The position numbers and the translations under genes were made by a program. DNA of 64,000 bases from Heteronotia binoei (Eukaryota): the NCBI RefSeq assembly GCF_032191835.1, contig NC_083233.1, forward strand, positions 34,658,001-34,722,000, written 5' to 3'. Positions 1 to 64,000 of this stretch are shown piece by piece. Under the pieces are notes generated by a model. That model saw only the letters and a program-made list of their open reading frames with translations. It ran no database searches and was not told where the DNA came from. Every line of letters begins with the position of its first letter. Positions within the stretch are counted from its first letter, which is position 1.

Positions 1-37
1 GAATGTCCCGGGAGACCGGGACGGTCTGGCCACCCTA
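1..37. mobile_element. Right end of a hAT-type MITE (TAGGGTTGCCA/TGGCCACCCTA terminal-repeat family), cut by the window start
   Basis: Ends in TGGCCACCCTA at 27-37, the same terminal inverted repeat as the complete element at 6948-7435. Confidence 0.55.
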
Positions 38-330
38 CCCCTTTCATCATCCTGGCTTCCATTGCTTCTAATTGTTCTTGCATTTTCTCCATTGAGGCAG
101 TCCTTGCACGGGTTAACTTATGCTCTGACATTTTAAAAAAACCACAGAAAATGTTGGCCTCTCCAAATTAAATTTAAACTATCAGGTTTGATAGAGTAAG
201 GCTTGCCCTTTTCAATAAGCCTAATTTCGCTGTACTCAGAGCCTCCTGGGCTCAGATATTAATTTTTGAAGTTTTTATTTCTTCCAAAATGGCGGTCGCG
301 ACTTTCTGCTTCCCTTTAAAAAAAAATTTC
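38..330 (-). mobile_element. Possible 5' UTR and ORF1 start of an L1-like LINE
   Basis: Minus-strand ATG at 131 opens MSEHKLTRARTASMEKMQEQLEAMEARMMKG (coiled-coil-like) before interruption by the MITE; a GCCATTTT (YY1-like) motif lies upstream near 290. Family assignment is inference. Confidence 0.3.
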
Positions 331-2853
331 CTTCAATAGACTTCTAAAATAATTATCAGCGATGATGTCCAATAGTCTTTACCTTATAATTGTCACCACT
401 GTCAGCTTCATCAATTTTTAATGTCCCGAACGCTTTAAAACTTTGTTTAAATTTTGACCTCCTAGCAATGGCCGCTGATGTTTTTCTATGATTTTATAGT
501 CCTAAAGTAGGCTAGCTGCTTCAATGATTTCCCTTTTTCATCCGACACTTCCTGCTTTTCTTACCAAGTCCCGTTTTCACTAGTAAAAAGATCTCACGAT
601 GTTTGACGTATTTCCTGTGTTGACTATGAAAGCTGCAAATCCGTGATGACAAAACAATAAATTCCTTTCCACTTTTTAGCACTGTCCTTTAAATTTACAA
701 AATTCAAATTTCGCCCCTTCTCCCCTTGTTCTTCCAAGCTTTCTGAATCTCTATTTCGCACCTTCTGATTTCATTTTGTTTAACTTTAAATAGTCCCAGA
801 ATGAAGATAATCAGTACCTTTTTCTGCAGTTATCCAGATCCAACACCGGTCTTGTATAGCTTTAGATGTTTAGCAGTCTTAAAGAAGGTTAGGATCCTGT
901 CGAGCTTATGTCAAATAAATGACTCTGGAAACTTCTGCAGATGATGAATATGCAACTCGTCTCCAGAGACCCCTCAAAGCCTCAAAGAAGCCCCCCCCCC
1001 CTCGGGACTCCCTTTTAGCCAAGGTAAATCTCCTCAGAGTTTCCTGTGCATATCTTGGACTGATCTCTGACTGAGAAAAATAGGCAGTAGACATTAAATT
1101 GCCCTCCACTACCCCAAACAGAAGCCCCAGCCTGCTCCCCTTCTGAGAAGCAATTCAGCTCAGCATTTTCCAACCCCGGAAGTCCCCAAGTTTATTAAAT
1201 ATTTTCTGAAACATTTTTTGTTTCTAGGCAACACAGCACTCTAAAATCTTGCAGCAAAAGAAAACAAGAAAAGATAACTTTTACTATCAAATACCTTGCA
1301 TTAGATGGCACAATTTTAAAAGTTCCAAAAGGTTGAAGCAGCGGCCTTAAGCATTTTCTATGTAGCCATGCACTGCTATGCAAGCACATCATAGTCCAGG
1401 CATCAAGTCACCAAAAATCCCCAAAGTTAGCCCTCCTTCAGTCAGACTCTTTGTTCAGTTATAGGCTTGATCCAACTGGTGTCAGGTGATGGTAACAATC
1501 CAGTCAGGATACATTCTCACTAGGATCCTCTAAAGACTACATCATCACTCCTGCTTCCTCCCTCCCATCCAGCGGGCCACAGGTTCTTAAGATCCAATTT
1601 ATCACATTCCTAACTCTGGCCTTGAAGATGATAAGAGCCATGTAGGTAGAGAGGCCCAATTGCTAACACTTGCAAGACAGAATGAGCGTGTTAGTATTCT
1701 CATTAACCCTTTGGGAGAAATCAAGGGTGCTTTACCTCACACCTGCTGAGATCCTTTAAAAGTGGGGAGAGTTGCCTGGGAGCTTCTGCCATGGCCCATT
1801 TAGAGCTAAGCTAAATGCCATGATCAAATGTTCCACCCCTTTAAATTTGTGTGCATAGCAAGCCATGGCTAACCCAGATTTGGTTCAGGACCACAGCACC
1901 TGGGGAGGGTTTGCTTGTTTTCTTTACCTTTTTTGCTTTCATCATTTTTTTACCATAAATGCCCCCTTCCCTGGAGCTACAGTTGCCATTCTAGGGAAAA
2001 CTTAACACATGCCTGTAATTATTTCACTTTTATAGCAAATAGCAGCTGCTGGGTTTCCTCAGGAAAAAAACATTACCTTCTCCTTGCCCTGTGCCCTGGG
2101 ATGCTCATAGCTAATTGCAATAGAATTTTTTTTAGAGACAGGAGATCTGATTGTGGATTTCCAATGCCTTGTCTGCTTGATCACTGTGTGGTCTGTTCTT
2201 GAGACTGTTTGGGCATGTTGCTGTAATAAATAATGCAAAGGAAACACTAATGGGAGCCTTCACCTTGTAATAGCCTTTTGGGCATTCAGTTGTAAGCATC
2301 TCCCTTCAGTATTTCAGAAAATGATATATTGGCATTTGGGTATGAATAGTTAAAAAAAAAATCTCAGACAGATAGTTTAATGGTAGACCATGAATCAGTT
2401 AATATGTTTTATGTGGCGAAACAGCTATAAACATTACTCATAAGGCTCATAATGTTTGATGCCAATCTTTCAGGGAGTTCTCTTGTACAAGTCTCACTGA
2501 AATGAATGAAAGCTATGTTAATGGTTCCCATTCATTTTCTTGGAGTTTGCACAAGAGTGGATTGGGCCCAGTATATGTCTAATATATCAGTCCTTTTATA
2601 ATTTGTGGGTTCTTTGGCAGGTGGATGCTTTGGGACTGAAGCAAATAGAAAACAAAGAACAGAACATCCATTTGGTTGTTAATACACTCGACCTGTTTTG
2701 AAAACCATAAATGAATTCCGTAAAGTCCAAAGCAAATTGGATTAGCTTTTCTGTTCTTTTTCCAATCTCTTGTAATATCCCAGCTTCCTCTTGCCTTTGG
2801 ATATCTCTGGACCTATGTGGTAATGGATTTTCCATTATCCATTCTTTCCACAG

Positions 2854-2997
2854 ACTCCCTCGCTTCCTGCTCTTAACTGTACAGTTGAAAATGCTCGGCC
2901 CACAGTATCCTATTACTCAAGACCCCAGGTGACTTCGTATAATACATATTATCACAGCACTCCACATCTGCCACCATACTCAGCGTACGACTTCCAG
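2854..2997 (+). CDS. TMEM255A: TMEM255A penultimate coding exon (48 aa)
   Basis: Acceptor ttctttccacag, donor CAG|gtacag; translates TPSLPALNCTVENARPTVSYYSRPQVTSYNTYYHSTPHLPPYSAYDFQ, closely resembling the human TMEM255A segment NPTLPALNCSVENTHPTVSYYAHPQVASYNTYYHSPPHLPPYSAYDFQ. Confidence 0.93.
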
Positions 2998-4339
2998 GTA
3001 CAGTACACCAAACAGTGCAAAAACCCAGTTATAACTTTTTTGCTTTTGTTGTTTATGTCATCCATCCATTCTGAAATAAAAACAATTTCATCTTTTGCCT
3101 TGCTGGTGCTTCTTCTTGAACCACATCCCTATTCGATTTCAATCTGTCGATATTTGAATGTGTATAGACTGCAGTTGTGCATGGACTGACTTTGAGATAT
3201 TTGGAAACTGTTCATAAAAACTTACGTGTAGATTTGCCACCTCTGCTGTTGTTCTTTCGTCTTTAAATATATCTCCTCCCCCCTTTCTTTCTTTTTAAAA
3301 ATCTTATTTGGTTGCTGGATTTTAAGACATTTTTCTTGTTCTCCCCCTCCCATTTATATATATATATATGTGCCAGTTTCAGCCTGCAATTAGTGGAGGA
3401 GAGGCCGTCTCTTATTGTGTAGGCTTTAGCCCTCTTCACACAGCACTGCCTGCATTTAAATCAACATGCAGCATGGCTGCCCACCACCCCCTGCCATATG
3501 TCAGTGCCTGTTTCTAAGTACAGAACCCATAAGGGCATCTGAAAAAATGTTCCCGATCACATGGAAGGGAGCCTACAAGCATAAACTCCATGTTTGGGAG
3601 CCAGTGCTCATGTGTCAACCAGAGAATTTATGCCTGTTCCCTCTCAGTGCGCATACTGTAATGTGTAGAGTGCTTTTGATATTTTGCCAGGGAAAAGGCA
3701 TGCTGCACAAAACTATCAGAACGTTTTCATGAAGGTCAACAACTCGCTGCCTCAAGGCCAAACCTGACCCCTAGTGTATTGCTGTGCTCCCCTCTCACTC
3801 TTGCCAGATCCGGGGACAAGAGCAAGGGTGCCTACGCAGAACCAGTTGCAGTGGGACTTGATCTCCGGCCATTGAGGTGGTGTCATGACAGGCCATGGGA
3901 GGCCAGTCCTAAGCAGAGATACACTGTTGAGATCAGTCAGTTCCGAAGGATTTAATTGGGCATTGTAACTATCACCTTGCTGTTGGCTCTAGGCCATGGC
4001 TTGCAGTGTGGTACAGAAATTAAGGGGGGTGGGACCAGAATGATCTGATATAAAGAAGCTTCATGTTGCTCAAGATATTTTTTTAAAAAATCAGAGCCTT
4101 TTCAAACTTGTATACATTAATAACAGTTGCGGAACTGGTATTCTGGATTCTGAACTTCAGTTTTTTAGCTCAGGGCCAAGCAAGGTGTGACATTTTCCCA
4201 TGAGTCAGGCCTGGGTTTCACCAAACTGACTCTCATTATTGTCAGTTAGACAGCAGCTCCTGGGAAGTGATTTCCCAAGTGCCACAGGGGCCAGATTCAG
4301 ATCGGGACTGTGGTGCTGAGAGAGTCACCCTTGTGAGAA

Positions 4340-5010
4340 AGGGAGAAAAGTATTTCTTTCTCTACCTCCTCCAACCCATGCATAATTTTGTAAATCTCTG
4401 CCATGTCACTCCTCAATCATCATTTCTCCAATCTGAAGAGCCCTAACTTCTTTAACTTTTCTTCATAGGGATGGCGTTCCATACCCTTGATTATTTCTGC
4501 ACCTTTTCCCTTTTCTGCACCTTTTCCAATGCTGTAATCTCTTTTTTGAGGTATAATGACGAGACCAGAACACAGTGTTCCAAATGAAGTTGCACCATAA
4601 ATTTATATAGGGACATTATGATACTGGCTGATTTGTTTTAAATCCCTTCCTAATAATCCCCAGCATAATAATCCCCAGCATACCCTGTGGTACCTCATTG
4701 CCTACCGCCTTCTACTGTAAAAACTGCCCATTTATACTCTCTCTGTTTTCTGTTAATCAACCAGTCTTAAATCTACAAGAGGATATGAATAAGTATTTAT
4801 AGTCACTCTTTATGTTTTTTGCATTATGTTCCTCATAGTACCTTTTTTCCTGTCTGATAATCAACTTGCGTGTTATTTGCCAAATTCTGTGCTCCCTTTT
4901 ATTTACCTCACTCAAACCAGCTATCCACAACTTAAACAAATCCTTCTTACCTTTTATTGCTTCTATAACTTGCTGTTAATTTTGCAAGCCTTTTAAAATA
5001 CCTATTCATA
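4340..5010 (-). mobile_element. Degraded CR1 LINE ORF2 3' fragment in the last TMEM255A intron
   Basis: Sequence style of antisense CR1 RT/3' region (e.g. cagaacacagtgttccaaatgaagttgcaccata); boundaries approximate. Confidence 0.5.
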
Positions 5011-5108
5011 CCTTTCCTAATCTGCAGTATACATTGTATAACAGAACAACAAACTAAGGTGGTTGTTACTTCTGTGCCAAGCCTTCTTTTCTCTCTCATC
5101 CTTTGCAG

Positions 5109-5267
5109 CATTCCAGTGTATTCCCAGCCTCCACACCATCTGGCCTCTCAGATGACCCACCATCATTATCGCCATCTCCAAGCTACGTGTGGTCTCCCAC
5201 AGCGCCTCCTCGGTATTCCCCGCCATATTTCCCACCCTTCGAAAAGCCGCCTCCATACACACCATGA
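5109..5267 (+). CDS. TMEM255A: TMEM255A last coding exon
   Basis: Acceptor ctttgcag; HSSVFPASTPSGLSDDPPSLSPSPSYVWSPTAPPRYSPPYFPPFEKPPPYTP then TGA at 5265-5267; matches the proline-rich PPxY-bearing C-terminus of TMEM255A. Confidence 0.93.
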   Translation, partial: HSSVFPASTPSGLSDDPPSLSPSPSYVWSPTAPPRYSPPYFPPFEKPPPYTP

Positions 5268-6798
5268 AAGGAATAGGAGCTCTGCCACTGGAACTCGTGG
5301 TGAATTTTTTGTACCAGGGGAGGGGAGAGCACAGACCATTACATTGCATACATAGAAATACAAAACGGGGACATGATGGCACTTCCTCTTGGTAGGCTGT
5401 GCCTGGGAAAGACACGGATGCAATTTAATGGCACTGAAAAAGTACAGCTCCTGAATCAGGCATCTGCTTTTATTCCTTTATTTTAACAATGTGGATAATG
5501 GCTGCTCTTGACTCTTTAGGAAGATGCTGTCTGGGGGACTTGGTTTGAAAAAAATGAAGAGAAGGACCTACAGTTGCCTTAGGTACTTGGCATTTTGGAA
5601 AGGAGCTTCTGAAGTGTGTTCTTGATTTCCTTTGTCCTCTTTGCCAAAAGGTGTACAAAGCCTGCAAGCAGAACACCTGCCAGTTTACAATAGAAGTTAA
5701 TAGGCCACATCAGTTAAAGGGAGAGCCAAAGAATCTAGCATTGTGTAAAACAAGTGCTCTGAACTGCTGTGAGAGAAGAATGTTCTGCAATATACGTGGC
5801 CTTAGTTGTATGCACTGAAAATGGGCCCTAGAAAGGGAGCTGCTGAAGGGTGGGGCTGCCTGTAAGAGGCATCTCCCTGATTTTCTGCAATCAAATGTGT
5901 AATTTTGTTATCGTGCCACTACAGTGCTGTATACTGACATCTAGGATGCATCCATATGCCATTGGCTATTGCACCATCATTGCACTATAGCCGTCCCTCA
6001 CAGTCGAATTTTTCTGGGTGGAGAAGGCAATCCAGTCACAAGTGATTGTTCTGCTGCCACATTCAACCATGTGTGGCTGCAATCTGACAAGTATTACAGC
6101 ATAGTGAGAAAACAAAGGCTGCTTTGCGCATAAAATTGTATTTATGCTGCATGTTATGTAACCTTTATTTTCCTGTGTAGGTTTTTCAGTATGTCAAAGG
6201 GTTAACAGGTGTTACACTAAAAACATTATGTCCCCTTCAACAGTATCAGAAATACCAGGCACCACAGTGGAAGGTGGCACATGATGTGCATTAAATCGTT
6301 CCTCGATCTGCATGCAGAAGTTGTCCACTGTTTGTCTGAAATGAATGCCACCTTCCTATTGTGAGTCTCTCAGGAAGTAGGGTTCCAAAAACAGAGTGCC
6401 ATTGTCTTCAGAAGCGTGCAGCTTGACCTAACCTTAACGCATGCGTGCATTCTTCAGAATGTGATCAGCTTTATACTGTATGCCATTGAGTCCTCTGTTA
6501 GTATAGCTCTCTGGCAGTTGATGTCTTTCAATTCGCACCTCTACTAAATATTTGAAGGGACACATGCTGAAGAGCCATGGTCAGTTCTGGTTCCTAGGCA
6601 GATGTCCACTATAGGATCAATTCTAAACAAGTTCACTGAGAAGTTCCATTTAATTCTATGGGGGGTTCCTCCCAAGAAGGTTTAGGATTGAAGCCCATGA
6701 TTCTTCTTCATCACATCGAAATAGACCACTAGAAAAGCAGAACTGGACAAATGGCAAACTTGGCTACCGTCTTATGAGAAGCAGCAAGCAGCCCCCAT

Positions 6799-7488
6799 CA
6801 GTGTTCCCTCTAAACTGAGTTAATGTGAGCTAGCTCACAGTTTTTTAGCCTCCAGCTCACCCATTTTTGTCTTAGCTCAGGAAAAATGGCCCCAGAGCAA
6901 ACTACTTTAAGCAGTAGCTCACAGCTTTAATGCCAATAGCTCACAAATAGGGTTGCCAAGTCCAATTTAAGAAATATCTGGGGAGCCAGGAGACATTAGG
7001 GGTGGAGCCAAGATCAAGGCTGTGACAAGCATAATTGCTCCAAAGGGAGTTCTGGCCATCATATTTAAAGGGACGGCACACTTTTTCAATGCCTTCCTTC
7101 CATAGGAAATAATGAAGGATAGGGGCACCTACTTTTGGAGCTCATAGAATTGGATCCCCTGATCCAATCTTTTTGAAACTTGGGGGGTATTTTGGAGAGA
7201 AGTACTAGATGCTATACTGAAAATTTGGTGCCTCTACCTCAAAAAACAGCCCCCCCCCCAGATACCCGCGGATCAATTCTCCATGATTTTCTATGGAAAT
7301 AAATCTCCATAGGGAATAACAGAGTTCCCAGCAGACATTTCCCTCCCCTCCCCCCGCTTTCTGACGATCCTGAAGTGGGGGGAGGGCCTCCAAACCAGGG
7401 GATCCCCTGCCCCCACCTGGGGATTGGCCACCCTACTCACAAAGTAGAATTTTTGCTCACAAGACTCCACAGCTTAGAGGGAGCATTG
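6799..7488 (+). mobile_element. hAT-type MITE family A (TIR CAGTGTTCCCTCTAAGCTG), interrupted by a nested MITE
   Basis: Terminal inverted repeats at both ends; 8-bp TSD gcccccat/gcccccgt; same family at 27305, 29310, 37805. Confidence 0.85.
6948..7435 (+). mobile_element. Nested hAT-type MITE family C (TIR TAGGGTTGCCA...TGGCCACCCTA)
   Basis: Perfect 8-bp TSD CTCACAAA at 6940-6947 and 7436-7443 inside the family A element. Confidence 0.88.
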
Positions 7489-8764
7489 GCCCCCGTGTGT
7501 GTCTGGGGTGGCTTTCAAGAGCCAGTTGGATTTTAAGGGCAACTTAGGAACTAATGATCTAACTAACAGGATGCTGGCTCCTGATTCATTGATGTTTGTA
7601 AAATTTGTTTTAAAAAAATCTTTTTGCTGCTCATGCACAGACAGCTTTTAGTTCCATGGTCATAAAATCAGGAATGGTTTGATACAAGGCTTTGCTGATG
7701 TCCTAGATCGAGCCTTGTATAAAATAAGAGACTTTCCCTTTCAAAATCAGACACTGCCATTGGGCTGGATGGGCAGGGGGAGGGAAATGGGCCTAGGTCC
7801 AAATCCCCACAGAGCTGGCTGCCTGTGGACAAACCTTGTAGACTAACCTACTTCAAAGATTTGGGGGAGGTACAAGGAACATAAATGTATCTTTCCCTGA
7901 GTGCTTGAAATGAGGTGGGAGGACGAATAAAAGAACCCATGGGAAACTTTATCCATACAGTAGCATGACACTTTGAACTGCTGTATTTAATCCCATTTGT
8001 CTGCAAAATGTGTATCCATAAGGAAGCTTAGGTTTGCTGTCAGAATGGTGACTAAAACTGTTTTCACACCAGTCTCTTCCCACCACCCCCTTATACATGG
8101 CTTAACAAGCAGGTTTTGTATTGAGTAATAACTGAGGTTTGATTTAAATTCCACACTAGCGAGGCAAACAGCTTTCCTATGTGATTTAGCATGGGCTCTG
8201 AGACTCTCATCCAAGTGTGCCGCAACCTGTACAAAGCAGCTATGGGCATTTATTTTGCATGCCAGATAACCGTAGCCCTTCTGGCTATTATGCTGGCATG
8301 CCTTCTAAGCTTGTGCATTTTAATAGTTTAAAATGAAATGTTAATTCTGTGCAGATGTCTTGCCTTTGCCAATGTCACGTTTATATCATGCATCCAGCCA
8401 GTGACTCTTGTACTCTCAAGAGAGGGGGGGTGGCACAATCCAGAGTTAAGCATCCCTAAACTCATTCACATTAGTTAGCTTAAGGGTACTTAATTTGCGA
8501 TTGGGTTGCGGCTAGAGACCTCTGGTGCTGTTGATGCAAAAGAAAGGGAGTGAATGAGTTGTGCATAGATGTTTACCAAACTACTTGAGGGCCCAGTCTT
8601 TGTTTCTGGAACTCATGGATTGCTGTGTGAGCAAACTATGGATCCCCCAACCCTAATGAAGAGGAAGCCTCACTTGTGCAGTCTTTGGCATGAGCACTGC
8701 AGCTTCTGGGTACGATCCAGCACAGGTAAACATGTTTGCATCCAACAAGGCAGAAATGCTCCTT

Positions 8765-8995
8765 GCCATGACCTGGATGGCCCAGGCAAGCCTGATCTCT
8801 CATCAGATCTGGGAAGCTAAGCAGGGCCAACCCTGGCAAGTACTTGGATGGGAGTACCAGAAGTCAGGAGGCAAGGGCAGGCTTTATTCAGCCACCTCTC
8901 TGAATATCCTCCATACCCGCATTAGAGGTCAGTCACCAGAAGTCACCATGACTTACTTTGAAACATGTGTACACACACACACAAACACACACACA
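8765..8995 (+). mobile_element. 5S rRNA-derived SINE, degraded
   Basis: gatctctcatcagatctgggaagctaagcagggccaaccctggcaagtacttggatgggag resembles the 5S rRNA internal promoter region (GATCTCGGAAGCTAAGCAGGG...GTACTTGGATGGGAG) but is followed by non-5S body and a (CA)n tail. Confidence 0.7.
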
Positions 8996-9371
8996 CCCCA
9001 AAAAAAGAGAAGTGCTCCTCCATGGGAGCAAAAGTCAGTTTGCCATAAATTGCAGGTGAACCTTCTTGTGAAGCTGCAAAGAACTGAATGGACTGTTGAG
9101 ACAAGGTGCACCAAGGCATCACGCAAGCCTGGATTTTTCTCTCCAAAGTTGTGCCACATGCATTGCTACCCTGAAAACGACCCCAAACTATTGTGTGCAG
9201 CAAAAGCATTTTAAAAAGCCTTTGTTCAGAAATTTATTTAATGGGTATAATTTACCACAACACTCCCTCCAACTCAATTTTGTGTTATTCACATCAATGG
9301 AGCTTTATGGAAACATTTTAATGACTGCCTGGACCACTTTCATCTTTCCCCACGAGTATCACCGCTTCAGA

Positions 9372-9575
9372 AAATAATCATAGGACGCTGCCTTACAGAG
9401 AATCCATTTGACTCAGTATCATTTTTGACTTGCGGTACAGGTCTCCAAGGTTTCAGGTAGAGAAGAGTCCTCGCTGCCTTGTCACCCAAGACCCTTTGAC
9501 TGGATAGGCCAGGGATTGAACCTGGAACCTTCTGCATGCAAAACACTTGCTCAACTGCTGAGCCATAGCCCTTCC
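9372..9575 (-). mobile_element. Old tRNA-derived SINE copy
   Basis: Minus-strand head with A-box and GGTTCAATCC B-box; similar to the younger copy at 47930-48149. Confidence 0.6.
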
Positions 9576-11189
9576 TGGGCTTTTATCCCCTCCCCATCTT
9601 CCTAAAATTGATTAAAGTGTTAACATCTTGTGTGTTTAGGAGTCATCACAAAAGCAATTTGTAGAAATGTTGGAAGGATAGCAATGCATTACTGAGGTAT
9701 ACAGCATACTTGCAAAAGGTCATTTTAATGGTAGTTTGCAGATGCAATAATAGCATCTTTGTTGCTTTTAAAGGGACAGGGAAGGGGGCTCAAACTAGCA
9801 TTTTCTTTTGTCAGCTTTCTGCAAAAATGTATGCATTCAAATGTAAATACAGGAGCTCTGTCTGTTTCCATCTTTAAATCCATTTTGTGTGACAATGTAA
9901 TGAGAACATGAGTCATGTACCCTTGGGATAATTTATAAAATGAAAATAAAAGTGGTAAGAGTTTTGTTTATAAGTTTAATGATTTAACAGTTTGCTGGTT
10001 CTTAAGTTCTTATCTACTGGGTGAAAAAGGAAGCCACCAGAGGACTTGGCCATTCAAATGCCACAGGGCTCCTCAGTCCCATCCACAAGCAGAGCAACAG
10101 AAAAGTTAGCACCATGCTCTGTATCTTGTGTGCTGGAAAAATTTACCTAGTTCATAGTGTCTTGCGTTGAATTAAATTTAGCTGCTGGTTTTCCAGATCT
10201 GATAAGGACGGATATGGGAATCAGGAAGCAAAGACTATTCTATTATCAGGAAAATCTAATTAATTTCATGTCATGCATGTACAGCCAATTCTTTGTTTTC
10301 CTTCCTAATTTCCTATATGGTGTGCAGTTAGTTTAAGGGCTCCTAATTTGGTGTTGGATACTGGGGGTCTCAGTGTGTCCCTATGGTGCATTCTCAGTTC
10401 ACATGGGACAACTGGAGTTCAGCAGGCCCAGGCAGTAGCCCACGGGAACTACATAGACAAGATCCTGTGCTACAGAAGTTCCTCAGGAAAGCTCCATGGA
10501 AAAGTCTCCCTAAAGAGGAAACTTCAGAAACCTTTGTAAACAAGTAAAATGAAGAGAAGTATACTGAGCTGGATCAACATGTCTCTAACCAGCAACTCCA
10601 CTGCACATGCAGCAGTTGCAGGTGAGTATCTGAATCCTCCAGAACAAGATGAGACTGTCTTTTGATAGGCACTACTAATCTGGGCTCACCACTTGTTACA
10701 TGCAGCAAGTTGCCCACTATGGTTGGGCCACTGTGTAGATACAAGGGCAAACTGAATGAGACATTAACACCCTACACAAAGATGAGTTTGAAAGGTTTTA
10801 TTGTTGGACCACAAGCCTTTGTTTCCTCTAGTATTATCTTTTTTCTACTGAGCAGAACAATTCACATCCTGACCAGAATTTAACTACTGTAATCTTAAAA
10901 TGGGCAATGGCCAGAGCAAAATCCTGTGTAGCTCCAGAAAGCTGCTTGAGCAGGGCTTCTTTTGTTAATGAATGGCTACTCACATACACAACTTAGAGGG
11001 AACACCACCTATAAACGAATACTCTGCCTTTCAATTTAGAACTACAAGGTTTGTACACTTGCAAGAACCCAAGTCTGCCTTCTCACAGAAAACCTTCAGA
11101 AAAGTCACCAGCTACTCAAAGGCAGTCCCAAACGACAGATGTCTTGTGCTCAAGAAGAAACTTTTTGCACCTTGGTAGAATTAAAAGCT

Positions 11190-11195
11190 TTTATT
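11190..11195 (-). terminator. Candidate ZBTB33 polyadenylation signal (AATAAA)
   Basis: tttatt on + strand about 3.2 kb downstream of the ZBTB33 stop, at the end of an AT-rich, repeat-poor UTR-like tract; other candidates exist. Confidence 0.35.
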
Positions 11196-14100
11196 TTTAC
11201 CATACAAAGTTCTAAGAACTAAGGTCAAGTATCAGTTAATGAAAAAGCAAAACACAATTCCTAGAAGGCATGTAAAGGAAAAGACTGTACAAGTTATATA
11301 CATTACAGTACTGTATTGGTTTTGTTTCTTTAAAAAAGTAATGCTTCAGCGTAGCTCAGTAGAAACCATTATGGAATAACCCACTGCCCTCTCTTGCATC
11401 TTTTTAAATAAATGTATACTTTGATAGGAAATAAATAAGCATTGTTGATTTTCCTCCAGAACTGGAATGCTGTGATAAAATTCTTATTTTAGCAGAACTC
11501 ATAAAGAAAAACTTGTATTTTGCCCCCATGAGCATTATTTACCTGGAGCTAAGAGGTGTTCAACTCTTTAGGCAGACTGAAGTGCTGAAATTCTGAATTG
11601 TACTACTTCATTTGCAGGAGAGGCAAAACATAGTTTTGAATGCCTCTTCCTTCCAGACCAACCTGCACGCAGTAAACCAGCATACAGCAAAGCTGTGCTA
11701 AACCTTTTTACCCTATGCACAGGAATTTTGTTTAAGTAGATCACCATTCAAAATTGTGGATACAGTCAAAAGTCTAGATGACTCAGAGTGCAGTAGAACA
11801 TATTTGGAAACAAATGAAATAACAAATGTGTACTTCTAAGCAGAGCGCATTTGGAATTGGCATGTCAAGATACAACAACGATTATCAACCTGGGCTTATA
11901 TTTGCTATAGGATTTCTGTTGAATGCTGCAAGTGAGTATTTATTAGTTGTGTATATATGCATTTTTAGGTTTACAGTTTATGTAAAACGTTTTCTTCCCA
12001 GAGCCATTTGTCTTAATATTTACAGACGGGTGAACAATGAGACAAGAAGCAAAAGCTTAAAAAAAACAATTCTACAAAAACAGAAGACAGACAGTTAATG
12101 TATAAACCAACATGGTGTCACTTAAAAGGTAAGGTATGGAAAAGGTCCAGCATAATTCAACCCCATAAATACTGGAAGCAACAGATTATTAAAAATATAG
12201 AAACACTTGGTAAGAATCCTTAACTCTGCATACTGAAACCTGCTTCCTAGGAAAGGCTTCGGCACCTGAGATGCATGCAAGGTTGAATCTTCTAGCAAAA
12301 GCACACAGCTTTGAACCCTATTTTTCCAGTTTTCCTTTAATAGAAAGGACACCTTCAACAGACACTGGTTTTTAAGAAGTCTCAGTATGTATTATCAATA
12401 ACCAGTATTTTCTAGAAATAGAGCATGCCTAGCTTCAGATTTGACATGCACGAAATAATACATCAACCTCCTTTTCTAATGAGTGGTAGGGAACTTTCAT
12501 TTGTTGTGGGCAAGTAATATTGGTCTCCCTAAGACAGGTCTTAAGTCATAAACGTCAGTTGATGCTTCAAAACAGAAACTTTCATATGCTCCATTTATCT
12601 GGGAGCATACACGACATCACTTCAACTTGTTAACCAAATTTAGAAAATTTCACAGATCAATGATTTAAACATAAAATGCCAATTTTAAAGCATAATTTTC
12701 AAAATGATTTTTTAAAAAAAATAAAAAAATGCCACCCATACACAAGTGCAATCTGTCAAGAGAACAGAGGAGCTGCATTTTTACACCTTACACAAACAAA
12801 TTTACTTTTCTTTCATTACTACAAACACTGATTTCTGACATCCTTTCATCATACTTGTTACTTGTGACTCATTTGTGACTTACAACAAAATTTTCATTTT
12901 TGGCCAGAAAAAAGCAGTTTTAGAAAGAAAGAAAAAGAAAGTCAAGGAATGATTACTTGGAACATGAAAAAATGTTTATTTTCAAAATGTGAAAAGGAGG
13001 GAGGAAATCCTACGTGAAGGAAAGAAGAAACTGAACAGCAACCCACGGATTGCTAACCTAATTCTATTCACCACCACAACCTTTTCAGTCCTCTATAAGG
13101 GCTTTTTCACATTATAAAATATACAAAAATTCAAGTTGCTGCTCAATGGAAAATGTTGACTAATTAACTGGTAAGCAATTGACACTCAGTGCTACCATTT
13201 CTTGCTCATGTTGACCTTTTTTTTTTTTTGCTATTACCAATGCACCTAAAAGGGGAAGATCAATTGGTGAGGATGCTTATGTCCTATGTGAACCTGTTAG
13301 CATATACCTTGATTTTTCAAAGGAGTCCAACTGATGCGATAATTCTTTAAAAAAACCCTCCTACCTAAGTGTGAAAGCTTTAACTCACCTCAAACTAACC
13401 AAAACTGTAAAATAAATTCTATAAGGATCTGAAACATCATTTGCAGTGCTTAGCTTTGGGATTCAGTTTCTGCAGCCATCAGCTATAAAACTATATTTGT
13501 CAAAGACTTTTCCCAAAACAGGAAAACAGCAACATAATTAAACCATTAACATACTTGCAGTAAAAAGGCAGGCCAACATAATTCCTCAGCATTTGGGGGG
13601 AAAGATGGCAAACTGCTTTTCTTCAGTGTCATTTGACATTTTGATTGACAGGGCCCCTTCAGTACTATAGGAGACAATACAATGGTCCAGCCACTGGGAT
13701 ATATATAAAGTCCAAGTATTACTTGATGAGTTTACCATACACTGAGAATTTTCAATCTCCAAGTGTGCAAGCTTACATCATGAGCATTTTCATGAAGATA
13801 AAATGGTAGTTTTGGAACTGAAGAACAAAAATGCCACTTTAAAAAAAAGGTAAGTGATTTATGGGCAAGGTTACTGGACCCTCACAGCACTGCACCAACC
13901 ACTAAAGAGTGCATTTGTTTCTATTCAAAGAAAAAAGTATTCTAAACTTCCAAATCTATATTGAGACTATGTGTAGTCTCAAGTGTTAACAGTGAAACAA
14001 TTTTCAGCATTAAAGTGCTAATATGAAAGGATTACATAATAAGTGGTTCAAGCGGCAAGAAACATCCCCATTGTTATGCAAGTACTTAGGGAAGGATCCC

Positions 14101-14406
14101 ATTTTTGTAAAGGATCGATACTTTTCAAACTATGTCTTTGCAAATTTTTATCCATGATAATGAGCTAAGCATATTAACAGTTAACTTCCCTGGAAATGCC
14201 TTTTACTGTCTTCAAGTAAGTTTTCTTTTTCTGACCATTTTTTGCAGCAACATTACCTGAAGCTTACACGTATTCTAGCTTTAAAATACTATCTTTTGCT
14301 GACTAGGTACAATAAACTGATTTGCTATGAGATGTTCTAAAACAGCAGCCTGTTCAAAATGAATTTTACCCTCCTCCCTATGAAATGTTTCTGTCAAGAC
14401 ATAATT

Positions 14407-16434
14407 TCAATAAGATTCTGGTATTACAAACTCAAATTCAGTACTACCATCAGATGGGTTTTGTTTAAAAAGTGATTCGTTTCCTTGCGGAACAAAGATA
14501 TCATCCCAGGTCATTGGCTTTGCCGGAGGGGTGGGTGTTGGTTCTTGGGAGGCATCTTTTATGGGGACAACTGGATATGCAAGATTATTGTCATTTACCA
14601 TTGGTATTTTGTTGGCACCACCTGAAATATAAGCGTAATTTCTGATCTGCAAGGACCTACAAGGATGCAAACGATACAGCTTGGACTCTCCAGAAGGGTC
14701 CTGGCTATGGACTGATCTTAGATGTGTAGCCATGACCTGATAGTTGATAAAACACTGGCCACATGCCAAGCACTGGTACCTTCGCTCTCCAGTGTGATGT
14801 ATTTCATGCTTGGTGCGGTATTCCGCAAGAGCGAAAACCTTATCACAATAGCGACATGGATATTTCTTTTCCCAGGAATGAACATTAAAATGTCTACGCA
14901 AACTTGTTAGACAAACGTAGGATCTTCGACACACGATGCAGATATAATAAACCTTTCCATCCATTATGAGCTCATAGTGGTCGTCGTGTTTCACTTTTAG
15001 ACGCTTTCTATTTGCAGGATCATCCCCTGATGTTCTGGGCACATCGTCAAGCCTGACTTCTCCATCAGCCTCATCTTTCACCGGAATGACTATGTCATAG
15101 GTATCTTCACCAATATTTGCATAAACCTTGCAACCAGTAGACAAGCCTTCTATTTCAGCAGCTGTATCTAAAGTTATGGTCTTCTGGCCTTCCACTATGT
15201 GTTTTGGGGCAACGCTTGCTGCAGAATCTTTGTTGCTTCCAGAAAGAACATCTGAGATTTTCATTTTGAATTCTGTGGCAGGGGCAGGTGGTTCTTGTGG
15301 AAAATTACTTACTTGCTTCTTCTGTACTCCTGTAGTCTCCGTTGCAGCAGGTTTGGGGGTAGTGGGCTGCTGAACCAAAGAGCTGCTGCTTGCAGACCCT
15401 GGGCTGGATGAACCAAGGATGTCATCATCGTCTTCCACATCCTCATCATCCTCTTCCTCCTCGTCAATGGCATTTGTTTCCATGTCAGTTAAGGAATCGT
15501 TGTTAGACGGCTGCTGATTCTCCTCAGGTATAGGAGAGACCTCGATTTCATGTGACGAACCAACATCTGGTGAAGTACTGATCTGTGACTGGTTTAACAT
15601 AAGGACATTAGAAGTCACAGGTTTTGGAGCGGAAGGGATATGCGGTTCCGCAGACACGTGGTTTTCAATCAGATTTGGCTGAGCAGTAGGTAAGTCGGGT
15701 CTTGGAGCTGACCCTACAGATGGCGGAGGAGGAGAACCAGCGCTGTTACAGTTTGTTTGGTCGGAGCCCCCAGTAGGGTTGGGAGAAGGCTGGTTCTGTG
15801 TGACAGATTTGGTCTCCTGAGACCGATCCTTTGGAGGCACAAGCTCTGCGCAGAAGATGACATCATCATCATCAGAATCACTAATAGTAATCTTTGTGGT
15901 ATCACAGTCCTCCCCATACAAAGAAAATGATTCAGTTATAACAGGTTGGCCAGCAATCAGGTTTTGACTCCCAAACTGCCCCAGAGGCTTTTGGGCTTCA
16001 AGGCTATTTGCATCCAAAATGGGCTGTTCCAAAGCGTTAGGCATGACACCCCCTGCCATGTTTCTCACCTGCTGCAGAGGAGCACCCAGTTCAGCAAGAA
16101 ATTTAACTCCAAGCAACTGCCCGGATTTGATTAATTCATCAAGCAAGTCTGATCTTACTCTGACTATTCTGGAACTGTAGATGTAGTTGAGAATTTCTGC
16201 AAAAATCTCTGCTCTTATGAAGTTCAACTCCACCACTTGTCCTGCAACTGAGAAGAGCTGGTGAAAATAAGCGCTTGATGCTGAAAGGACATTTCTGTGA
16301 GCTCGAAATTTCCGATCTTCCACAATAACTGTAACATCACAAAAAACTCCAAGGCTACGTTGCTCATCCAAAGCCTTTAACAGCATACCAGAGTACTGGT
16401 TGTCTGTTGCGGTAATTAGCTTTCTGGTCTCCAT
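14407..16434 (-). CDS. ZBTB33: ZBTB33 (Kaiso), BTB/POZ plus three C2H2 zinc fingers, single coding exon
   Basis: METRKLITATDNQYSGMLL...FCDVTVIVEDRKFRAHRNVLSASS BTB domain, acidic tract, zinc fingers CIVCRRSY/CRYCDKVF/CLACGQCF and C-terminal EFEFVIPESY. True ATG placed at 16434 because a splice acceptor (cttctctttatattcttgctgtag|GA-ATG) lies 2 nt upstream. Confidence 0.97.
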   Translation of the reverse strand: METRKLITATDNQYSGMLLKALDEQRSLGVFCDVTVIVEDRKFRAHRNVLSASSAYFHQLFSVAGQVVELNFIRAEIFAEILNYIYSSRIVRVRSDLLDELIKSGQLLGVKFLAELGAPLQQVRNMAGGVMPNALEQPILDANSLEAQKPLGQFGSQNLIAGQPVITESFSLYGEDCDTTKITISDSDDDDVIFCAELVPPKDRSQETKSVTQNQPSPNPTGGSDQTNCNSAGSPPPPSVGSAPRPDLPTAQPNLIENHVSAEPHIPSAPKPVTSNVLMLNQSQISTSPDVGSSHEIEVSPIPEENQQPSNNDSLTDMETNAIDEEEEDDEDVEDDDDILGSSSPGSASSSSLVQQPTTPKPAATETTGVQKKQVSNFPQEPPAPATEFKMKISDVLSGSNKDSAASVAPKHIVEGQKTITLDTAAEIEGLSTGCKVYANIGEDTYDIVIPVKDEADGEVRLDDVPRTSGDDPANRKRLKVKHDDHYELIMDGKVYYICIVCRRSYVCLTSLRRHFNVHSWEKKYPCRYCDKVFALAEYRTKHEIHHTGERRYQCLACGQCFINYQVMATHLRSVHSQDPSGESKLYRLHPCRSLQIRNYAYISGGANKIPMVNDNNLAYPVVPIKDASQEPTPTPPAKPMTWDDIFVPQGNESLFKQNPSDGSTEFEFVIPESY

Positions 16435-16957
16435 TCCTACAGCAAGAATATAAAGAGAAGAGGCGTCAGATCTCTCTGCAACAGAACAGTCCGTGAACAT
16501 TCAGAATAAGTGTGCCTTATTTTAAAATATCCTCATGCACAGTCCAGGCAGGCCACAACATGTACAAAGACCTAGTCAACATGGCTCCTTATTGGGCTTA
16601 AACCAATATTGGAATATTCTAAATTGGAATACCAATACCAATTCATTATGTGGTTAATTTTGCTTAGAAATCTATAACACCTCAGTACTGAAAGAGATCT
16701 TAATGGTATTTATTTCTGCTTAGGGCTGCAGTCCTACCTAACACTTGAAAATAAATTCAATTAAAATGAGTGTGTCCATATTGCAAAAAAAGGTTCATAA
16801 GCCCAAACAACATACACCTTAATGAGAAAAATATCTTAATCACATTGTTAGAATAACAAAGCAGCACTTACAGTTTACAACAAACCAACAAGTGAAGCAT
16901 TACAGAAGGGAGGGATGCTCCCATTAATATCTGAGGTAAAAAGTCTGGGTTTTACAC

Positions 16958-17042
16958 TGCAATCCTAATGACACATTCCTGGGAGCAAGCCCCACTGAAT
17001 ACACTGCAGTAGAATTCAAAGTAGACCTGCTTAGGATTGCTC
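16958..17042. repeat. Short palindromic squamate repeat (CAATCCTA...TAGGATTG)
   Basis: Inverted ends caatccta/taggattg about 85 bp apart; a related copy lies near 6620-6690. Confidence 0.5.
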
Positions 17043-18810
17043 TCTTAAACTCTGTGAATAATGACTATCTCTGATCACACCAATCTAATCTCAATAGCTC
17101 CTTTTCTTAACAAAAACACAGGTAGCAGGAGAGGGGGAACACTTGAAGGAGCGGGGGGGGGGGGGGGGGGAATATGAAGCCAAACACTGTCCATGAAACT
17201 TAACTTCCTCCAGAGCTAACTTGCAAAAATGTTGATAGACCCAGGTGGATAGCCGTGTTGGTCTGAAGCAGTAGAACAATGCAGGAGTAAAGTAGCACCT
17301 TTAAGACCAACAAAGTTTTATTCAGAATGTAAGCTTTCGTGTTATAATTTTTTGAGCCTGAGCATACAAGTCTGTGCAAATGCCATTAATTAAGCAGATA
17401 TTCTACCAGTCTCCTGATGATACATTTATACTTACTCTCCTCACCCATTTTTTTTTTAATTACCATGGGTTGGATTCTAGGACTCCTTTCTGATAAAACA
17501 GATCCCTTCAACTCCCTTCTATCAATAGTTCCGATTGCAGCCGACTTTCAACATCCCACAGTCCAGGAAGGATTTATTAACCCTTCTCCTACTAGCTGGT
17601 AAAATAATATTGGCACAATAATGTAATACTAAGAATATACCAACTTTGGCACAGTGGTATGATAAAAGTCTGGGACTTGATGGTTCAGAATAAGATAGTT
17701 TCCCAGTTTATACAAGTTGAGAATCCTAATAGAAATGAACATTTTAAACAAAAAACAAACAAAAAAAGTTCCTCCAACAGAGAAATTTTTCTGCTGCTGG
17801 AAGAAAACTAATTCCACCAGAAAAAGCCATTCTCCATTGGAGGAAGACTTTACAGAAGGGAGATGTAAAATCCATCACAATTTTAGTGCCTTCTCTAATA
17901 TGCACATGTGGAAGAACACGCTGCCAATGATATACAACAGGAGCCATTTATGCAGGGATACTCAACTAAAAAAACCCCACACATTTGTGATAATAAGTAA
18001 GATTGCCATCTGAAGAAAGGACCAAAGTTCTGTGCCTTTAAAAGTATACAAAGACAGACCTTCACAAATGTACTGCTTCCCATAATTGTCTCACAGCAAG
18101 GGGAAAAACTGAACATATTGAAATTCTAGCACCCATGCAACTCTTAAAGCCACAGAAGAGTGATTTCTTATTGCAATACTAAAGCATCATGTGAAATAAA
18201 AAAATACTTGTAATAAAATGGAAAAGCTTAGTTGGTAGATTTTGCAGATTTAAAAGATTGCTTGATCAATCAGTGTAGGTGTGATTTGACACATTCCTGG
18301 ATGCAATTCTGCTAAAGGAACCACCAAATGCTTGTTTTTGGATCAGTTTGCTTGTGTTTGTGTTGGGTGGGTGGGTGTGTGATGGGTCACAAGCTGCCTA
18401 CAACTTATGGCAACCCAATGAATGAATGACCTCCAAAAAAACCCTGCCATTAACCGCCTTGGTCAGGTATTGCAAACCAAAGACTCTGGTTTTCTTTACT
18501 GAGTTAGGTATGGACTTACTTTTCAGGCAAAAAAGGAGGGGACTCTAGCTAGGTATGGCCTGAGTAAAAGAGGGAAAAGGAGAGAGATTATGAAGTCTCA
18601 AAGGAAAATGTACAGATTTCTTTGCAAAATTTCTCATTCTCATCTATCTTCATTTAGATTGGCATCCTTTGCTAGAAATCAGAGCAGGCTACAGAAGGTC
18701 AGGTAACAGAAAGTCTTAAAAGATTAAAAAAGAGAAGGTCTCAGTGGATTCCCTTTTCCAGAGTCGTTTTTAAGGAAAATACAACGTATGCAAAAGTTGT
18801 GCAGTGCATT

Positions 18811-18890
18811 TTATATATATATGTGTGTGTGTGTGTGTATGTATATGTGTGTGTGTGTATATATATATATACACACACACACACACATAT
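18811..18890. repeat. (TA)n/(TG)n/(CA)n compound microsatellite
   Basis: Directly visible. Confidence 0.9.
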
Positions 18891-18966
18891 TGGCCACTGT
18901 CAGAGTGTTGGACTGGATGGGCCATTGGCCTGATCCAACATGACTTCTCTTATGTTATGTTCTTAT
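18891..18966 (+). mobile_element. CR1-type LINE/SINE 3' end
   Basis: ggactggatgggccattggcctgatccaaca...tcttatgttatgttcttat, the typical CR1 3' terminus with a short tandem tail. Confidence 0.6.
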
Positions 18967-20541
18967 TTTAGTTGGACGAAACTGTCAAAAAGCTTTTACA
19001 GCCTTTTCAGTTATCTTCTTAATCATGTAGAATTTTTTAAAGTCTGAGAGAAAGAGAGAATAACTTTCAGCTATGATGTTAAAGCCTCTCATCTTCAACT
19101 TGTGCAGGATACCTTACAGTCTTTATTAGATCAGACCTTGCAGAGTAGAGCTGGTTTCAAGTTGAACCTTGGTATTTTAGGCCAAAGAAATAAAAACTGT
19201 AGTTTTATACTTTTTTCAAAAGAACATGGAGAAGCATGAGAAGCGGGTTGCTTTTTTATCCCACTCCAGTACCTTTAACAGCAGTCTGATTTACAAAAAA
19301 TTAGGAAAATAAGTTTTTACCACTTATCAGGAAAAAAAACTTTACCTGCTGAATTTCTGTAAAACAGACTGCTGTTAAAGGCAGCTGAGCTAGAGAACAA
19401 GTTGGCTGGCAATCCTAGAAATTAAGCACAGAGAACTGCCATGCAAGGTAATTTCTTTCTCTGACTGGAACAACAGGTTTTGCACGAAAAGAGAACAGAA
19501 AAGCAGAAAACTGTGGGAAACGTTATGATTCCTTTGACAAGTACCACTATAGTACTGACTTTACAGACTACCTTCCTCCCACTATGTCCAGAAGAGGCAC
19601 AGATAGAGATTCAATTCTGCATCTGATTTTGTTTCTTAAACACATAAAAAGTGAAAGGAACTGTCACAAGGAACAATAAACAAAACTTTTAATTCAGAAA
19701 GCATTGTAAGTAGATGTTGGTGACATGGGTCAGGAACTGCAAGAAAATCGCTTTAAACTGTACAAGTGCATATACAAAATGAGAAGTGTGGGAAATGAGA
19801 TTTCCACAAATGAATGAATATTACTATGAGATAGATAACCTTACAGCTCGGGAAATGTCACTTTATTTTAAAAACAGACATTTACAAGAACAGTACTGCC
19901 GTTACCACTATGGACCCTGCTTTTCTGTCATTAACAAACAGGTGGACTTGCACAAAGTGGATCAGACAACTGCTTCATCTAGGCCAACACCCTGTTTCCA
20001 ACAGCAGTGAGATGCCTCCATGAAGCAGGACTTAAGCTGGTGGAATCTTTGTTGTCCCTAGGAGGCACTCCATAACCCTCAAGCCCAGCTCTACCCACCA
20101 GCCGTATCCTACAACCTACCATGTGTGTGCTTGACAACCCCCTACCTTACTGTTTTGTGCAGTCCCACACAGGCAACAAAGGAGAGGTTGGTCCAGCCCT
20201 TGACTGACCACTACTGCATGCCTTTTTAGGGCAGACTGTGCTTCAGTTTCATCATTCAGAAGCAGTGCTGCCTACTCAAGTGAAAGAACAGAAGAAGGGT
20301 CATGACAAGAAAGCACTTAAAACAGAGAAAAGTAATAGACCACAGTAGAATGGGTTTGGTGGTGGGGGGAAGCAATACGTATGGATCTTCAATGAGAGAG
20401 AAGCAATGTATTTATGTACTTCACTTATACCCTGCCTCTCTCCCCAATGGGACTAACAATGTTCTCAATTTCTATCCTCACAACAACTCCGTGAAGTAAG
20501 TTAGGCCAAGAGTGTGGGACTGGTTCAAGGTCATCCAGCAA

Positions 20542-20833
20542 AGTTTGGTGTAGTGATTACGTGTGCAGACTCTTACCTGGAAGAACTGGGTTTGAGTCCC
20601 CACTCCTCCACTTGCAGCTGCTGGAATGGCTATTGCAGGAGTTGGAACGCAGCTGCTGGAATGGCTATCGCAGGAGTTGTCCATGAAAGGGCAGCTGCTG
20701 TGAGAGCCCTCTCAGACCCACCCACCTCACAGGGTGTCTGTTGTGGGGGGAGAAGATATAGGAGGTTGTAAGCAGCTCTGAGTCTCTGATTCAGAGAGAA
20801 GGGCGGGGTATAAATCTGCAGTCTTCTTCTTCT
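20542..20833 (+). mobile_element. Gecko-type tRNA-derived SINE (Squam3-like), with an internal 31-bp duplication
   Basis: Head agtttggtgtagtg..., B-box-like ggtttgagtcc, body cctcacagggtgtctgttgtgggg, (TTC)n tail. Confidence 0.8.
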
Positions 20834-20909
20834 AAGTCTTCCATGACAGCATAGCGATCCCAGCCTGGGTCTCCCAGACCCACACTGGCAATGATGGGGG
20901 GGGGGGGAG

Positions 20910-21226
20910 AGGAGGAGGAGGAGAAGAAGGAGGAGGAGGAGGAGAAGATGATGATGATGATATTGGATTTATATCCCGCCCTCCACTCCGAAGAGTCTCA
21001 GAGCGGCTCACAATCTCCTTTACCTTCCTCCCCCACAACAGACACCCTGTGAGGTGGGTGGGGCTGGAGAGGGCTCTCACAGCAGCTGCCCTTTCAAGGA
21101 CAACTTCTGCCAGAGCTATGGCTGACCCAAGGCCATTCCAGCAGGTGCAAGTGGAGGAGTGGGGAATCAAACCCGGTTCTCCCAGATAAGAGTCTGCGCA
21201 CTTAACCACTACACCAAACTGGCTCT
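20910..21226 (-). mobile_element. Young full-length gecko-type SINE (Squam3-like)
   Basis: Minus-strand head agagccagtttggtgtagtggttaagtgcgcagactcttatctgggagaaccgggtttgattcc and (ATC)n(CTC)n tail; tail-to-tail with the copy at 20542. Confidence 0.85.
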
Positions 21227-21299
21227 ACACCAGTATTGGCTTAACCACTACACCAAACTGGGGAAGCAAAGCAGTGACAGCCACATGGGAAGGGACTTG

Positions 21300-22150
21300 A
21301 GAGAAAAGCGTAGCGCCACGAAAACGTGGGGCTGGAAGCAGTGACAAGTGCGTGGGATGGCCCGGCGGCGGGGGTGGGTGTCAGGAGAGCTGGAAGGTGG
21401 CAACCTGCGCGTAGGGACAAGCCCCGTCTGCCTGCAGCAAGTGGCTGGGCCGGGCCAGGAAGGAGAAGGGGGAGCATCTTTCCGGAGCGGGGGGGGGGGG
21501 GGAGGAGAACGGGCAAAGAGCGCCGCTCCCTTCCCCCGCCTCCCCCGAGAGCCGCTGACGGCGGGGAGGTGGGTGGGGCGGACTCCGCGACGCCCGCCGA
21601 GCCCCCCTCTGAAGAAGGCGCGGGGGGGGGGGGGATAGGCACCGGCCGCACAAAGGAGGCGGGCTCCTAGCGCCGACGCTTCCTGCCGGCGAGATGAGCC
21701 ATGCCGTCCCGCGGCCCCGCGTGGAATGACACCGGGAAGACAAAACGGGCCTGTTACCTCCAGCTGCCAGCCACGCTCCTTCCGCCGCGCAACGAGGCCG
21801 GCCGCTCACCTCCTCGCTCTCGCCGAACGCCCCCCCTCGCCCGCCGGCCGACCCACCCGCCGCCAGAGAGCGCTGTTGACGGATGCCGCCGCGCTCCGCA
21901 GCAGTGACTCAGGCGGCGCTCGGCTCTCTTCGGAATCGCTCGGCGGGAAGGTAAGAAGACGCCGCTGCTCGGCGCTTTCCGAGAACGAACCCGAGCGCAC
22001 GAAGAGCGCTTCGGAAACTTCCGCCATGCTAGAACGCCAGACGCCGGGAGAGCCGGAGATGCGCGGAAATATCCGAGCGAGCGGGGCTTCCGGTGAGCCT
22101 CCCGCCTGGGAAAGCAAGGCAAGCCCTTGCGCCATGTGTGTCCACGGCTC
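21300..22150 (-). promoter_or_regulatory. ZBTB33: CpG island: ZBTB33 promoter and non-coding first exon
   Basis: Very high CpG/GC content upstream of the ZBTB33 coding exon; candidate minus-strand donors GAG|gtgagc (exon end 21809) and GAG|gtaaca (exon end 21758). Confidence 0.75.
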
Positions 22151-22534
22151 ACGTCTAGTGCTGCTTTATTTTAGTTTTTCTCTTCCCCCCCCCCCAAAAA
22201 AAAATAAAGTAATACGGCCGTGCTTATATACGCTTTCTTGACAAGAAGCATGCATTTGCCTTTATTGCATCTGTAACGACCGCCAAAGGATTGCGTGACA
22301 ACAATTTTAAATCACTGCTCGTTTCAAGAAGTATAGGAAGGCGGGATATAGATTTCCCAAAATACATTTTAAAATCTTCCATTTTATTTGCTATATAAAT
22401 CGACGTTCCGCACTTTCTAAATAAGGGTTGCCTCCCCAAATCTAAGCAAGTCCTATTTTATTCTGAGGGGCTTATTCTCAGGAAAGGGTCCTTCGACTTG
22501 TAAATACAAACAATCGCTTTACCTCTTTGCAAAT

Positions 22535-22648
22535 TTATGCTGGCAACATACACCAGAGTAAAAATGCTATAATAGCCTTTAAGAGGACTACTCTGAAGTA
22601 GGTGGGATGTGAAGCAACTTGCTCAAATATGCTTGTCCCAGAAAGCCA
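22535..22648 (-). CDS. Unrecognised gene, candidate terminal coding exon with hydrophobic C-terminus
   Basis: Acceptor aatttcttttag, phase 0, WLSGTSIFEQVASHPTYFRVVLLKAIIAFLLWCMLPA-TAA; AATAAA at 22462-22457. Confidence 0.45.
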   Translation of the reverse strand, partial: WLSGTSIFEQVASHPTYFRVVLLKAIIAFLLWCMLPA

Positions 22649-23113
22649 CTAAAAGAAATTTCCGTGCAGCAGACTAGATTTAAATAGGCCAGTTTAGACA
22701 AAAGACCTGGCCTCCTCTTTACTGATCTTAGGAGGCAGGCTGTTGTTTTTTATGGCATTTTACTGATTTACTTTTTACTCCTAATTGGAGTTTTTAGAAT
22801 TGTTTACTTTTTATGGGTTCTTATAATAATTATTTTTGTTGTATGTTCTTTAGTAATGTTTTATTTATATTGTAAACTGCCTTGTGTTCCACAAGGGATA
22901 AAGGTGCCTAATTAAAGCTTTAAATAAACAAAATTAGGGTCTTACAATCAACACATCCTTAGCACATCAAAAAGATGTTGATTGACTGAAAACACATCTC
23001 TATAATGACTCAGGAAGCAGAAGTCTCTATTCAGCTTAATCTCCTATTGACATTTAGGCTTTAGCAGCTTGATAACACCTATTCAGAAGACCTGTTCATC
23101 TGAAATGACTCAC

Positions 23114-23210
23114 TGCTTGGCTTGCAAATGTAGCTTTTCTGCTAGCAGCCCTGGAGAATTCATAGTCGTTGAGTTCTTTACTGAATTCTGAAAGTGCTTT
23201 GTGCTGTTCT
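23114..23210 (-). CDS. Unrecognised gene, internal coding exon (97 nt, phase 2 to 0)
   Basis: Acceptor ctttgattccatttctccag, donor GCA|gtgagt; EQHKALSEFSKELNDYEFSRAASRKATFASQA, in frame with the preceding exon. Confidence 0.68.
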
Positions 23211-23346
23211 CTGGAGAAATGGAATCAAAGACCAATCACTGAAATGCTGGCATAGCAAGTATGGGCTTTCAAGCAACTGACCAGTTAACCAAAAAAATTG
23301 AATTGCCAAGCCCACTTACTCAGAAACCAAGGTTAATGGGACTCAC

Positions 23347-23479
23347 TCTCTAGCGTGTTCAGGTTTGGGAACACAAGAAGAAGAACCAGATGCCACCAAG
23401 AAATGCGTAATGGAGAAGGAAGCAAAAGCCTCTTGCTTTTTCCTTTCATTAGTTGAGCTGGTGTTCAGACGCATTGCTT
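23347..23479 (-). CDS. Unrecognised gene, internal coding exon (133 nt, phase 1 to 2)
   Basis: Acceptor cccttatgttcag, donor AGA|gtgagt; KAMRLNTSSTNERKKQEAFASFSITHFLVASGSSSCVPKPEHARE is open throughout. Confidence 0.68.
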
Positions 23480-23923
23480 CTGAACATAAGGGATTCATCA
23501 TTGATCTATTCATGTACCTAATAATTTAAATGCTGCTTGAACAGAATTTTATTATTGAATGTATTTTTATCTGATTCTTGTTCCCAAGAGCTTTTGCATA
23601 CTTTGGTAAGGTAACCTGCCTATTTTGTTTTCACAACAGCCCTGTAAGGTGGGTTATGCTGACAATGAATAGCCCAAGATCACTCCGTAAGTTATGGCAA
23701 GCAGGGGTCTCCCCAGTCCAGCGTTCCAGTCTGTATAGCACACTGGTTCAAGTCTCCAAAGCAGCTCATGAGAAAAATTGTCACAAAGATCACACATCTT
23801 AAATTCAAACACCTAATAACTATTGTTTACAGATCCCAAAATATGTCTAATCTCCAAATGCCACCTGAGGTAATGACCCTTTATTACATCTAATACAACC
23901 TAAACCCATTTTGTGCCACTCAC

Positions 23924-24016
23924 TTGATGTCTCTACTGTCCCTTGTTTTGCTATAATTAGAACCAATGCAGCGGAACTCATCTCAAGGACTACTACTGAA
24001 GTTTGTGGATCCATTC
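23924..24016 (-). CDS. Unrecognised gene, internal coding exon (93 nt, phase 1 to 1)
   Basis: Acceptor ttcttgtattgtttgcttag, donor CAA|gtgagt; GMDPQTSVVVLEMSSAALVLIIAKQGTVETS. Confidence 0.68.
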
Positions 24017-24183
24017 CTAAGCAAACAATACAAGAATTCTGAGCATGTAGGTGCAATGTACCATGTCTTCTTGCTATGTAAGGAAAAATTCCATTATTTA
24101 TGGAAGCTGTGTTGTCATCCTTTCACTTTATTACTCTTTGTCAAAAAATTCTTGTCTCCAAGCACAAGTCTCTTTCATATTAC

Positions 24184-24261
24184 CATCCAGGTACTCCAAG
24201 GTGTTTTTCATTCTTGGCTCTACACCCTTAGAGACCTTGAGGTTAAGGCTGCTTATGTAAA
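24184..24261 (-). CDS. Unrecognised gene, internal coding exon (78 nt, phase 1 to 1)
   Basis: Acceptor ttactacctttgcaatag, donor ATG|gtaata; YISSLNLKVSKGVEPRMKNTLEYLD. Confidence 0.55.
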
Positions 24262-24326
24262 CTATTGCAAAGGTAGTAACAGACAAGAACTGCCAGTTTT
24301 AGGATGGAGAGGGAGCAAGGGCTTGC

Positions 24327-24395
24327 CTGATCTCTTCCTTAGTCTGGACAAGCATTTCCAATATTCCTCTCTATCCGTAACCCTTTCCACTGGTG
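24327..24395 (-). CDS. Unrecognised gene, tentative exon (69 nt; may extend to 24433)
   Basis: Acceptor ctttttctcccttcaaag; PVERVTDREEYWKCLSRLRKRS; requires a GC donor (CAG|gcaagc) and a 65-nt intron, hence tentative. Confidence 0.35.
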
Positions 24396-24503
24396 CTTTG
24401 AAGGGAGAAAAAGTAGTGGTACAGCTTGTTAGACTGTTTCACAATCTACTGACTCCACAACAAGTAGCTCTACTAGTTGTTCCGAAAACAGGGCAGTACT
24501 TAC

Positions 24504-24591
24504 ATCATGCCTAATACTAGCCCTGCAAAACTGGTTTCAAATGAAGTAGTGCTCAGTTCCCTTGTGTGATGATTCTTCATCTCGTGCAAAA
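24504..24591 (-). CDS. Unrecognised gene, tentative exon 2 (88 nt, phase 1 to 2)
   Basis: Acceptor ttaattgctctgtcctcag, donor GAT|gtaagt; VLHEMKNHHTRELSTTSFETSFAGLVLGM is in frame with exon 1; downstream frame needs the weaker acceptor at 24434. Confidence 0.45.
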
Positions 24592-25521
24592 CTGAGGACA
24601 GAGCAATTAACACTTGCCAAAATGTCTCACATGGTCATTCTTTATATAGAAATGAAGGGTTTCCAATGTAAAATACTTCTTAAAAATTGCTTACAACTTA
24701 GGTATAAAATCAACTGAGTTCAAGCAACCTGGTAGCTAAGAGGTCCCGGTTCAAATCTTATCTTGGTCGTGATTTAATAGGTGGCCATAGCCAAGCTTCT
24801 CTCTCTCACTTTCAGCCTAAAACTCTCATCTTCATTGTGCCACTAATAACACTAGTCTCCCTTTACAAGCCTGCTGCAAAGATTACAAAAAGCAAATGTA
24901 CTTCTGAACCACTCAGAACTGTGTAACACACTATATAAATGCTGAGCAATTACAGCGCAAGTAATCAAGCACCACATCTCCATACGGTTACAAAACAGCG
25001 CAGGTACCTTTAAGCTCAACTCTCCAAAGATCACGAACTGTCACTTGAAGTGTTTGTGTGGCTCAGACACACCAAAAAAATTAAGCTTTCAGCTCTGAAA
25101 TGATGCAATTTTGTTTGTAATTTAGTGAGAAAACTTCCTTTGTAAACGCGTGATGCATTTTCGGCTATTTGCTGTACGCGTTAAAACATTAGCAGAGATG
25201 CTCCTTGCACTGAAAGAACTGTTTTTATTCCAAAATATCTCACTCACAACATCCGAGGAAGCCCTGCAGAGAGAACGTTCCAAGCGCTACAGAAGATAAC
25301 AGGAGTCACAGGAGCCTTGCTCTATAAAAGAGACAAGGGCAAGTAGCTCGTGCCAAGGCCCTTCCGACTTTCCCATTGATCCAAAGGTACCGAATCAAAG
25401 AAGCCGCGAGAAAAAACCTCTTCCCTCCTTTCCGCTTTCAGCAACTGGTGGGGCTCCTTAGTTACATACATCTCCTTGCAACGGTGCCAGTTGAGTGGGC
25501 GGAAGGGTGGGATGCCCTTAC

Positions 25522-25564
25522 CTGGAGTCTTGCCTCCCGCCTCGGTCATGGCGCCAGGCTCCAT
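25522..25564 (-). CDS. Unrecognised gene, first coding exon
   Basis: Kozak-context ATG (acgATGG) at 25564 within CpG-rich DNA, MEPGAMTEAGGKTP, strong donor CAG|gtaagg, phase 1. Confidence 0.6.
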
Positions 25565-25599
25565 CGTCTCCAGGGGCTGCAGCTCATCCAAGCACAAAG

Positions 25600-26200
25600 G
25601 AACCGCATCTAGGTCCCCATTCAGAGTAGCTTTGTTGCAACACGAGCAGTATAACGTGATACACCCGAGTGCAGAAACGGACTAAAGGGGAACTCAATGA
25701 TATAACCGAGCATCCATACGGCCGGAAGAATTTGGGAAGAAGACAGGAAGTGAGAGAGCGGGAAAAGAATTCCTATACACGTTCCTTTGCGTTTCCATTC
25801 CGTGCAGAACCGTCAGATAGTCGACGTAGCCATAGGAGCAATTCCTGATTTAATTTGCTGGGCAAAGATGAGGACAGTGCACACATGGAGGGCGCCATAG
25901 ATAATAGGGCTTTTCCCTAGTCCGTTTTCATAGAACAATAAAAAAAAACTTATCTCTAAATCTCATTTAAGCAACGTTCCAATGCGAACCGCTCTAACCC
26001 GTCCCTCTGTCACTAAGGCAACAGAGTGGGTTTTTTTAAAGAGGCGGGAGTGGAGCTGTGATAACGGAGTATATACCGGAAGTGACGTAAGCCCCAAGAA
26101 CATACGGTGTTATGATTCTGTACGTATCCGGAAGTAACTGTGGCCTAGTTGGTTGTAGCGCGTCTGACGACTTCCAAGAGCGGGAGGAGGATTGCCGAAC
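25600..26200. promoter_or_regulatory. Shared CpG-rich promoter of NKAP and the divergent unrecognised gene
   Basis: ETS/GABP motifs CCGGAAGT at 26076-26083 and 26128-26135, CRE-like TGACGTAA at 26083-26090; divergent ATGs at 25564 and 26202. Confidence 0.65.
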
Positions 26201-26201
26201 G

Positions 26202-26443
26202 ATGGCTCCGGTGTCGCGTTCGAGGAGCCCAGCGGCGTCTCCGTCCTCTCGGCGGGGGCGCGCTGCTGCCTCTGTCAGCCCTTCCCCTCCGAGGTCTAGT
26301 CGGAGCAGCAGGAGGTCCCGCTCGAGGTCTCGGTCCCGCGAGCGCAACGGCTTCAGGCAGCGTCTTGGTCCTCCGCACCACTTTAGCCACCGACACGGTC
26401 CGGAGCATTATGGCAAGGAGCAGGAGGAATCGCTGCGACAGAG
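26202..26443 (+). CDS. NKAP: NKAP exon 1 (RS-rich N-terminus)
   Basis: MAPVSRSRSP...EQEESLRQR resembles human MAPVSGSRSP...EREESLRQK; frame continuity with exon 2 requires the donor AG|gcgagt. Confidence 0.9.
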
Positions 26444-26579
26444 GCGAGTTGAGAAGTCCCGTTTTCCCGATGCTCCCAGGGACAGGTTGTTCTGGGGGGC
26501 GGGGAGGTCAAGCCTAGAAAGAGGGAAGGGTCAGAGGTCAAGATTCAAACTAACAGTTCAAAAATAATGTGACAAAGTT

Positions 26580-26670
26580 AAGAGTCCAATAGCACGTTTA
26601 AGACCAACAGAGTTTTATTCAGGATGTGAGTTTTTGTGTGCATGCACAGTTTGTCAAACAGGATGAAAAT
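26580..26670 (-). mobile_element. Old Penelope-like terminal fragment with decayed hammerhead motif
   Basis: Minus strand ...gtgcatgcacacaaaaactcacatcctgaataaaactctgttggtcttaaacgtgctattggactct, same family as 17285-17345, 30641-30760, 46850-46975, 56100-56295. Confidence 0.5.
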
Positions 26671-26811
26671 CAAAAGTTGAAAAATAAGTTACATACATTA
26701 ACAAGTATATTGCATGTAAACAGACAATTTTCAAACAAAAATTCACTATGATTAGGGTTTGTAGAAACTTTTGGGCTCAAGTGCCGTGTTCTACTGGAGA
26801 AAGTTTTCCTT

Positions 26812-26852
26812 CCAGACGTTTCGTTCTCAGCTGCCGAGAACATCCTCAGTGG
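26812..26852 (-). ncRNA. Minimal type I hammerhead ribozyme (minus-strand copy)
   Basis: CCA-CUGAGGA-U-GUUCUC(GGCAGCU)GAGAAC-GAAA-CGUC-UGG on the minus strand. Confidence 0.7.
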
Positions 26853-26903
26853 CATTGCAGCCGGAGCAGGCGCTCTGACCTTCTTGCTGCTCCGGCTGTA
26901 ACG

Positions 26904-26944
26904 CCACTGAGGATGTTCTCCGCAGCTGAGAACGAAACGTCTGG
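26904..26944 (+). ncRNA. Minimal type I hammerhead ribozyme (plus-strand copy, sense in NKAP pre-mRNA)
   Basis: Stem I CCA/UGG, core CUGAGGA 26907-26913, extra U, stem II GUUCUC/GAGAAC, GAAA 26934-26937, loopless palindromic stem III ACGU, predicted cleavage after C26941. Confidence 0.72.
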
Positions 26945-27304
26945 AAGGAAAACTTTCTCCAGTAGAACACGGCACTTGAGCCCAAAAGATTCTACAAACC
27001 CTAATGATGTTACCAGCCATGAAAACCTGAAATCTTTGAAAAATTCACTATACTTATTACTCCAAACAAATATTTTAGTTTCTAGAATACACAGCATGTA
27101 AAGAAGGATCCAGTGTTGCTGGACTGTGAGCCCTAAATAAATTAAGTCCTAAAATATTCTGTTTTAGAGCTATTAGGCACTGAAAAGATCCATTGCTTAA
27201 AGGCCTGCCTCCCACTTTTATTCTATCCCTTCAGTGGGCTCTGTATGTGCATGTCATACACCCCAAATCCTGGCAACAACTTTGTGAAGCGGGTTGGTGT
27301 TGAC

Positions 27305-27498
27305 CAATGTTCCCTCTAAGCTGCAGAGTCTTGTGAGCAAAAATTCTACTTTGTGAGCTACTGGCATTGAAGTTGTGAGCTACTGCATAAATTAGTGTGC
27401 TCTGGAGTCATTCTTCCTGAGCTAAAACAAAAATGTGTGAGCTGGAGGCTTAAAATATGTGAGCTAGCTCATGCTAATTCAGCTTAGAGGGAACACTA
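27305..27498 (-). mobile_element. hAT-type MITE family A
   Basis: TIRs and perfect 8-bp TSD GTGTTGAC. Confidence 0.88.
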
Positions 27499-28603
27499 GT
27501 GTTGACTGAGAGTGACTGGGCTGATGACCTCCTGCAATCTTCCACTGGTTCTTCCCTCCTGCATTTTATCAGTTTATCACTCCTGAGAGGGTATTGACTG
27601 AGACAATAACTGGCCCAAGTTCACCCAGTGAGCTTCATGGCTGAGGTTTAAACTTAAGTTTAGCCTAACTACTACTCTATGATCAACCAGTGCTAGGAAA
27701 TACTTCCCCTGTTTTTTTCTTTGGGTCAGGCTTCTCTTAAAGCACAAAAATGATCTTTAAAAGTTCTTTCTTTATAAAACTAAATGTCCTTCATTTTAAA
27801 CTGAATTCATTTGAGTGGAGGGAGCCCCCAAAACCAGCTGCTGGATACAGTTATTTTGTGATACCATTTTATCATACAAGACTTTATGCTTTATGTTTGT
27901 GAACATCAGATAGTATTATTTTCTGTGACCAGTATAAGAGGTTTTCTGCAGTATCTTCTTATATCTCTATGTGGTGTTTACTTAGTTTGAAAATGAAGTA
28001 ACAATGAAGTGGCAACCTGTACCCCTGGCAAACCTTTAAAGATATAAAAGCACTCAAGCTGACACTGGCCTCCTCTCCCCATTATGCCAAAGTCATAAAT
28101 ATTCTAATCTCTCTCCAATTCCTTATCCTTGCACTGTCTTCAAAGGCAAAAAGTTATTTCATGGGTTCTAAGAGTTGCAGGTCTAGGCTGTGTTGTACAA
28201 GCTGACCTTTTGAGCTCATGCTTACACTGGCTTTGATCTTTAGCTGCTGCTTTATGTGCATTTATTTGTAAGTAAGTTCTATTGTATTCAGTGGGACTTG
28301 TGTCTCAGTAGACACACACAGGATTGGATTAATGGTGACTGTATTGGGACCAAGCTGCCCTAAATGTGATGTCAGAGGCTTAACTGATGGTTGCTTGGGT
28401 TCAGATTGTAGGACAACTGAGAAGAATATATGAAAATTAAAATGAAAACATTCTTTATCAATAAATAGAAATAGAACTCCTGTGGGAAACATGCATCTTA
28501 TGTTTTGCTTTATAGCATAAATGTTTAGATCATTTTTGCATGCCTGTGATTTGTAAGCTGATGTTGTGTTCTTATATGCTTAATACAGTGTTCTGGATTT
28601 TAA

Positions 28604-28705
<102 letters not shown>

Positions 28706-29001
28706 TAAATACTGCTTATTTTAATCTTGGTTTTCTTTTCTCTTGAAGTCTTTTGCCATAACAGTAATGTGAAATAATTTTACATTCTGCTTTTGTTCTC
28801 TTACATTTTTACATGTAATTCTCATACTAGTCCTGATCAAAAACATGCTTACAGTTTTGAACCCACCATACTCATCTATTTATCAGAATACTCTCAAGCA
28901 CTTGTTTGATTTTCGTTATATGGCTTTTGCAGTGATTGTGTGTCTCTTGCGTTTTATCTGTGCAAATCAAATAACTGATTGTGTTCTGTTTTTGAACTTA
29001 G

Positions 29002-29078
29002 TTCTGATGAACATACCCCAGTAGAAGATGAAGATGGAGTATCTAAAAAAAGCAGCTCTTCGGATTCCAGTTCAGAAG
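29002..29078 (+). CDS. NKAP: NKAP exon 3
   Basis: SDEHTPVEDEDGVSKKSSSSDSSSE; acceptor gaacttag, donor AAG|gtattc. Confidence 0.93.
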
Positions 29079-29309
29079 GTATTCTTAATTTATTAAAGAT
29101 TTTTATAAAAGACATCAGTAATATTTGTGAGGCACTGAGTAACCTTACCTTCTTAGCATTGTGATGTTACAAATAGAATTATTAAAACAAGTTCATCAGT
29201 TCTTGACCCAGGATAGTTCCTGTTGCCTTAACAGTTTTGGATACTTTATTTAGGAATGGCATCTCCCAACCTTGTACTCCAGAAGTTCATTCAGAGGACA
29301 GCCAGGGTG

Positions 29310-29503
29310 CAGTGTTCCCTCTAAGCTGAGTTAGCATGAGCTAGCTCACAGATTTTTAGCCTCCAGCTCACACATTTTTGTCTTAGCTCAGGAAGGATGA
29401 CCCCACAGCACACTAATTGATGCAGTAGCTCACAACTTTAATGCCAGTAGCTCACAAAGTAGAATTTTTGCTCACAAGACTCTGCAGCTTAGAGGGAACA
29501 TTG
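29310..29503 (+). mobile_element. hAT-type MITE family A
   Basis: TIRs and TSD ccagggtg/ccaaggtg. Confidence 0.85.
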
Positions 29504-29509
29504 CCAAGG

Positions 29510-29735
29510 TGTTGTAGCAGTTAGAGTGTTGTACTAGGGCCTGAGAGACCCAGGTTCAAATCCCTGCACTGCCATGGAAGTGTCTGGGTAACCTTTAGAC
29601 CAGTCACACCTTCTTAGGTTAACTTACTTCCTAGGGTTGTTGAGAGGATAAACTGGAGGGGAAGAGAATGATGTAAACTGCTTTTGGGTCTCCATCTTGG
29701 ACAAAGGTGAGATGTAAATGAAGTAAAAAAAAAAT
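29510..29735 (+). mobile_element. Older tRNA-derived (MIR/Squam3-like) SINE
   Basis: B-box ggttcaaatcc, body cctagggttgttgagaggataaa, A-rich tail. Confidence 0.6.
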
Positions 29736-30106
29736 CACCTGTTCTCTACTGCCATCTGTAGAAAAGAAGAATCCACTTTCATCCTGTATGAGTGAGTTTC
29801 TGCATCCACTGCAGTAATAATCACTCAGATCCAGCCAACTTTTTCACTCAGTCTTATCTTGAATATCCTCCTTACTACACTCCCCGTCCCTTGTTCCTTT
29901 TGTCTATGCAGACCCCATGATGTGCTACGTAGCGTTTTGAGAGGAATCAGTGAGGGATCCCTCTTTTCGCATCAGCAGAAAAGTACCAATGTCTTGTATC
30001 CAAGAGAATTGGTTTTTCAGTCACAAACTGGCAACCCCAAAGAGTAGAATTATTAGAATGAACTGTTTGGCTTGATTGTAAAATATTATTTTCAAATGTC
30101 TTTCAG

Positions 30107-30151
30107 AGGAGAAGAGGAAAAAGAAAAAGAAGAAAAGAAAAGCTGTTTCAC
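30107..30151 (+). CDS. NKAP: NKAP exon 4 (short, lysine-rich)
   Basis: Acceptor atgtctttcag, GEKRKKKKKKRKAVS, donor C|gtatgt; phase 1 to 1 keeps frame. Confidence 0.75.
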
Positions 30152-31049
30152 GTATGTGTGTACTAATAATATGGAATGTCTGCCTCTAGTATGAGGTTTG
30201 CCTCTTGTATATGGGGATCTTTCATAATTTGCTCTTTGATAAGAGTTTTTGTTTTGAAAAGCATGCATGAATGGGATCATATTTTCCCCTTTATCCACAA
30301 TTTACATGAGCAATAACTGGTCCTATAATCTTTTTATCAGAGCTTTTTCTTTTTCTTTTATTATGTTACTTATAATCTGCATTTCTCACTGGGCCTCAAG
30401 TGGACTACACAGTTGATACAATCAACAGGATGGGGCACTCAGTAAACAAGGCAATAGGATTAGAATTGTAGAAATCTGGAACCACCTAAAAATGAACTGA
30501 AGTAAAGCAGAAGTATTAACATGACTCATTAAATGATGCAAATTCAGATAGTGGGGTTCTGCTTAGAGCAAGTTATGCATAATGGTATAGACAACAGTTC
30601 CTAATCATTTATCCAAGTATCTTTGTGAACCATTTTGTACAGTAGCACCTTTGAGACAACAAACTTTGTTGGTCTTAAAGGTGCTACTGGACTCCTGCTT
30701 TGTTCTATTGCTTCAGACCAACACAGCTGCCCACCTGGATCTGTCCACAATTTGTATAGTGTAGCCCTATTACCTGCATAGAAAAAATCCTCTTGAATGA
30801 TTGAGTTTTGCATGGTTTTGTGGAAAGCCAGGAAAGTGGGAGCCTCCCTTCTATAAGGTGGGAGCCACAATTGAGAAAACATGTTTGGGCAGTTGTTGAT
30901 TTTACCCATTGTTCATTTTGGCACCTGCAGAAGACCCTGCACAGGTCTATAAAGCTGTCATGGTGGAGCATGGGGGAGATGCAGTCCCACAGATATGAGA
31001 GACCAACCCTTGAAGTGCTTTGTATGTTGATAGTGAATAATTTAAATTG

Positions 31050-31620
31050 AGGCTGATACCTGATGGGCAGCCAATGGAATGACTGTTAAATGGAAGTGAT
31101 ATGCATGCTTCCTCAAGCTCTTGATAACAGTCAAGCGATGTTATTCCGCACCAACTGGAGTTTCCAAGTTGGTTTTCAGGGCAGACCAATGTACAGTGCA
31201 TTAATGTAGTCTAGTCTCACTGTGGAATGGGTCCTGGTGGCCATATCAACTGTATCAAGGTAAGGAGCCATCTTATGAGCTAGGCTGAGTTGGAAGAAAG
31301 CATTTTTTGCAGTTGCATTAACTCGCTTCCCCAACAATAATGTTGGATTCAGTATAAATAACTCCAAGGTTCTTAACTGAATTAGCAGTTGTCACCTGAA
31401 CTCCATCAGAAGTGGGGAACGCAATGTCCTTTGAGATCTCTGCCTTCTCAGTGAACATTATCTGTCTTTTCAGGGTTTAGTTTCAATTTAATTCACTCAG
31501 CCTCTTAATCACAGCATCTAGGCTTCAGGACCTCTTCTGCATCAGTAAGACATTTGGATAAGAATAGGTAGAGCTGACTACCATCCTCATATTGATAACA
31601 ACCAACCCTAAAACTACAGT
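31050..31620 (-). mobile_element. Degraded L2-clade LINE ORF2 C-terminal fragment
   Basis: Minus ORF ...AFFQLSLAHKMAPYLDTVDMATRTHSTVRLDYINALYIGLP resembles the L2 RT C-terminal motif (…SRLDYCNALYxGLP). Confidence 0.65.
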
Positions 31621-32701
31621 TTGTTTTAAAAGCTTTTGAGTTTTGAAGAGTCACTCCTTTTCACTGTCAAGAGATTTGTATAACTGAAAATCGTATTCTA
31701 ACTGTACAATATACCAGTATTGCTCCAGTGGACCCTAAGATCTGCTGGAGGTGTACTATATTGGTTAATATCTTATTATTTTTGTAGCCATTGTCTTGAT
31801 CTCATAAATACTATAGCGTAGTACTGCAGTAGCATACACACTTGGGAGTCAGTCAAAGATACATGGTGCTGGAGCTCCCAAGGACTGTTTCAGATAGGGA
31901 AAATTTAGGGAGGAAGCTTAGTCTTTTTTGGTTGTTTGTTGTTCCTTCAGTGACCCTGCCCTTCCCCTGACCTAGTTCTTAATTGTTGCATCTATGTTGT
32001 TGCATTTTATTTTTGATTTTGATTGATTTATGATGTGTTTTATAATACTCTGCTTTTAATTGCCACCTTGGTGGCAGCCCTTATTGGGCCAAAAGTTGGG
32101 CTATAATTGTTGTAAATAAACTGCTCCCTTTCTTCATGCAGTGGTCACTGTCCAAATTGGGAGCCCCTGCTCCTGTTTTTTTTATAAAGGCATGCATGCT
32201 AGCAGCATTCACAGGTCTCCCAACATCTCATCTGTTTGAAACCCTAGTTTCATTAAACTTGGACTTTTATGTTAGAGCAAACATGGATAGGATCAAGTGA
32301 TCTGTAAACGTTGATCTACACTGAAAATGTTTGGCTGTGGCTTTCAAGAGACTCTGGGGACAGCAGTTTCTTGAGACCCATGCAGATTCTCTGGCAGAGA
32401 TTCCTAACTTACAGAATTACGGGGATGGAAGCTTTGACATTTAAAAACCAGTTTCAGTGTATGCTTTTTAAGCGTAGGCATGCTCTTAGAAAACTGTTCA
32501 TTTTTTTCCGGGCACATGATCTAAGTGAGCTTTTTTTGCACGTGTAGACATGTTTGTGAGATTCTAAGGATGAAATTCACTGATCAGCAGACCAGCATGT
32601 GTATAATTGACATCTGTTGGTGAAATTCTCCATCTTGCTTGCTCTGAAATATTTTATACCTTTTCCTTTGCTTTATTCTTCTTTTGTGATTGACATTTCA
32701 G

Positions 32702-32750
32702 ATGAGGAAGAAAAAAAGAAAGCCAAGAAGAAGAAAAAGAAGCACAGAAA
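32702..32750 (+). CDS. NKAP: NKAP exon 5
   Basis: EEEKKKAKKKKKKHRK; acceptor gacatttcag, donor AA|gtaagt. Confidence 0.88.
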
Positions 32751-32941
32751 GTAAGTACAACCATTTTTTTAAATCTTGTATTACAATCTCTGTTCTTTTG
32801 GGTCTGCATCTTGCTCTGTTGCAGCAGGATCAGCAGTGGCTGTTTCTTCACTGGCTTGTCAGAAAAGCAAAAATCTCTGTGTCACCAGGAGATCTGTTTC
32901 CAAACTCTGCTCTCATCTATCCCTTTTTGTGTTGTTTCTTT

Positions 32942-33125
32942 CAGGGCTTTTTTCGTAGCAGGAACTTTGCATATTAGGTCACACACCCCTGATGTAGCCA
33001 GCCCTCTAAGAGCTTACAGGGCTCTTAGTACAGGGCCTACTGTAAGCTCCAGGAGGATTGGCTACATCGATTTGGAGGAGGGGACGCTAATATACAAAGG
33101 AGTTTCTGCTCCAAAAAAAGCCCTG
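32942..33125 (+). mobile_element. hAT-type MITE family B (TIR CAGGGCTTTTTT...AAAAAAGCCCTG)
   Basis: TIRs and perfect 8-bp TSD GTTTCTTT. Confidence 0.88.
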
Positions 33126-33530
33126 GTTTCTTTCCTCCTTTTCTATTGTACAATACGTACTGTTGCCAGTTACATCAATATTCTGGTCCAAGTTGTTATA
33201 ATGAATGGCACAAGAGTATGGAAGGGAACTATAATTAAGGCACTTAGAAAGGTTGGAGTGCAAAGTGTATTATGCAGGTTTCAGGATGGATGGTCCAGGT
33301 TCTCCTTTTGCTACATGCTGTGTTCTGTGTGCATGAATAACAGAACATCAAATCTTAGGAGCGGTTGACTTCCAATAAAAATCTTCCTGATTTGATTATT
33401 ACCTATAGCCTGCTGATTGGCTGTGCTAATCGCTTTGCAGAGATGACAGGCCAAACCATTTGTCTTGTTCTTAGTAACTTTTTCATCCCTGTTTTGAATT
33501 GCAAACCTACCTCATCTCACTTTTCAACAG

Positions 33531-33646
33531 AAAAAAGTCTAAAAAAAAGAAGTCTAAGAAAAACAGAAAAGACTCCAGTGACTCTAGCAGTGAAGATTCT
33601 GATGATGAAGCTCTGAAAGGAGATGAACTCTGGATTGAGAGATCAA
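33531..33646 (+). CDS. NKAP: NKAP exon 6
   Basis: KKSKKKKSKKNRKDSSDSSSEDSDDEALKGDELWIERS; acceptor cttttcaacag, donor A|gtaggt. Confidence 0.92.
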
Positions 33647-33717
33647 GTAGGTTGTTGCTGTTCATACCTGGGGAAAAGCCTGTTCCAGTGGGCATTCTTC
33701 TTTGGGATAGTTTTCTT

Positions 33718-33908
33718 CAGGGCTTTTTTTAATAGAAAAGACCCAGCAGAAACTCATTTGCATATTAGGTCACACCCCCTGACATCACCATTGTTCCACA
33801 AAGGGCTTTTTGTAGAAAAAGTCCAGCAGGAACTCATTTGCATATTAGGCCATACCCCCGATACCAAGCCAGCCAGAACTGTGCATTCCTGCTTAAAAAA
33901 AAGCCCTG
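33718..33908 (+). mobile_element. hAT-type MITE family B
   Basis: TIRs, TSD gttttctt/gttttctc, two internal ATTTGCAT motifs. Confidence 0.87.
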
Positions 33909-34092
33909 GTTTTCTCCACTAAACTGAAGGGTTGTAAACAGACATGAGCTTTGAAGTGATCTGTTTGCAAGGTGGCAAATATTGTGAAGTAAAGTGTACA
34001 TTTTTGTTAAAAGAGGTTTTCTTTAAATAAATGATTTATGGAATGCAGAAGGCTTTGTGATCACTTCTTTTTTTTTTTTCTCTGTGCTGCAG

Positions 34093-34168
34093 AAAATACA
34101 GATGGTGTGGATTTCATTGGACCTGAAGCTCCCATTAGTCATGCTTCTCAAGATGACCGACCTTTGAA
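34093..34168 (+). CDS. NKAP: NKAP exon 7
   Basis: NTDGVDFIGPEAPISHASQDDRPL; acceptor ctgtgctgcag, donor AA|gtaagt. Confidence 0.94.
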
Positions 34169-35107
34169 GTAAGTGCTGTACCCTGCATGGATGGCCGAAA
34201 TCTGAGATTTCAAAGTATGAATCCAGCTGTGATACATCAAATACGTAGTACTCTTGAGTATAACATCATTTTGACAAACTTAATTTGATGTAATCGCCCA
34301 TATTAGAAATGAAAGCTGAGATGGAAAGAATTACAGCTCCCATAGGGCCAGCTAGTTAGTTTGTTTGACTGAACTGCAATTTGATCTGGGGACTTCCCAG
34401 CTTGCTCTCATAGCCACTGGGTCATCCAAGAATGGTTCATTTCATGGGTTGACAACATGGATTGAAGTTACAGTCAACTGGCCAATCAGAGCATGATCCA
34501 CCCACTAGCAATGGAAAGAACACTGTGGTGCAGCCTTTTAAAAGCTGCTCTGCACTGTAATATTGTGGCCAGTGTTTATACTGAGAAGGCCTATGCTGGG
34601 ACTGGAAGGCTTTCACCTCTTGTAGAAACATGAGAGGGGTCTAGAGTACAAGAGAGAATCCACAGCACAGATGCAGGGAATATACAATGGCTAGTGTTGC
34701 CTACCTTGATGCATACAAAATGGAGAAAGTAGGGTAGGAGAAAGGAGCCAAAAGATTTGGATAGTGGAGGGGGAAAGCCTGTTGCCTTTTGCTCTGTCCA
34801 CTTGGGGGAAAGTGGACATGGGGGAAAGTCCAATGTGGCAGCAGAAGATCAAAGAAGAGATCCAGTTTAGATATCTCTCACTGATTTGGGGTTCTTTGTA
34901 CAGCACTTTGTGTGTGTGCTGGAACCTTTTCCTTAAAGCCATACATGTTCCTTGTGACCTTTGCTTATACCTGCCTTGTATAAATAGTTCTGGGCTGGAT
35001 TGCCTGGTTGGAAATAGACCCTATGTAGATTCAGTAGGTTGCTTTAGTGTTTTTTGGAAGGAGCTGTATCCACATTTGTGATGGCATTTTCTCTCTTTGT
35101 CTTTTAA

Positions 35108-35272
<165 letters not shown>

Positions 35273-35401
35273 TGAGGACTGTCTTACTGTAGAAAATAGT
35301 CTATGCTTGGCTATAACATATTGGGGTGGTGGAACTCAGGATACTTTTTAAATAAAAAGTGGCCTTGTAGAGAAGAAAGTCCTCTATAGCTAGTTGGATA
35401 G

Positions 35402-35629
<228 letters not shown>

Positions 35630-37076
35630 ACTGTTTGCTTCCTCCTGATAGAGAACAGACTTGAACTGACATTGGTGAAACTCACCTGCTATGGTGATTT
35701 GCAAACAGGTTGTCCAGTAAAGCTGCCTCAAATCTTGGGAAACAATTCCTGTGTACTGTCTTTTACATTCTTGCTTAAAAGAATGCTGGACCTAGTGTGT
35801 GACAGAATGAAAATCGAAGTGATATCTTTTATTGGACCAGAGACTCAAATAAAGATGATCCAAATAAATTGTCTTCAATCCTGTGAGCCCAATAAAACAG
35901 CAGTGCCCTTAACAGGAGCGCCCTCTCTTAAATGCCAGTGGTTTTTGTTGTGCTTGAATTTTAATAAAGCAGAGTGGCTTAATTTTATAGATTCCTGTAG
36001 ATTTGGTTTCCTCACTTTGGACTTATTATATATATAATATATAAAACTGAGATCCTGATGTATAGTTTTACAAAATGAGAACTGCTTGAAGGAAGACATT
36101 TTACCGCCTGATGTTGTCATGTAAATAATGTTTTGCTGGGTGGAGGGGTGGCAATCTGTAGGTCATGGTAGGGTAAACCTAAGGTTTTTATTTTAGATAT
36201 TCAGTTTCTTGATTCATAGTCATCTGAATCATGGTCAGTGCGGGTGAATACCATGTGGCAGGACTTTTGGGTAGGGCCCCTACTGATTCTGAAAGTTTCC
36301 CATATGGCTTACTAAGCTGTTTCTGAAATTCAGAGGAACTTCAGGAGTTTCTCCAACCCAAAGGGAGGAACTGCAATCTGGTAACATTAGGGGGGCGGCT
36401 TTGACTGGTGGGATCCAAATAGCTCCCTCTCTGCAAAACTGAGTGTTTATTTCCCAAAATATGTATATTTTTAAATAAAGCATTTACTTGGATGCACTTG
36501 GTTATTTTTGTGTTGTGATATTGTTTAATATGTGGTATGTCATATTGAAGCGCTGACTGTCTGAATTTTTTTTAGCATGTTGCCAGCAGAAGAAAAACAA
36601 TGTCACTGTCTCCTTTCAAGAACATTGAAAGTATTAGTTGTCATTTGAAAATTCGTTTTTTACTTTGGAATGGGGGATAGTGAGCAGTTTTTAAATGAGG
36701 AGTGAATGTCAAGGTGGCTTCACATAGAGAAGATTTTATCATTGGTAATGTACACACTCAGTCTGGTTCCTTCTTATTCTGGGCTTGATTACTTCTGCCT
36801 GTGTAGGCTCAAATTGTGAATTAAACAGGTTACCATGAGCATTCATCTTTCCTAGAACAATCTGCAAGGTAAGCATCTTGGTGTTGGATTGTGGATGAAT
36901 GTATGTTTCCTCTGAGGAACCAACACTGTTTGTGTCTCTCTGCTTTGGTGTCCATGTGATAGCTGAATTAGCTACTTAGAGGAATGTGGAGAGGTCAAAA
37001 ATGGAAAGCTGATTACAAAAACAACTTTTATTGGTCAAAACACAGAGAAAAATAGAATTCTTAGTGGGTAACAGAA

Positions 37077-37161
37077 CTAAAAGTTGACCGTTTCCATCAG
37101 GGTGACTTTGCTTTCAATTACATCTTTGAGCCACTTTTCTTTAAATCTGCACTCTCCTGGC
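37077..37161 (-). CDS. AKAP14: AKAP14 last coding exon
   Basis: Acceptor ttttgtcttttgtag; PGECRFKEKWLKDVIESKVTLMETVNF-TAG; AATAAA at 37032-37027. Confidence 0.9.
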
Positions 37162-37804
37162 CTACAAAAGACAAAATGGGGAAATTTAAGAGCACAGAAG
37201 TACTGTATTACAAAACTTAATTCAATTGAAAACAATGCTTGCTATTTCTTAAAATTTCTGTGCTAAATATAATCAGATATAGAAGGTCAGGAAGCAGCCA
37301 CTTGTATCTTATCAGTCTGCTCTGCAATATTTGAAGCTTTCCTACAAGAGGTTTTTCCTCTGGTAGAAGAACTAAAGCTACACTTTTTAAGCTGCAGAAA
37401 GGCATCAAAAGCTGCTGAGCAGCTAACAACCAACAATGTGCAACATTTGTGAGTACCAGCATCTGACAAACGTAAGTTTTCCATGCCCATGTTTTCCTTG
37501 CATATATCCCAGCAATTATCTGTAACTTGTGTAGGTTTCAGTTTGGGGCAATTTCTCCACAGAATTAAGCAGCATGTGGGTCTCAACACGTACAGACTAT
37601 TTCAAAGTTTCAAAGTTTTCCTAAATGTTGTATTTAATTATTGGTTTGAGAAGTTGGGACAATTGCCATATTTTGTTGGCATTGGGTCAAATTCTGGAGG
37701 GAGCCATTTAAACTCAGGAATCCAGTGGCAGTTTAAAAGCTAAGAGTTTATTCTAGCACAAGATTAGTGTGTCAGAGATCACTCAGTCAAATGCATGTAG
37801 TAAC

Positions 37805-38020
37805 CAGTGTTCCCTCTAAGCTGAGTTATCATGAGCTAGCTCATAGATTTTTAGCCTCCAGCTCACACATTTTTGTCTTAGCTTAGGAAAAATGGCCCCA
37901 GAGTACAATAATTTATGCAATAGCTCACAACTTTAATGCCACTGTCTCACAACTTTAATACCAGTAGCTCACAAAGTAGAATTTTTGCTCACAAGATTCT
38001 GCAGCTTAGAGGGAACATTG
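37805..38020 (+). mobile_element. hAT-type MITE family A
   Basis: TIRs and TSD gtagtaac/gtagtagc. Confidence 0.85.
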
Positions 38021-39721
38021 GTAGTAGCCATCTGTAATACCTTAGCATAAATATAGCTGCTATGGATCTGTGATGCATTGGATGAAGTGAGCTCTGACTC
38101 ACAAATATTTATGGTGGTTTGAAGTCAATTAACTTGAAAGGAGGTAAAATAGTTACACCCTGTGGCGGAAAAATTCTAAGTTGGCCCTTTATGAAACACT
38201 CAGTTTACTATATGGAACACTCAAAACATTCACTGACTACAAGCCCCAGGATGCTTTGCAGGAAACAGCTCTCTTGAAAGTGGAAGTTAGGACACTATAG
38301 GTAGATTAAGGTAATTGAGATGGGAGGGCCAGGAATGAGCACCATTGGCATGAAAATTGTTTAGGTTTACCAGAGCTGGGAAATAAGGTTTATCAAGATT
38401 TTCTCTCTGGACATCATCAGAAGTCCAGATTGGCATCAAAAGGGTATGGAAATTATTCTACACTTAAGTGCTTCTGTTCTCTAGTTGTTGAGTGATATGT
38501 CAGAATAATGATTTTATAAGCAAGATGTTTATATTAAAAAAAGTCTTTGATGGTAAGGGGTTCACACATCCAGATAGTATATAAAGGTTGAATTTTTCAC
38601 TATTTCTTGCTGCCACGTCAGAGAACTGAACTGTTCTCTGGGGTGCCAGCCAATTCTCCTTTAGAGATCTCTGTTAGAAATTCTTTCAAGATAATCTAAA
38701 AGCTTTGGGGCACTTAGAATCTGCAATGCTTAAAGGACTTAGAATTTAGCAGGTATAATGTATAAGTATAGTTTATAAGAATAAGGTATAGCTTATAAAT
38801 TGTATAAACTGAGAACTGGAAATTGTTTTTCCCTCCACTGTATTTTGGGTACATAGAGAAATACAAGCTATCATATGTTTAAGGAATACCGTGAGCTGGG
38901 TCTGAGTCTCATGAATTTAGCTGCTGAGAACAAAAACGTGAGAATTGGTAAGTCTTGTGATTGGGTAAACCTCAAGAAGTGTCTATAAAATTAAAGGCAA
39001 TAAAGACATAATTTCCCCCACACACCCTTCAAAGTCCTTTGAAGGCAGTGGACTTCAAAGGATATAAAGTTGCTTAGGATGCCCTGTAATAGGGTTACCC
39101 TCTGTAATTATTTAAACTCATGAAGCCTAAACAAAATATTCTGCTTTCATTTGTGAACTTAATGGTGAAGACTATATCAGTAAATGAAAGTTGCAAATAA
39201 GGATTGCTAAGGTCTTGACTGATTGCTGTTGTTGTATCTCTTAGCAGCAGCAAGTTCATCTGTAAACATTAAAAGGCAAAGATGGTTATTTCTTTGAAAT
39301 AAAACACATATGGTTCCAGCAAATCAAAGAGTTGGATCCAACCAGCTTTTCCACCGGTGAAAAAGATTAGCCCCACAAAAGGCTAGATGGAGATTTTAGA
39401 ACCTGCATTGACAAACAGTATGAAGGACTAGGATGGCAGTAAGGAAAGGAATAGAAGGAAAAGGCTTGGATGGATCCAACAGAAACTGTTTAGAACTTTG
39501 GGGGTGGGGGGGAGGTTTCCACCCATCTCAACTCCCACTGATAAGTATGATTACAAATCCATGGGATTTACTTAGTTGGAATTGTGCACCTGTTGGATCT
39601 ATTGACATAAGCTGGCTTTATCAATAGCAAAACATTAAGCAGTTTCCAGTATGGATAGATACATGAGAACAGCATAAGTATAAATTATCTGGTACTTAAG
39701 TAATTACAGGAAAATATCTAC

Positions 39722-39774
39722 CTGTGTATGAACCTGTTGGTCTCTACTACAAAGAATACTTCAACAGGTAATGT
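39722..39774 (-). CDS. AKAP14: AKAP14 exon 4
   Basis: TLPVEVFFVVETNRFIHR; acceptor cctgttgcag, donor AG|gtagat. Confidence 0.88.
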
Positions 39775-40254
39775 CTGCAACAGGTATAAAAGTAGATGGT
39801 TAACACAATGAGGTCTTAAGGATTTCATTTTACTGAAAGAAGTCCCAGGTATCCAAGGTTTTCCAGTCCTCATGGAAACTGACAATCGATAATCACATTC
39901 AAGCAAGTGATGACCACATGCTCTCAGATAAGAGGACCTGGTACATAATACGCTCTGATATACAAAGAGGAGTTGTAGAGAATTCAAGCCATATTTGCAA
40001 TCAGCCCTTACCTCCCCTTCTTCAGTTTGTATCAAGTTTATCCCCCCAAATTCAGACCTTTTTGGGTTGCTACTATTACAGATGCAATGGTTAAAAGCCT
40101 TGGTTGCTTACAAATTTATAGAAGAAAATGGATGTTATCAGATCACTGCAAATAACGGTTTAAGGATCAAAACAGATCTTCACTAAGACACTCTAAGAAG
40201 GCTTGTACTGAGTATATTCAGAAAATAAGAGGCTGGAAGTATCAGAATTCTTAC

Positions 40255-40434
40255 ATCTGGTTTGATTTTGGAAACTTCTATGATGAAATAAACATTTGCA
40301 GTTGCTCGGGGGATGGGCTTCCTACGGGTTGGGATGCTCCAGCGTACCCGATAATGATATCTAGTACTGTACTGCAGTTCTTCATCTTCTAGATAGTTTG
40401 TCCAATGTAGCCAGCTCTCATGAAGCTCCCATGT
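40255..40434 (-). CDS. AKAP14: AKAP14 exon 3
   Basis: TWELHESWLHWTNYLEDEELQYSTRYHYRVRWSIPTRRKPIPRATANVYFIIEVSKIKPD (60 aa); acceptor attattctgcag, donor GAT|gtaag. Confidence 0.9.
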
Positions 40435-42997
40435 CTGCAGAATAATTTCAAGTCATTCTGAAGTTCTTTGTACATGTTCCTTACCTTCACAGTCTAATTC
40501 TTATTATACAATAGCACAGCTCCATTTGTAATACCAAGGGTACAATCCAGAGGAGATCAGGCATGCCGAAGGCTCATTGAAATCAGCAGGCCTTGCAGTG
40601 GAACTGTGATGCTTAGACAGTTCCTTGGGTGTCAGTCCCATTCTTTTCTTTTAGATGAGGTATGGCAGGGGCTACCATTGGGTCAAGGATATTACTCTGT
40701 GCATCTGGTGCAACAAAGCACACCTAGCTGCAGGCTGGAAAAGGGACAAGGGAGAAGAAGAGGAAAGTCTACATGGAATTTCCACACAGATATTCTTGAG
40801 ATCATTGACTGTGAGCTAAGATTTCATTGTCCCTGAAGTGCCAAACCAATGTCCGGGCTGTACCTATTCAGAATGCAAGTGGGAAGCTCATGTGATTTAA
40901 TGCTTCTCCATTAAAAAAATGAAATCCTGCATATAGGCATGTTAGTTCTCTATCCATTAGTAAGATATTGTAGTCAGTCAAGTGAATGCTAAGTCTGAAG
41001 TGGAACAGCCCGGACACCGATTTGCAATCCAAGTGAGAATCAGGCCGAAGTCTCACATTTTTGTTTATACACAGTTCAATAAGAAATCAGGCAGCTCTCA
41101 CTTTTTAGTATTCTGACCAAAGAGTTGCAGCCAAATGCATCGAGATGATAAATGTTTGGACCCTTAACCTACAGTAATCAAAAATGTTATGACAGGTTAA
41201 TTTGATATTACAAACAACCAAGGTTTTTTTTTTTTTGTAGAAAAAGCCCAGTGTCAAGCATGGTGAAATCCCATTGATAATTGATGGTGTAAGGGTCCTG
41301 CCTAACCTGGTCTGTGAAACATCATGGAGGATCCAACTTTCTTAGCTTGTTATTCTTTCCCTTTCCCCTTCTTGCTTTATGGCTATTAATTAGAAGTAGT
41401 GAGAACTGAAACCAAGTAATCAGCACCTTCCCATACATTCCAGTAAGGGAGTGAGAGACATCTGGAGAAAGCAAGGACACAGTCCTGATAACACTATGGG
41501 AATGTAGACATTTATGATAGTTTATGTGTGAATGCTACCCCCCAACCCCATCCCTTGGAATCCCTTTGAAGTAGGGTTTAAAATTATTGTATCAATGTGT
41601 ATTTGGCATTACTCTCAATAACCTGTTACCAAAGTATCGGTCTATCAATAACCTAGTCTTTGTATCAACTTCGACTCGTCACTGAACCCACATGCTTGAC
41701 ACCCAGCAGGAATTCATTTGTATATTAGGCCACACCTGCTGATGCCAAGCCAGATGGAACTGTGTTCCTATGTGTTCCTGCTCATAAAAAGCCCTGCGAA
41801 CAGCCATCTAATGCAGGTTGTGTTGCTGATCACCCAAAGACCACATGTTTCTCAAATAATAAACCATGTATTTATTGCTGATTTTTAACACAATGGGTTA
41901 TGTTATACTGTTCTGCAGAGCCTTCCAGTGTAAGAAGCCTTCCTCCAATGCAAGAGACTGAGCCTTCATTCCTTGGAGTAAGGTTCCTTGTGCAAGGAAA
42001 GGTGCCAGTGGCCCCATTCACCCACCCTGCTTTCCCCTTCACTGATTCTCTTTTTTAGTCTTGTGTTACAATTACCTTCATTGTTACAAGATAACATCAT
42101 TTTCGATCAGTTGTATACTGCTGTTCTACTCAGTTAACAATGACACCTTTGATTAGACTAAGGAGCCAAACATTTATCAACTGGAAGCTACCAGCCTCCA
42201 GATGGGGCTAGAGATCACCTGGAATTACAATTGATCTCCAATTGGACTTTTATTGTTTGCTGATCTATGACCATTATAAATAAATTCAATTCAATTGATC
42301 TCCAGACTACAGAGGTTGGTTCCCTTGAGAAAAACAGTTGCTCTGGAGGATGGACCCTATGGCATTTATATCCTGCTGAAGTCCCTCCCCTTCCCAGGAT
42401 CCACCCCCAAATCTCCAGGAATTTCCCAACCAGGAGATAACTCTAGGTCAATAAATTAGGGCTACCAGCCCCCAGGTGTGACCTGAGGATCCCTTGGAAT
42501 TACAGCTCATCTCCAGACTACGGAAGATACTTCTCTTAGGGAAAATGGCAGCTTTGGAGGGTGGACTCTGCAGCACTGTATCCCACTGAGGACCCTGGCC
42601 TACCCCGCCTGCATCTGCAAATCTCCAGGAGTTTCCCAACCTGGATCTCGCAACTGTATCCCCTCCCCATCCCCTGCCGGTAGCTGAGGGGGACCTGGCA
42701 ACCCTGGTCAAGGTTATGTTTCTGGGTTTTGTTTCTTGACTAAAATAAAAGTATTTAATCTTACTGTCATCAGCATAAAGCATCAGTAAATAAGTAACTT
42801 TTACGTAAGTAGAAATGTACCTTAATAAAGCCAATATAAATTCTTTGATAGCATTTCAGAAGTTAAATTTGTCTTTTGGAACTACTTGTAGGTACCTCGA
42901 CTAGCTACAGGCCTGCATCTAGCCAACTTCCAACCCTCGATTCACACATCCGGCAAGGCTGGGTCTGAAGGTAATGAAGTTCATAAATTCTCCTTAC

Positions 42998-43089
42998 TTT
43001 CAAGTATGCCTCAATCTGCAGCAGCCCTTTTGCTGTTGTGAAGTCCTTGCACATCAGCCACTTGATGTTTCTCACCTCGTATTTGGCTC
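42998..43089 (-). CDS. AKAP14: AKAP14 exon 2
   Basis: GAKYEVRNIKWLMCKDFTTAKGLLQIEAYLK resembles human [24 protein letters not shown]; donor AAA|gtaagg. Confidence 0.9.
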
Positions 43090-43175
43090 CTGCAACTGAA
43101 GAAGGCACAGCTTAGTGCCCAGCACAGATGGATTTCCCACCCTTTTGGAAATTTCAAAGATAGGACCAGTAATAC

Positions 43176-43302
43176 CTGCCTCCTTTGGTTGTTCTTCTGG
43201 TCCTGCAATAACCTCCACAGCGCTTCTGATTGCATCGTCAACAACTATGTATGCAAGCTCGGGGAGAGAGTCAAAGGGAATTTCTGTGTTTTTCCAGGCC
43301 AT
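43176..43302 (-). CDS. AKAP14: AKAP14 exon 1 (includes PKA-R binding amphipathic helix)
   Basis: MAWKNTEIPFDSLPELAYIVVDDAIRSAVEVIAGPEEQPKEA; donor CAG|gtatta followed by an 86-nt intron; five exons total 537 nt. Confidence 0.82.
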
Positions 43303-43423
43303 TGTTCACAACCTTCCAAAAAGAGATAAAACTAATTAGATTGCATGGGATCATGAGGGTGTTCTGCAGCAGGGAAAGAAAGTGCTTTGCGATAGGCAAG
43401 GCTCTTGCATACCCTGCAGTAAT

Positions 43424-43477
43424 AACAGGATTTATTACAAGGAAAAGTTAAACAGGATTTATTACAAGGAAAAGTTA
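43424..43477. repeat. Perfect 27-bp tandem duplication
   Basis: aacaggatttattacaaggaaaagtta x2. Confidence 0.95.
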
Positions 43478-43619
43478 AATAATTTTACCTGATACATGAG
43501 GTTGGATCCAACCAGGTTTTTCACTGGTGCAAAAAGGAGGAGGGGGACTCCTGTGATCTCCAAAAAGGATGGATCCCCCCCAAAAGGATGTATTTAGTCA
43601 AGAACAGTTGGCTGTCTTT

Positions 43620-44660
43620 GGGGCCAGAGATCACCAGCACATTGTTCTCAGCAGAGCATAACGCTCTTCAGGGGACATATCAGAGGATGCGGTCCTGAAG
43701 GCACATGGGTCCCTGACCACTCACAGCCTTAAAAGTCAATGCCAGCACCTTGAACCTGACTCAGTACTCCACTGGAAGCCAGTGTAATTGGTACATCACA
43801 GAATGAATATGTGCCATCCGTAATATTCCCATCAGGATTTAAACCACCACATTCTGGATCAGACTCTCAAAGGAAGGCCAGCATACAGCAAGTTACAACA
43901 GTCTAGCCTGGCGGCGACTGCTGTATGAATTACTGTGGCTAGGTCAGGGCACAACAAGAAAGGGACTAATTGCTGGGCTTAGTGTAGATGGAAGAATACC
44001 AGCCTGGCAACATTTGTGACCTGGGCCTCCATGGAAAAGGAATTATCCAGGGCCAAACTCCTGATGGTTTGCGCCGGTGTCAATGATGCCCCGTCAAGAG
44101 TGGGAAGTCTGTGCCCCAACCCTGAAGCCACACAACCTCCATCTTTGTTGGATTCAGTCAGCTCTTTTTTAACCATCCCACCACAGACTCCAAACCCATC
44201 GCCAAATTATGTGAGATGGTATCTGGGCAGCTGTCCATTAACAGTTATAGCTGGGTGTCATCAGCGTACTGATGACGCACCAGCTTGGCAAGAGGGTGTT
44301 TATAGATGTTAAATAATATTAGGGAGATGATTGCTCCCTGAGGAACCCCACATATTAAGGGATACCTAGCTGACACCCTCTCCCCCAGTGCCACTGTCTG
44401 TCCCTGACCAAGTCGAAATGAGGAAAGCCATTTCAGGGCTACCTCACAGATTCCCACTTGCCATTTGCTCATCTGCCAGACAGACTGGATGGATAGCTGT
44501 TTTTAAACATGATCTGGGTATGATAACCATTAAACACGATCTGGGTATGAAGATAAATGCAGCAAGCAGTGCATTCCAGGTCAAACTCTCAAAGGCAGGC
44601 CAGTGTAGAGAGAGTTACAGTAGTCTGTCTAGTCTAAAGGTGACTACAGCACTACATGCA
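43620..44660 (-). mobile_element. Degraded L2-clade LINE reverse transcriptase fragments
   Basis: Minus ORFs with PLICGVPQGAIISLILFNIY...QYADDTQL (RT motifs) and SMEAQVTNVARLVFFHL. Confidence 0.8.
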
Positions 44661-46513
44661 TTTTCCTGTTTAATAAAGCAGACTGGGTTTCAGCTCCTCC
44701 CCACAACATCTTAGATCATTTGTTATGCTCATACGCATATGCACAAAGGGGGACAAGTAATTGGAAGGCTCTGTCCTTTGTACTTGTTCAGAGACTGTCT
44801 TTACCAGGATTCCCCAAGGCACTGGTAGCATAGGAAGAGAAACATACTTTACATGCAAGCAAGCACATAATACATATATAAGAACACAGAGAGACCCAGG
44901 GTGGGACAGGCTAAACTGGAGATTATGGGCCCTGACTGGGTGAAAGAGATGGGGGATATAGTAAGGAGAGTAATTAGAGGAGATGAAGTAAAAAGGCTGG
45001 CTGGATATGACCTGTGTTATGCAAGTTAATCCCATCTACATACAGCTCTGCTTAGTTCTGCATTCTTTGCTGTTTCTGCTAGAGCAGGGGTGTCAAACAT
45101 GCAGCCCGCACAAGGCTCAAATCCGCCCCCCCCCAAGTCCCCCAGAGCTGGCAACCTTTACACTCCACCACAACTGCTCGTGATGAAAACGTACAGCCCC
45201 TGACACAAGAAGGTAGGTGTCATAGAAACAGGGCATTTATTCTGGGGAAAAGGGTGCCAGAACTCTCAAGTGGGAAACGAAGGAGAAATGCAGCGAGTGC
45301 CTCTCGTGAACTTTTAAACTTTTTTTTAGACTTTTGTTTCCATGAAGAGATTCTGGAATTCCATTCCACCATGTTCCCCCAGAAAAAAATAACAGCCCTT
45401 GGAAATAATGATCAAGCCTGCTTCACTAGGCATCCAATTGATCACAGCACTTCTTCCTCCCAAAAGCAGCTTGGGGATGTTTAATTACCTGTGTGATTCT
45501 ACCTTCCAAGTTCTTCTCTCTTGTGATGAGATGTGCTTTATTTCTCCCAGGGACGCTGCTCCCCAGGGCTCATTATGCAGTGGACTGGCAGGCGTCCCTA
45601 GTAAGTGTTTGGTCATAATCGTCACCCAGGCAACACCAGTTCAGCCAATAGAACGACAGCATTGATGTACAGGCATTCCATCCTGTTTAAAAGAAGTGTG
45701 CTGTTGAAGAACGGTTTGTTGTGCACATCAATGTTATCATTGGGCAGTGAGAGGCCAGAAGGAGATCACTGCCAAGTTTCTGTTTTCCATTTTGGAGTGG
45801 TGCAGGATCTTTACCCTCCATCCATTGCTAAATGTTGGCTGGGCAGTGTTGGAAACAAAATGTAATATGGACTTTGGCCTGTCTCATATGCAGGGCAGTC
45901 CTATATGAAAAAAAATGTAACAATTGGGGCCTGATTTCAATGTACTGCCTGATATGCCAAAGAACTCACTCATGCAACTTTGCAGTCACATAACACCTTA
46001 TTGGCTGCTATTCATGCAAAGTAGCTAATTACAATGCCAGCATAACTCCCACCTCCCAGAATTACAATGGATTTCCAGACTACAGAAATGAGCTCCCCTG
46101 AGAAAGTGGGGGGAGTGGAGGAAGGAGAGCTAGCTTTACCAAGCTCTCTCAATTGCACAGCAGAGCTACTGAACCAAGACTCTCTTCCTTCTGTTGACTG
46201 AGGCTCAACAAGCCAGTGAGGTGGATTAGGCTGAGTGTGTGCGTTTGTCTGTGTCCTTTATAAAGTTTATATTTCCCCTACCTAACATTACATTTTATGA
46301 CACACATGGCCTGGCCCAAGAAGGTAAACGGCCCTCATAACAAATTAGTTTGACACCCCTGCTTTATGTACCACTTCCCCACATCAAATTCCCTCCCTTC
46401 TCAGGAACCACCTCCAAATCTTCCAGATTTTTCCAGTCTGGAGTTGGCAACCCTAGCTGTACATCTCTGCATGAGTCGCTGCTCTGGGCTTATTTCTGCT
46501 AATTAGATTAGTT

Positions 46514-46717
46514 CAGGGCTTTTTTGGTAGAAAAAGCCCAGCAGGAATTAATTTGCATATCAGGCTATACCCCCTGACATCACCATTGTTCCACACAGGG
46601 CTTTTTTTTGTAGAAAAGGCACAGTAGTGATTCATTTGCATATTAGGCCACACCCCTGATGCCAAGCCAGCTGAAACTACATTCCTGTGCGTTCCTGCAA
46701 AAAAAAAAAAAGCCCTG
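46514..46717 (+). mobile_element. hAT-type MITE family B
   Basis: TIRs; TSD gattagtt/gatgagtg (2 mismatches). Confidence 0.8.
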
Positions 46718-47929
46718 GATGAGTGAATCCTGCAGACACAATGGGTGGGGTAGGCTCCCTGGCAGGTGGGTATTTCTTGTTCTCATCCTAAAAGTGTTCC
46801 TGTAAGAGTAAGTTCTGCCTCCAGTGTTAACTTTAAAAAAAAAGATCAAGGTAGGCAGCCATGTTGGTCTGAATAGAACAAAGTTAGAGTCCAGTGGCAT
46901 CTTCAAGACCAATGAAGTTTTATTCAAGGTGTGAGGTTTTGTGCACAAGCACGCTTCCTCAGACAATGAAATGGAAATAGAAATAGCAGTTGCACATAAA
47001 GAGGGTGGGTTGTAAATTAGCATGCAAAAGAATGTAGATGTTTTTAACAAATTAAAAGAAGAACAAGCTTGACTTGTGTTTATCCGTTTGTGTTCAGCTA
47101 TGGGGGCAGGGATAACATAGTATGTTTCAGAACTTTACGAAATGATGACTGCAACCACCTGATCCCTGCTTTTCATGGTTTTGCCAGAGCAGCCAATGAT
47201 GTGAGTGAGAGCTTTAAGAGACATTCCGAATTATCAAGATAATGCCCAGGAATTACAGAAACGTACCATGCTTTTGGGCACAGTACTAATTTCCCTAACT
47301 TCTTTTAATTTCTTCAGCTTGTGACAGGAAATCTGGGTTTCAGCTTTAATCAATTTCCAAGCTCAGACCCACTTCCTTTGCAGCGAGGTGCTAGATTTCC
47401 CACAGCTAATGGCTGGGGTGCTTTGTAGAGAGATCTCACTCCCTGCAAAAGACAAATTCAGACAGGAAGTATGATGAGTTTGTCATGGGTTAGCATTTCC
47501 AGCCCTGTCAACCTTTGCAGTATGCTTTTTTGTTCATTCCTATGACATCCCAAACTTTATGACATCCCAAAAAGAAGGTGGGAGGCATATTTGTCTGCTT
47601 TTTCTTTTCCTTATAATCGGCTAAGATACCGGTGAGAACAATTGTGCATTTGTTGTCAAACTACAAAGCAAACGCAGGTGACCTTGAAGTTTGGCAGAGC
47701 AGCCACTGATGTGGAGACTTTGAAGAGACAGTTCAGTCTTATCAAGGTAGTGTCCAGGAATTACAGAAATGTACCATGCTTGTGGGCTACCTTTCCCTGA
47801 AAACTCTTGATCTCTTGGGTTCAACATCCACATATTTCTCATACTAATAATAGCTCTTTGCCTTGAAAACTGTTTAAAGTGGGAACAAGAAAAACCACTT
47901 TAAAAATCTTCAAATATACTTTGGAGCAA

Positions 47930-48149
47930 TATATGAACATGAACATATGAAGCTGCCTTATACTGAATCAGACCTTTGGTCCATCAAAGTCAGTATTGTC
48001 TTCTCAGACTGGCAGCGGCTCTCCAGGGTCTCAAGCTGAGATTTTTCACATCTATTTACCTGGACCCTTTTTTGGAGATGCCAGGGATTGAACCTGGGAC
48101 CTTCTGCTTCCCAAGCAGAAGCTCTACCACTGAGCCACCGTCCCTTCCC
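47930..48149 (-). mobile_element. Young tRNA-derived SINE with (TTCATATG)-like tail
   Basis: Minus head GGGAAGGGACGGTGGCTCAGTGGTAGAGC...GGTTCAATCCCTGGCATCTCCA with intact A and B boxes, followed by non-tRNA body. Confidence 0.8.
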
Positions 48150-48377
48150 GAGTATGTATAATAAAGAGCTGATGCAACCGTACTAGAATTTTGTGCGTTT
48201 GGATGCAAGAAGTCCTGACTCCTGAGTTCAAACTTCACTGCAATCATGAACTTACTTGCCTATCTTACAGAGTTGATACAAAAATATGTAATGTGAACTT
48301 TTCAGTAACAGCACCAAAGCATATAAGGCCCCTCCTGAAGGAGGTCCAATTGGCAGGCTTACCAAATTGCTTAACAC

Positions 48378-48562
48378 CAGGACTTTTTTGAGCAGGAACA
48401 CACAGATACACAGTTCTGGCTGGCTTGGTGTCAGGAGGTGTGGCCTAATATGCAAATCTTTCCAGATTGGCTTTTTCTTCATGCCCTGTATGAGACAATC
48501 AGGGGGTGTGGCCTGATATGTAAATTAATTCTTACTGGGCTTTTTCTCCAAAAAAGCCCTGT
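48378..48562 (-). mobile_element. hAT-type MITE family B
   Basis: TIRs; TSD cttaacac/tttaacac. Confidence 0.82.
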
Positions 48563-49114
48563 TTAACACTATTTGGCTTGGGGGGGGGGGGGTTGAGAGG
48601 TGTGTGTGTGTGTGTGTTTGGCTTGTTTTTGTCAGTTATTTTGATGGTTTTGGTTCTGACTGATCTTCAACTTTGAGATAAATAGGAATATTTAGTTATT
48701 CTCTGGACGCTTTAACAGATTTTGCATGCATAAACAATGCAATCATGTGAACCAGAATTAAATCAATATGGGAAAGTAAAGAGCTACCTCCATGTAGGGG
48801 AAAATGTGCAAACTGCACATCATTATTTCACCAAATACAGACTCCAGAAAGCAACGCCCCTCATGGGTACATGCCATGAAGCAAATGCATTCAATGATCA
48901 TGCTTTTCCAGACACAGAAGTCCTTTTCAGTGGAGGTAAATTAGTATCCTTTCAAAGGGGCAACGCACTGTGTAATCTTTGACTGTGCAAATTCCTAAAT
49001 CCATCTCCTTATTTTTCCCTGAGAGGAAACCTAGTTCCCAGTAAAAAGAAGCGACATGTGAACAAGAGGTCTTTTGAATCCAAAATGGGCAGAAAATGAA
49101 ATTGTTATGGCTCA

Positions 49115-49125
49115 ATGACTCAGCA
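49115..49125 (+). promoter_or_regulatory. NF-E2/Nrf2-sMAF (ARE) / AP-1 consensus site
   Basis: ATGACTCAGCA, exact match to RTGACTCAGCA, about 100 bp upstream of the Reeler-gene ATG. Confidence 0.45.
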
Positions 49126-49225
49126 GGGCCCTCCCTTTAATTTTAAAGATTTTTTTCCCAAGTCTCAGATAGTTCGTTATTGAGATCAAGGAGAGCAGGC
49201 ATAACAGCTCCTTTTCTCCTTGGCT

Positions 49226-49433
49226 ATGGCTCACTGGAATTTCTCCCTTCTCTTTGGCTCCGCAGTCCTTTGGGCTATGCTGATTCCATGCCGTGCCTTC
49301 CCAACAGGAGCTCCTGCCTCAGCCTGTGAGAACATGTTACCTGTGCACACTGGGGTCCAGCCCCAACCAACTCGGGCTCCCTATGAATTTCTGTTGAGCT
49401 CACCGTCTTTCCTAAACGGGCAACCAATTAACA
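49226..49433 (+). CDS. Reeler-domain protein exon 1 (signal peptide and start of Reeler domain)
   Basis: gctATGg; MAHWNFSLLFGSAVLWAMLIPCRA-FPTGAPASACENMLPVHTGVQPQPTRAPY (FPxGAP..C..MxPxH is the Reeler N-terminal signature); donor A|gtaagt. Confidence 0.9.
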
Positions 49434-50898
49434 GTAAGTACCTCTTTCTAACTTTTGTTGAAATAATTCGCTTCAAAGCTATAATATTGAGGCGATCAAG
49501 TGAGATTACTTTTATCCTCCCTAATCTTTGGTTATGCTAGTAATTGAGGATATTTCCTTAATAGTCACAAAGGGTTGGGAAATGTTTTTGACCTGGCATT
49601 TGATAGCTGCTGGCTACTAGGGAGAGTTGCCAGCTCTGAGTTGTGAAATTGCTGGAGATTTGGGAGGTGGAGCCTGGGGTGTGCAGAGTTTGGGGAAGGA
49701 CAGACCTCAGTGGGCTGTAATTGCATAGTGTTCACATTCCAAGTAGCCTTTTCCTCCAGGGGAACTCACCCATTTTACCTGGAGACTGGTTGTAATTCCA
49801 AGAGATCTCCTGCCACCACCTGGAGACTGGCAACCCTACTATTAGTTTGGAACCTTGAAGGGGAGATGGCTGAAAAGGATCAGTAAAGTAAAAAAAAATG
49901 CAATCTTTAAAAAGAGAACAACCCCATGTAAGACTGAGGCTGGCTAGGACCCTTGGGGGAAAAGACAAAACGCCAGCATGGATAGGGTGAAGTAGACCTC
50001 CATTGAGAGGGAGTTCCAGAGTTGTGCAGGCTCTGAAAAGAAGACTCGGTCTTCTGCAATGCATGTCCACATAGAGCAGGTCCTCTAAGATGATATAACC
50101 TTTTTTCACTCAGATTCACCCAGTTTCCCTCCTTACTGTGCCTGTAATCTTCAAAACAGCCTTTTTTGTGGTCAAAGTGATCTTTTCAGCAGCAGGTAAT
50201 TATATCTAGCCCTGATTTCAGTGCCAAAGTCTATATAGAAGGAGGTGAAGTAAGGTAGTCTGAATTTGGCACTGGTGACCAAGCTGTCTTTCCGGAATTG
50301 GGTACTACAATTAATCCAGAGGATCATAGTTTCCTATGAAACTATGAAAGAGCACCCAGACCTGGTTTACACATGCAAGAGAATGAAATGGCAGGACATG
50401 AAATGGTGGAACAACATACTAAAAATGTTGGGCAGCTAAAATAGATTTTGCCATGTTGGCCTACAGGGAATGGGGATGGATTCTAGCTCTGAATGTCCCT
50501 TGAAAGAAAGAGAACTAGCGCTGCTAGATGCAAGGTCTTCTCTCGTGGTTGGCTGCACTGGTTCTACATTTACAGGGAGTCTTTAAACGTCATGGAACAT
50601 TATAAAATGTGATTATCTGTTATTTGAAATGGCATGATCCATTCCACCACCCTGAGTCTCCACTACCTCATTGCTCCTGTTATGTTTGACAAAACCGAGT
50701 ATTTGTTCCATGTGATTATTGGCTTGCAGCCGATCAGAGTTTCCTGTAGGTGGTAGGGTCTCTGACCATGTATTGCAGCTTTCCCATTTTCCCTTTTCCT
50801 GCTGCAGCCTGAAATGCCCCCTTTAAATGCTGGCAACCCCCACTCCCTTGTCCATGCAGATGTGTGTGACAGGATCCAACCCCCTGTTCTCTCTCCAG

Positions 50899-51011
50899 TT
50901 CAGATCCTTGGCCCTGCCTACAAAGGACTGTTATTAGAGGCTCGCTCCTTTGGCTCCAACGCTGCCCTGGGCATTTGGAAAACTCCACCTAACAACACAA
51001 AATTCTTGCAG
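50899..51011 (+). CDS. Reeler-domain protein exon 2
   Basis: IQILGPAYKGLLLEARSFGSNAALGIWKTPPNNTKFLQ (Reeler F/YxGxLLxAR motif); acceptor ctctctccag, donor CAG|gtaaga. Confidence 0.92.
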
Positions 51012-51418
51012 GTAAGAGACACAAATCCATTCCTCTTTTCTAGCCCAGAAGTCCTGGAAGTTGAGCAGAAAGCCTAAAGATTGAACTGTACAATTCTTAA
51101 ATAATGGATTCAGTTTGGTATTAAGTGGTTCTACCACCCACACTTTCCTTAAAAATTATAATTCTATAATCTGGCTCTTACATGACACCCCCCCCCCCCC
51201 AGTATCTTCCCAACTTCTGACTAGGTCACACCTGCTTCGTTTCAGTAAATTGGCTGTATCTAATGTTTTTTAGAGTATTTGCTGGTCCCAAGGAGGGAAA
51301 TTTCTTACCAGTACTGTCTTCTTTTAGCAGGCTTGAAGCAGAGGAGGAGGGAGAGTGTACTATTTCAACCATTTGCTTACTGGTGGTCTGCATTGGCTTA
51401 TTCCAAATTACATACACT

Positions 51419-51616
51419 CAGGGCTTTTTTGGTAGAAAAACCCAGCGAGAACTCATTTGCATATTAGGCCATACCCTCTGACATCACCATTGTTTTGCAT
51501 AAGGTTTTTTTGCAAAAAAAGCCTAGCAGGAACTCATGTGCATATTAGGCCATACCCCCTGACACCAAGCCAGCCAGAACTGCGTTCCTGTACATTCCTG
51601 CTCAAAAAAAGCCCTG
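51419..51616 (+). mobile_element. hAT-type MITE family B
   Basis: TIRs; TSD catacact/catgcacc (2 mismatches). Confidence 0.8.
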
Positions 51617-52552
51617 CATGCACCTTGCTGGGTTCCCTAATGCTGTGCAAATGCGACTGGACCCCCACAGCCATGGTCTAGCAAATTGGCTGATGATGGT
51701 AATGTGTTTAGACCAAAGGGCTGTACTAAAACTATTTTGCAAACCATTTGTAATTTTATTTAGTGGAAAATGTAATGCTATTATATTGCCATGATATTTG
51801 AAGGGACCAACTGGCAGAAGAGACCAAGAGCCCTGTAACTACTGTTCCCAAATCTTTGCAGAAACCATATAAATATTACTGGAGGCTGGGACCGTGGGTC
51901 TGGGATCATAAGAGCTGCTTAGAGATACAACCAAACAGCTTGAGTATGCTCAGTGGGATTTTTGATTAGCAGCCTCCCAGTTCCTGTTGTACAACATGTA
52001 TTTGGAAGCCCTTCCCAGGGGCAAAGCACTTGGCCATGGAACATGATGGGAGGCTGTTCAGTATGCACAAATTCTTGGGCACATAGAACAGGCTGTTCTA
52101 CAGATACTGACAGGGTCACTGAGAGCAGGAGAATGGGTAGACAAGATTGTGGGGAGCTTAATCACTCAGGGGGCCTGTGCAGCATAGGAAGTCATGTTTT
52201 GCTTGGGTCCAAGTGGTGGAGGAGATAAATCTTTAACTGGGGAGGACCCCGAGGTTCTCAGCAGCCTCTGGTTGCCAACCAATGCTATTATAAACTCATT
52301 ACTATACTTCAATGATGTGCCAGTCTTTTGAGGAACAGTCACAAGCTGACCTTTCTTTTAAACAACAAGAACTAGAAGTTGATGCTTCAGCTTTAAGAAA
52401 GCCGGAAGATCCATGGACAAAATGTGTAATGCTAGGGGTCTGCAATCAGACTCTCCCATGCATAATTTAGGAGCATAAAGCAGCTGTAGGGTGATAGAGG
52501 AATGGGGCCTGCAGGGGTTAGGCTGCAGCAACACCAGGGAAAGGGGTTGAAC

Positions 52553-52772
52553 TAGAGTTGCCAATCTCCAGGTAGTGGATTGAGATCTCCCACTATTACA
52601 ACTGATCTCCAGGTGAGAGAGCTCAGATCACCTGGAGACAATGGCTGCTTTGGGAGATGGACTCTATGGCATTATACCCCATTGAAATCCCTCCTCTCCC
52701 CAAACCCCACTCTCTTCAGGCTGCATCCCCAAAATCTCCAGATTATTTCCTAAAACAGCCCTGGCAACTCTA
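52553..52772 (-). mobile_element. hAT-type MITE family C
   Basis: TIR tagagttgcca/tggcaactcta; TSD ggttgaac/ggtttaac. Further family C copies near 42300-42705, 46040-46456, 49618-49838. Confidence 0.8.
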
Positions 52773-53102
52773 GGTTTAACTCTGCCATTCACCATGTTGT
52801 TTCCCCAGTGGAAAATACCTTCTCCGAGTTGCTTTGATTCCCAATAGAGAGAAAAAGGCAAATAAACATATTGGGCCTGTCTTATTTCTGTCATAACACC
52901 AGAGAAGGGGCATTTTCAGTCAAGAATACCCCCTTTCCCCAGCACTGAATCCATGTCAATCTCCTCCATGGCTTTTTGTGACATATCTGGGATATCGGGT
53001 CACATAATGACACTGTCATGTGCAGAATAGCCTTTAGGATGAGAAAAAGTTGTACAGCCACAGTTGTACAGATTATGTAAATAGCTTTCTCCCCTTTTGC
53101 AG

Positions 53103-53218
53103 TGCTCTGGAAATCCACATGGAGCTGTGACTCACTCCAACACTAATTTAAAAACAAGGCAGACTACGTATACATGGCTCCCGCCTAACTCTGGCTGCCC
53201 CCCAGTGGTTATGTTCAT
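53103..53218 (+). CDS. Reeler-domain protein exon 3
   Basis: CSGNPHGAVTHSNTNLKTRQTTYTWLPPNSGCPPVVMF (Reeler vTH...K....W.xP motif); acceptor ccccttttgcag, donor AT|gtaagt. Confidence 0.92.
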
Positions 53219-53574
53219 GTAAGTTTCATGAATTCTTTTTAAAAATGATGCCTTCCTTTAAATGTATTTTAGTTCCATTCCTTGTAGAAACAGAAAGTTC
53301 TTTAAATGGGCATAAGGGCTGCCAAGAAACCAACACAAGCTTCTTTCTTACTGTTCACGGTAATTTTATTCTTCCAGGATGCAAAGGATGTTTTTTTAAA
53401 AAAAAAAGTAGAAAAAATTTTCAGAGACTGAATCCTCCCCCATGCACATAAGAAGTGCCCTGCTGGATCAGACCAGTGGTGCCTCTCATCCAGCATTGTT
53501 TGACAAAGAGGCCACAGACAGGACATAGAACCCAAGGCCTTCCCTGGTGCTGCCTCTTAGCACAAATATAAAGA

Positions 53575-53776
53575 AGAGAATAATAATAAGAAACTGGATT
53601 TATACCCCACCCTTCACTACCTGAAGGAGTCTCAGAGCAGCTTACAATATCCTTTCCCTTCCCCTCCCCTTTCCCCACAACAGACACCCTTTGAAATAGG
53701 TGGAGCTGAGAGAGCTCTGACAGAAACTGCTGTTGAGAGGAAAAGCTCTGTGAGAACTTGCGACTGACTCAAGGTC
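53575..53776 (-). mobile_element. 5'-truncated Squam3-like SINE
   Basis: Shares body and tail with the copy at 20910-21226. Confidence 0.7.
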
Positions 53777-54146
53777 TACTGCCTCTGAATGCAGAGGTTC
53801 CCTTTAGTCATCATGGCTGGAATGTTGATGGATCTCTGCTGCATGAATCTCTCTCATCCCTTTTTAAAGCTGCCTATGCTTGTGATCACCATTATGCAGT
53901 GCATTTCACAATTACTTGTCAAGTGACAGAGTACTTCCTTTTTTCTATCCTGAATATATTGTCCCATCAACTTAATTGGGTGTACCTGAGTTCTTAAGTA
54001 AAAGGGAGTTTTCTCCATCCATTTTTCTGCACCCCATGTATAATTATGTAAATTTCTATCATGGCAGATTGCAAAGGTCTATTTTTAAATGTATATTAGA
54101 AATCTTGTCTCTCTGCCTCCCCCCCCCCCTTTATTTTTTAAATCAG

Positions 54147-54211
54147 AGCAACGGTTGCCCAATCTCGTGAAATCTACTGGACCAATGTCAAGTCTAAAGT
54201 GATCTGGAAAA
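54147..54211 (+). CDS. Reeler-domain protein exon 4
   Basis: ATVAQSREIYWTNVKSKVIWK (Reeler C-terminal ATV...W strand); donor A|gtgagt. Confidence 0.9.
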
Positions 54212-54833
54212 GTGAGTAATTCTCTAAAGTGCTATTTTGAAATAAGGCCCTGCTTTCAAGGTAACTAACGGCTTCCACTAAAATAGCATATTATGCATGG
54301 AAAGAATACATTGTATTTGGGAGAGCAAGACAGCACTGCATTTATCATTACAGATCTGATCCCTCTACTTGGAATCAAAAGAATGGTTTCCTGTTTATCT
54401 AGCAACTAACTCTTGGCATTTCTGATACAGTGCATGGCTTTCCAATGGTACAAAAAGTATGCACAAAGTAAATAAATTAACAAAATGTCATTCCTGAGCT
54501 GTTTGGAGAAAGAACAGGATAAAAATGAGATAAAGTCCAAGAAAATTGTTACAGCTCATTAAATTGTTACAGATCACTAATTTGGCCCTCCGAGTACAAA
54601 GGAGATATATATTTGACAATGGTTAGGAAGGATATCACCTGGCTACATTGTCTCTGTCCATCTGGTTAGTCTTGGAAATAAGAGTGTAGTGGACTGAATG
54701 ACCCTTGGTCTAATCCAGAAAGACAATTCTTAATGTCCTTGAGTAAACTAAAAACTGAACCTCTGGTTTTATATTGTTTCAACTTTAGCCCAGAGTAGAA
54801 AAATCTTAATCTAATTTTCTTTCTATACTACAG

Positions 54834-54931
54834 ATCCCAAAGCTACTTGTGGAGCCCAGATGCTAACCAGAACATGGCCTGCTGCAGCACTGTTATCATC
54901 TATGCTACTCATTTTGCTTGTATACCTTTAG
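54834..54931 (+). CDS. Reeler-domain protein exon 5 (GPI-signal-like hydrophobic tail)
   Basis: Acceptor ttttctttctatactacag; NPKATCGAQMLTRTWPAAALLSSMLLILLVYL-TAG; five exons total 600 nt (199 aa). Confidence 0.82.
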
Positions 54932-55373
54932 AGACCCTTACAAAAATGACTACTTGGTAGTTGTGAATGAATGGAAACAGAATAATAATTTTTGTCCAAA
55001 TATTGAAGAAAATCCTCTTTTCAGCTCTTCCCTAAGAAAAGAATGGTGTTCCAACAAGCCTCTTCAAATAGAATTTATGTTTCTTATAATATAGGGCAAC
55101 TAGCCCCTAGAATTCTAGCCCCTAGAATGGGAGAAGTGAAAATAGGACATTTCGTATTTAATGAAAATATGATTCCATTGCTAGGATAAACACTATAGAT
55201 TTTCAGTGTACAAATAAACCCTATCACATTGTTTCCACATCATCTGGTTTGGCGTAGAACTTTTCAGATTTATTGTGGGCAGTGAAACTACTGGATAAAT
55301 GTCACTTAGTGTAGCTTAATTACCCAGATCTGGCAATGTTATCTCGAGTAAATGAACCATTAATAATCAGGAC

Positions 55374-55654
55374 TAGGGATGGGCACGAACCAAGCCATAA
55401 ACCGCGTGGAAGAACATGCCTTCTGCAAACCCTCCCTGAACTCCATGGAAGTTCATGAGCTTTGGGGAGGGTTCATACAGATTACTCCAAAGGCATTTAA
55501 ATGCTTCCAGAGCTTACTTCTAGGTCAGAGCTCACTCCCAACAGGCCAAATTATGAACCAGGGGAACTGGTTCATAAAATGAAGGAGTTCATTGGAGGTT
55601 CAAGGTTTGTGAAAACTCTGAACCACAAACCTCCGTTTTCCTGGCCTATGCTTA
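55374..55654 (+). mobile_element. hAT-type MITE (TIR TAGGGATGGGCAC, right TIR decayed)
   Basis: Perfect 8-bp TSD ATCAGGAC at 55366-55373 and 55655-55662. Confidence 0.75.
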
Positions 55655-56339
55655 ATCAGGACTATAATTAAGTCTGCCCTTACAGGAAAGAATATTTGAG
55701 CATACCATGAAGTAGGTATGAAATGTTAACACACCTGATGCAAATATTAGCATAATATTGCATGAAGAGGAATTCTTCAGAAATTATAACCAGTACGTTG
55801 GATTAGGATTTGGAAGAGGAAATGGGGATGCCCAAGCAGAAGACTACCAGTCTCCTCTTTAGCCAGATGAATAAAAGCATGGCCTCCCCCCTATATAGCT
55901 TGGGACCAAAGTATCTGAGGAACTGCTTGCTCTTCTATATATAGCCTGGACACTGATGTCATCTTTACAGGCTATTGTTTTGCATTCAGAAGTAAGGTGT
56001 GCAGACATAAAGACAAGGCCTTCTCAGCAGTGGCACCCCAACTGTTTCCATCCTGTCAATTCGCATCAGTGTTTACTGCCTATCATAGTATTTCAGGAGG
56101 GTAGCCACATCAGTCTGTACAAGCAGAACAAAATTCAAGTCAGTAACACTTTAAAGGTCAACAAAATCTTTCAGGGTACAAACTTCTGTGAGTCACTTTG
56201 TCAGACATACTCTCATCTGTATCTGATGAAGTCAGCTTTGACTCACAAAAGTTTATCCCCTGGAAAATATCATTGGCCTTTAATGTGCTACGTGTATTTT
56301 GCCTGCCAGAGATGAGCTAAGACTTTTTAAAAAATCCCA

Positions 56340-58878
56340 GATCATGTGTCTCCCACTCTCCCATGTTTAATGGTTCATTAAATTTAATCAATTGGAATGA
56401 AATTGATACTAAATTAATTATATGTATTTGCTAATTTGAAATTAATTGGATTTTGTTCGTACTGATTGACTTATTAATTGGCTGCTGGGAGGGTTTTAGT
56501 AATTGATTTAATGGGTTAGTATTTATTCATTCTGTTTAACTGTTGAGAATTTTTAGACACTAAATTAATGATTGAACTGCTGATTAATTAGATTTAATTT
56601 ATTAATTTATTACAGTACTAAATTAAGAGGGAGAAATTAGCATTGGGTAGGGTGTTATATTAATTTAGTGGGTAGACATAAATTGGGAATCCAATCAGAC
56701 TTAGTGGGAAATAGGAAAAACGAAACTAGTGCAATATTATATTACCAAATTGGAGTATACCAGGTATTGAACGATTGGTTTAATAGTGTGGTTACTAAGT
56801 GCTCCATCTTGATTCGTCTGAAGCTCCTACGAAGGCCACTAATGTGAGATGACTGAGCTGGGGATCCCGGTGTTCCTGGGGAGGGGAAAGTATAGTGGTG
56901 GGAACAGGCATTTATGTAAGGGAAGGAGGCCAAGATCCATGAATGCTCGACCTCCTTCCAGCCTGCATCCCATCCCAACAGTTGCAAGCAGTGGGTCCAA
57001 GTTAAAGCATCCGCCTCTGTCATTGGTGCTGTGCCTATTAATAATAAGACCTCTGTCCTGTGAGAATACCTGCAGGAGCAGAATATAGACCTGGCTTGTG
57101 TGACTGAGACCTGGGTGCGAGAGGGGGAGACAGTTGCTCTCTCCCAAGTAGCTCCTCCTGGGTTCTCAGTCCTCCACCAATCACGGACCAGCGGATGTGG
57201 GGGGGAGTTGCGCTGTTCATTCGGAAGGATTACTCCTTCTGGGCACTTCCGGCCCCAAAGATCACCGGTGTTGAATGTGCCGGCATGTTGGTTGAGGCGC
57301 AAGAGAGTTTGGCTATTTGGCTGGTGTACCGACCGCCCTCTGCACCAGCCAATGCCCTGCCAATCCTTGTGGAGGCTATAGCAGGCTGGGTGTTGCAGCA
57401 CCCTAGACTTCTGGTCCTGGGAGACTTCAATGTCCATGCCGATTATGTGGGCTCCACATTGGTGTTGGACCTGGTGTCATCCATGGCAGTGCTAGGACTC
57501 TCAAAATATGTAACAACTCCCACCCATCAAGCTGGTCACATCCTGGATTTGATCTTTGCGGCAGGAATGACAGTGGACCGAATTACTGCAGATGCAGTGC
57601 CGTAGTCAGACCACTACTCCCTGAAGGCTCATCTGAATGCCCCGCTCCAACCCTGCTTGGGCGGTAAGCATTATTTTTGCTCGCCCACAGAGCCAAATGG
57701 ATCCTATGCAGTTTCAGATGGCTCTTTGGGATCCTTGGTCCCCTGGCGATTCCCTAGATGAGCTAGTGGAGACCTGGCAAAACAGGCTCACCACAGCCAT
57801 CAATGAAATCACTCCCAGGCTCCCTCTGTGCCCCCATACAAAGTTGGTGCCCTGGTATACACGGGGGCTACGGCAAATGAAACGGAGGCTCAGACAACTA
57901 GAGGCAGTGGCGACAAGCCCGCGACGAAGTGACAAGCAGCTTATAGGATATTTATGAGAACCTATAAGATGGCGGTCAAGGCCGCTAAGAAAGTATACTT
58001 TACAGCCATGATCGCGTCTGCGAACTCGCGCCCAGCACAATTATTTAGAACAGTTCGGTCTCTAACTACCCTACTGATGGGTATACCAAATGCTAGGGAA
58101 TTCGATAACAGTGAGGCCTTTTCGAGCTTCTTCGCAAATAAAGTCCTGTCACTCTGCTATGACCTCCCAGTCACTTTAGAAACAGTAACAGAACTCGAGG
58201 CTCCGAGCACATCTTCTAGTCCAGTTTTGGATTTTTTCACTCCACTCAGCCTGGAGGAAGTTGACAGAATACTCTCTACTGTACACCCAACTACCTGTAG
58301 GCTGGACCCGTGCCCCTCTTGGCTAATAAAAACTGGCTGTGAGGGGCTACGAGCTCCCCTAAGGGAAATTGTCAACCAGTCCCTTCTTGAGGGAATCTTT
58401 CCCCGGCCTCTTAAGGAGGCAAACTGGCAAACTACCAGCCGGTGTCCAACTTGTCGTTTTTAGGCAAGATTATTAAAAGGGCTGTGGCAGTGCAGCTTCA
58501 GAGTTTTCTGGATGACGCTTCTGTGCTAAACCCACATCAATCCGGTTTTCGTCCAGGTCATGGGGCAGAGACAGTACTGGTCGCCTTCACAGATGACCTC
58601 CAGAGACACCTGGATAGAGGTGGCTCGGCGGTGCTGATGTTATTAGACCTGTCAGCAGTGTTCAACACAGTTGATCATCAGTTACTTACCTGTCGCCTCA
58701 CCGGCGCTGGAATCCAGGGGTTAGCCTTGCAGTGGCTTTCCTCCTTTCTCCAGGGTTGAGGACAGAGGGTGGCACTAGGGGAAGAACTATCCCGGCAACA
58801 CCCACTTATTTGTGGCCTTGGCGGGGAAGGCAGGATATAAATTAAATAAATAAAAATAATAAAATAAAATAAATAAAA
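56340..58878 (+). mobile_element. L2-clade LINE, 5' part retained, frameshifted and internally deleted
   Basis: APE endonuclease motifs (DLACVTETW, YRPP, LGDFNVH, PTHQAGHILDL), RT N-terminal motifs (QSGFRPGHG.ET, LLDLSAVFNTVDH), then an abrupt jump to an A-rich (AAAT)n tail at 58840-58878. 5' boundary approximate. Confidence 0.85.
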
Positions 58879-59009
58879 TTCCTTGGGATCTAAGACATTT
58901 ATGCCCTCTTTCCCCATTCTCAAGTCTATACTCAATATGAGGTACACTTTGTCAAATACATATTTATTCATATTAGGTTGGTTCTGGTAGAATTTATCAT
59001 GCCGTGGGT

Positions 59010-59030
59010 TTAGTCAATATTCTCCAAGCC
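59010..59030 (-). CDS. NDUFA1: NDUFA1 exon 3
   Basis: Acceptor tatttttcag; GLENID-TAA; AATAAA at 58968-58963. Confidence 0.92.
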   Translation of the reverse strand, partial: GLENID

Positions 59031-59726
59031 CTGAAAAATATAAAATTAAACAATGTTAAAGGCTTCTGCCAGATATAACATTGATGCCACCCAAGAGTTA
59101 ACAAATCCCTTTCCAAGGTACTTTTCTGCTTATTTTTGCTGACAATATAAAGGTGGTGATCATGTGCAGTGCAAGCAGTGTTGCACTGCATGATGGGTGA
59201 TTTTCCTGCCTAGCTGCCCCCTCCCAATGCAGTCTTCTGTTCCCCACACATGCCCCCCTAGGTTGGTTGGCCGATTCCCAGGGACAGCATGAGGGTTTAT
59301 ATATGAGGCTGCCATGAGAGGAGAGGAATCAGTAAAAATCACCTCCCTTTCTGCGTGGAAGTATCTGCCTCCAGAACTTCTTAGATGCAGCATCAGGCAG
59401 GCAAGCTCTCAGCACTGTTATTTGATCTCCAGCACTCAGCATTGTTATCAGTGATTTTATTTTCTGTCTGAAGGCCATATCCTACTCTGGTTTCTCCTTG
59501 AGATGTGTGGCTGTTAACAGATGTCAAGGGGCGCAGCCTAGCCCAGAAGTCACTCAGGGACCAAGGCAGAGGCTAACTGCTGATGAATGTATTTTTATCT
59601 GATGTACATCACCCAGAGCCTGGCCGTGGCTAGGATGGGGCAATTAATTAAACTGAAATAACAACAACCTTTCAGTACTAGTTTTGCCCTAACCACTTTG
59701 TACCAAGACATCTGTTCAGAACTCAC

Positions 59727-59816
59727 CTTTGATTCATAGTAGCGATCAGTTTCGGAAACACGCCTGTCCCTCTCCATTAGGTACCACTGATAGGCATTCC
59801 GAGCAATCCTCTTCTC
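59727..59816 (-). CDS. NDUFA1: NDUFA1 exon 2
   Basis: EKRIARNAYQWYLMERDRRVSETDRYYESK; acceptor ctgtgcccttag, donor AAG|gtgagt. Confidence 0.95.
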
Positions 59817-61088
59817 CTAAGGGCACAGAAACACATCAGAGAGTATAAAGGAAAGGAAAAAAAAGAAAGATGGCATGTAACTGGAAAAAAATATAGATGC
59901 AAAGCAAACCTGACATCAGAAAGAGGAATTAAGTACAAGTGATGCTGGTTAAAGTGCAAAGATTTTTCTGCAACCACACAACATTACAATCTAACATGTG
60001 GCACAATTAAATTTGTAGGTAGGGATACAGTTCAGCAGAGATGATTAAAAATGTTTCTGTCCCATTTCAGACTGCTAGTGTGGGTTTTTGTCACTAAATG
60101 TTTCCCCATTTTAACATACAGAAAACTAGCCATGATGTGTAATTGAAAGAGCACTACAAATAGTCTGTTGGTCCTGGTCCAAATGTTGTTAATTCTGAAA
60201 TGGCTTTTACTGTTGTGATTTCACTTACCGGTACATTTTTACCACATATACCTGTTATGGAGCTGGATATAGTGTGGATGGGCCTCTATGTCCCTGAATT
60301 ACCAATTATTTGACTAGTCCAACAACATCCACTTAATCTAGCGCAGTTCAGTAGAGACCTAAACACAGATCTATGCCGTTTATTTATTCAATTCCTATTG
60401 CACTTTTCCTCAAAGGAGCTCATGATGGTATACATCAGTTGCCTCTCCCTTGGTTTCAGCATCACAACAACCCTGTGAGGTAATTTAGGTTTAGAAATTG
60501 AGTGATTAACTTTTTTGCCGCCTAGTAAATTTCATAAAGGATCTGAACCCAGCCTTATTGTCACTTTAATCAATCCTCAATGCAGGCTACTGTCAGTCAC
60601 TTTATACATGGTATAGAAAGGCTACAAAAATCTTGAGATAAAAAGAAATTTATAACGTGAGACAAGATGGTGGATGGTTAGTGTCAAGCTACTGGGAGAT
60701 TAAGGTTACCAAAAACCCCTACTCCATCTTTTTGAAGCTTGCTTGCTTTATCCTAAGTTCCCAAAAGTACGGTATTTCTTTGCTTTGGAGTCAGTTCATG
60801 TTTAGGCCGACAAAGGGTCTAAACCCACAGCAGTGCCACCCCCCAAATACAAGCCAACCAAGCACACCCCAATAACAAGGACGCTCAATCTGTTATCGCA
60901 GCCATGCAGTTCTTGTGAGATGGAAGTGGAATCACACTGCAAACATGAGCTGTCCAGCAGCTATGCTTTGACTTCGTTCTCCCTGACAGGAAGCCATGCC
61001 AAGGATCATTCCCAATACACTGTCTTTGGGTTTCTTCCGGTATACCTGGATGCCATGAGAGCAAAGCGAGAGCCCCACGTACACAGGG

Positions 61089-61816
61089 TGTGACTAGGAT
61101 GCTTTTATTGTATAGACAATGTTATCTTGGGACTGATCCAATCAGTCATCAAAAACCAGACTTCACACAAAGACTCTGCCATACAATCTGAGTGGATCAT
61201 TCGGACTTGTGAACAACACAGAGACTCTCACTTTTGTGTAGTTCTGGGTGTCACTTTAGATAACAATTCGGCCCTAAAGATAGTATTATTTAGGTGAGCT
61301 AAATCCATCAACGCCATTAAACCTTTCCAAACCTTCCCTTTATGGTGTCATATACCACATGTACTAGTGTCAGAGACCACCTAACCCTGGTGTCACAGGT
61401 CATCTGACCTCCCCAGCCTGAGGGCACATGGTCATCTTTAAAAGGTCTGACCCATGGCTCCACAGGTGTGCGTCTTACAGTACCCCTACCTTGCTGTATA
61501 GGCCACCCCCAAAACCTGATCAGTTTTGGGTCCCCATAGTAAGATACGCGAGTCATGTCTTGCTCCCCCTTTTTGCCAGTATTGGATGTTTTATCTGAAG
61601 ACTGACAGGTAAAGGATCACCTTGTTTGTGTTATACCCTTATGTTGCCCCTATACCCTTTTTCATTTCTATTATTTCCTAGGCACTGTGTGGTTGATGAA
61701 TGGATTATTATTCTTGTATGACTATATTTTCCTAATAAAATATTCCTTTAGTTTACCCAAAGAATATTGCTTCTTTATTAATAGAGAAATTCTTGGGAGA
61801 CTGACTTCTGTATACA
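61089..61816 (+). mobile_element. Possible solo LTR in NDUFA1 intron 1
   Basis: About 730 bp, TG...CA ends, AATAAA near 61735, imperfect flanking caggg/caggt; boundaries uncertain. Confidence 0.3.
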
Positions 61817-61887
61817 CAGGTTTTGATCCTGCTTCAGGTGGTCATCTTTGCCCACCAAACTAATTCCCTAACTTCTTTTGAGGGCAA

Positions 61888-62702
61888 TATGGTTAACAGC
61901 CAGATCCCCCCTGGCCACTGGCAGGGTATTGGGGGAATGCACAGTTGCTAGATCCAGGTTGGGAAACTCTTGGAGATTTGGGGAGGGAGCCTAAGGAGGA
62001 CAGGGGCCTCAATGTGGTACAATACCCTAGAGCAGAGGTGGCCAAACTTGCTTAACATAAGAACCGCATAGAATAAAGGTCAGATGTTTGAGAGCAGGCA
62101 GGAAGGAAGGAATATGGGGAGAGAGTGGTGGAAAGAAAGCAACTTTAAATGCATTCTCTAAGCTGCCAGGTGGCTTGGCGAAGTGATTTAAAGAGACAAA
62201 TGCCTTCACCAAGCTGCACGGAGGGGGGGGGGTGCTTTGAGAGTCACACAATATGTGCAAAAGTGCCACATGTGGCTCCCGAGCCACAGTTTGGCCACCC
62301 CTGCCCTAGAGTGCACCCTCCAAAGCATCCATTGTCTCAAGAGGAACTCTCCGTAGTCTTCAGATCAGCTATAATTCTGGGGGGTCCCCAGGTTCCATGA
62401 GGAGGCTAGCATCTCTATGGGAGATCCAGGTTCAAATCCTCACTTCATCAAAAATCTCAGTGGGTAAGCCAGGGCCTATCACACTCTCTCTCAAACCTGT
62501 GTGTTGGGAAATACCTGAAAATTTGGGGGTGGAGTCTGGAAAGGGCTGGTTTGGGGAGGGGAAGGACCTCAGCAGAGTAAGAGGGCACGGAATTTGCCCT
62601 TCAGAACAGCCGTTTTCTCCAGGCGAATTGATCTCTGTCGTCTGGAGATCAGCTGTCATTCCGGGAGATGTCCAGGCCACACCTGGAAGGTTACTAACTC
62701 TA
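61888..62702 (+). mobile_element. Degraded family C MITE hosting a nested element
   Basis: Family C internal motifs (gggaaactcttggagatttgggg...ctccaaagcatcc) on both sides of the insertion; TIRs decayed. Confidence 0.55.
62033..62303 (+). mobile_element. Nested hAT-type MITE (TIR CAGGGGTGGCCAAAC)
   Basis: Perfect 8-bp TSD CCCTAGAG at 62025-62032 and 62304-62311. Confidence 0.87.
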
Positions 62703-62890
62703 CTCAAAACCCGCACAGGATTGTTGAGGCGATAATGTGGGGTAAAGGAGAACAAGGAGCGCCGCCCTGAGTTCACTGGAGAAGGGAGGGGATAAAAGTG
62801 TGCAACAGAGAAAAAGCAAGACCCAGCTAGAGAGTAAAACGGGAGCTCTCTCGCCGCCAGATCTCACCACGGCCGACTAGCCAGACATAC

Positions 62891-62992
62891 CTTTCCTCCG
62901 TTCGTGTATCTCTGGATCCAGTAGGTGCTGATCCCAGGGATAGTCAAGCACACATACATGATAGTCAAGGAAGGCAGGATCTCATACCACAT
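62891..62992 (-). CDS. NDUFA1: NDUFA1 exon 1 (MWFE subunit of complex I)
   Basis: [34 protein letters not shown], donor AAG|gtatgt; three exons give 70 aa. Confidence 0.95.
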
Positions 62993-63463
62993 CGCAGCGG
63001 CACCTGCGCACTCCTCCAATGCGACCACCTTTTTTCTCTCTGTCCTCAACACACACAGTAATCACTACGCATGCGCGAAAATATCTCCCCGACCGCCAGG
63101 CCTTTCCCAGAATGCGTAGCGCACTACGGTAGTAGTCGGCGGTTTTGCTATGGATCCAGTAGGTGCTGAGACCAGGGAAGCGAATAAAACAAGTCGGCTA
63201 GATCCGTGAGTGGCTAGGGCATGCCGGGAACGAGGAGGTCTCTGGAGCATGCTGGGAGCTGCAGTCCCTCCCGGGGTATGTCGGGAAGAGGAATCTCCAT
63301 GACAACAATGAGGCCTGGCGTGGCGGTGCGTCCCTGTGCCGCTGGAGGAGGTGTTGCTTTGGGGGCGGCTCTTTTTTCGCTACTCGCGCGAGAGGAGGGA
63401 TGGCCAATGCGTGCCCCAGTCAGAGCTGAGGCGGACGGAGGACGAAGGCCGGTTTGTTCTGCG
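62993..63463. promoter_or_regulatory. Bidirectional CpG-island promoter NDUFA1/UPF3B
   Basis: 471 bp between divergent ATGs; NRF1-like ACGCATGCGC 63067-63076 and ZNF143-like TTTCCCAGAATGC 63103-63115. Confidence 0.75.
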
Positions 63464-63622
63464 ATGAAGGAGGATAAGGAGAATGCCAGGCCGAAGGAGA
63501 AGCGAGGCGGGCCTCTCACCCCGACGGGGCTAGGAGTTGCCATGGCCGGAGCGGACGCCAAAGGGGGCGGTGAGCCTGATAAGCTCGAGCGGCCTAAAGA
63601 AAAGAAAGAGACGCTCAGCAAG
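63464..63622 (+). CDS. UPF3B: UPF3B exon 1 (nonsense-mediated decay factor)
   Basis: MKEDKENARPKEKRGGPLTPTG...DKLERPKEKKETLSK resembles human MKEEKEHRPKEKRVTLLTPAG...DKQDRNKEKKEALSK; donor AAG|gtgcgg. Confidence 0.9.
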
Positions 63623-63878
63623 GTGCGGTCCTGCCTGCGCTCAGAGGGGCTGCCCCAGGTGGATGCAGTCGGGCGGTGGAGCTGTTCAGTGGACTCTGCT
63701 TATCCGGGCTGCGTTGTAGTTAGACTGTTTCTATGTCTGTAGAAAACTAGCACGTCAAGATGGACTCATCTCCTCGACGTGCAAGTTTTCTGGCTCTGAG
63801 GATTTTTGTTGCTGTTGGCGGGAGAGTAGACAAGCATACGAATTCCTGTGGCGCCTTCCGTACATTCAGTTGCTAAAA

Positions 63879-64000
63879 CAGGGGTGGCCACACTTGCTTA
63901 ATATAAAGGCCATACAGAATAAATGTCAGAGGTCTGGGAGCCACAAGACAAGCGTTTCAGATGCTTGAGAATTCCAAGACAAGGAAGGAAGGAAGGAAAA
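63879..64000 (+). mobile_element. hAT-type MITE left end (same family as 62033-62303), cut by the window end
   Basis: CAGGGGTGGCCA TIR and matching internal sequence. Confidence 0.75.

Follow-up and report, generated by a model that had tools for sequence, protein, structure and literature searches.

The 64,000-nucleotide window of the Heteronotia binoei genome analysed here contains, between AKAP14 and NDUFA1, a Reeler gene whose five plus-strand exons join into a 600-nt frame of 199 codons (208 + 113 + 116 + 65 + 98 nt), with a single stop codon that forms its end. All introns run from GT to AG with a pyrimidine tract before the AG, and the ATG in exon 1 has the context G(-3)/G(+4). The gene stands head-to-head with AKAP14 and tail-to-tail with NDUFA1. 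Features of the locus, with positions given within the window, are as follows:

39721..43099, minus strand: AKAP14 exons, the upstream neighbour, identified by tblastx against lizard, alligator and frog loci at their AKAP14 ends
40252-40443, minus strand: AKAP14 exon with a Pfam AKAP28 match (E 1.9e-27)
49226..49433, plus strand: exon 1, 208 nt, ending in phase 1, with the donor GTAAGT at 49434
50899..51011, plus strand: exon 2, 113 nt, Reeler strands with the GLLLEAR motif
53103..53218, plus strand: exon 3, 116 nt, with Cys108, the AVTHSN motif, WLPP and Cys139
54147..54211, plus strand: exon 4, 65 nt, last Reeler strands (ATVAQ...YW)
54834..54931, plus strand: exon 5, 98 nt including TAG, with the stalk, Cys173-Gly-Ala, a 6-residue spacer and an 18-residue hydrophobic tail
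54929-54931, plus strand: stop codon TAG, directly after the tail
55213..55218, plus strand: candidate polyadenylation signal AATAAA, the first after the stop and 282 nt downstream, by motif only
59013..62992, minus strand: NDUFA1, the downstream neighbour, with coding exons at about 62891-62992, 59727-59816 and probably 59013-59045

A first-pass annotation of this DNA had described a stand-alone gene of five frame-consistent exons (600 nt, 199 aa) at this position. That structure was recovered on the plus strand with all five exons in place, the one correction being that exon 1 ends at 49433 and not at 49434. The location between AKAP14 and NDUFA1 was upheld by the AKAP28 match and by a Pfam MWFE match (E 3.7e-11) that places NDUFA1 exon 1 within 62864-63052 on the minus strand; the NDUFA1 exons were placed with seven squamate NDUFA1 proteins, six of them from geckos, as tblastn queries, and conserved AKAP14 5' sequence reaches about 45.7 kb. 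Open reading frames 3' of the Reeler gene belong to a LINE fragment (Exo_endo_phos, RVT_1) and then to NDUFA1 on the opposite strand. The gene also stands alone as described: further FRRS1-like exons were not found downstream, where the next gene is NDUFA1 on the minus strand, and orthologues stop at 193-200 aa.

Exon by exon, the frame aligned to annotated orthologues, and tblastn of 13 family members mapped residues 1-69, 70-107, 108-146, 147-168 and 168-end to the five exons. Exon 1, which encodes the start of the Reeler domain with its GAPxSACxxMxPxH motif, matched Podarcis muralis XP_028571655.1 in HMMER (71% identity over residues 1-69, E 6e-24) and Euleptes in tblastn (E 5e-35). For exon 2, identity to orthologues was 66-89% in squamates, turtle, alligator and frog and 57% in two teleosts; exon 3 was 86-98% identical to four gecko orthologues, exon 4 aligned with the closing part of the orthologues' Reeler domain, and exon 5 shared 81% identity with the Gekko japonicus C-terminus. 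These tblastn matches, with the same exon boundaries, are far beyond chance, and the five-exon gene of this gecko is real and intact. The frame could in principle be a decaying relic (pseudogene) or a chance assembly of exons, but the 199-codon frame is intact with canonical splice-site pairs throughout, exon-wise E-values go down to 1e-35, and the comparison with Gekko japonicus over 196 codons gave a dN/dS of 0.20 at dS 0.24, that with Eublepharis a dN/dS of 0.22, with dS of 0.24-0.41 for the two geckos. A relic or chance frame is already contradicted by these observations, and we give it a probability close to nil. Given dN/dS values of about 0.2 against two geckos, the gene is under purifying selection.

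Orthologues were found in four other geckos, lizards, snakes, turtles, alligator, tuatara, frogs, ray-finned fishes and sharks. In RefSeq they span 193-200 aa with the same exon boundaries and are named "putative defense protein 3 / Hdd11", other names for the vertebrate group being "putative defense protein 1 / 2"; the zebrafish orthologue is si:dkey-251i10.2 (NP_001313480). The exon-1 HMMER and family searches returned only Reeler proteins of about 135-230 aa (most of them 190-200), four geckos included. The gene is thus already known, having been automatically annotated in RefSeq for dozens of vertebrates, among them the geckos Eublepharis macularius, Euleptes europaea, Sphaerodactylus townsendi and Gekko japonicus (in the last as "ferric-chelate reductase 1-like"). 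Compared with these gecko models, the Heteronotia gene has the same length, exons, layout and locus, with exon-wise identities of 62-98% (68-81% for exon 5 where aligned); it is closest to Gekko japonicus (dS 0.24) and identical to none. Its exon structure, length and position are those of the "putative defense protein 3" group, from which it does not differ in kind: it is the orthologue in another gecko species.

The gene tree tracks the species tree, with support of 97/95 for the vertebrate clade, 96/96 for tetrapods and 96/96 for geckos, and all invertebrate Reeler proteins fall outside the vertebrate clade. Gene order was likewise conserved: Podarcis, Alligator and Ascaphus share AKAP14 (minus), Reeler (plus) and NDUFA1 (minus), and the Reeler (plus) and NDUFA1 (minus) pair also occurs in Gekko, Eublepharis and the shark Heterodontus, while the Reeler orthologue of the teleost Cottoperca has other neighbors. 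The conserved position between AKAP14 and NDUFA1 argues for a locus separate from REELD1, a tentative distinction drawn from position.

Exons 1, 2 and 3 matched the Pfam Reeler family (PF02014) collinearly, at profile positions 1-34 (13.9 bits), 46-79 (15.4 bits) and 83-116 (21.4 bits, with a cut-off of 21), and the 21 residues of exon 4 alone had no Pfam match. Orthologues matched the complete profile (1-131) at 78-104 bits, and it is from these proxies plus the exon-wise matches that the completeness and fold of the gecko domain, and its full-length membership in PF02014, are taken. The Podarcis orthologue served as the structural proxy, and its AlphaFold model had a mean pLDDT of 79.7, with 10-residue block means of 84-96 over residues 51-170. 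In a Foldseek search of the PDB with this model, the top eight matches were F-spondin reeler chains (E 1e-7 to 1e-5), the best being the human structures 2ZOT, 2ZOU and 3COO (E 1e-7, target TM 0.67-0.69), and an F-spondin-like beta-sandwich is therefore assigned on the Podarcis proxy; a PDB sequence search with exons 1 and 3 gave no match. Identity to the F-spondin reeler domain is about 20%, and F-spondin is a large matrix protein with this domain at its N-terminus, in contrast to the stand-alone, putatively anchored domain described here. FRRS1 / SDR2 likewise begin with a Reeler domain belonging to this Pfam family, but FRRS1 continues into DOMON and cytochrome b561 parts, whereas the gecko gene stops after the Reeler domain and a stalk and tail of 40 residues. 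A ferric-chelate reductase of the FRRS1 type was ruled out by the TAG at 54929-54931 and by the Reeler-only orthologues.

By sequence rules, residues 1-24 resemble a signal peptide, with a hydrophobic core at residues 6-21 and small residues at -3 and -1 (Cys and Ala of Cys-Arg-Ala) before Phe25, and the Podarcis proxy model shows an N-terminal helix. These rules are compatible with the signal peptide of the first-pass annotation, and the collinear Pfam matches agree with its single Reeler domain. Cysteines lie at positions 22, 34, 108, 139 and 173; because Cys22 falls inside the putative signal peptide, the mature form has four (34, 108, 139 and 173), the number originally reported. The only N-glycosylation sequon outside the signal peptide is Asn101 (NNT) in exon 2.

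The C-terminal end of the protein is WPAAALLSSMLLILLVYL. Its last 15 residues carry no charge and have a mean Kyte-Doolittle hydropathy of 2.53, and the sole small-x-small site, Cys-Gly-Ala, lies 27 residues from the C-terminal end, so that Cys173-Gly-Ala is followed by the spacer QMLTRT and an 18-residue hydrophobic tail. This is the arrangement of a GPI-type C-terminal signal, namely a triplet, a polar spacer of 5-10 residues and a hydrophobic end of 15-20 residues without cytoplasmic residues. A small site followed by an uncharged terminal tail nearly always marks GPI attachment. The same crude sequence rule found this type of tail in 57 of 65 full-length relatives, which bears out the GPI-like tail after a small-residue site that had been proposed for the gecko protein, and tail properties were conserved across relatives though the tail sequence was not. 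The hydrophobic segment could instead be a retained transmembrane helix with essentially no cytoplasmic tail, which would make this an ordinary membrane-spanning protein. Consistent with such a helix, the Podarcis proxy model is continuously helical over residues 180-198, and some squamates have Val, rather than a small residue, at +2 if Cys173 is the attachment site. However, the tail ends the protein without charged stop-transfer residues, here and in most relatives, the small-x-small site lies 18-34 residues from the end in 57 of the 65, and Gly/Ala/Ser-rich linkers precede the tail in ray-fin orthologues. We therefore regard a membrane-spanning protein as unlikely and a GPI anchor, attached at Cys173 or Gly174, as probable.

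Both Cys139 and Cys173 were present in 18 of 19 tetrapods and in 2/2 sharks and chimaeras, and both were absent from 30 of 33 ray-fins. This paired gain and loss suggests a disulfide that may pin the GPI attachment site to the domain. The 199-residue precursor would begin with a cleavable signal peptide, followed by a single Reeler domain with a beta-sandwich fold, a short stalk tied back to that domain by the probable Cys139-Cys173 disulfide, and the GPI-attachment signal. Given this layout of a Reeler domain and a GPI signal, the mature protein would have about 150 residues and carry one N-glycan; it would be displayed on the outer leaflet of the plasma membrane, and phospholipase could shed it from there. 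We consider it very likely that the gene, with this predicted precursor layout and GPI signal, is the gecko orthologue, intact and maintained by selection, of a gnathostome gene present in single copy.

The gene had been proposed as kept in reptiles and lost in mammals. No relative was found in the 10 kb beyond NDUFA1 in either a marsupial or a rodent, in line with the mammalian half of this proposal, but the gene is gnathostome-wide, from shark to alligator, and two birds in which the NDUFA1-AKAP14 interval was fully covered had no trace of it. Given that two birds and the sampled therian flanks are without the gene, the original formulation is too narrow. The gene is lost from birds and from the sampled therian flank, and it appears to be missing in therians. 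The gene is old and fixed beside NDUFA1 from shark to alligator, yet birds keep no trace of it in the same interval.

For function, the nearest guides are the single-Reeler proteins of arthropods, namely tick PIXR, crayfish PcReeler, shrimp LvReelers and lepidopteran Noduler/Hdd11, which pair a signal peptide with a single Reeler domain of comparable size and share with the vertebrate family the motifs GAPxxACxxMxPxH, THS and ATV. They act against bacteria at epithelial or haemolymph surfaces (PMC5543126, PMC10149183, PMC12113285). Tick PIXR inhibits Gram-positive biofilms (PMC5543126); crayfish PcReeler likewise inhibits biofilm, and it binds both bacteria and microbial polysaccharides (PMC10149183). 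The arthropod proteins are described as secreted and fall outside the vertebrate clade (97/95) at about 30-45% identity; with insect Hdd11/Noduler only the domain layout is common, the vertebrate name having been transferred by similarity. With every invertebrate Reeler protein of the tree placed outside the vertebrate clade, function transfer from arthropods is weak.

Transcripts of homologues are present in salmon fin, with an approximately 25-fold drop with sea lice (PMC7177938), and in cichlid fin, where egg-spots were lower than the rest of the fin (logFC -2.2; PMC5012078). In goldfish, "putative defense protein 3", matched by name, had FPKM values of 0 (white skin), 23 (yellow skin) and 9.5 (brown skin) (PMC9854719). 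These sources are bulk-tissue lists, and they point in different directions, up in yellow goldfish skin and down in cichlid egg-spots. From the arthropod proteins and the fish skin and fin transcripts we infer a possible immune or epithelial role, and our best guess is an integumentary surface protein that binds microbes or glycans. More specifically, the protein may bind microbial or host polysaccharides at an integumentary or mucosal surface and limit bacterial adhesion or biofilm, which we put forward as tentative and on balance doubtful.

The goldfish values, in a list that places the gene beside perilipin-like, DGAT2 and slc2a11-like genes (PMC9854719), would also fit a role other than defence, in pigment cells that are not melanocytes or in some further trait of scaly or moist skin that birds and therians lack. 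The distribution, in fishes, frogs and non-avian reptiles and not in two birds and two therians, agrees with this, and on such a reading lineages with feathers or fur would have lost the gene once that cell type was gone. However, the cichlid egg-spot in which the homologue is lower is rich in xanthophores (PMC5012078), and we judge a pigment or skin-trait function improbable. Less probable still is that the stand-alone domain handles metal like the FRRS1 N-terminal module and presents substrate to a separate membrane reductase. Such a role could be read from the "ferric-chelate reductase 1-like" names given by pipelines to the Gekko japonicus and Notechis orthologues, from the Met-x-Pro-x-His and Thr-His-Ser motifs conserved family-wide, and from the invertebrate FRRS1 homologues retrieved by the exon-1 search. 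Yet the names reflect similarity transfer only, DOMON and cytochrome b561 parts are absent from the gene and its orthologues, and the tree places the N-terminal domains of invertebrate FRRS1 apart from the vertebrate clade. We know of no metal-binding role of a Reeler domain.

Returning to barrier defence, the fullest version of that proposal is a single-copy, GPI-tethered Reeler protein, kept beside NDUFA1 since the jawed-vertebrate ancestor, that would bind microbial polysaccharides and block bacteria from settling on ectotherm skin, gills or mucosa, and that was dropped independently in birds and therians. As a whole this is speculative and rather unlikely. If true, it would represent an unrecognised arm of vertebrate barrier immunity, with PIXR and PcReeler as its arthropod counterpart.

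The 199-codon Reeler gene on the plus strand is a real gene. Its five exons, as read from the sequence, add up to 600 nt of coding sequence (208+113+116+65+98), and all four introns start with GT and end with a pyrimidine tract and AG. The anatomy of the five-exon model proposed in the first-pass annotation was right and needed a single correction: exon 1 ends at 49433, given that the donor GTAAGT starts at 49434.

Exons of the Reeler gene in the window, read from sequence
49226-49433, plus strand, exon 1, 208 nt
50899-51011, plus strand, exon 2, 113 nt
53103-53218, plus strand, exon 3, 116 nt
54147-54211, plus strand, exon 4, 65 nt
54834-54931, plus strand, exon 5, 98 nt

Exon 1 encodes a hydrophobic N-terminus, Cys-Arg-Ala preceding Phe25, and the motif FPTGAPASACENMLPVH, followed by GLLLEAR and an NNT sequon in exon 2, CSGNPHGAVTHSN, WLPP and one Cys in exon 3, and ATVAQ...YW in exon 4. 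In exon 5, KATCGA is followed by six spacer residues, then by the tail WPAAALLSSMLLILLVYL and a stop codon. All searches with this gene were made one exon at a time, and the exons were joined solely for counts of length, frame, stop, Cys, sequons and hydropathy. Given that the joined protein was thus left out of searches, claims about the whole protein (domain completeness, fold, and position in the tree) were made via annotated orthologues as proxies. Counted per exon with split codons excluded, dN/dS was 0.20 against Gekko japonicus (196 codons, dS 0.24, dN 0.049), 0.22 against Eublepharis, and approximately 0.1-0.2 against lizard and alligator, where dS was saturating. In geckos, purifying selection acts on the gene, and a pseudogene reading was rejected.

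The gene lies between AKAP14 and NDUFA1, and an AATAAA is found at 55213, downstream of its TAG stop codon. A regular expression for an AKAP14 motif had no match in the window; Pfam and a tblastx comparison with orthologous loci did place AKAP14 there.

Neighbors of the Reeler gene in the window
about 39.7-43.1 kb, sequence conservation reaching 45.7 kb, minus strand, AKAP14, from tblastx to orthologous loci and Pfam
57100-58800, plus strand, LINE fragment (Exo_endo_phos, RVT_1) whose ORFs are split over several frames, located between the Reeler gene and NDUFA1
near 62891-62992, 59727-59816 and probably 59013-59045, minus strand, NDUFA1 exons, downstream neighbor

The first-pass annotation had considered an extra downstream exon that would make this a longer, FRRS1-like protein. 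Beyond the TAG, we found the LINE fragment and then minus-strand NDUFA1, and orthologues end at 193-200 aa with a Reeler domain only; on these observations, a longer FRRS1-like gene was rejected. Elsewhere in the window, short ORFs whose translations are almost the same (such as IRPHLLxPSQxELC) are repeated at 41718-41888, 46513-46665, 48252-48482 and 51457-51681, in introns and intergenic DNA and on both strands, and look like a SINE-type repeat family of the Heteronotia binoei genome.

A HMMER search with exon 1 against 1.84 billion representatives yielded 106 matches, including sharks and one chimaera, and the top match was the 199-aa Podarcis muralis protein XP_028571655.1, annotated as "putative defense protein 3" and 71% identical. 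A family search with XP_028571655.1 retrieved 70 matches, all Reeler-only and most of them 190-200 aa long. These comprised geckos (Euleptes, Eublepharis, Sphaerodactylus and a partial Gekko japonicus model), other lizards, snakes, turtles, alligator and tuatara, as well as frogs, many teleosts (si:dkey-251i10.2 in zebrafish) and paddlefish. The same exon boundaries were reproduced when 13 family members were compared to the window by tblastn; the window was closest to Gekko japonicus and identical to none of the members, and is therefore from another gekkotan. The Gekko japonicus RefSeq model (163 aa, "ferric-chelate reductase 1-like") is missing its N-terminus, and an intact exon 1 matching that of the window is present immediately 5' of where the annotated gene begins (KQ757546.1, positions 9893-10099 of the fetched locus L008). 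The family is already automatically annotated in many genomes, and in the literature on vertebrate members we found gene-list entries only and no dedicated paper.

The maximum-likelihood tree of 37 sequences, in which four annotated geckos stood in for the window protein, had the topology of the species tree, with support for vertebrates (97/95), tetrapods (96/96), squamates (100/99), geckos (96/96) and ray-finned fishes (94/98). Cartilaginous fishes formed two groups, and invertebrate sequences fell outside the vertebrate clade. P0069 and P0098, proteins from Callorhinchus and Pristiophorus, form their own clade within vertebrates (97/93) and represent a second stand-alone Reeler paralogue of cartilaginous fishes, which is 191 aa long and differs in its Cys pattern close to the tail.

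The Pfam scan of the five exon pieces gave collinear Reeler (PF02014) matches to profile positions 1-34, 46-79 and 83-116, at 13.9, 15.4 and 21.4 bits, and orthologues matched the full profile (1-131) at 78-104 bits. The AlphaFold model of the Podarcis orthologue, used as a proxy and built from alignment A1, had a mean pLDDT of 79.7, with 10-residue block means of 84-96 over residues 51-170, and consisted of a beta sandwich with N- and C-terminal helices. Its best eight PDB matches were human F-spondin reeler chains (2ZOT, 2ZOU, 3COO; E 1e-7 to 1e-5, target TM 0.62-0.69). Searching PDB sequences with exons 1 and 3 returned no match at E up to 10 because the exon pieces were too short and too distant, while the fold search with the proxy model succeeded.

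Given the minus-strand placement of AKAP14, the gene order in the window is AKAP14(-)/Reeler(+)/NDUFA1(-). The annotations of Podarcis, Alligator and the frog Ascaphus show this order as well, with UPF3B coming next, and Reeler(+)/NDUFA1(-) is found in Gekko japonicus, Eublepharis and the horn shark Heterodontus. From the adjacency common to the window, reptiles, frog and horn shark, we therefore infer that the Reeler gene and NDUFA1 have been adjacent since the jawed-vertebrate ancestor; in the teleost Cottoperca, the neighbors of the Reeler gene differ. The head-to-head partner of NDUFA1 was UPF3B in lizard, gecko, alligator, frog and both birds studied, and RNF113A in the marsupial and rodent.

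No bird or mammal protein was present in the 70 family matches or among the named exon-1 matches, and none of the unnamed ones looked like one; likewise, none of the 106 exon-1 or 70 family matches was named as, or resembled, a monotreme orthologue. Bird and mammal NDUFA1 loci were obtained through a full-length NDUFA1 search; a word search with the NDUFA1 exon-1 ORF gave only four named squamate proteins and two fragments. In the blue tit, 1.7 kb separate NDUFA1 and AKAP14, no gene is called in this gap, and eight Reeler proteins had no tblastn match below E 0.4 in the interval. The 4.4-kb interval of the curlew Numenius arquata, from NDUFA1 to uncalled AKAP14-like DNA (L005:15071-17400 of the fetched curlew locus, beside L011:12428-15042 in the blue tit; tblastx E 9e-104 to blue-tit AKAP14), was equally empty of Reeler matches. 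NDUFA1 and AKAP14 are on one strand and only 1.7-4.4 kb apart in both birds, with the Reeler gene gone, and the idea that birds lack AKAP14 too, suggested by the curlew locus, is wrong given that the blue tit has AKAP14 and the curlew AKAP14-like DNA. In the marsupial Gracilinanus and the rodent Arvicanthis, a 10-kb stretch past NDUFA1 that stops short of AKAP14 had no called gene and no match below E 0.1, while positive controls at four reptile, frog and fish loci gave strong matches. The first-pass view of a gene kept in reptiles and lost in mammals agrees with its absence beside NDUFA1 in the marsupial and rodent flanks but was too narrow, as sharks, fishes and frogs keep the gene and birds are without it. 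This loss may be better described as one in therians and in birds.

The C-terminal tail was judged by the textbook rule of a small-x-small site, a polar spacer and an uncharged hydrophobic end, a crude rule applied with no background rate from unrelated secreted proteins. Exon 5 has a single small-x-small site, Cys173-Gly-Ala, 27 residues before the end; six polar residues follow as a spacer, and the last 18 residues are hydrophobic and uncharged. The rule was satisfied by 57 of 65 full-length relatives, and the tail sequence itself was poorly conserved; it is usual for GPI signals to keep their properties while the sequence drifts. Judged by these features, the protein is quite probably GPI-anchored. 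Cys139 (exon 3) and Cys173 (exon 5) were both present in 18/19 tetrapods and in the two syntenic sequences from shark and chimaera; 30/33 ray-finned fishes and one snake had neither. This pattern suggests a Cys139-Cys173 disulfide that would tie the stalk, and with it the candidate site of GPI attachment, to the domain, and this predicted bond would place the attachment site at or after Cys173. There is precedent in Thy-1, whose GPI is attached to a disulfide-bonded Cys.

Data on fish homologues come from skin, fins and larvae. In salmon fin, the homologue was ~25-fold lower where sea lice were attached (PMC7177938), and the zebrafish homologue was included in a larval proteome (PMC7271515). 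A pigment-cell or skin-type role is kept as a rival reading: the goldfish homologue was higher in yellow and brown than in white skin (PMC9854719), which suggested xanthophore-specific expression, but the cichlid anal fin homologue was lower in egg-spots (PMC5012078), opposite to that expectation, and xanthophore specificity was rejected. A metal-handling role is kept as another rival. Arthropod Reeler proteins, described also in shrimp (PMC12113285), offer an analogy. Tick PIXR, a secreted gut protein, restricts biofilms of Gram-positive bacteria and influences the gut microbiota (PMC5543126), and crayfish PcReeler, expressed in gill, binds bacteria as well as microbial polysaccharides and suppresses biofilm (PMC10149183). 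By analogy with these proteins, our best guess, a tentative one, is that the vertebrate protein might be tethered to the surface of barrier epithelia and bind microbial or matrix polysaccharides there.
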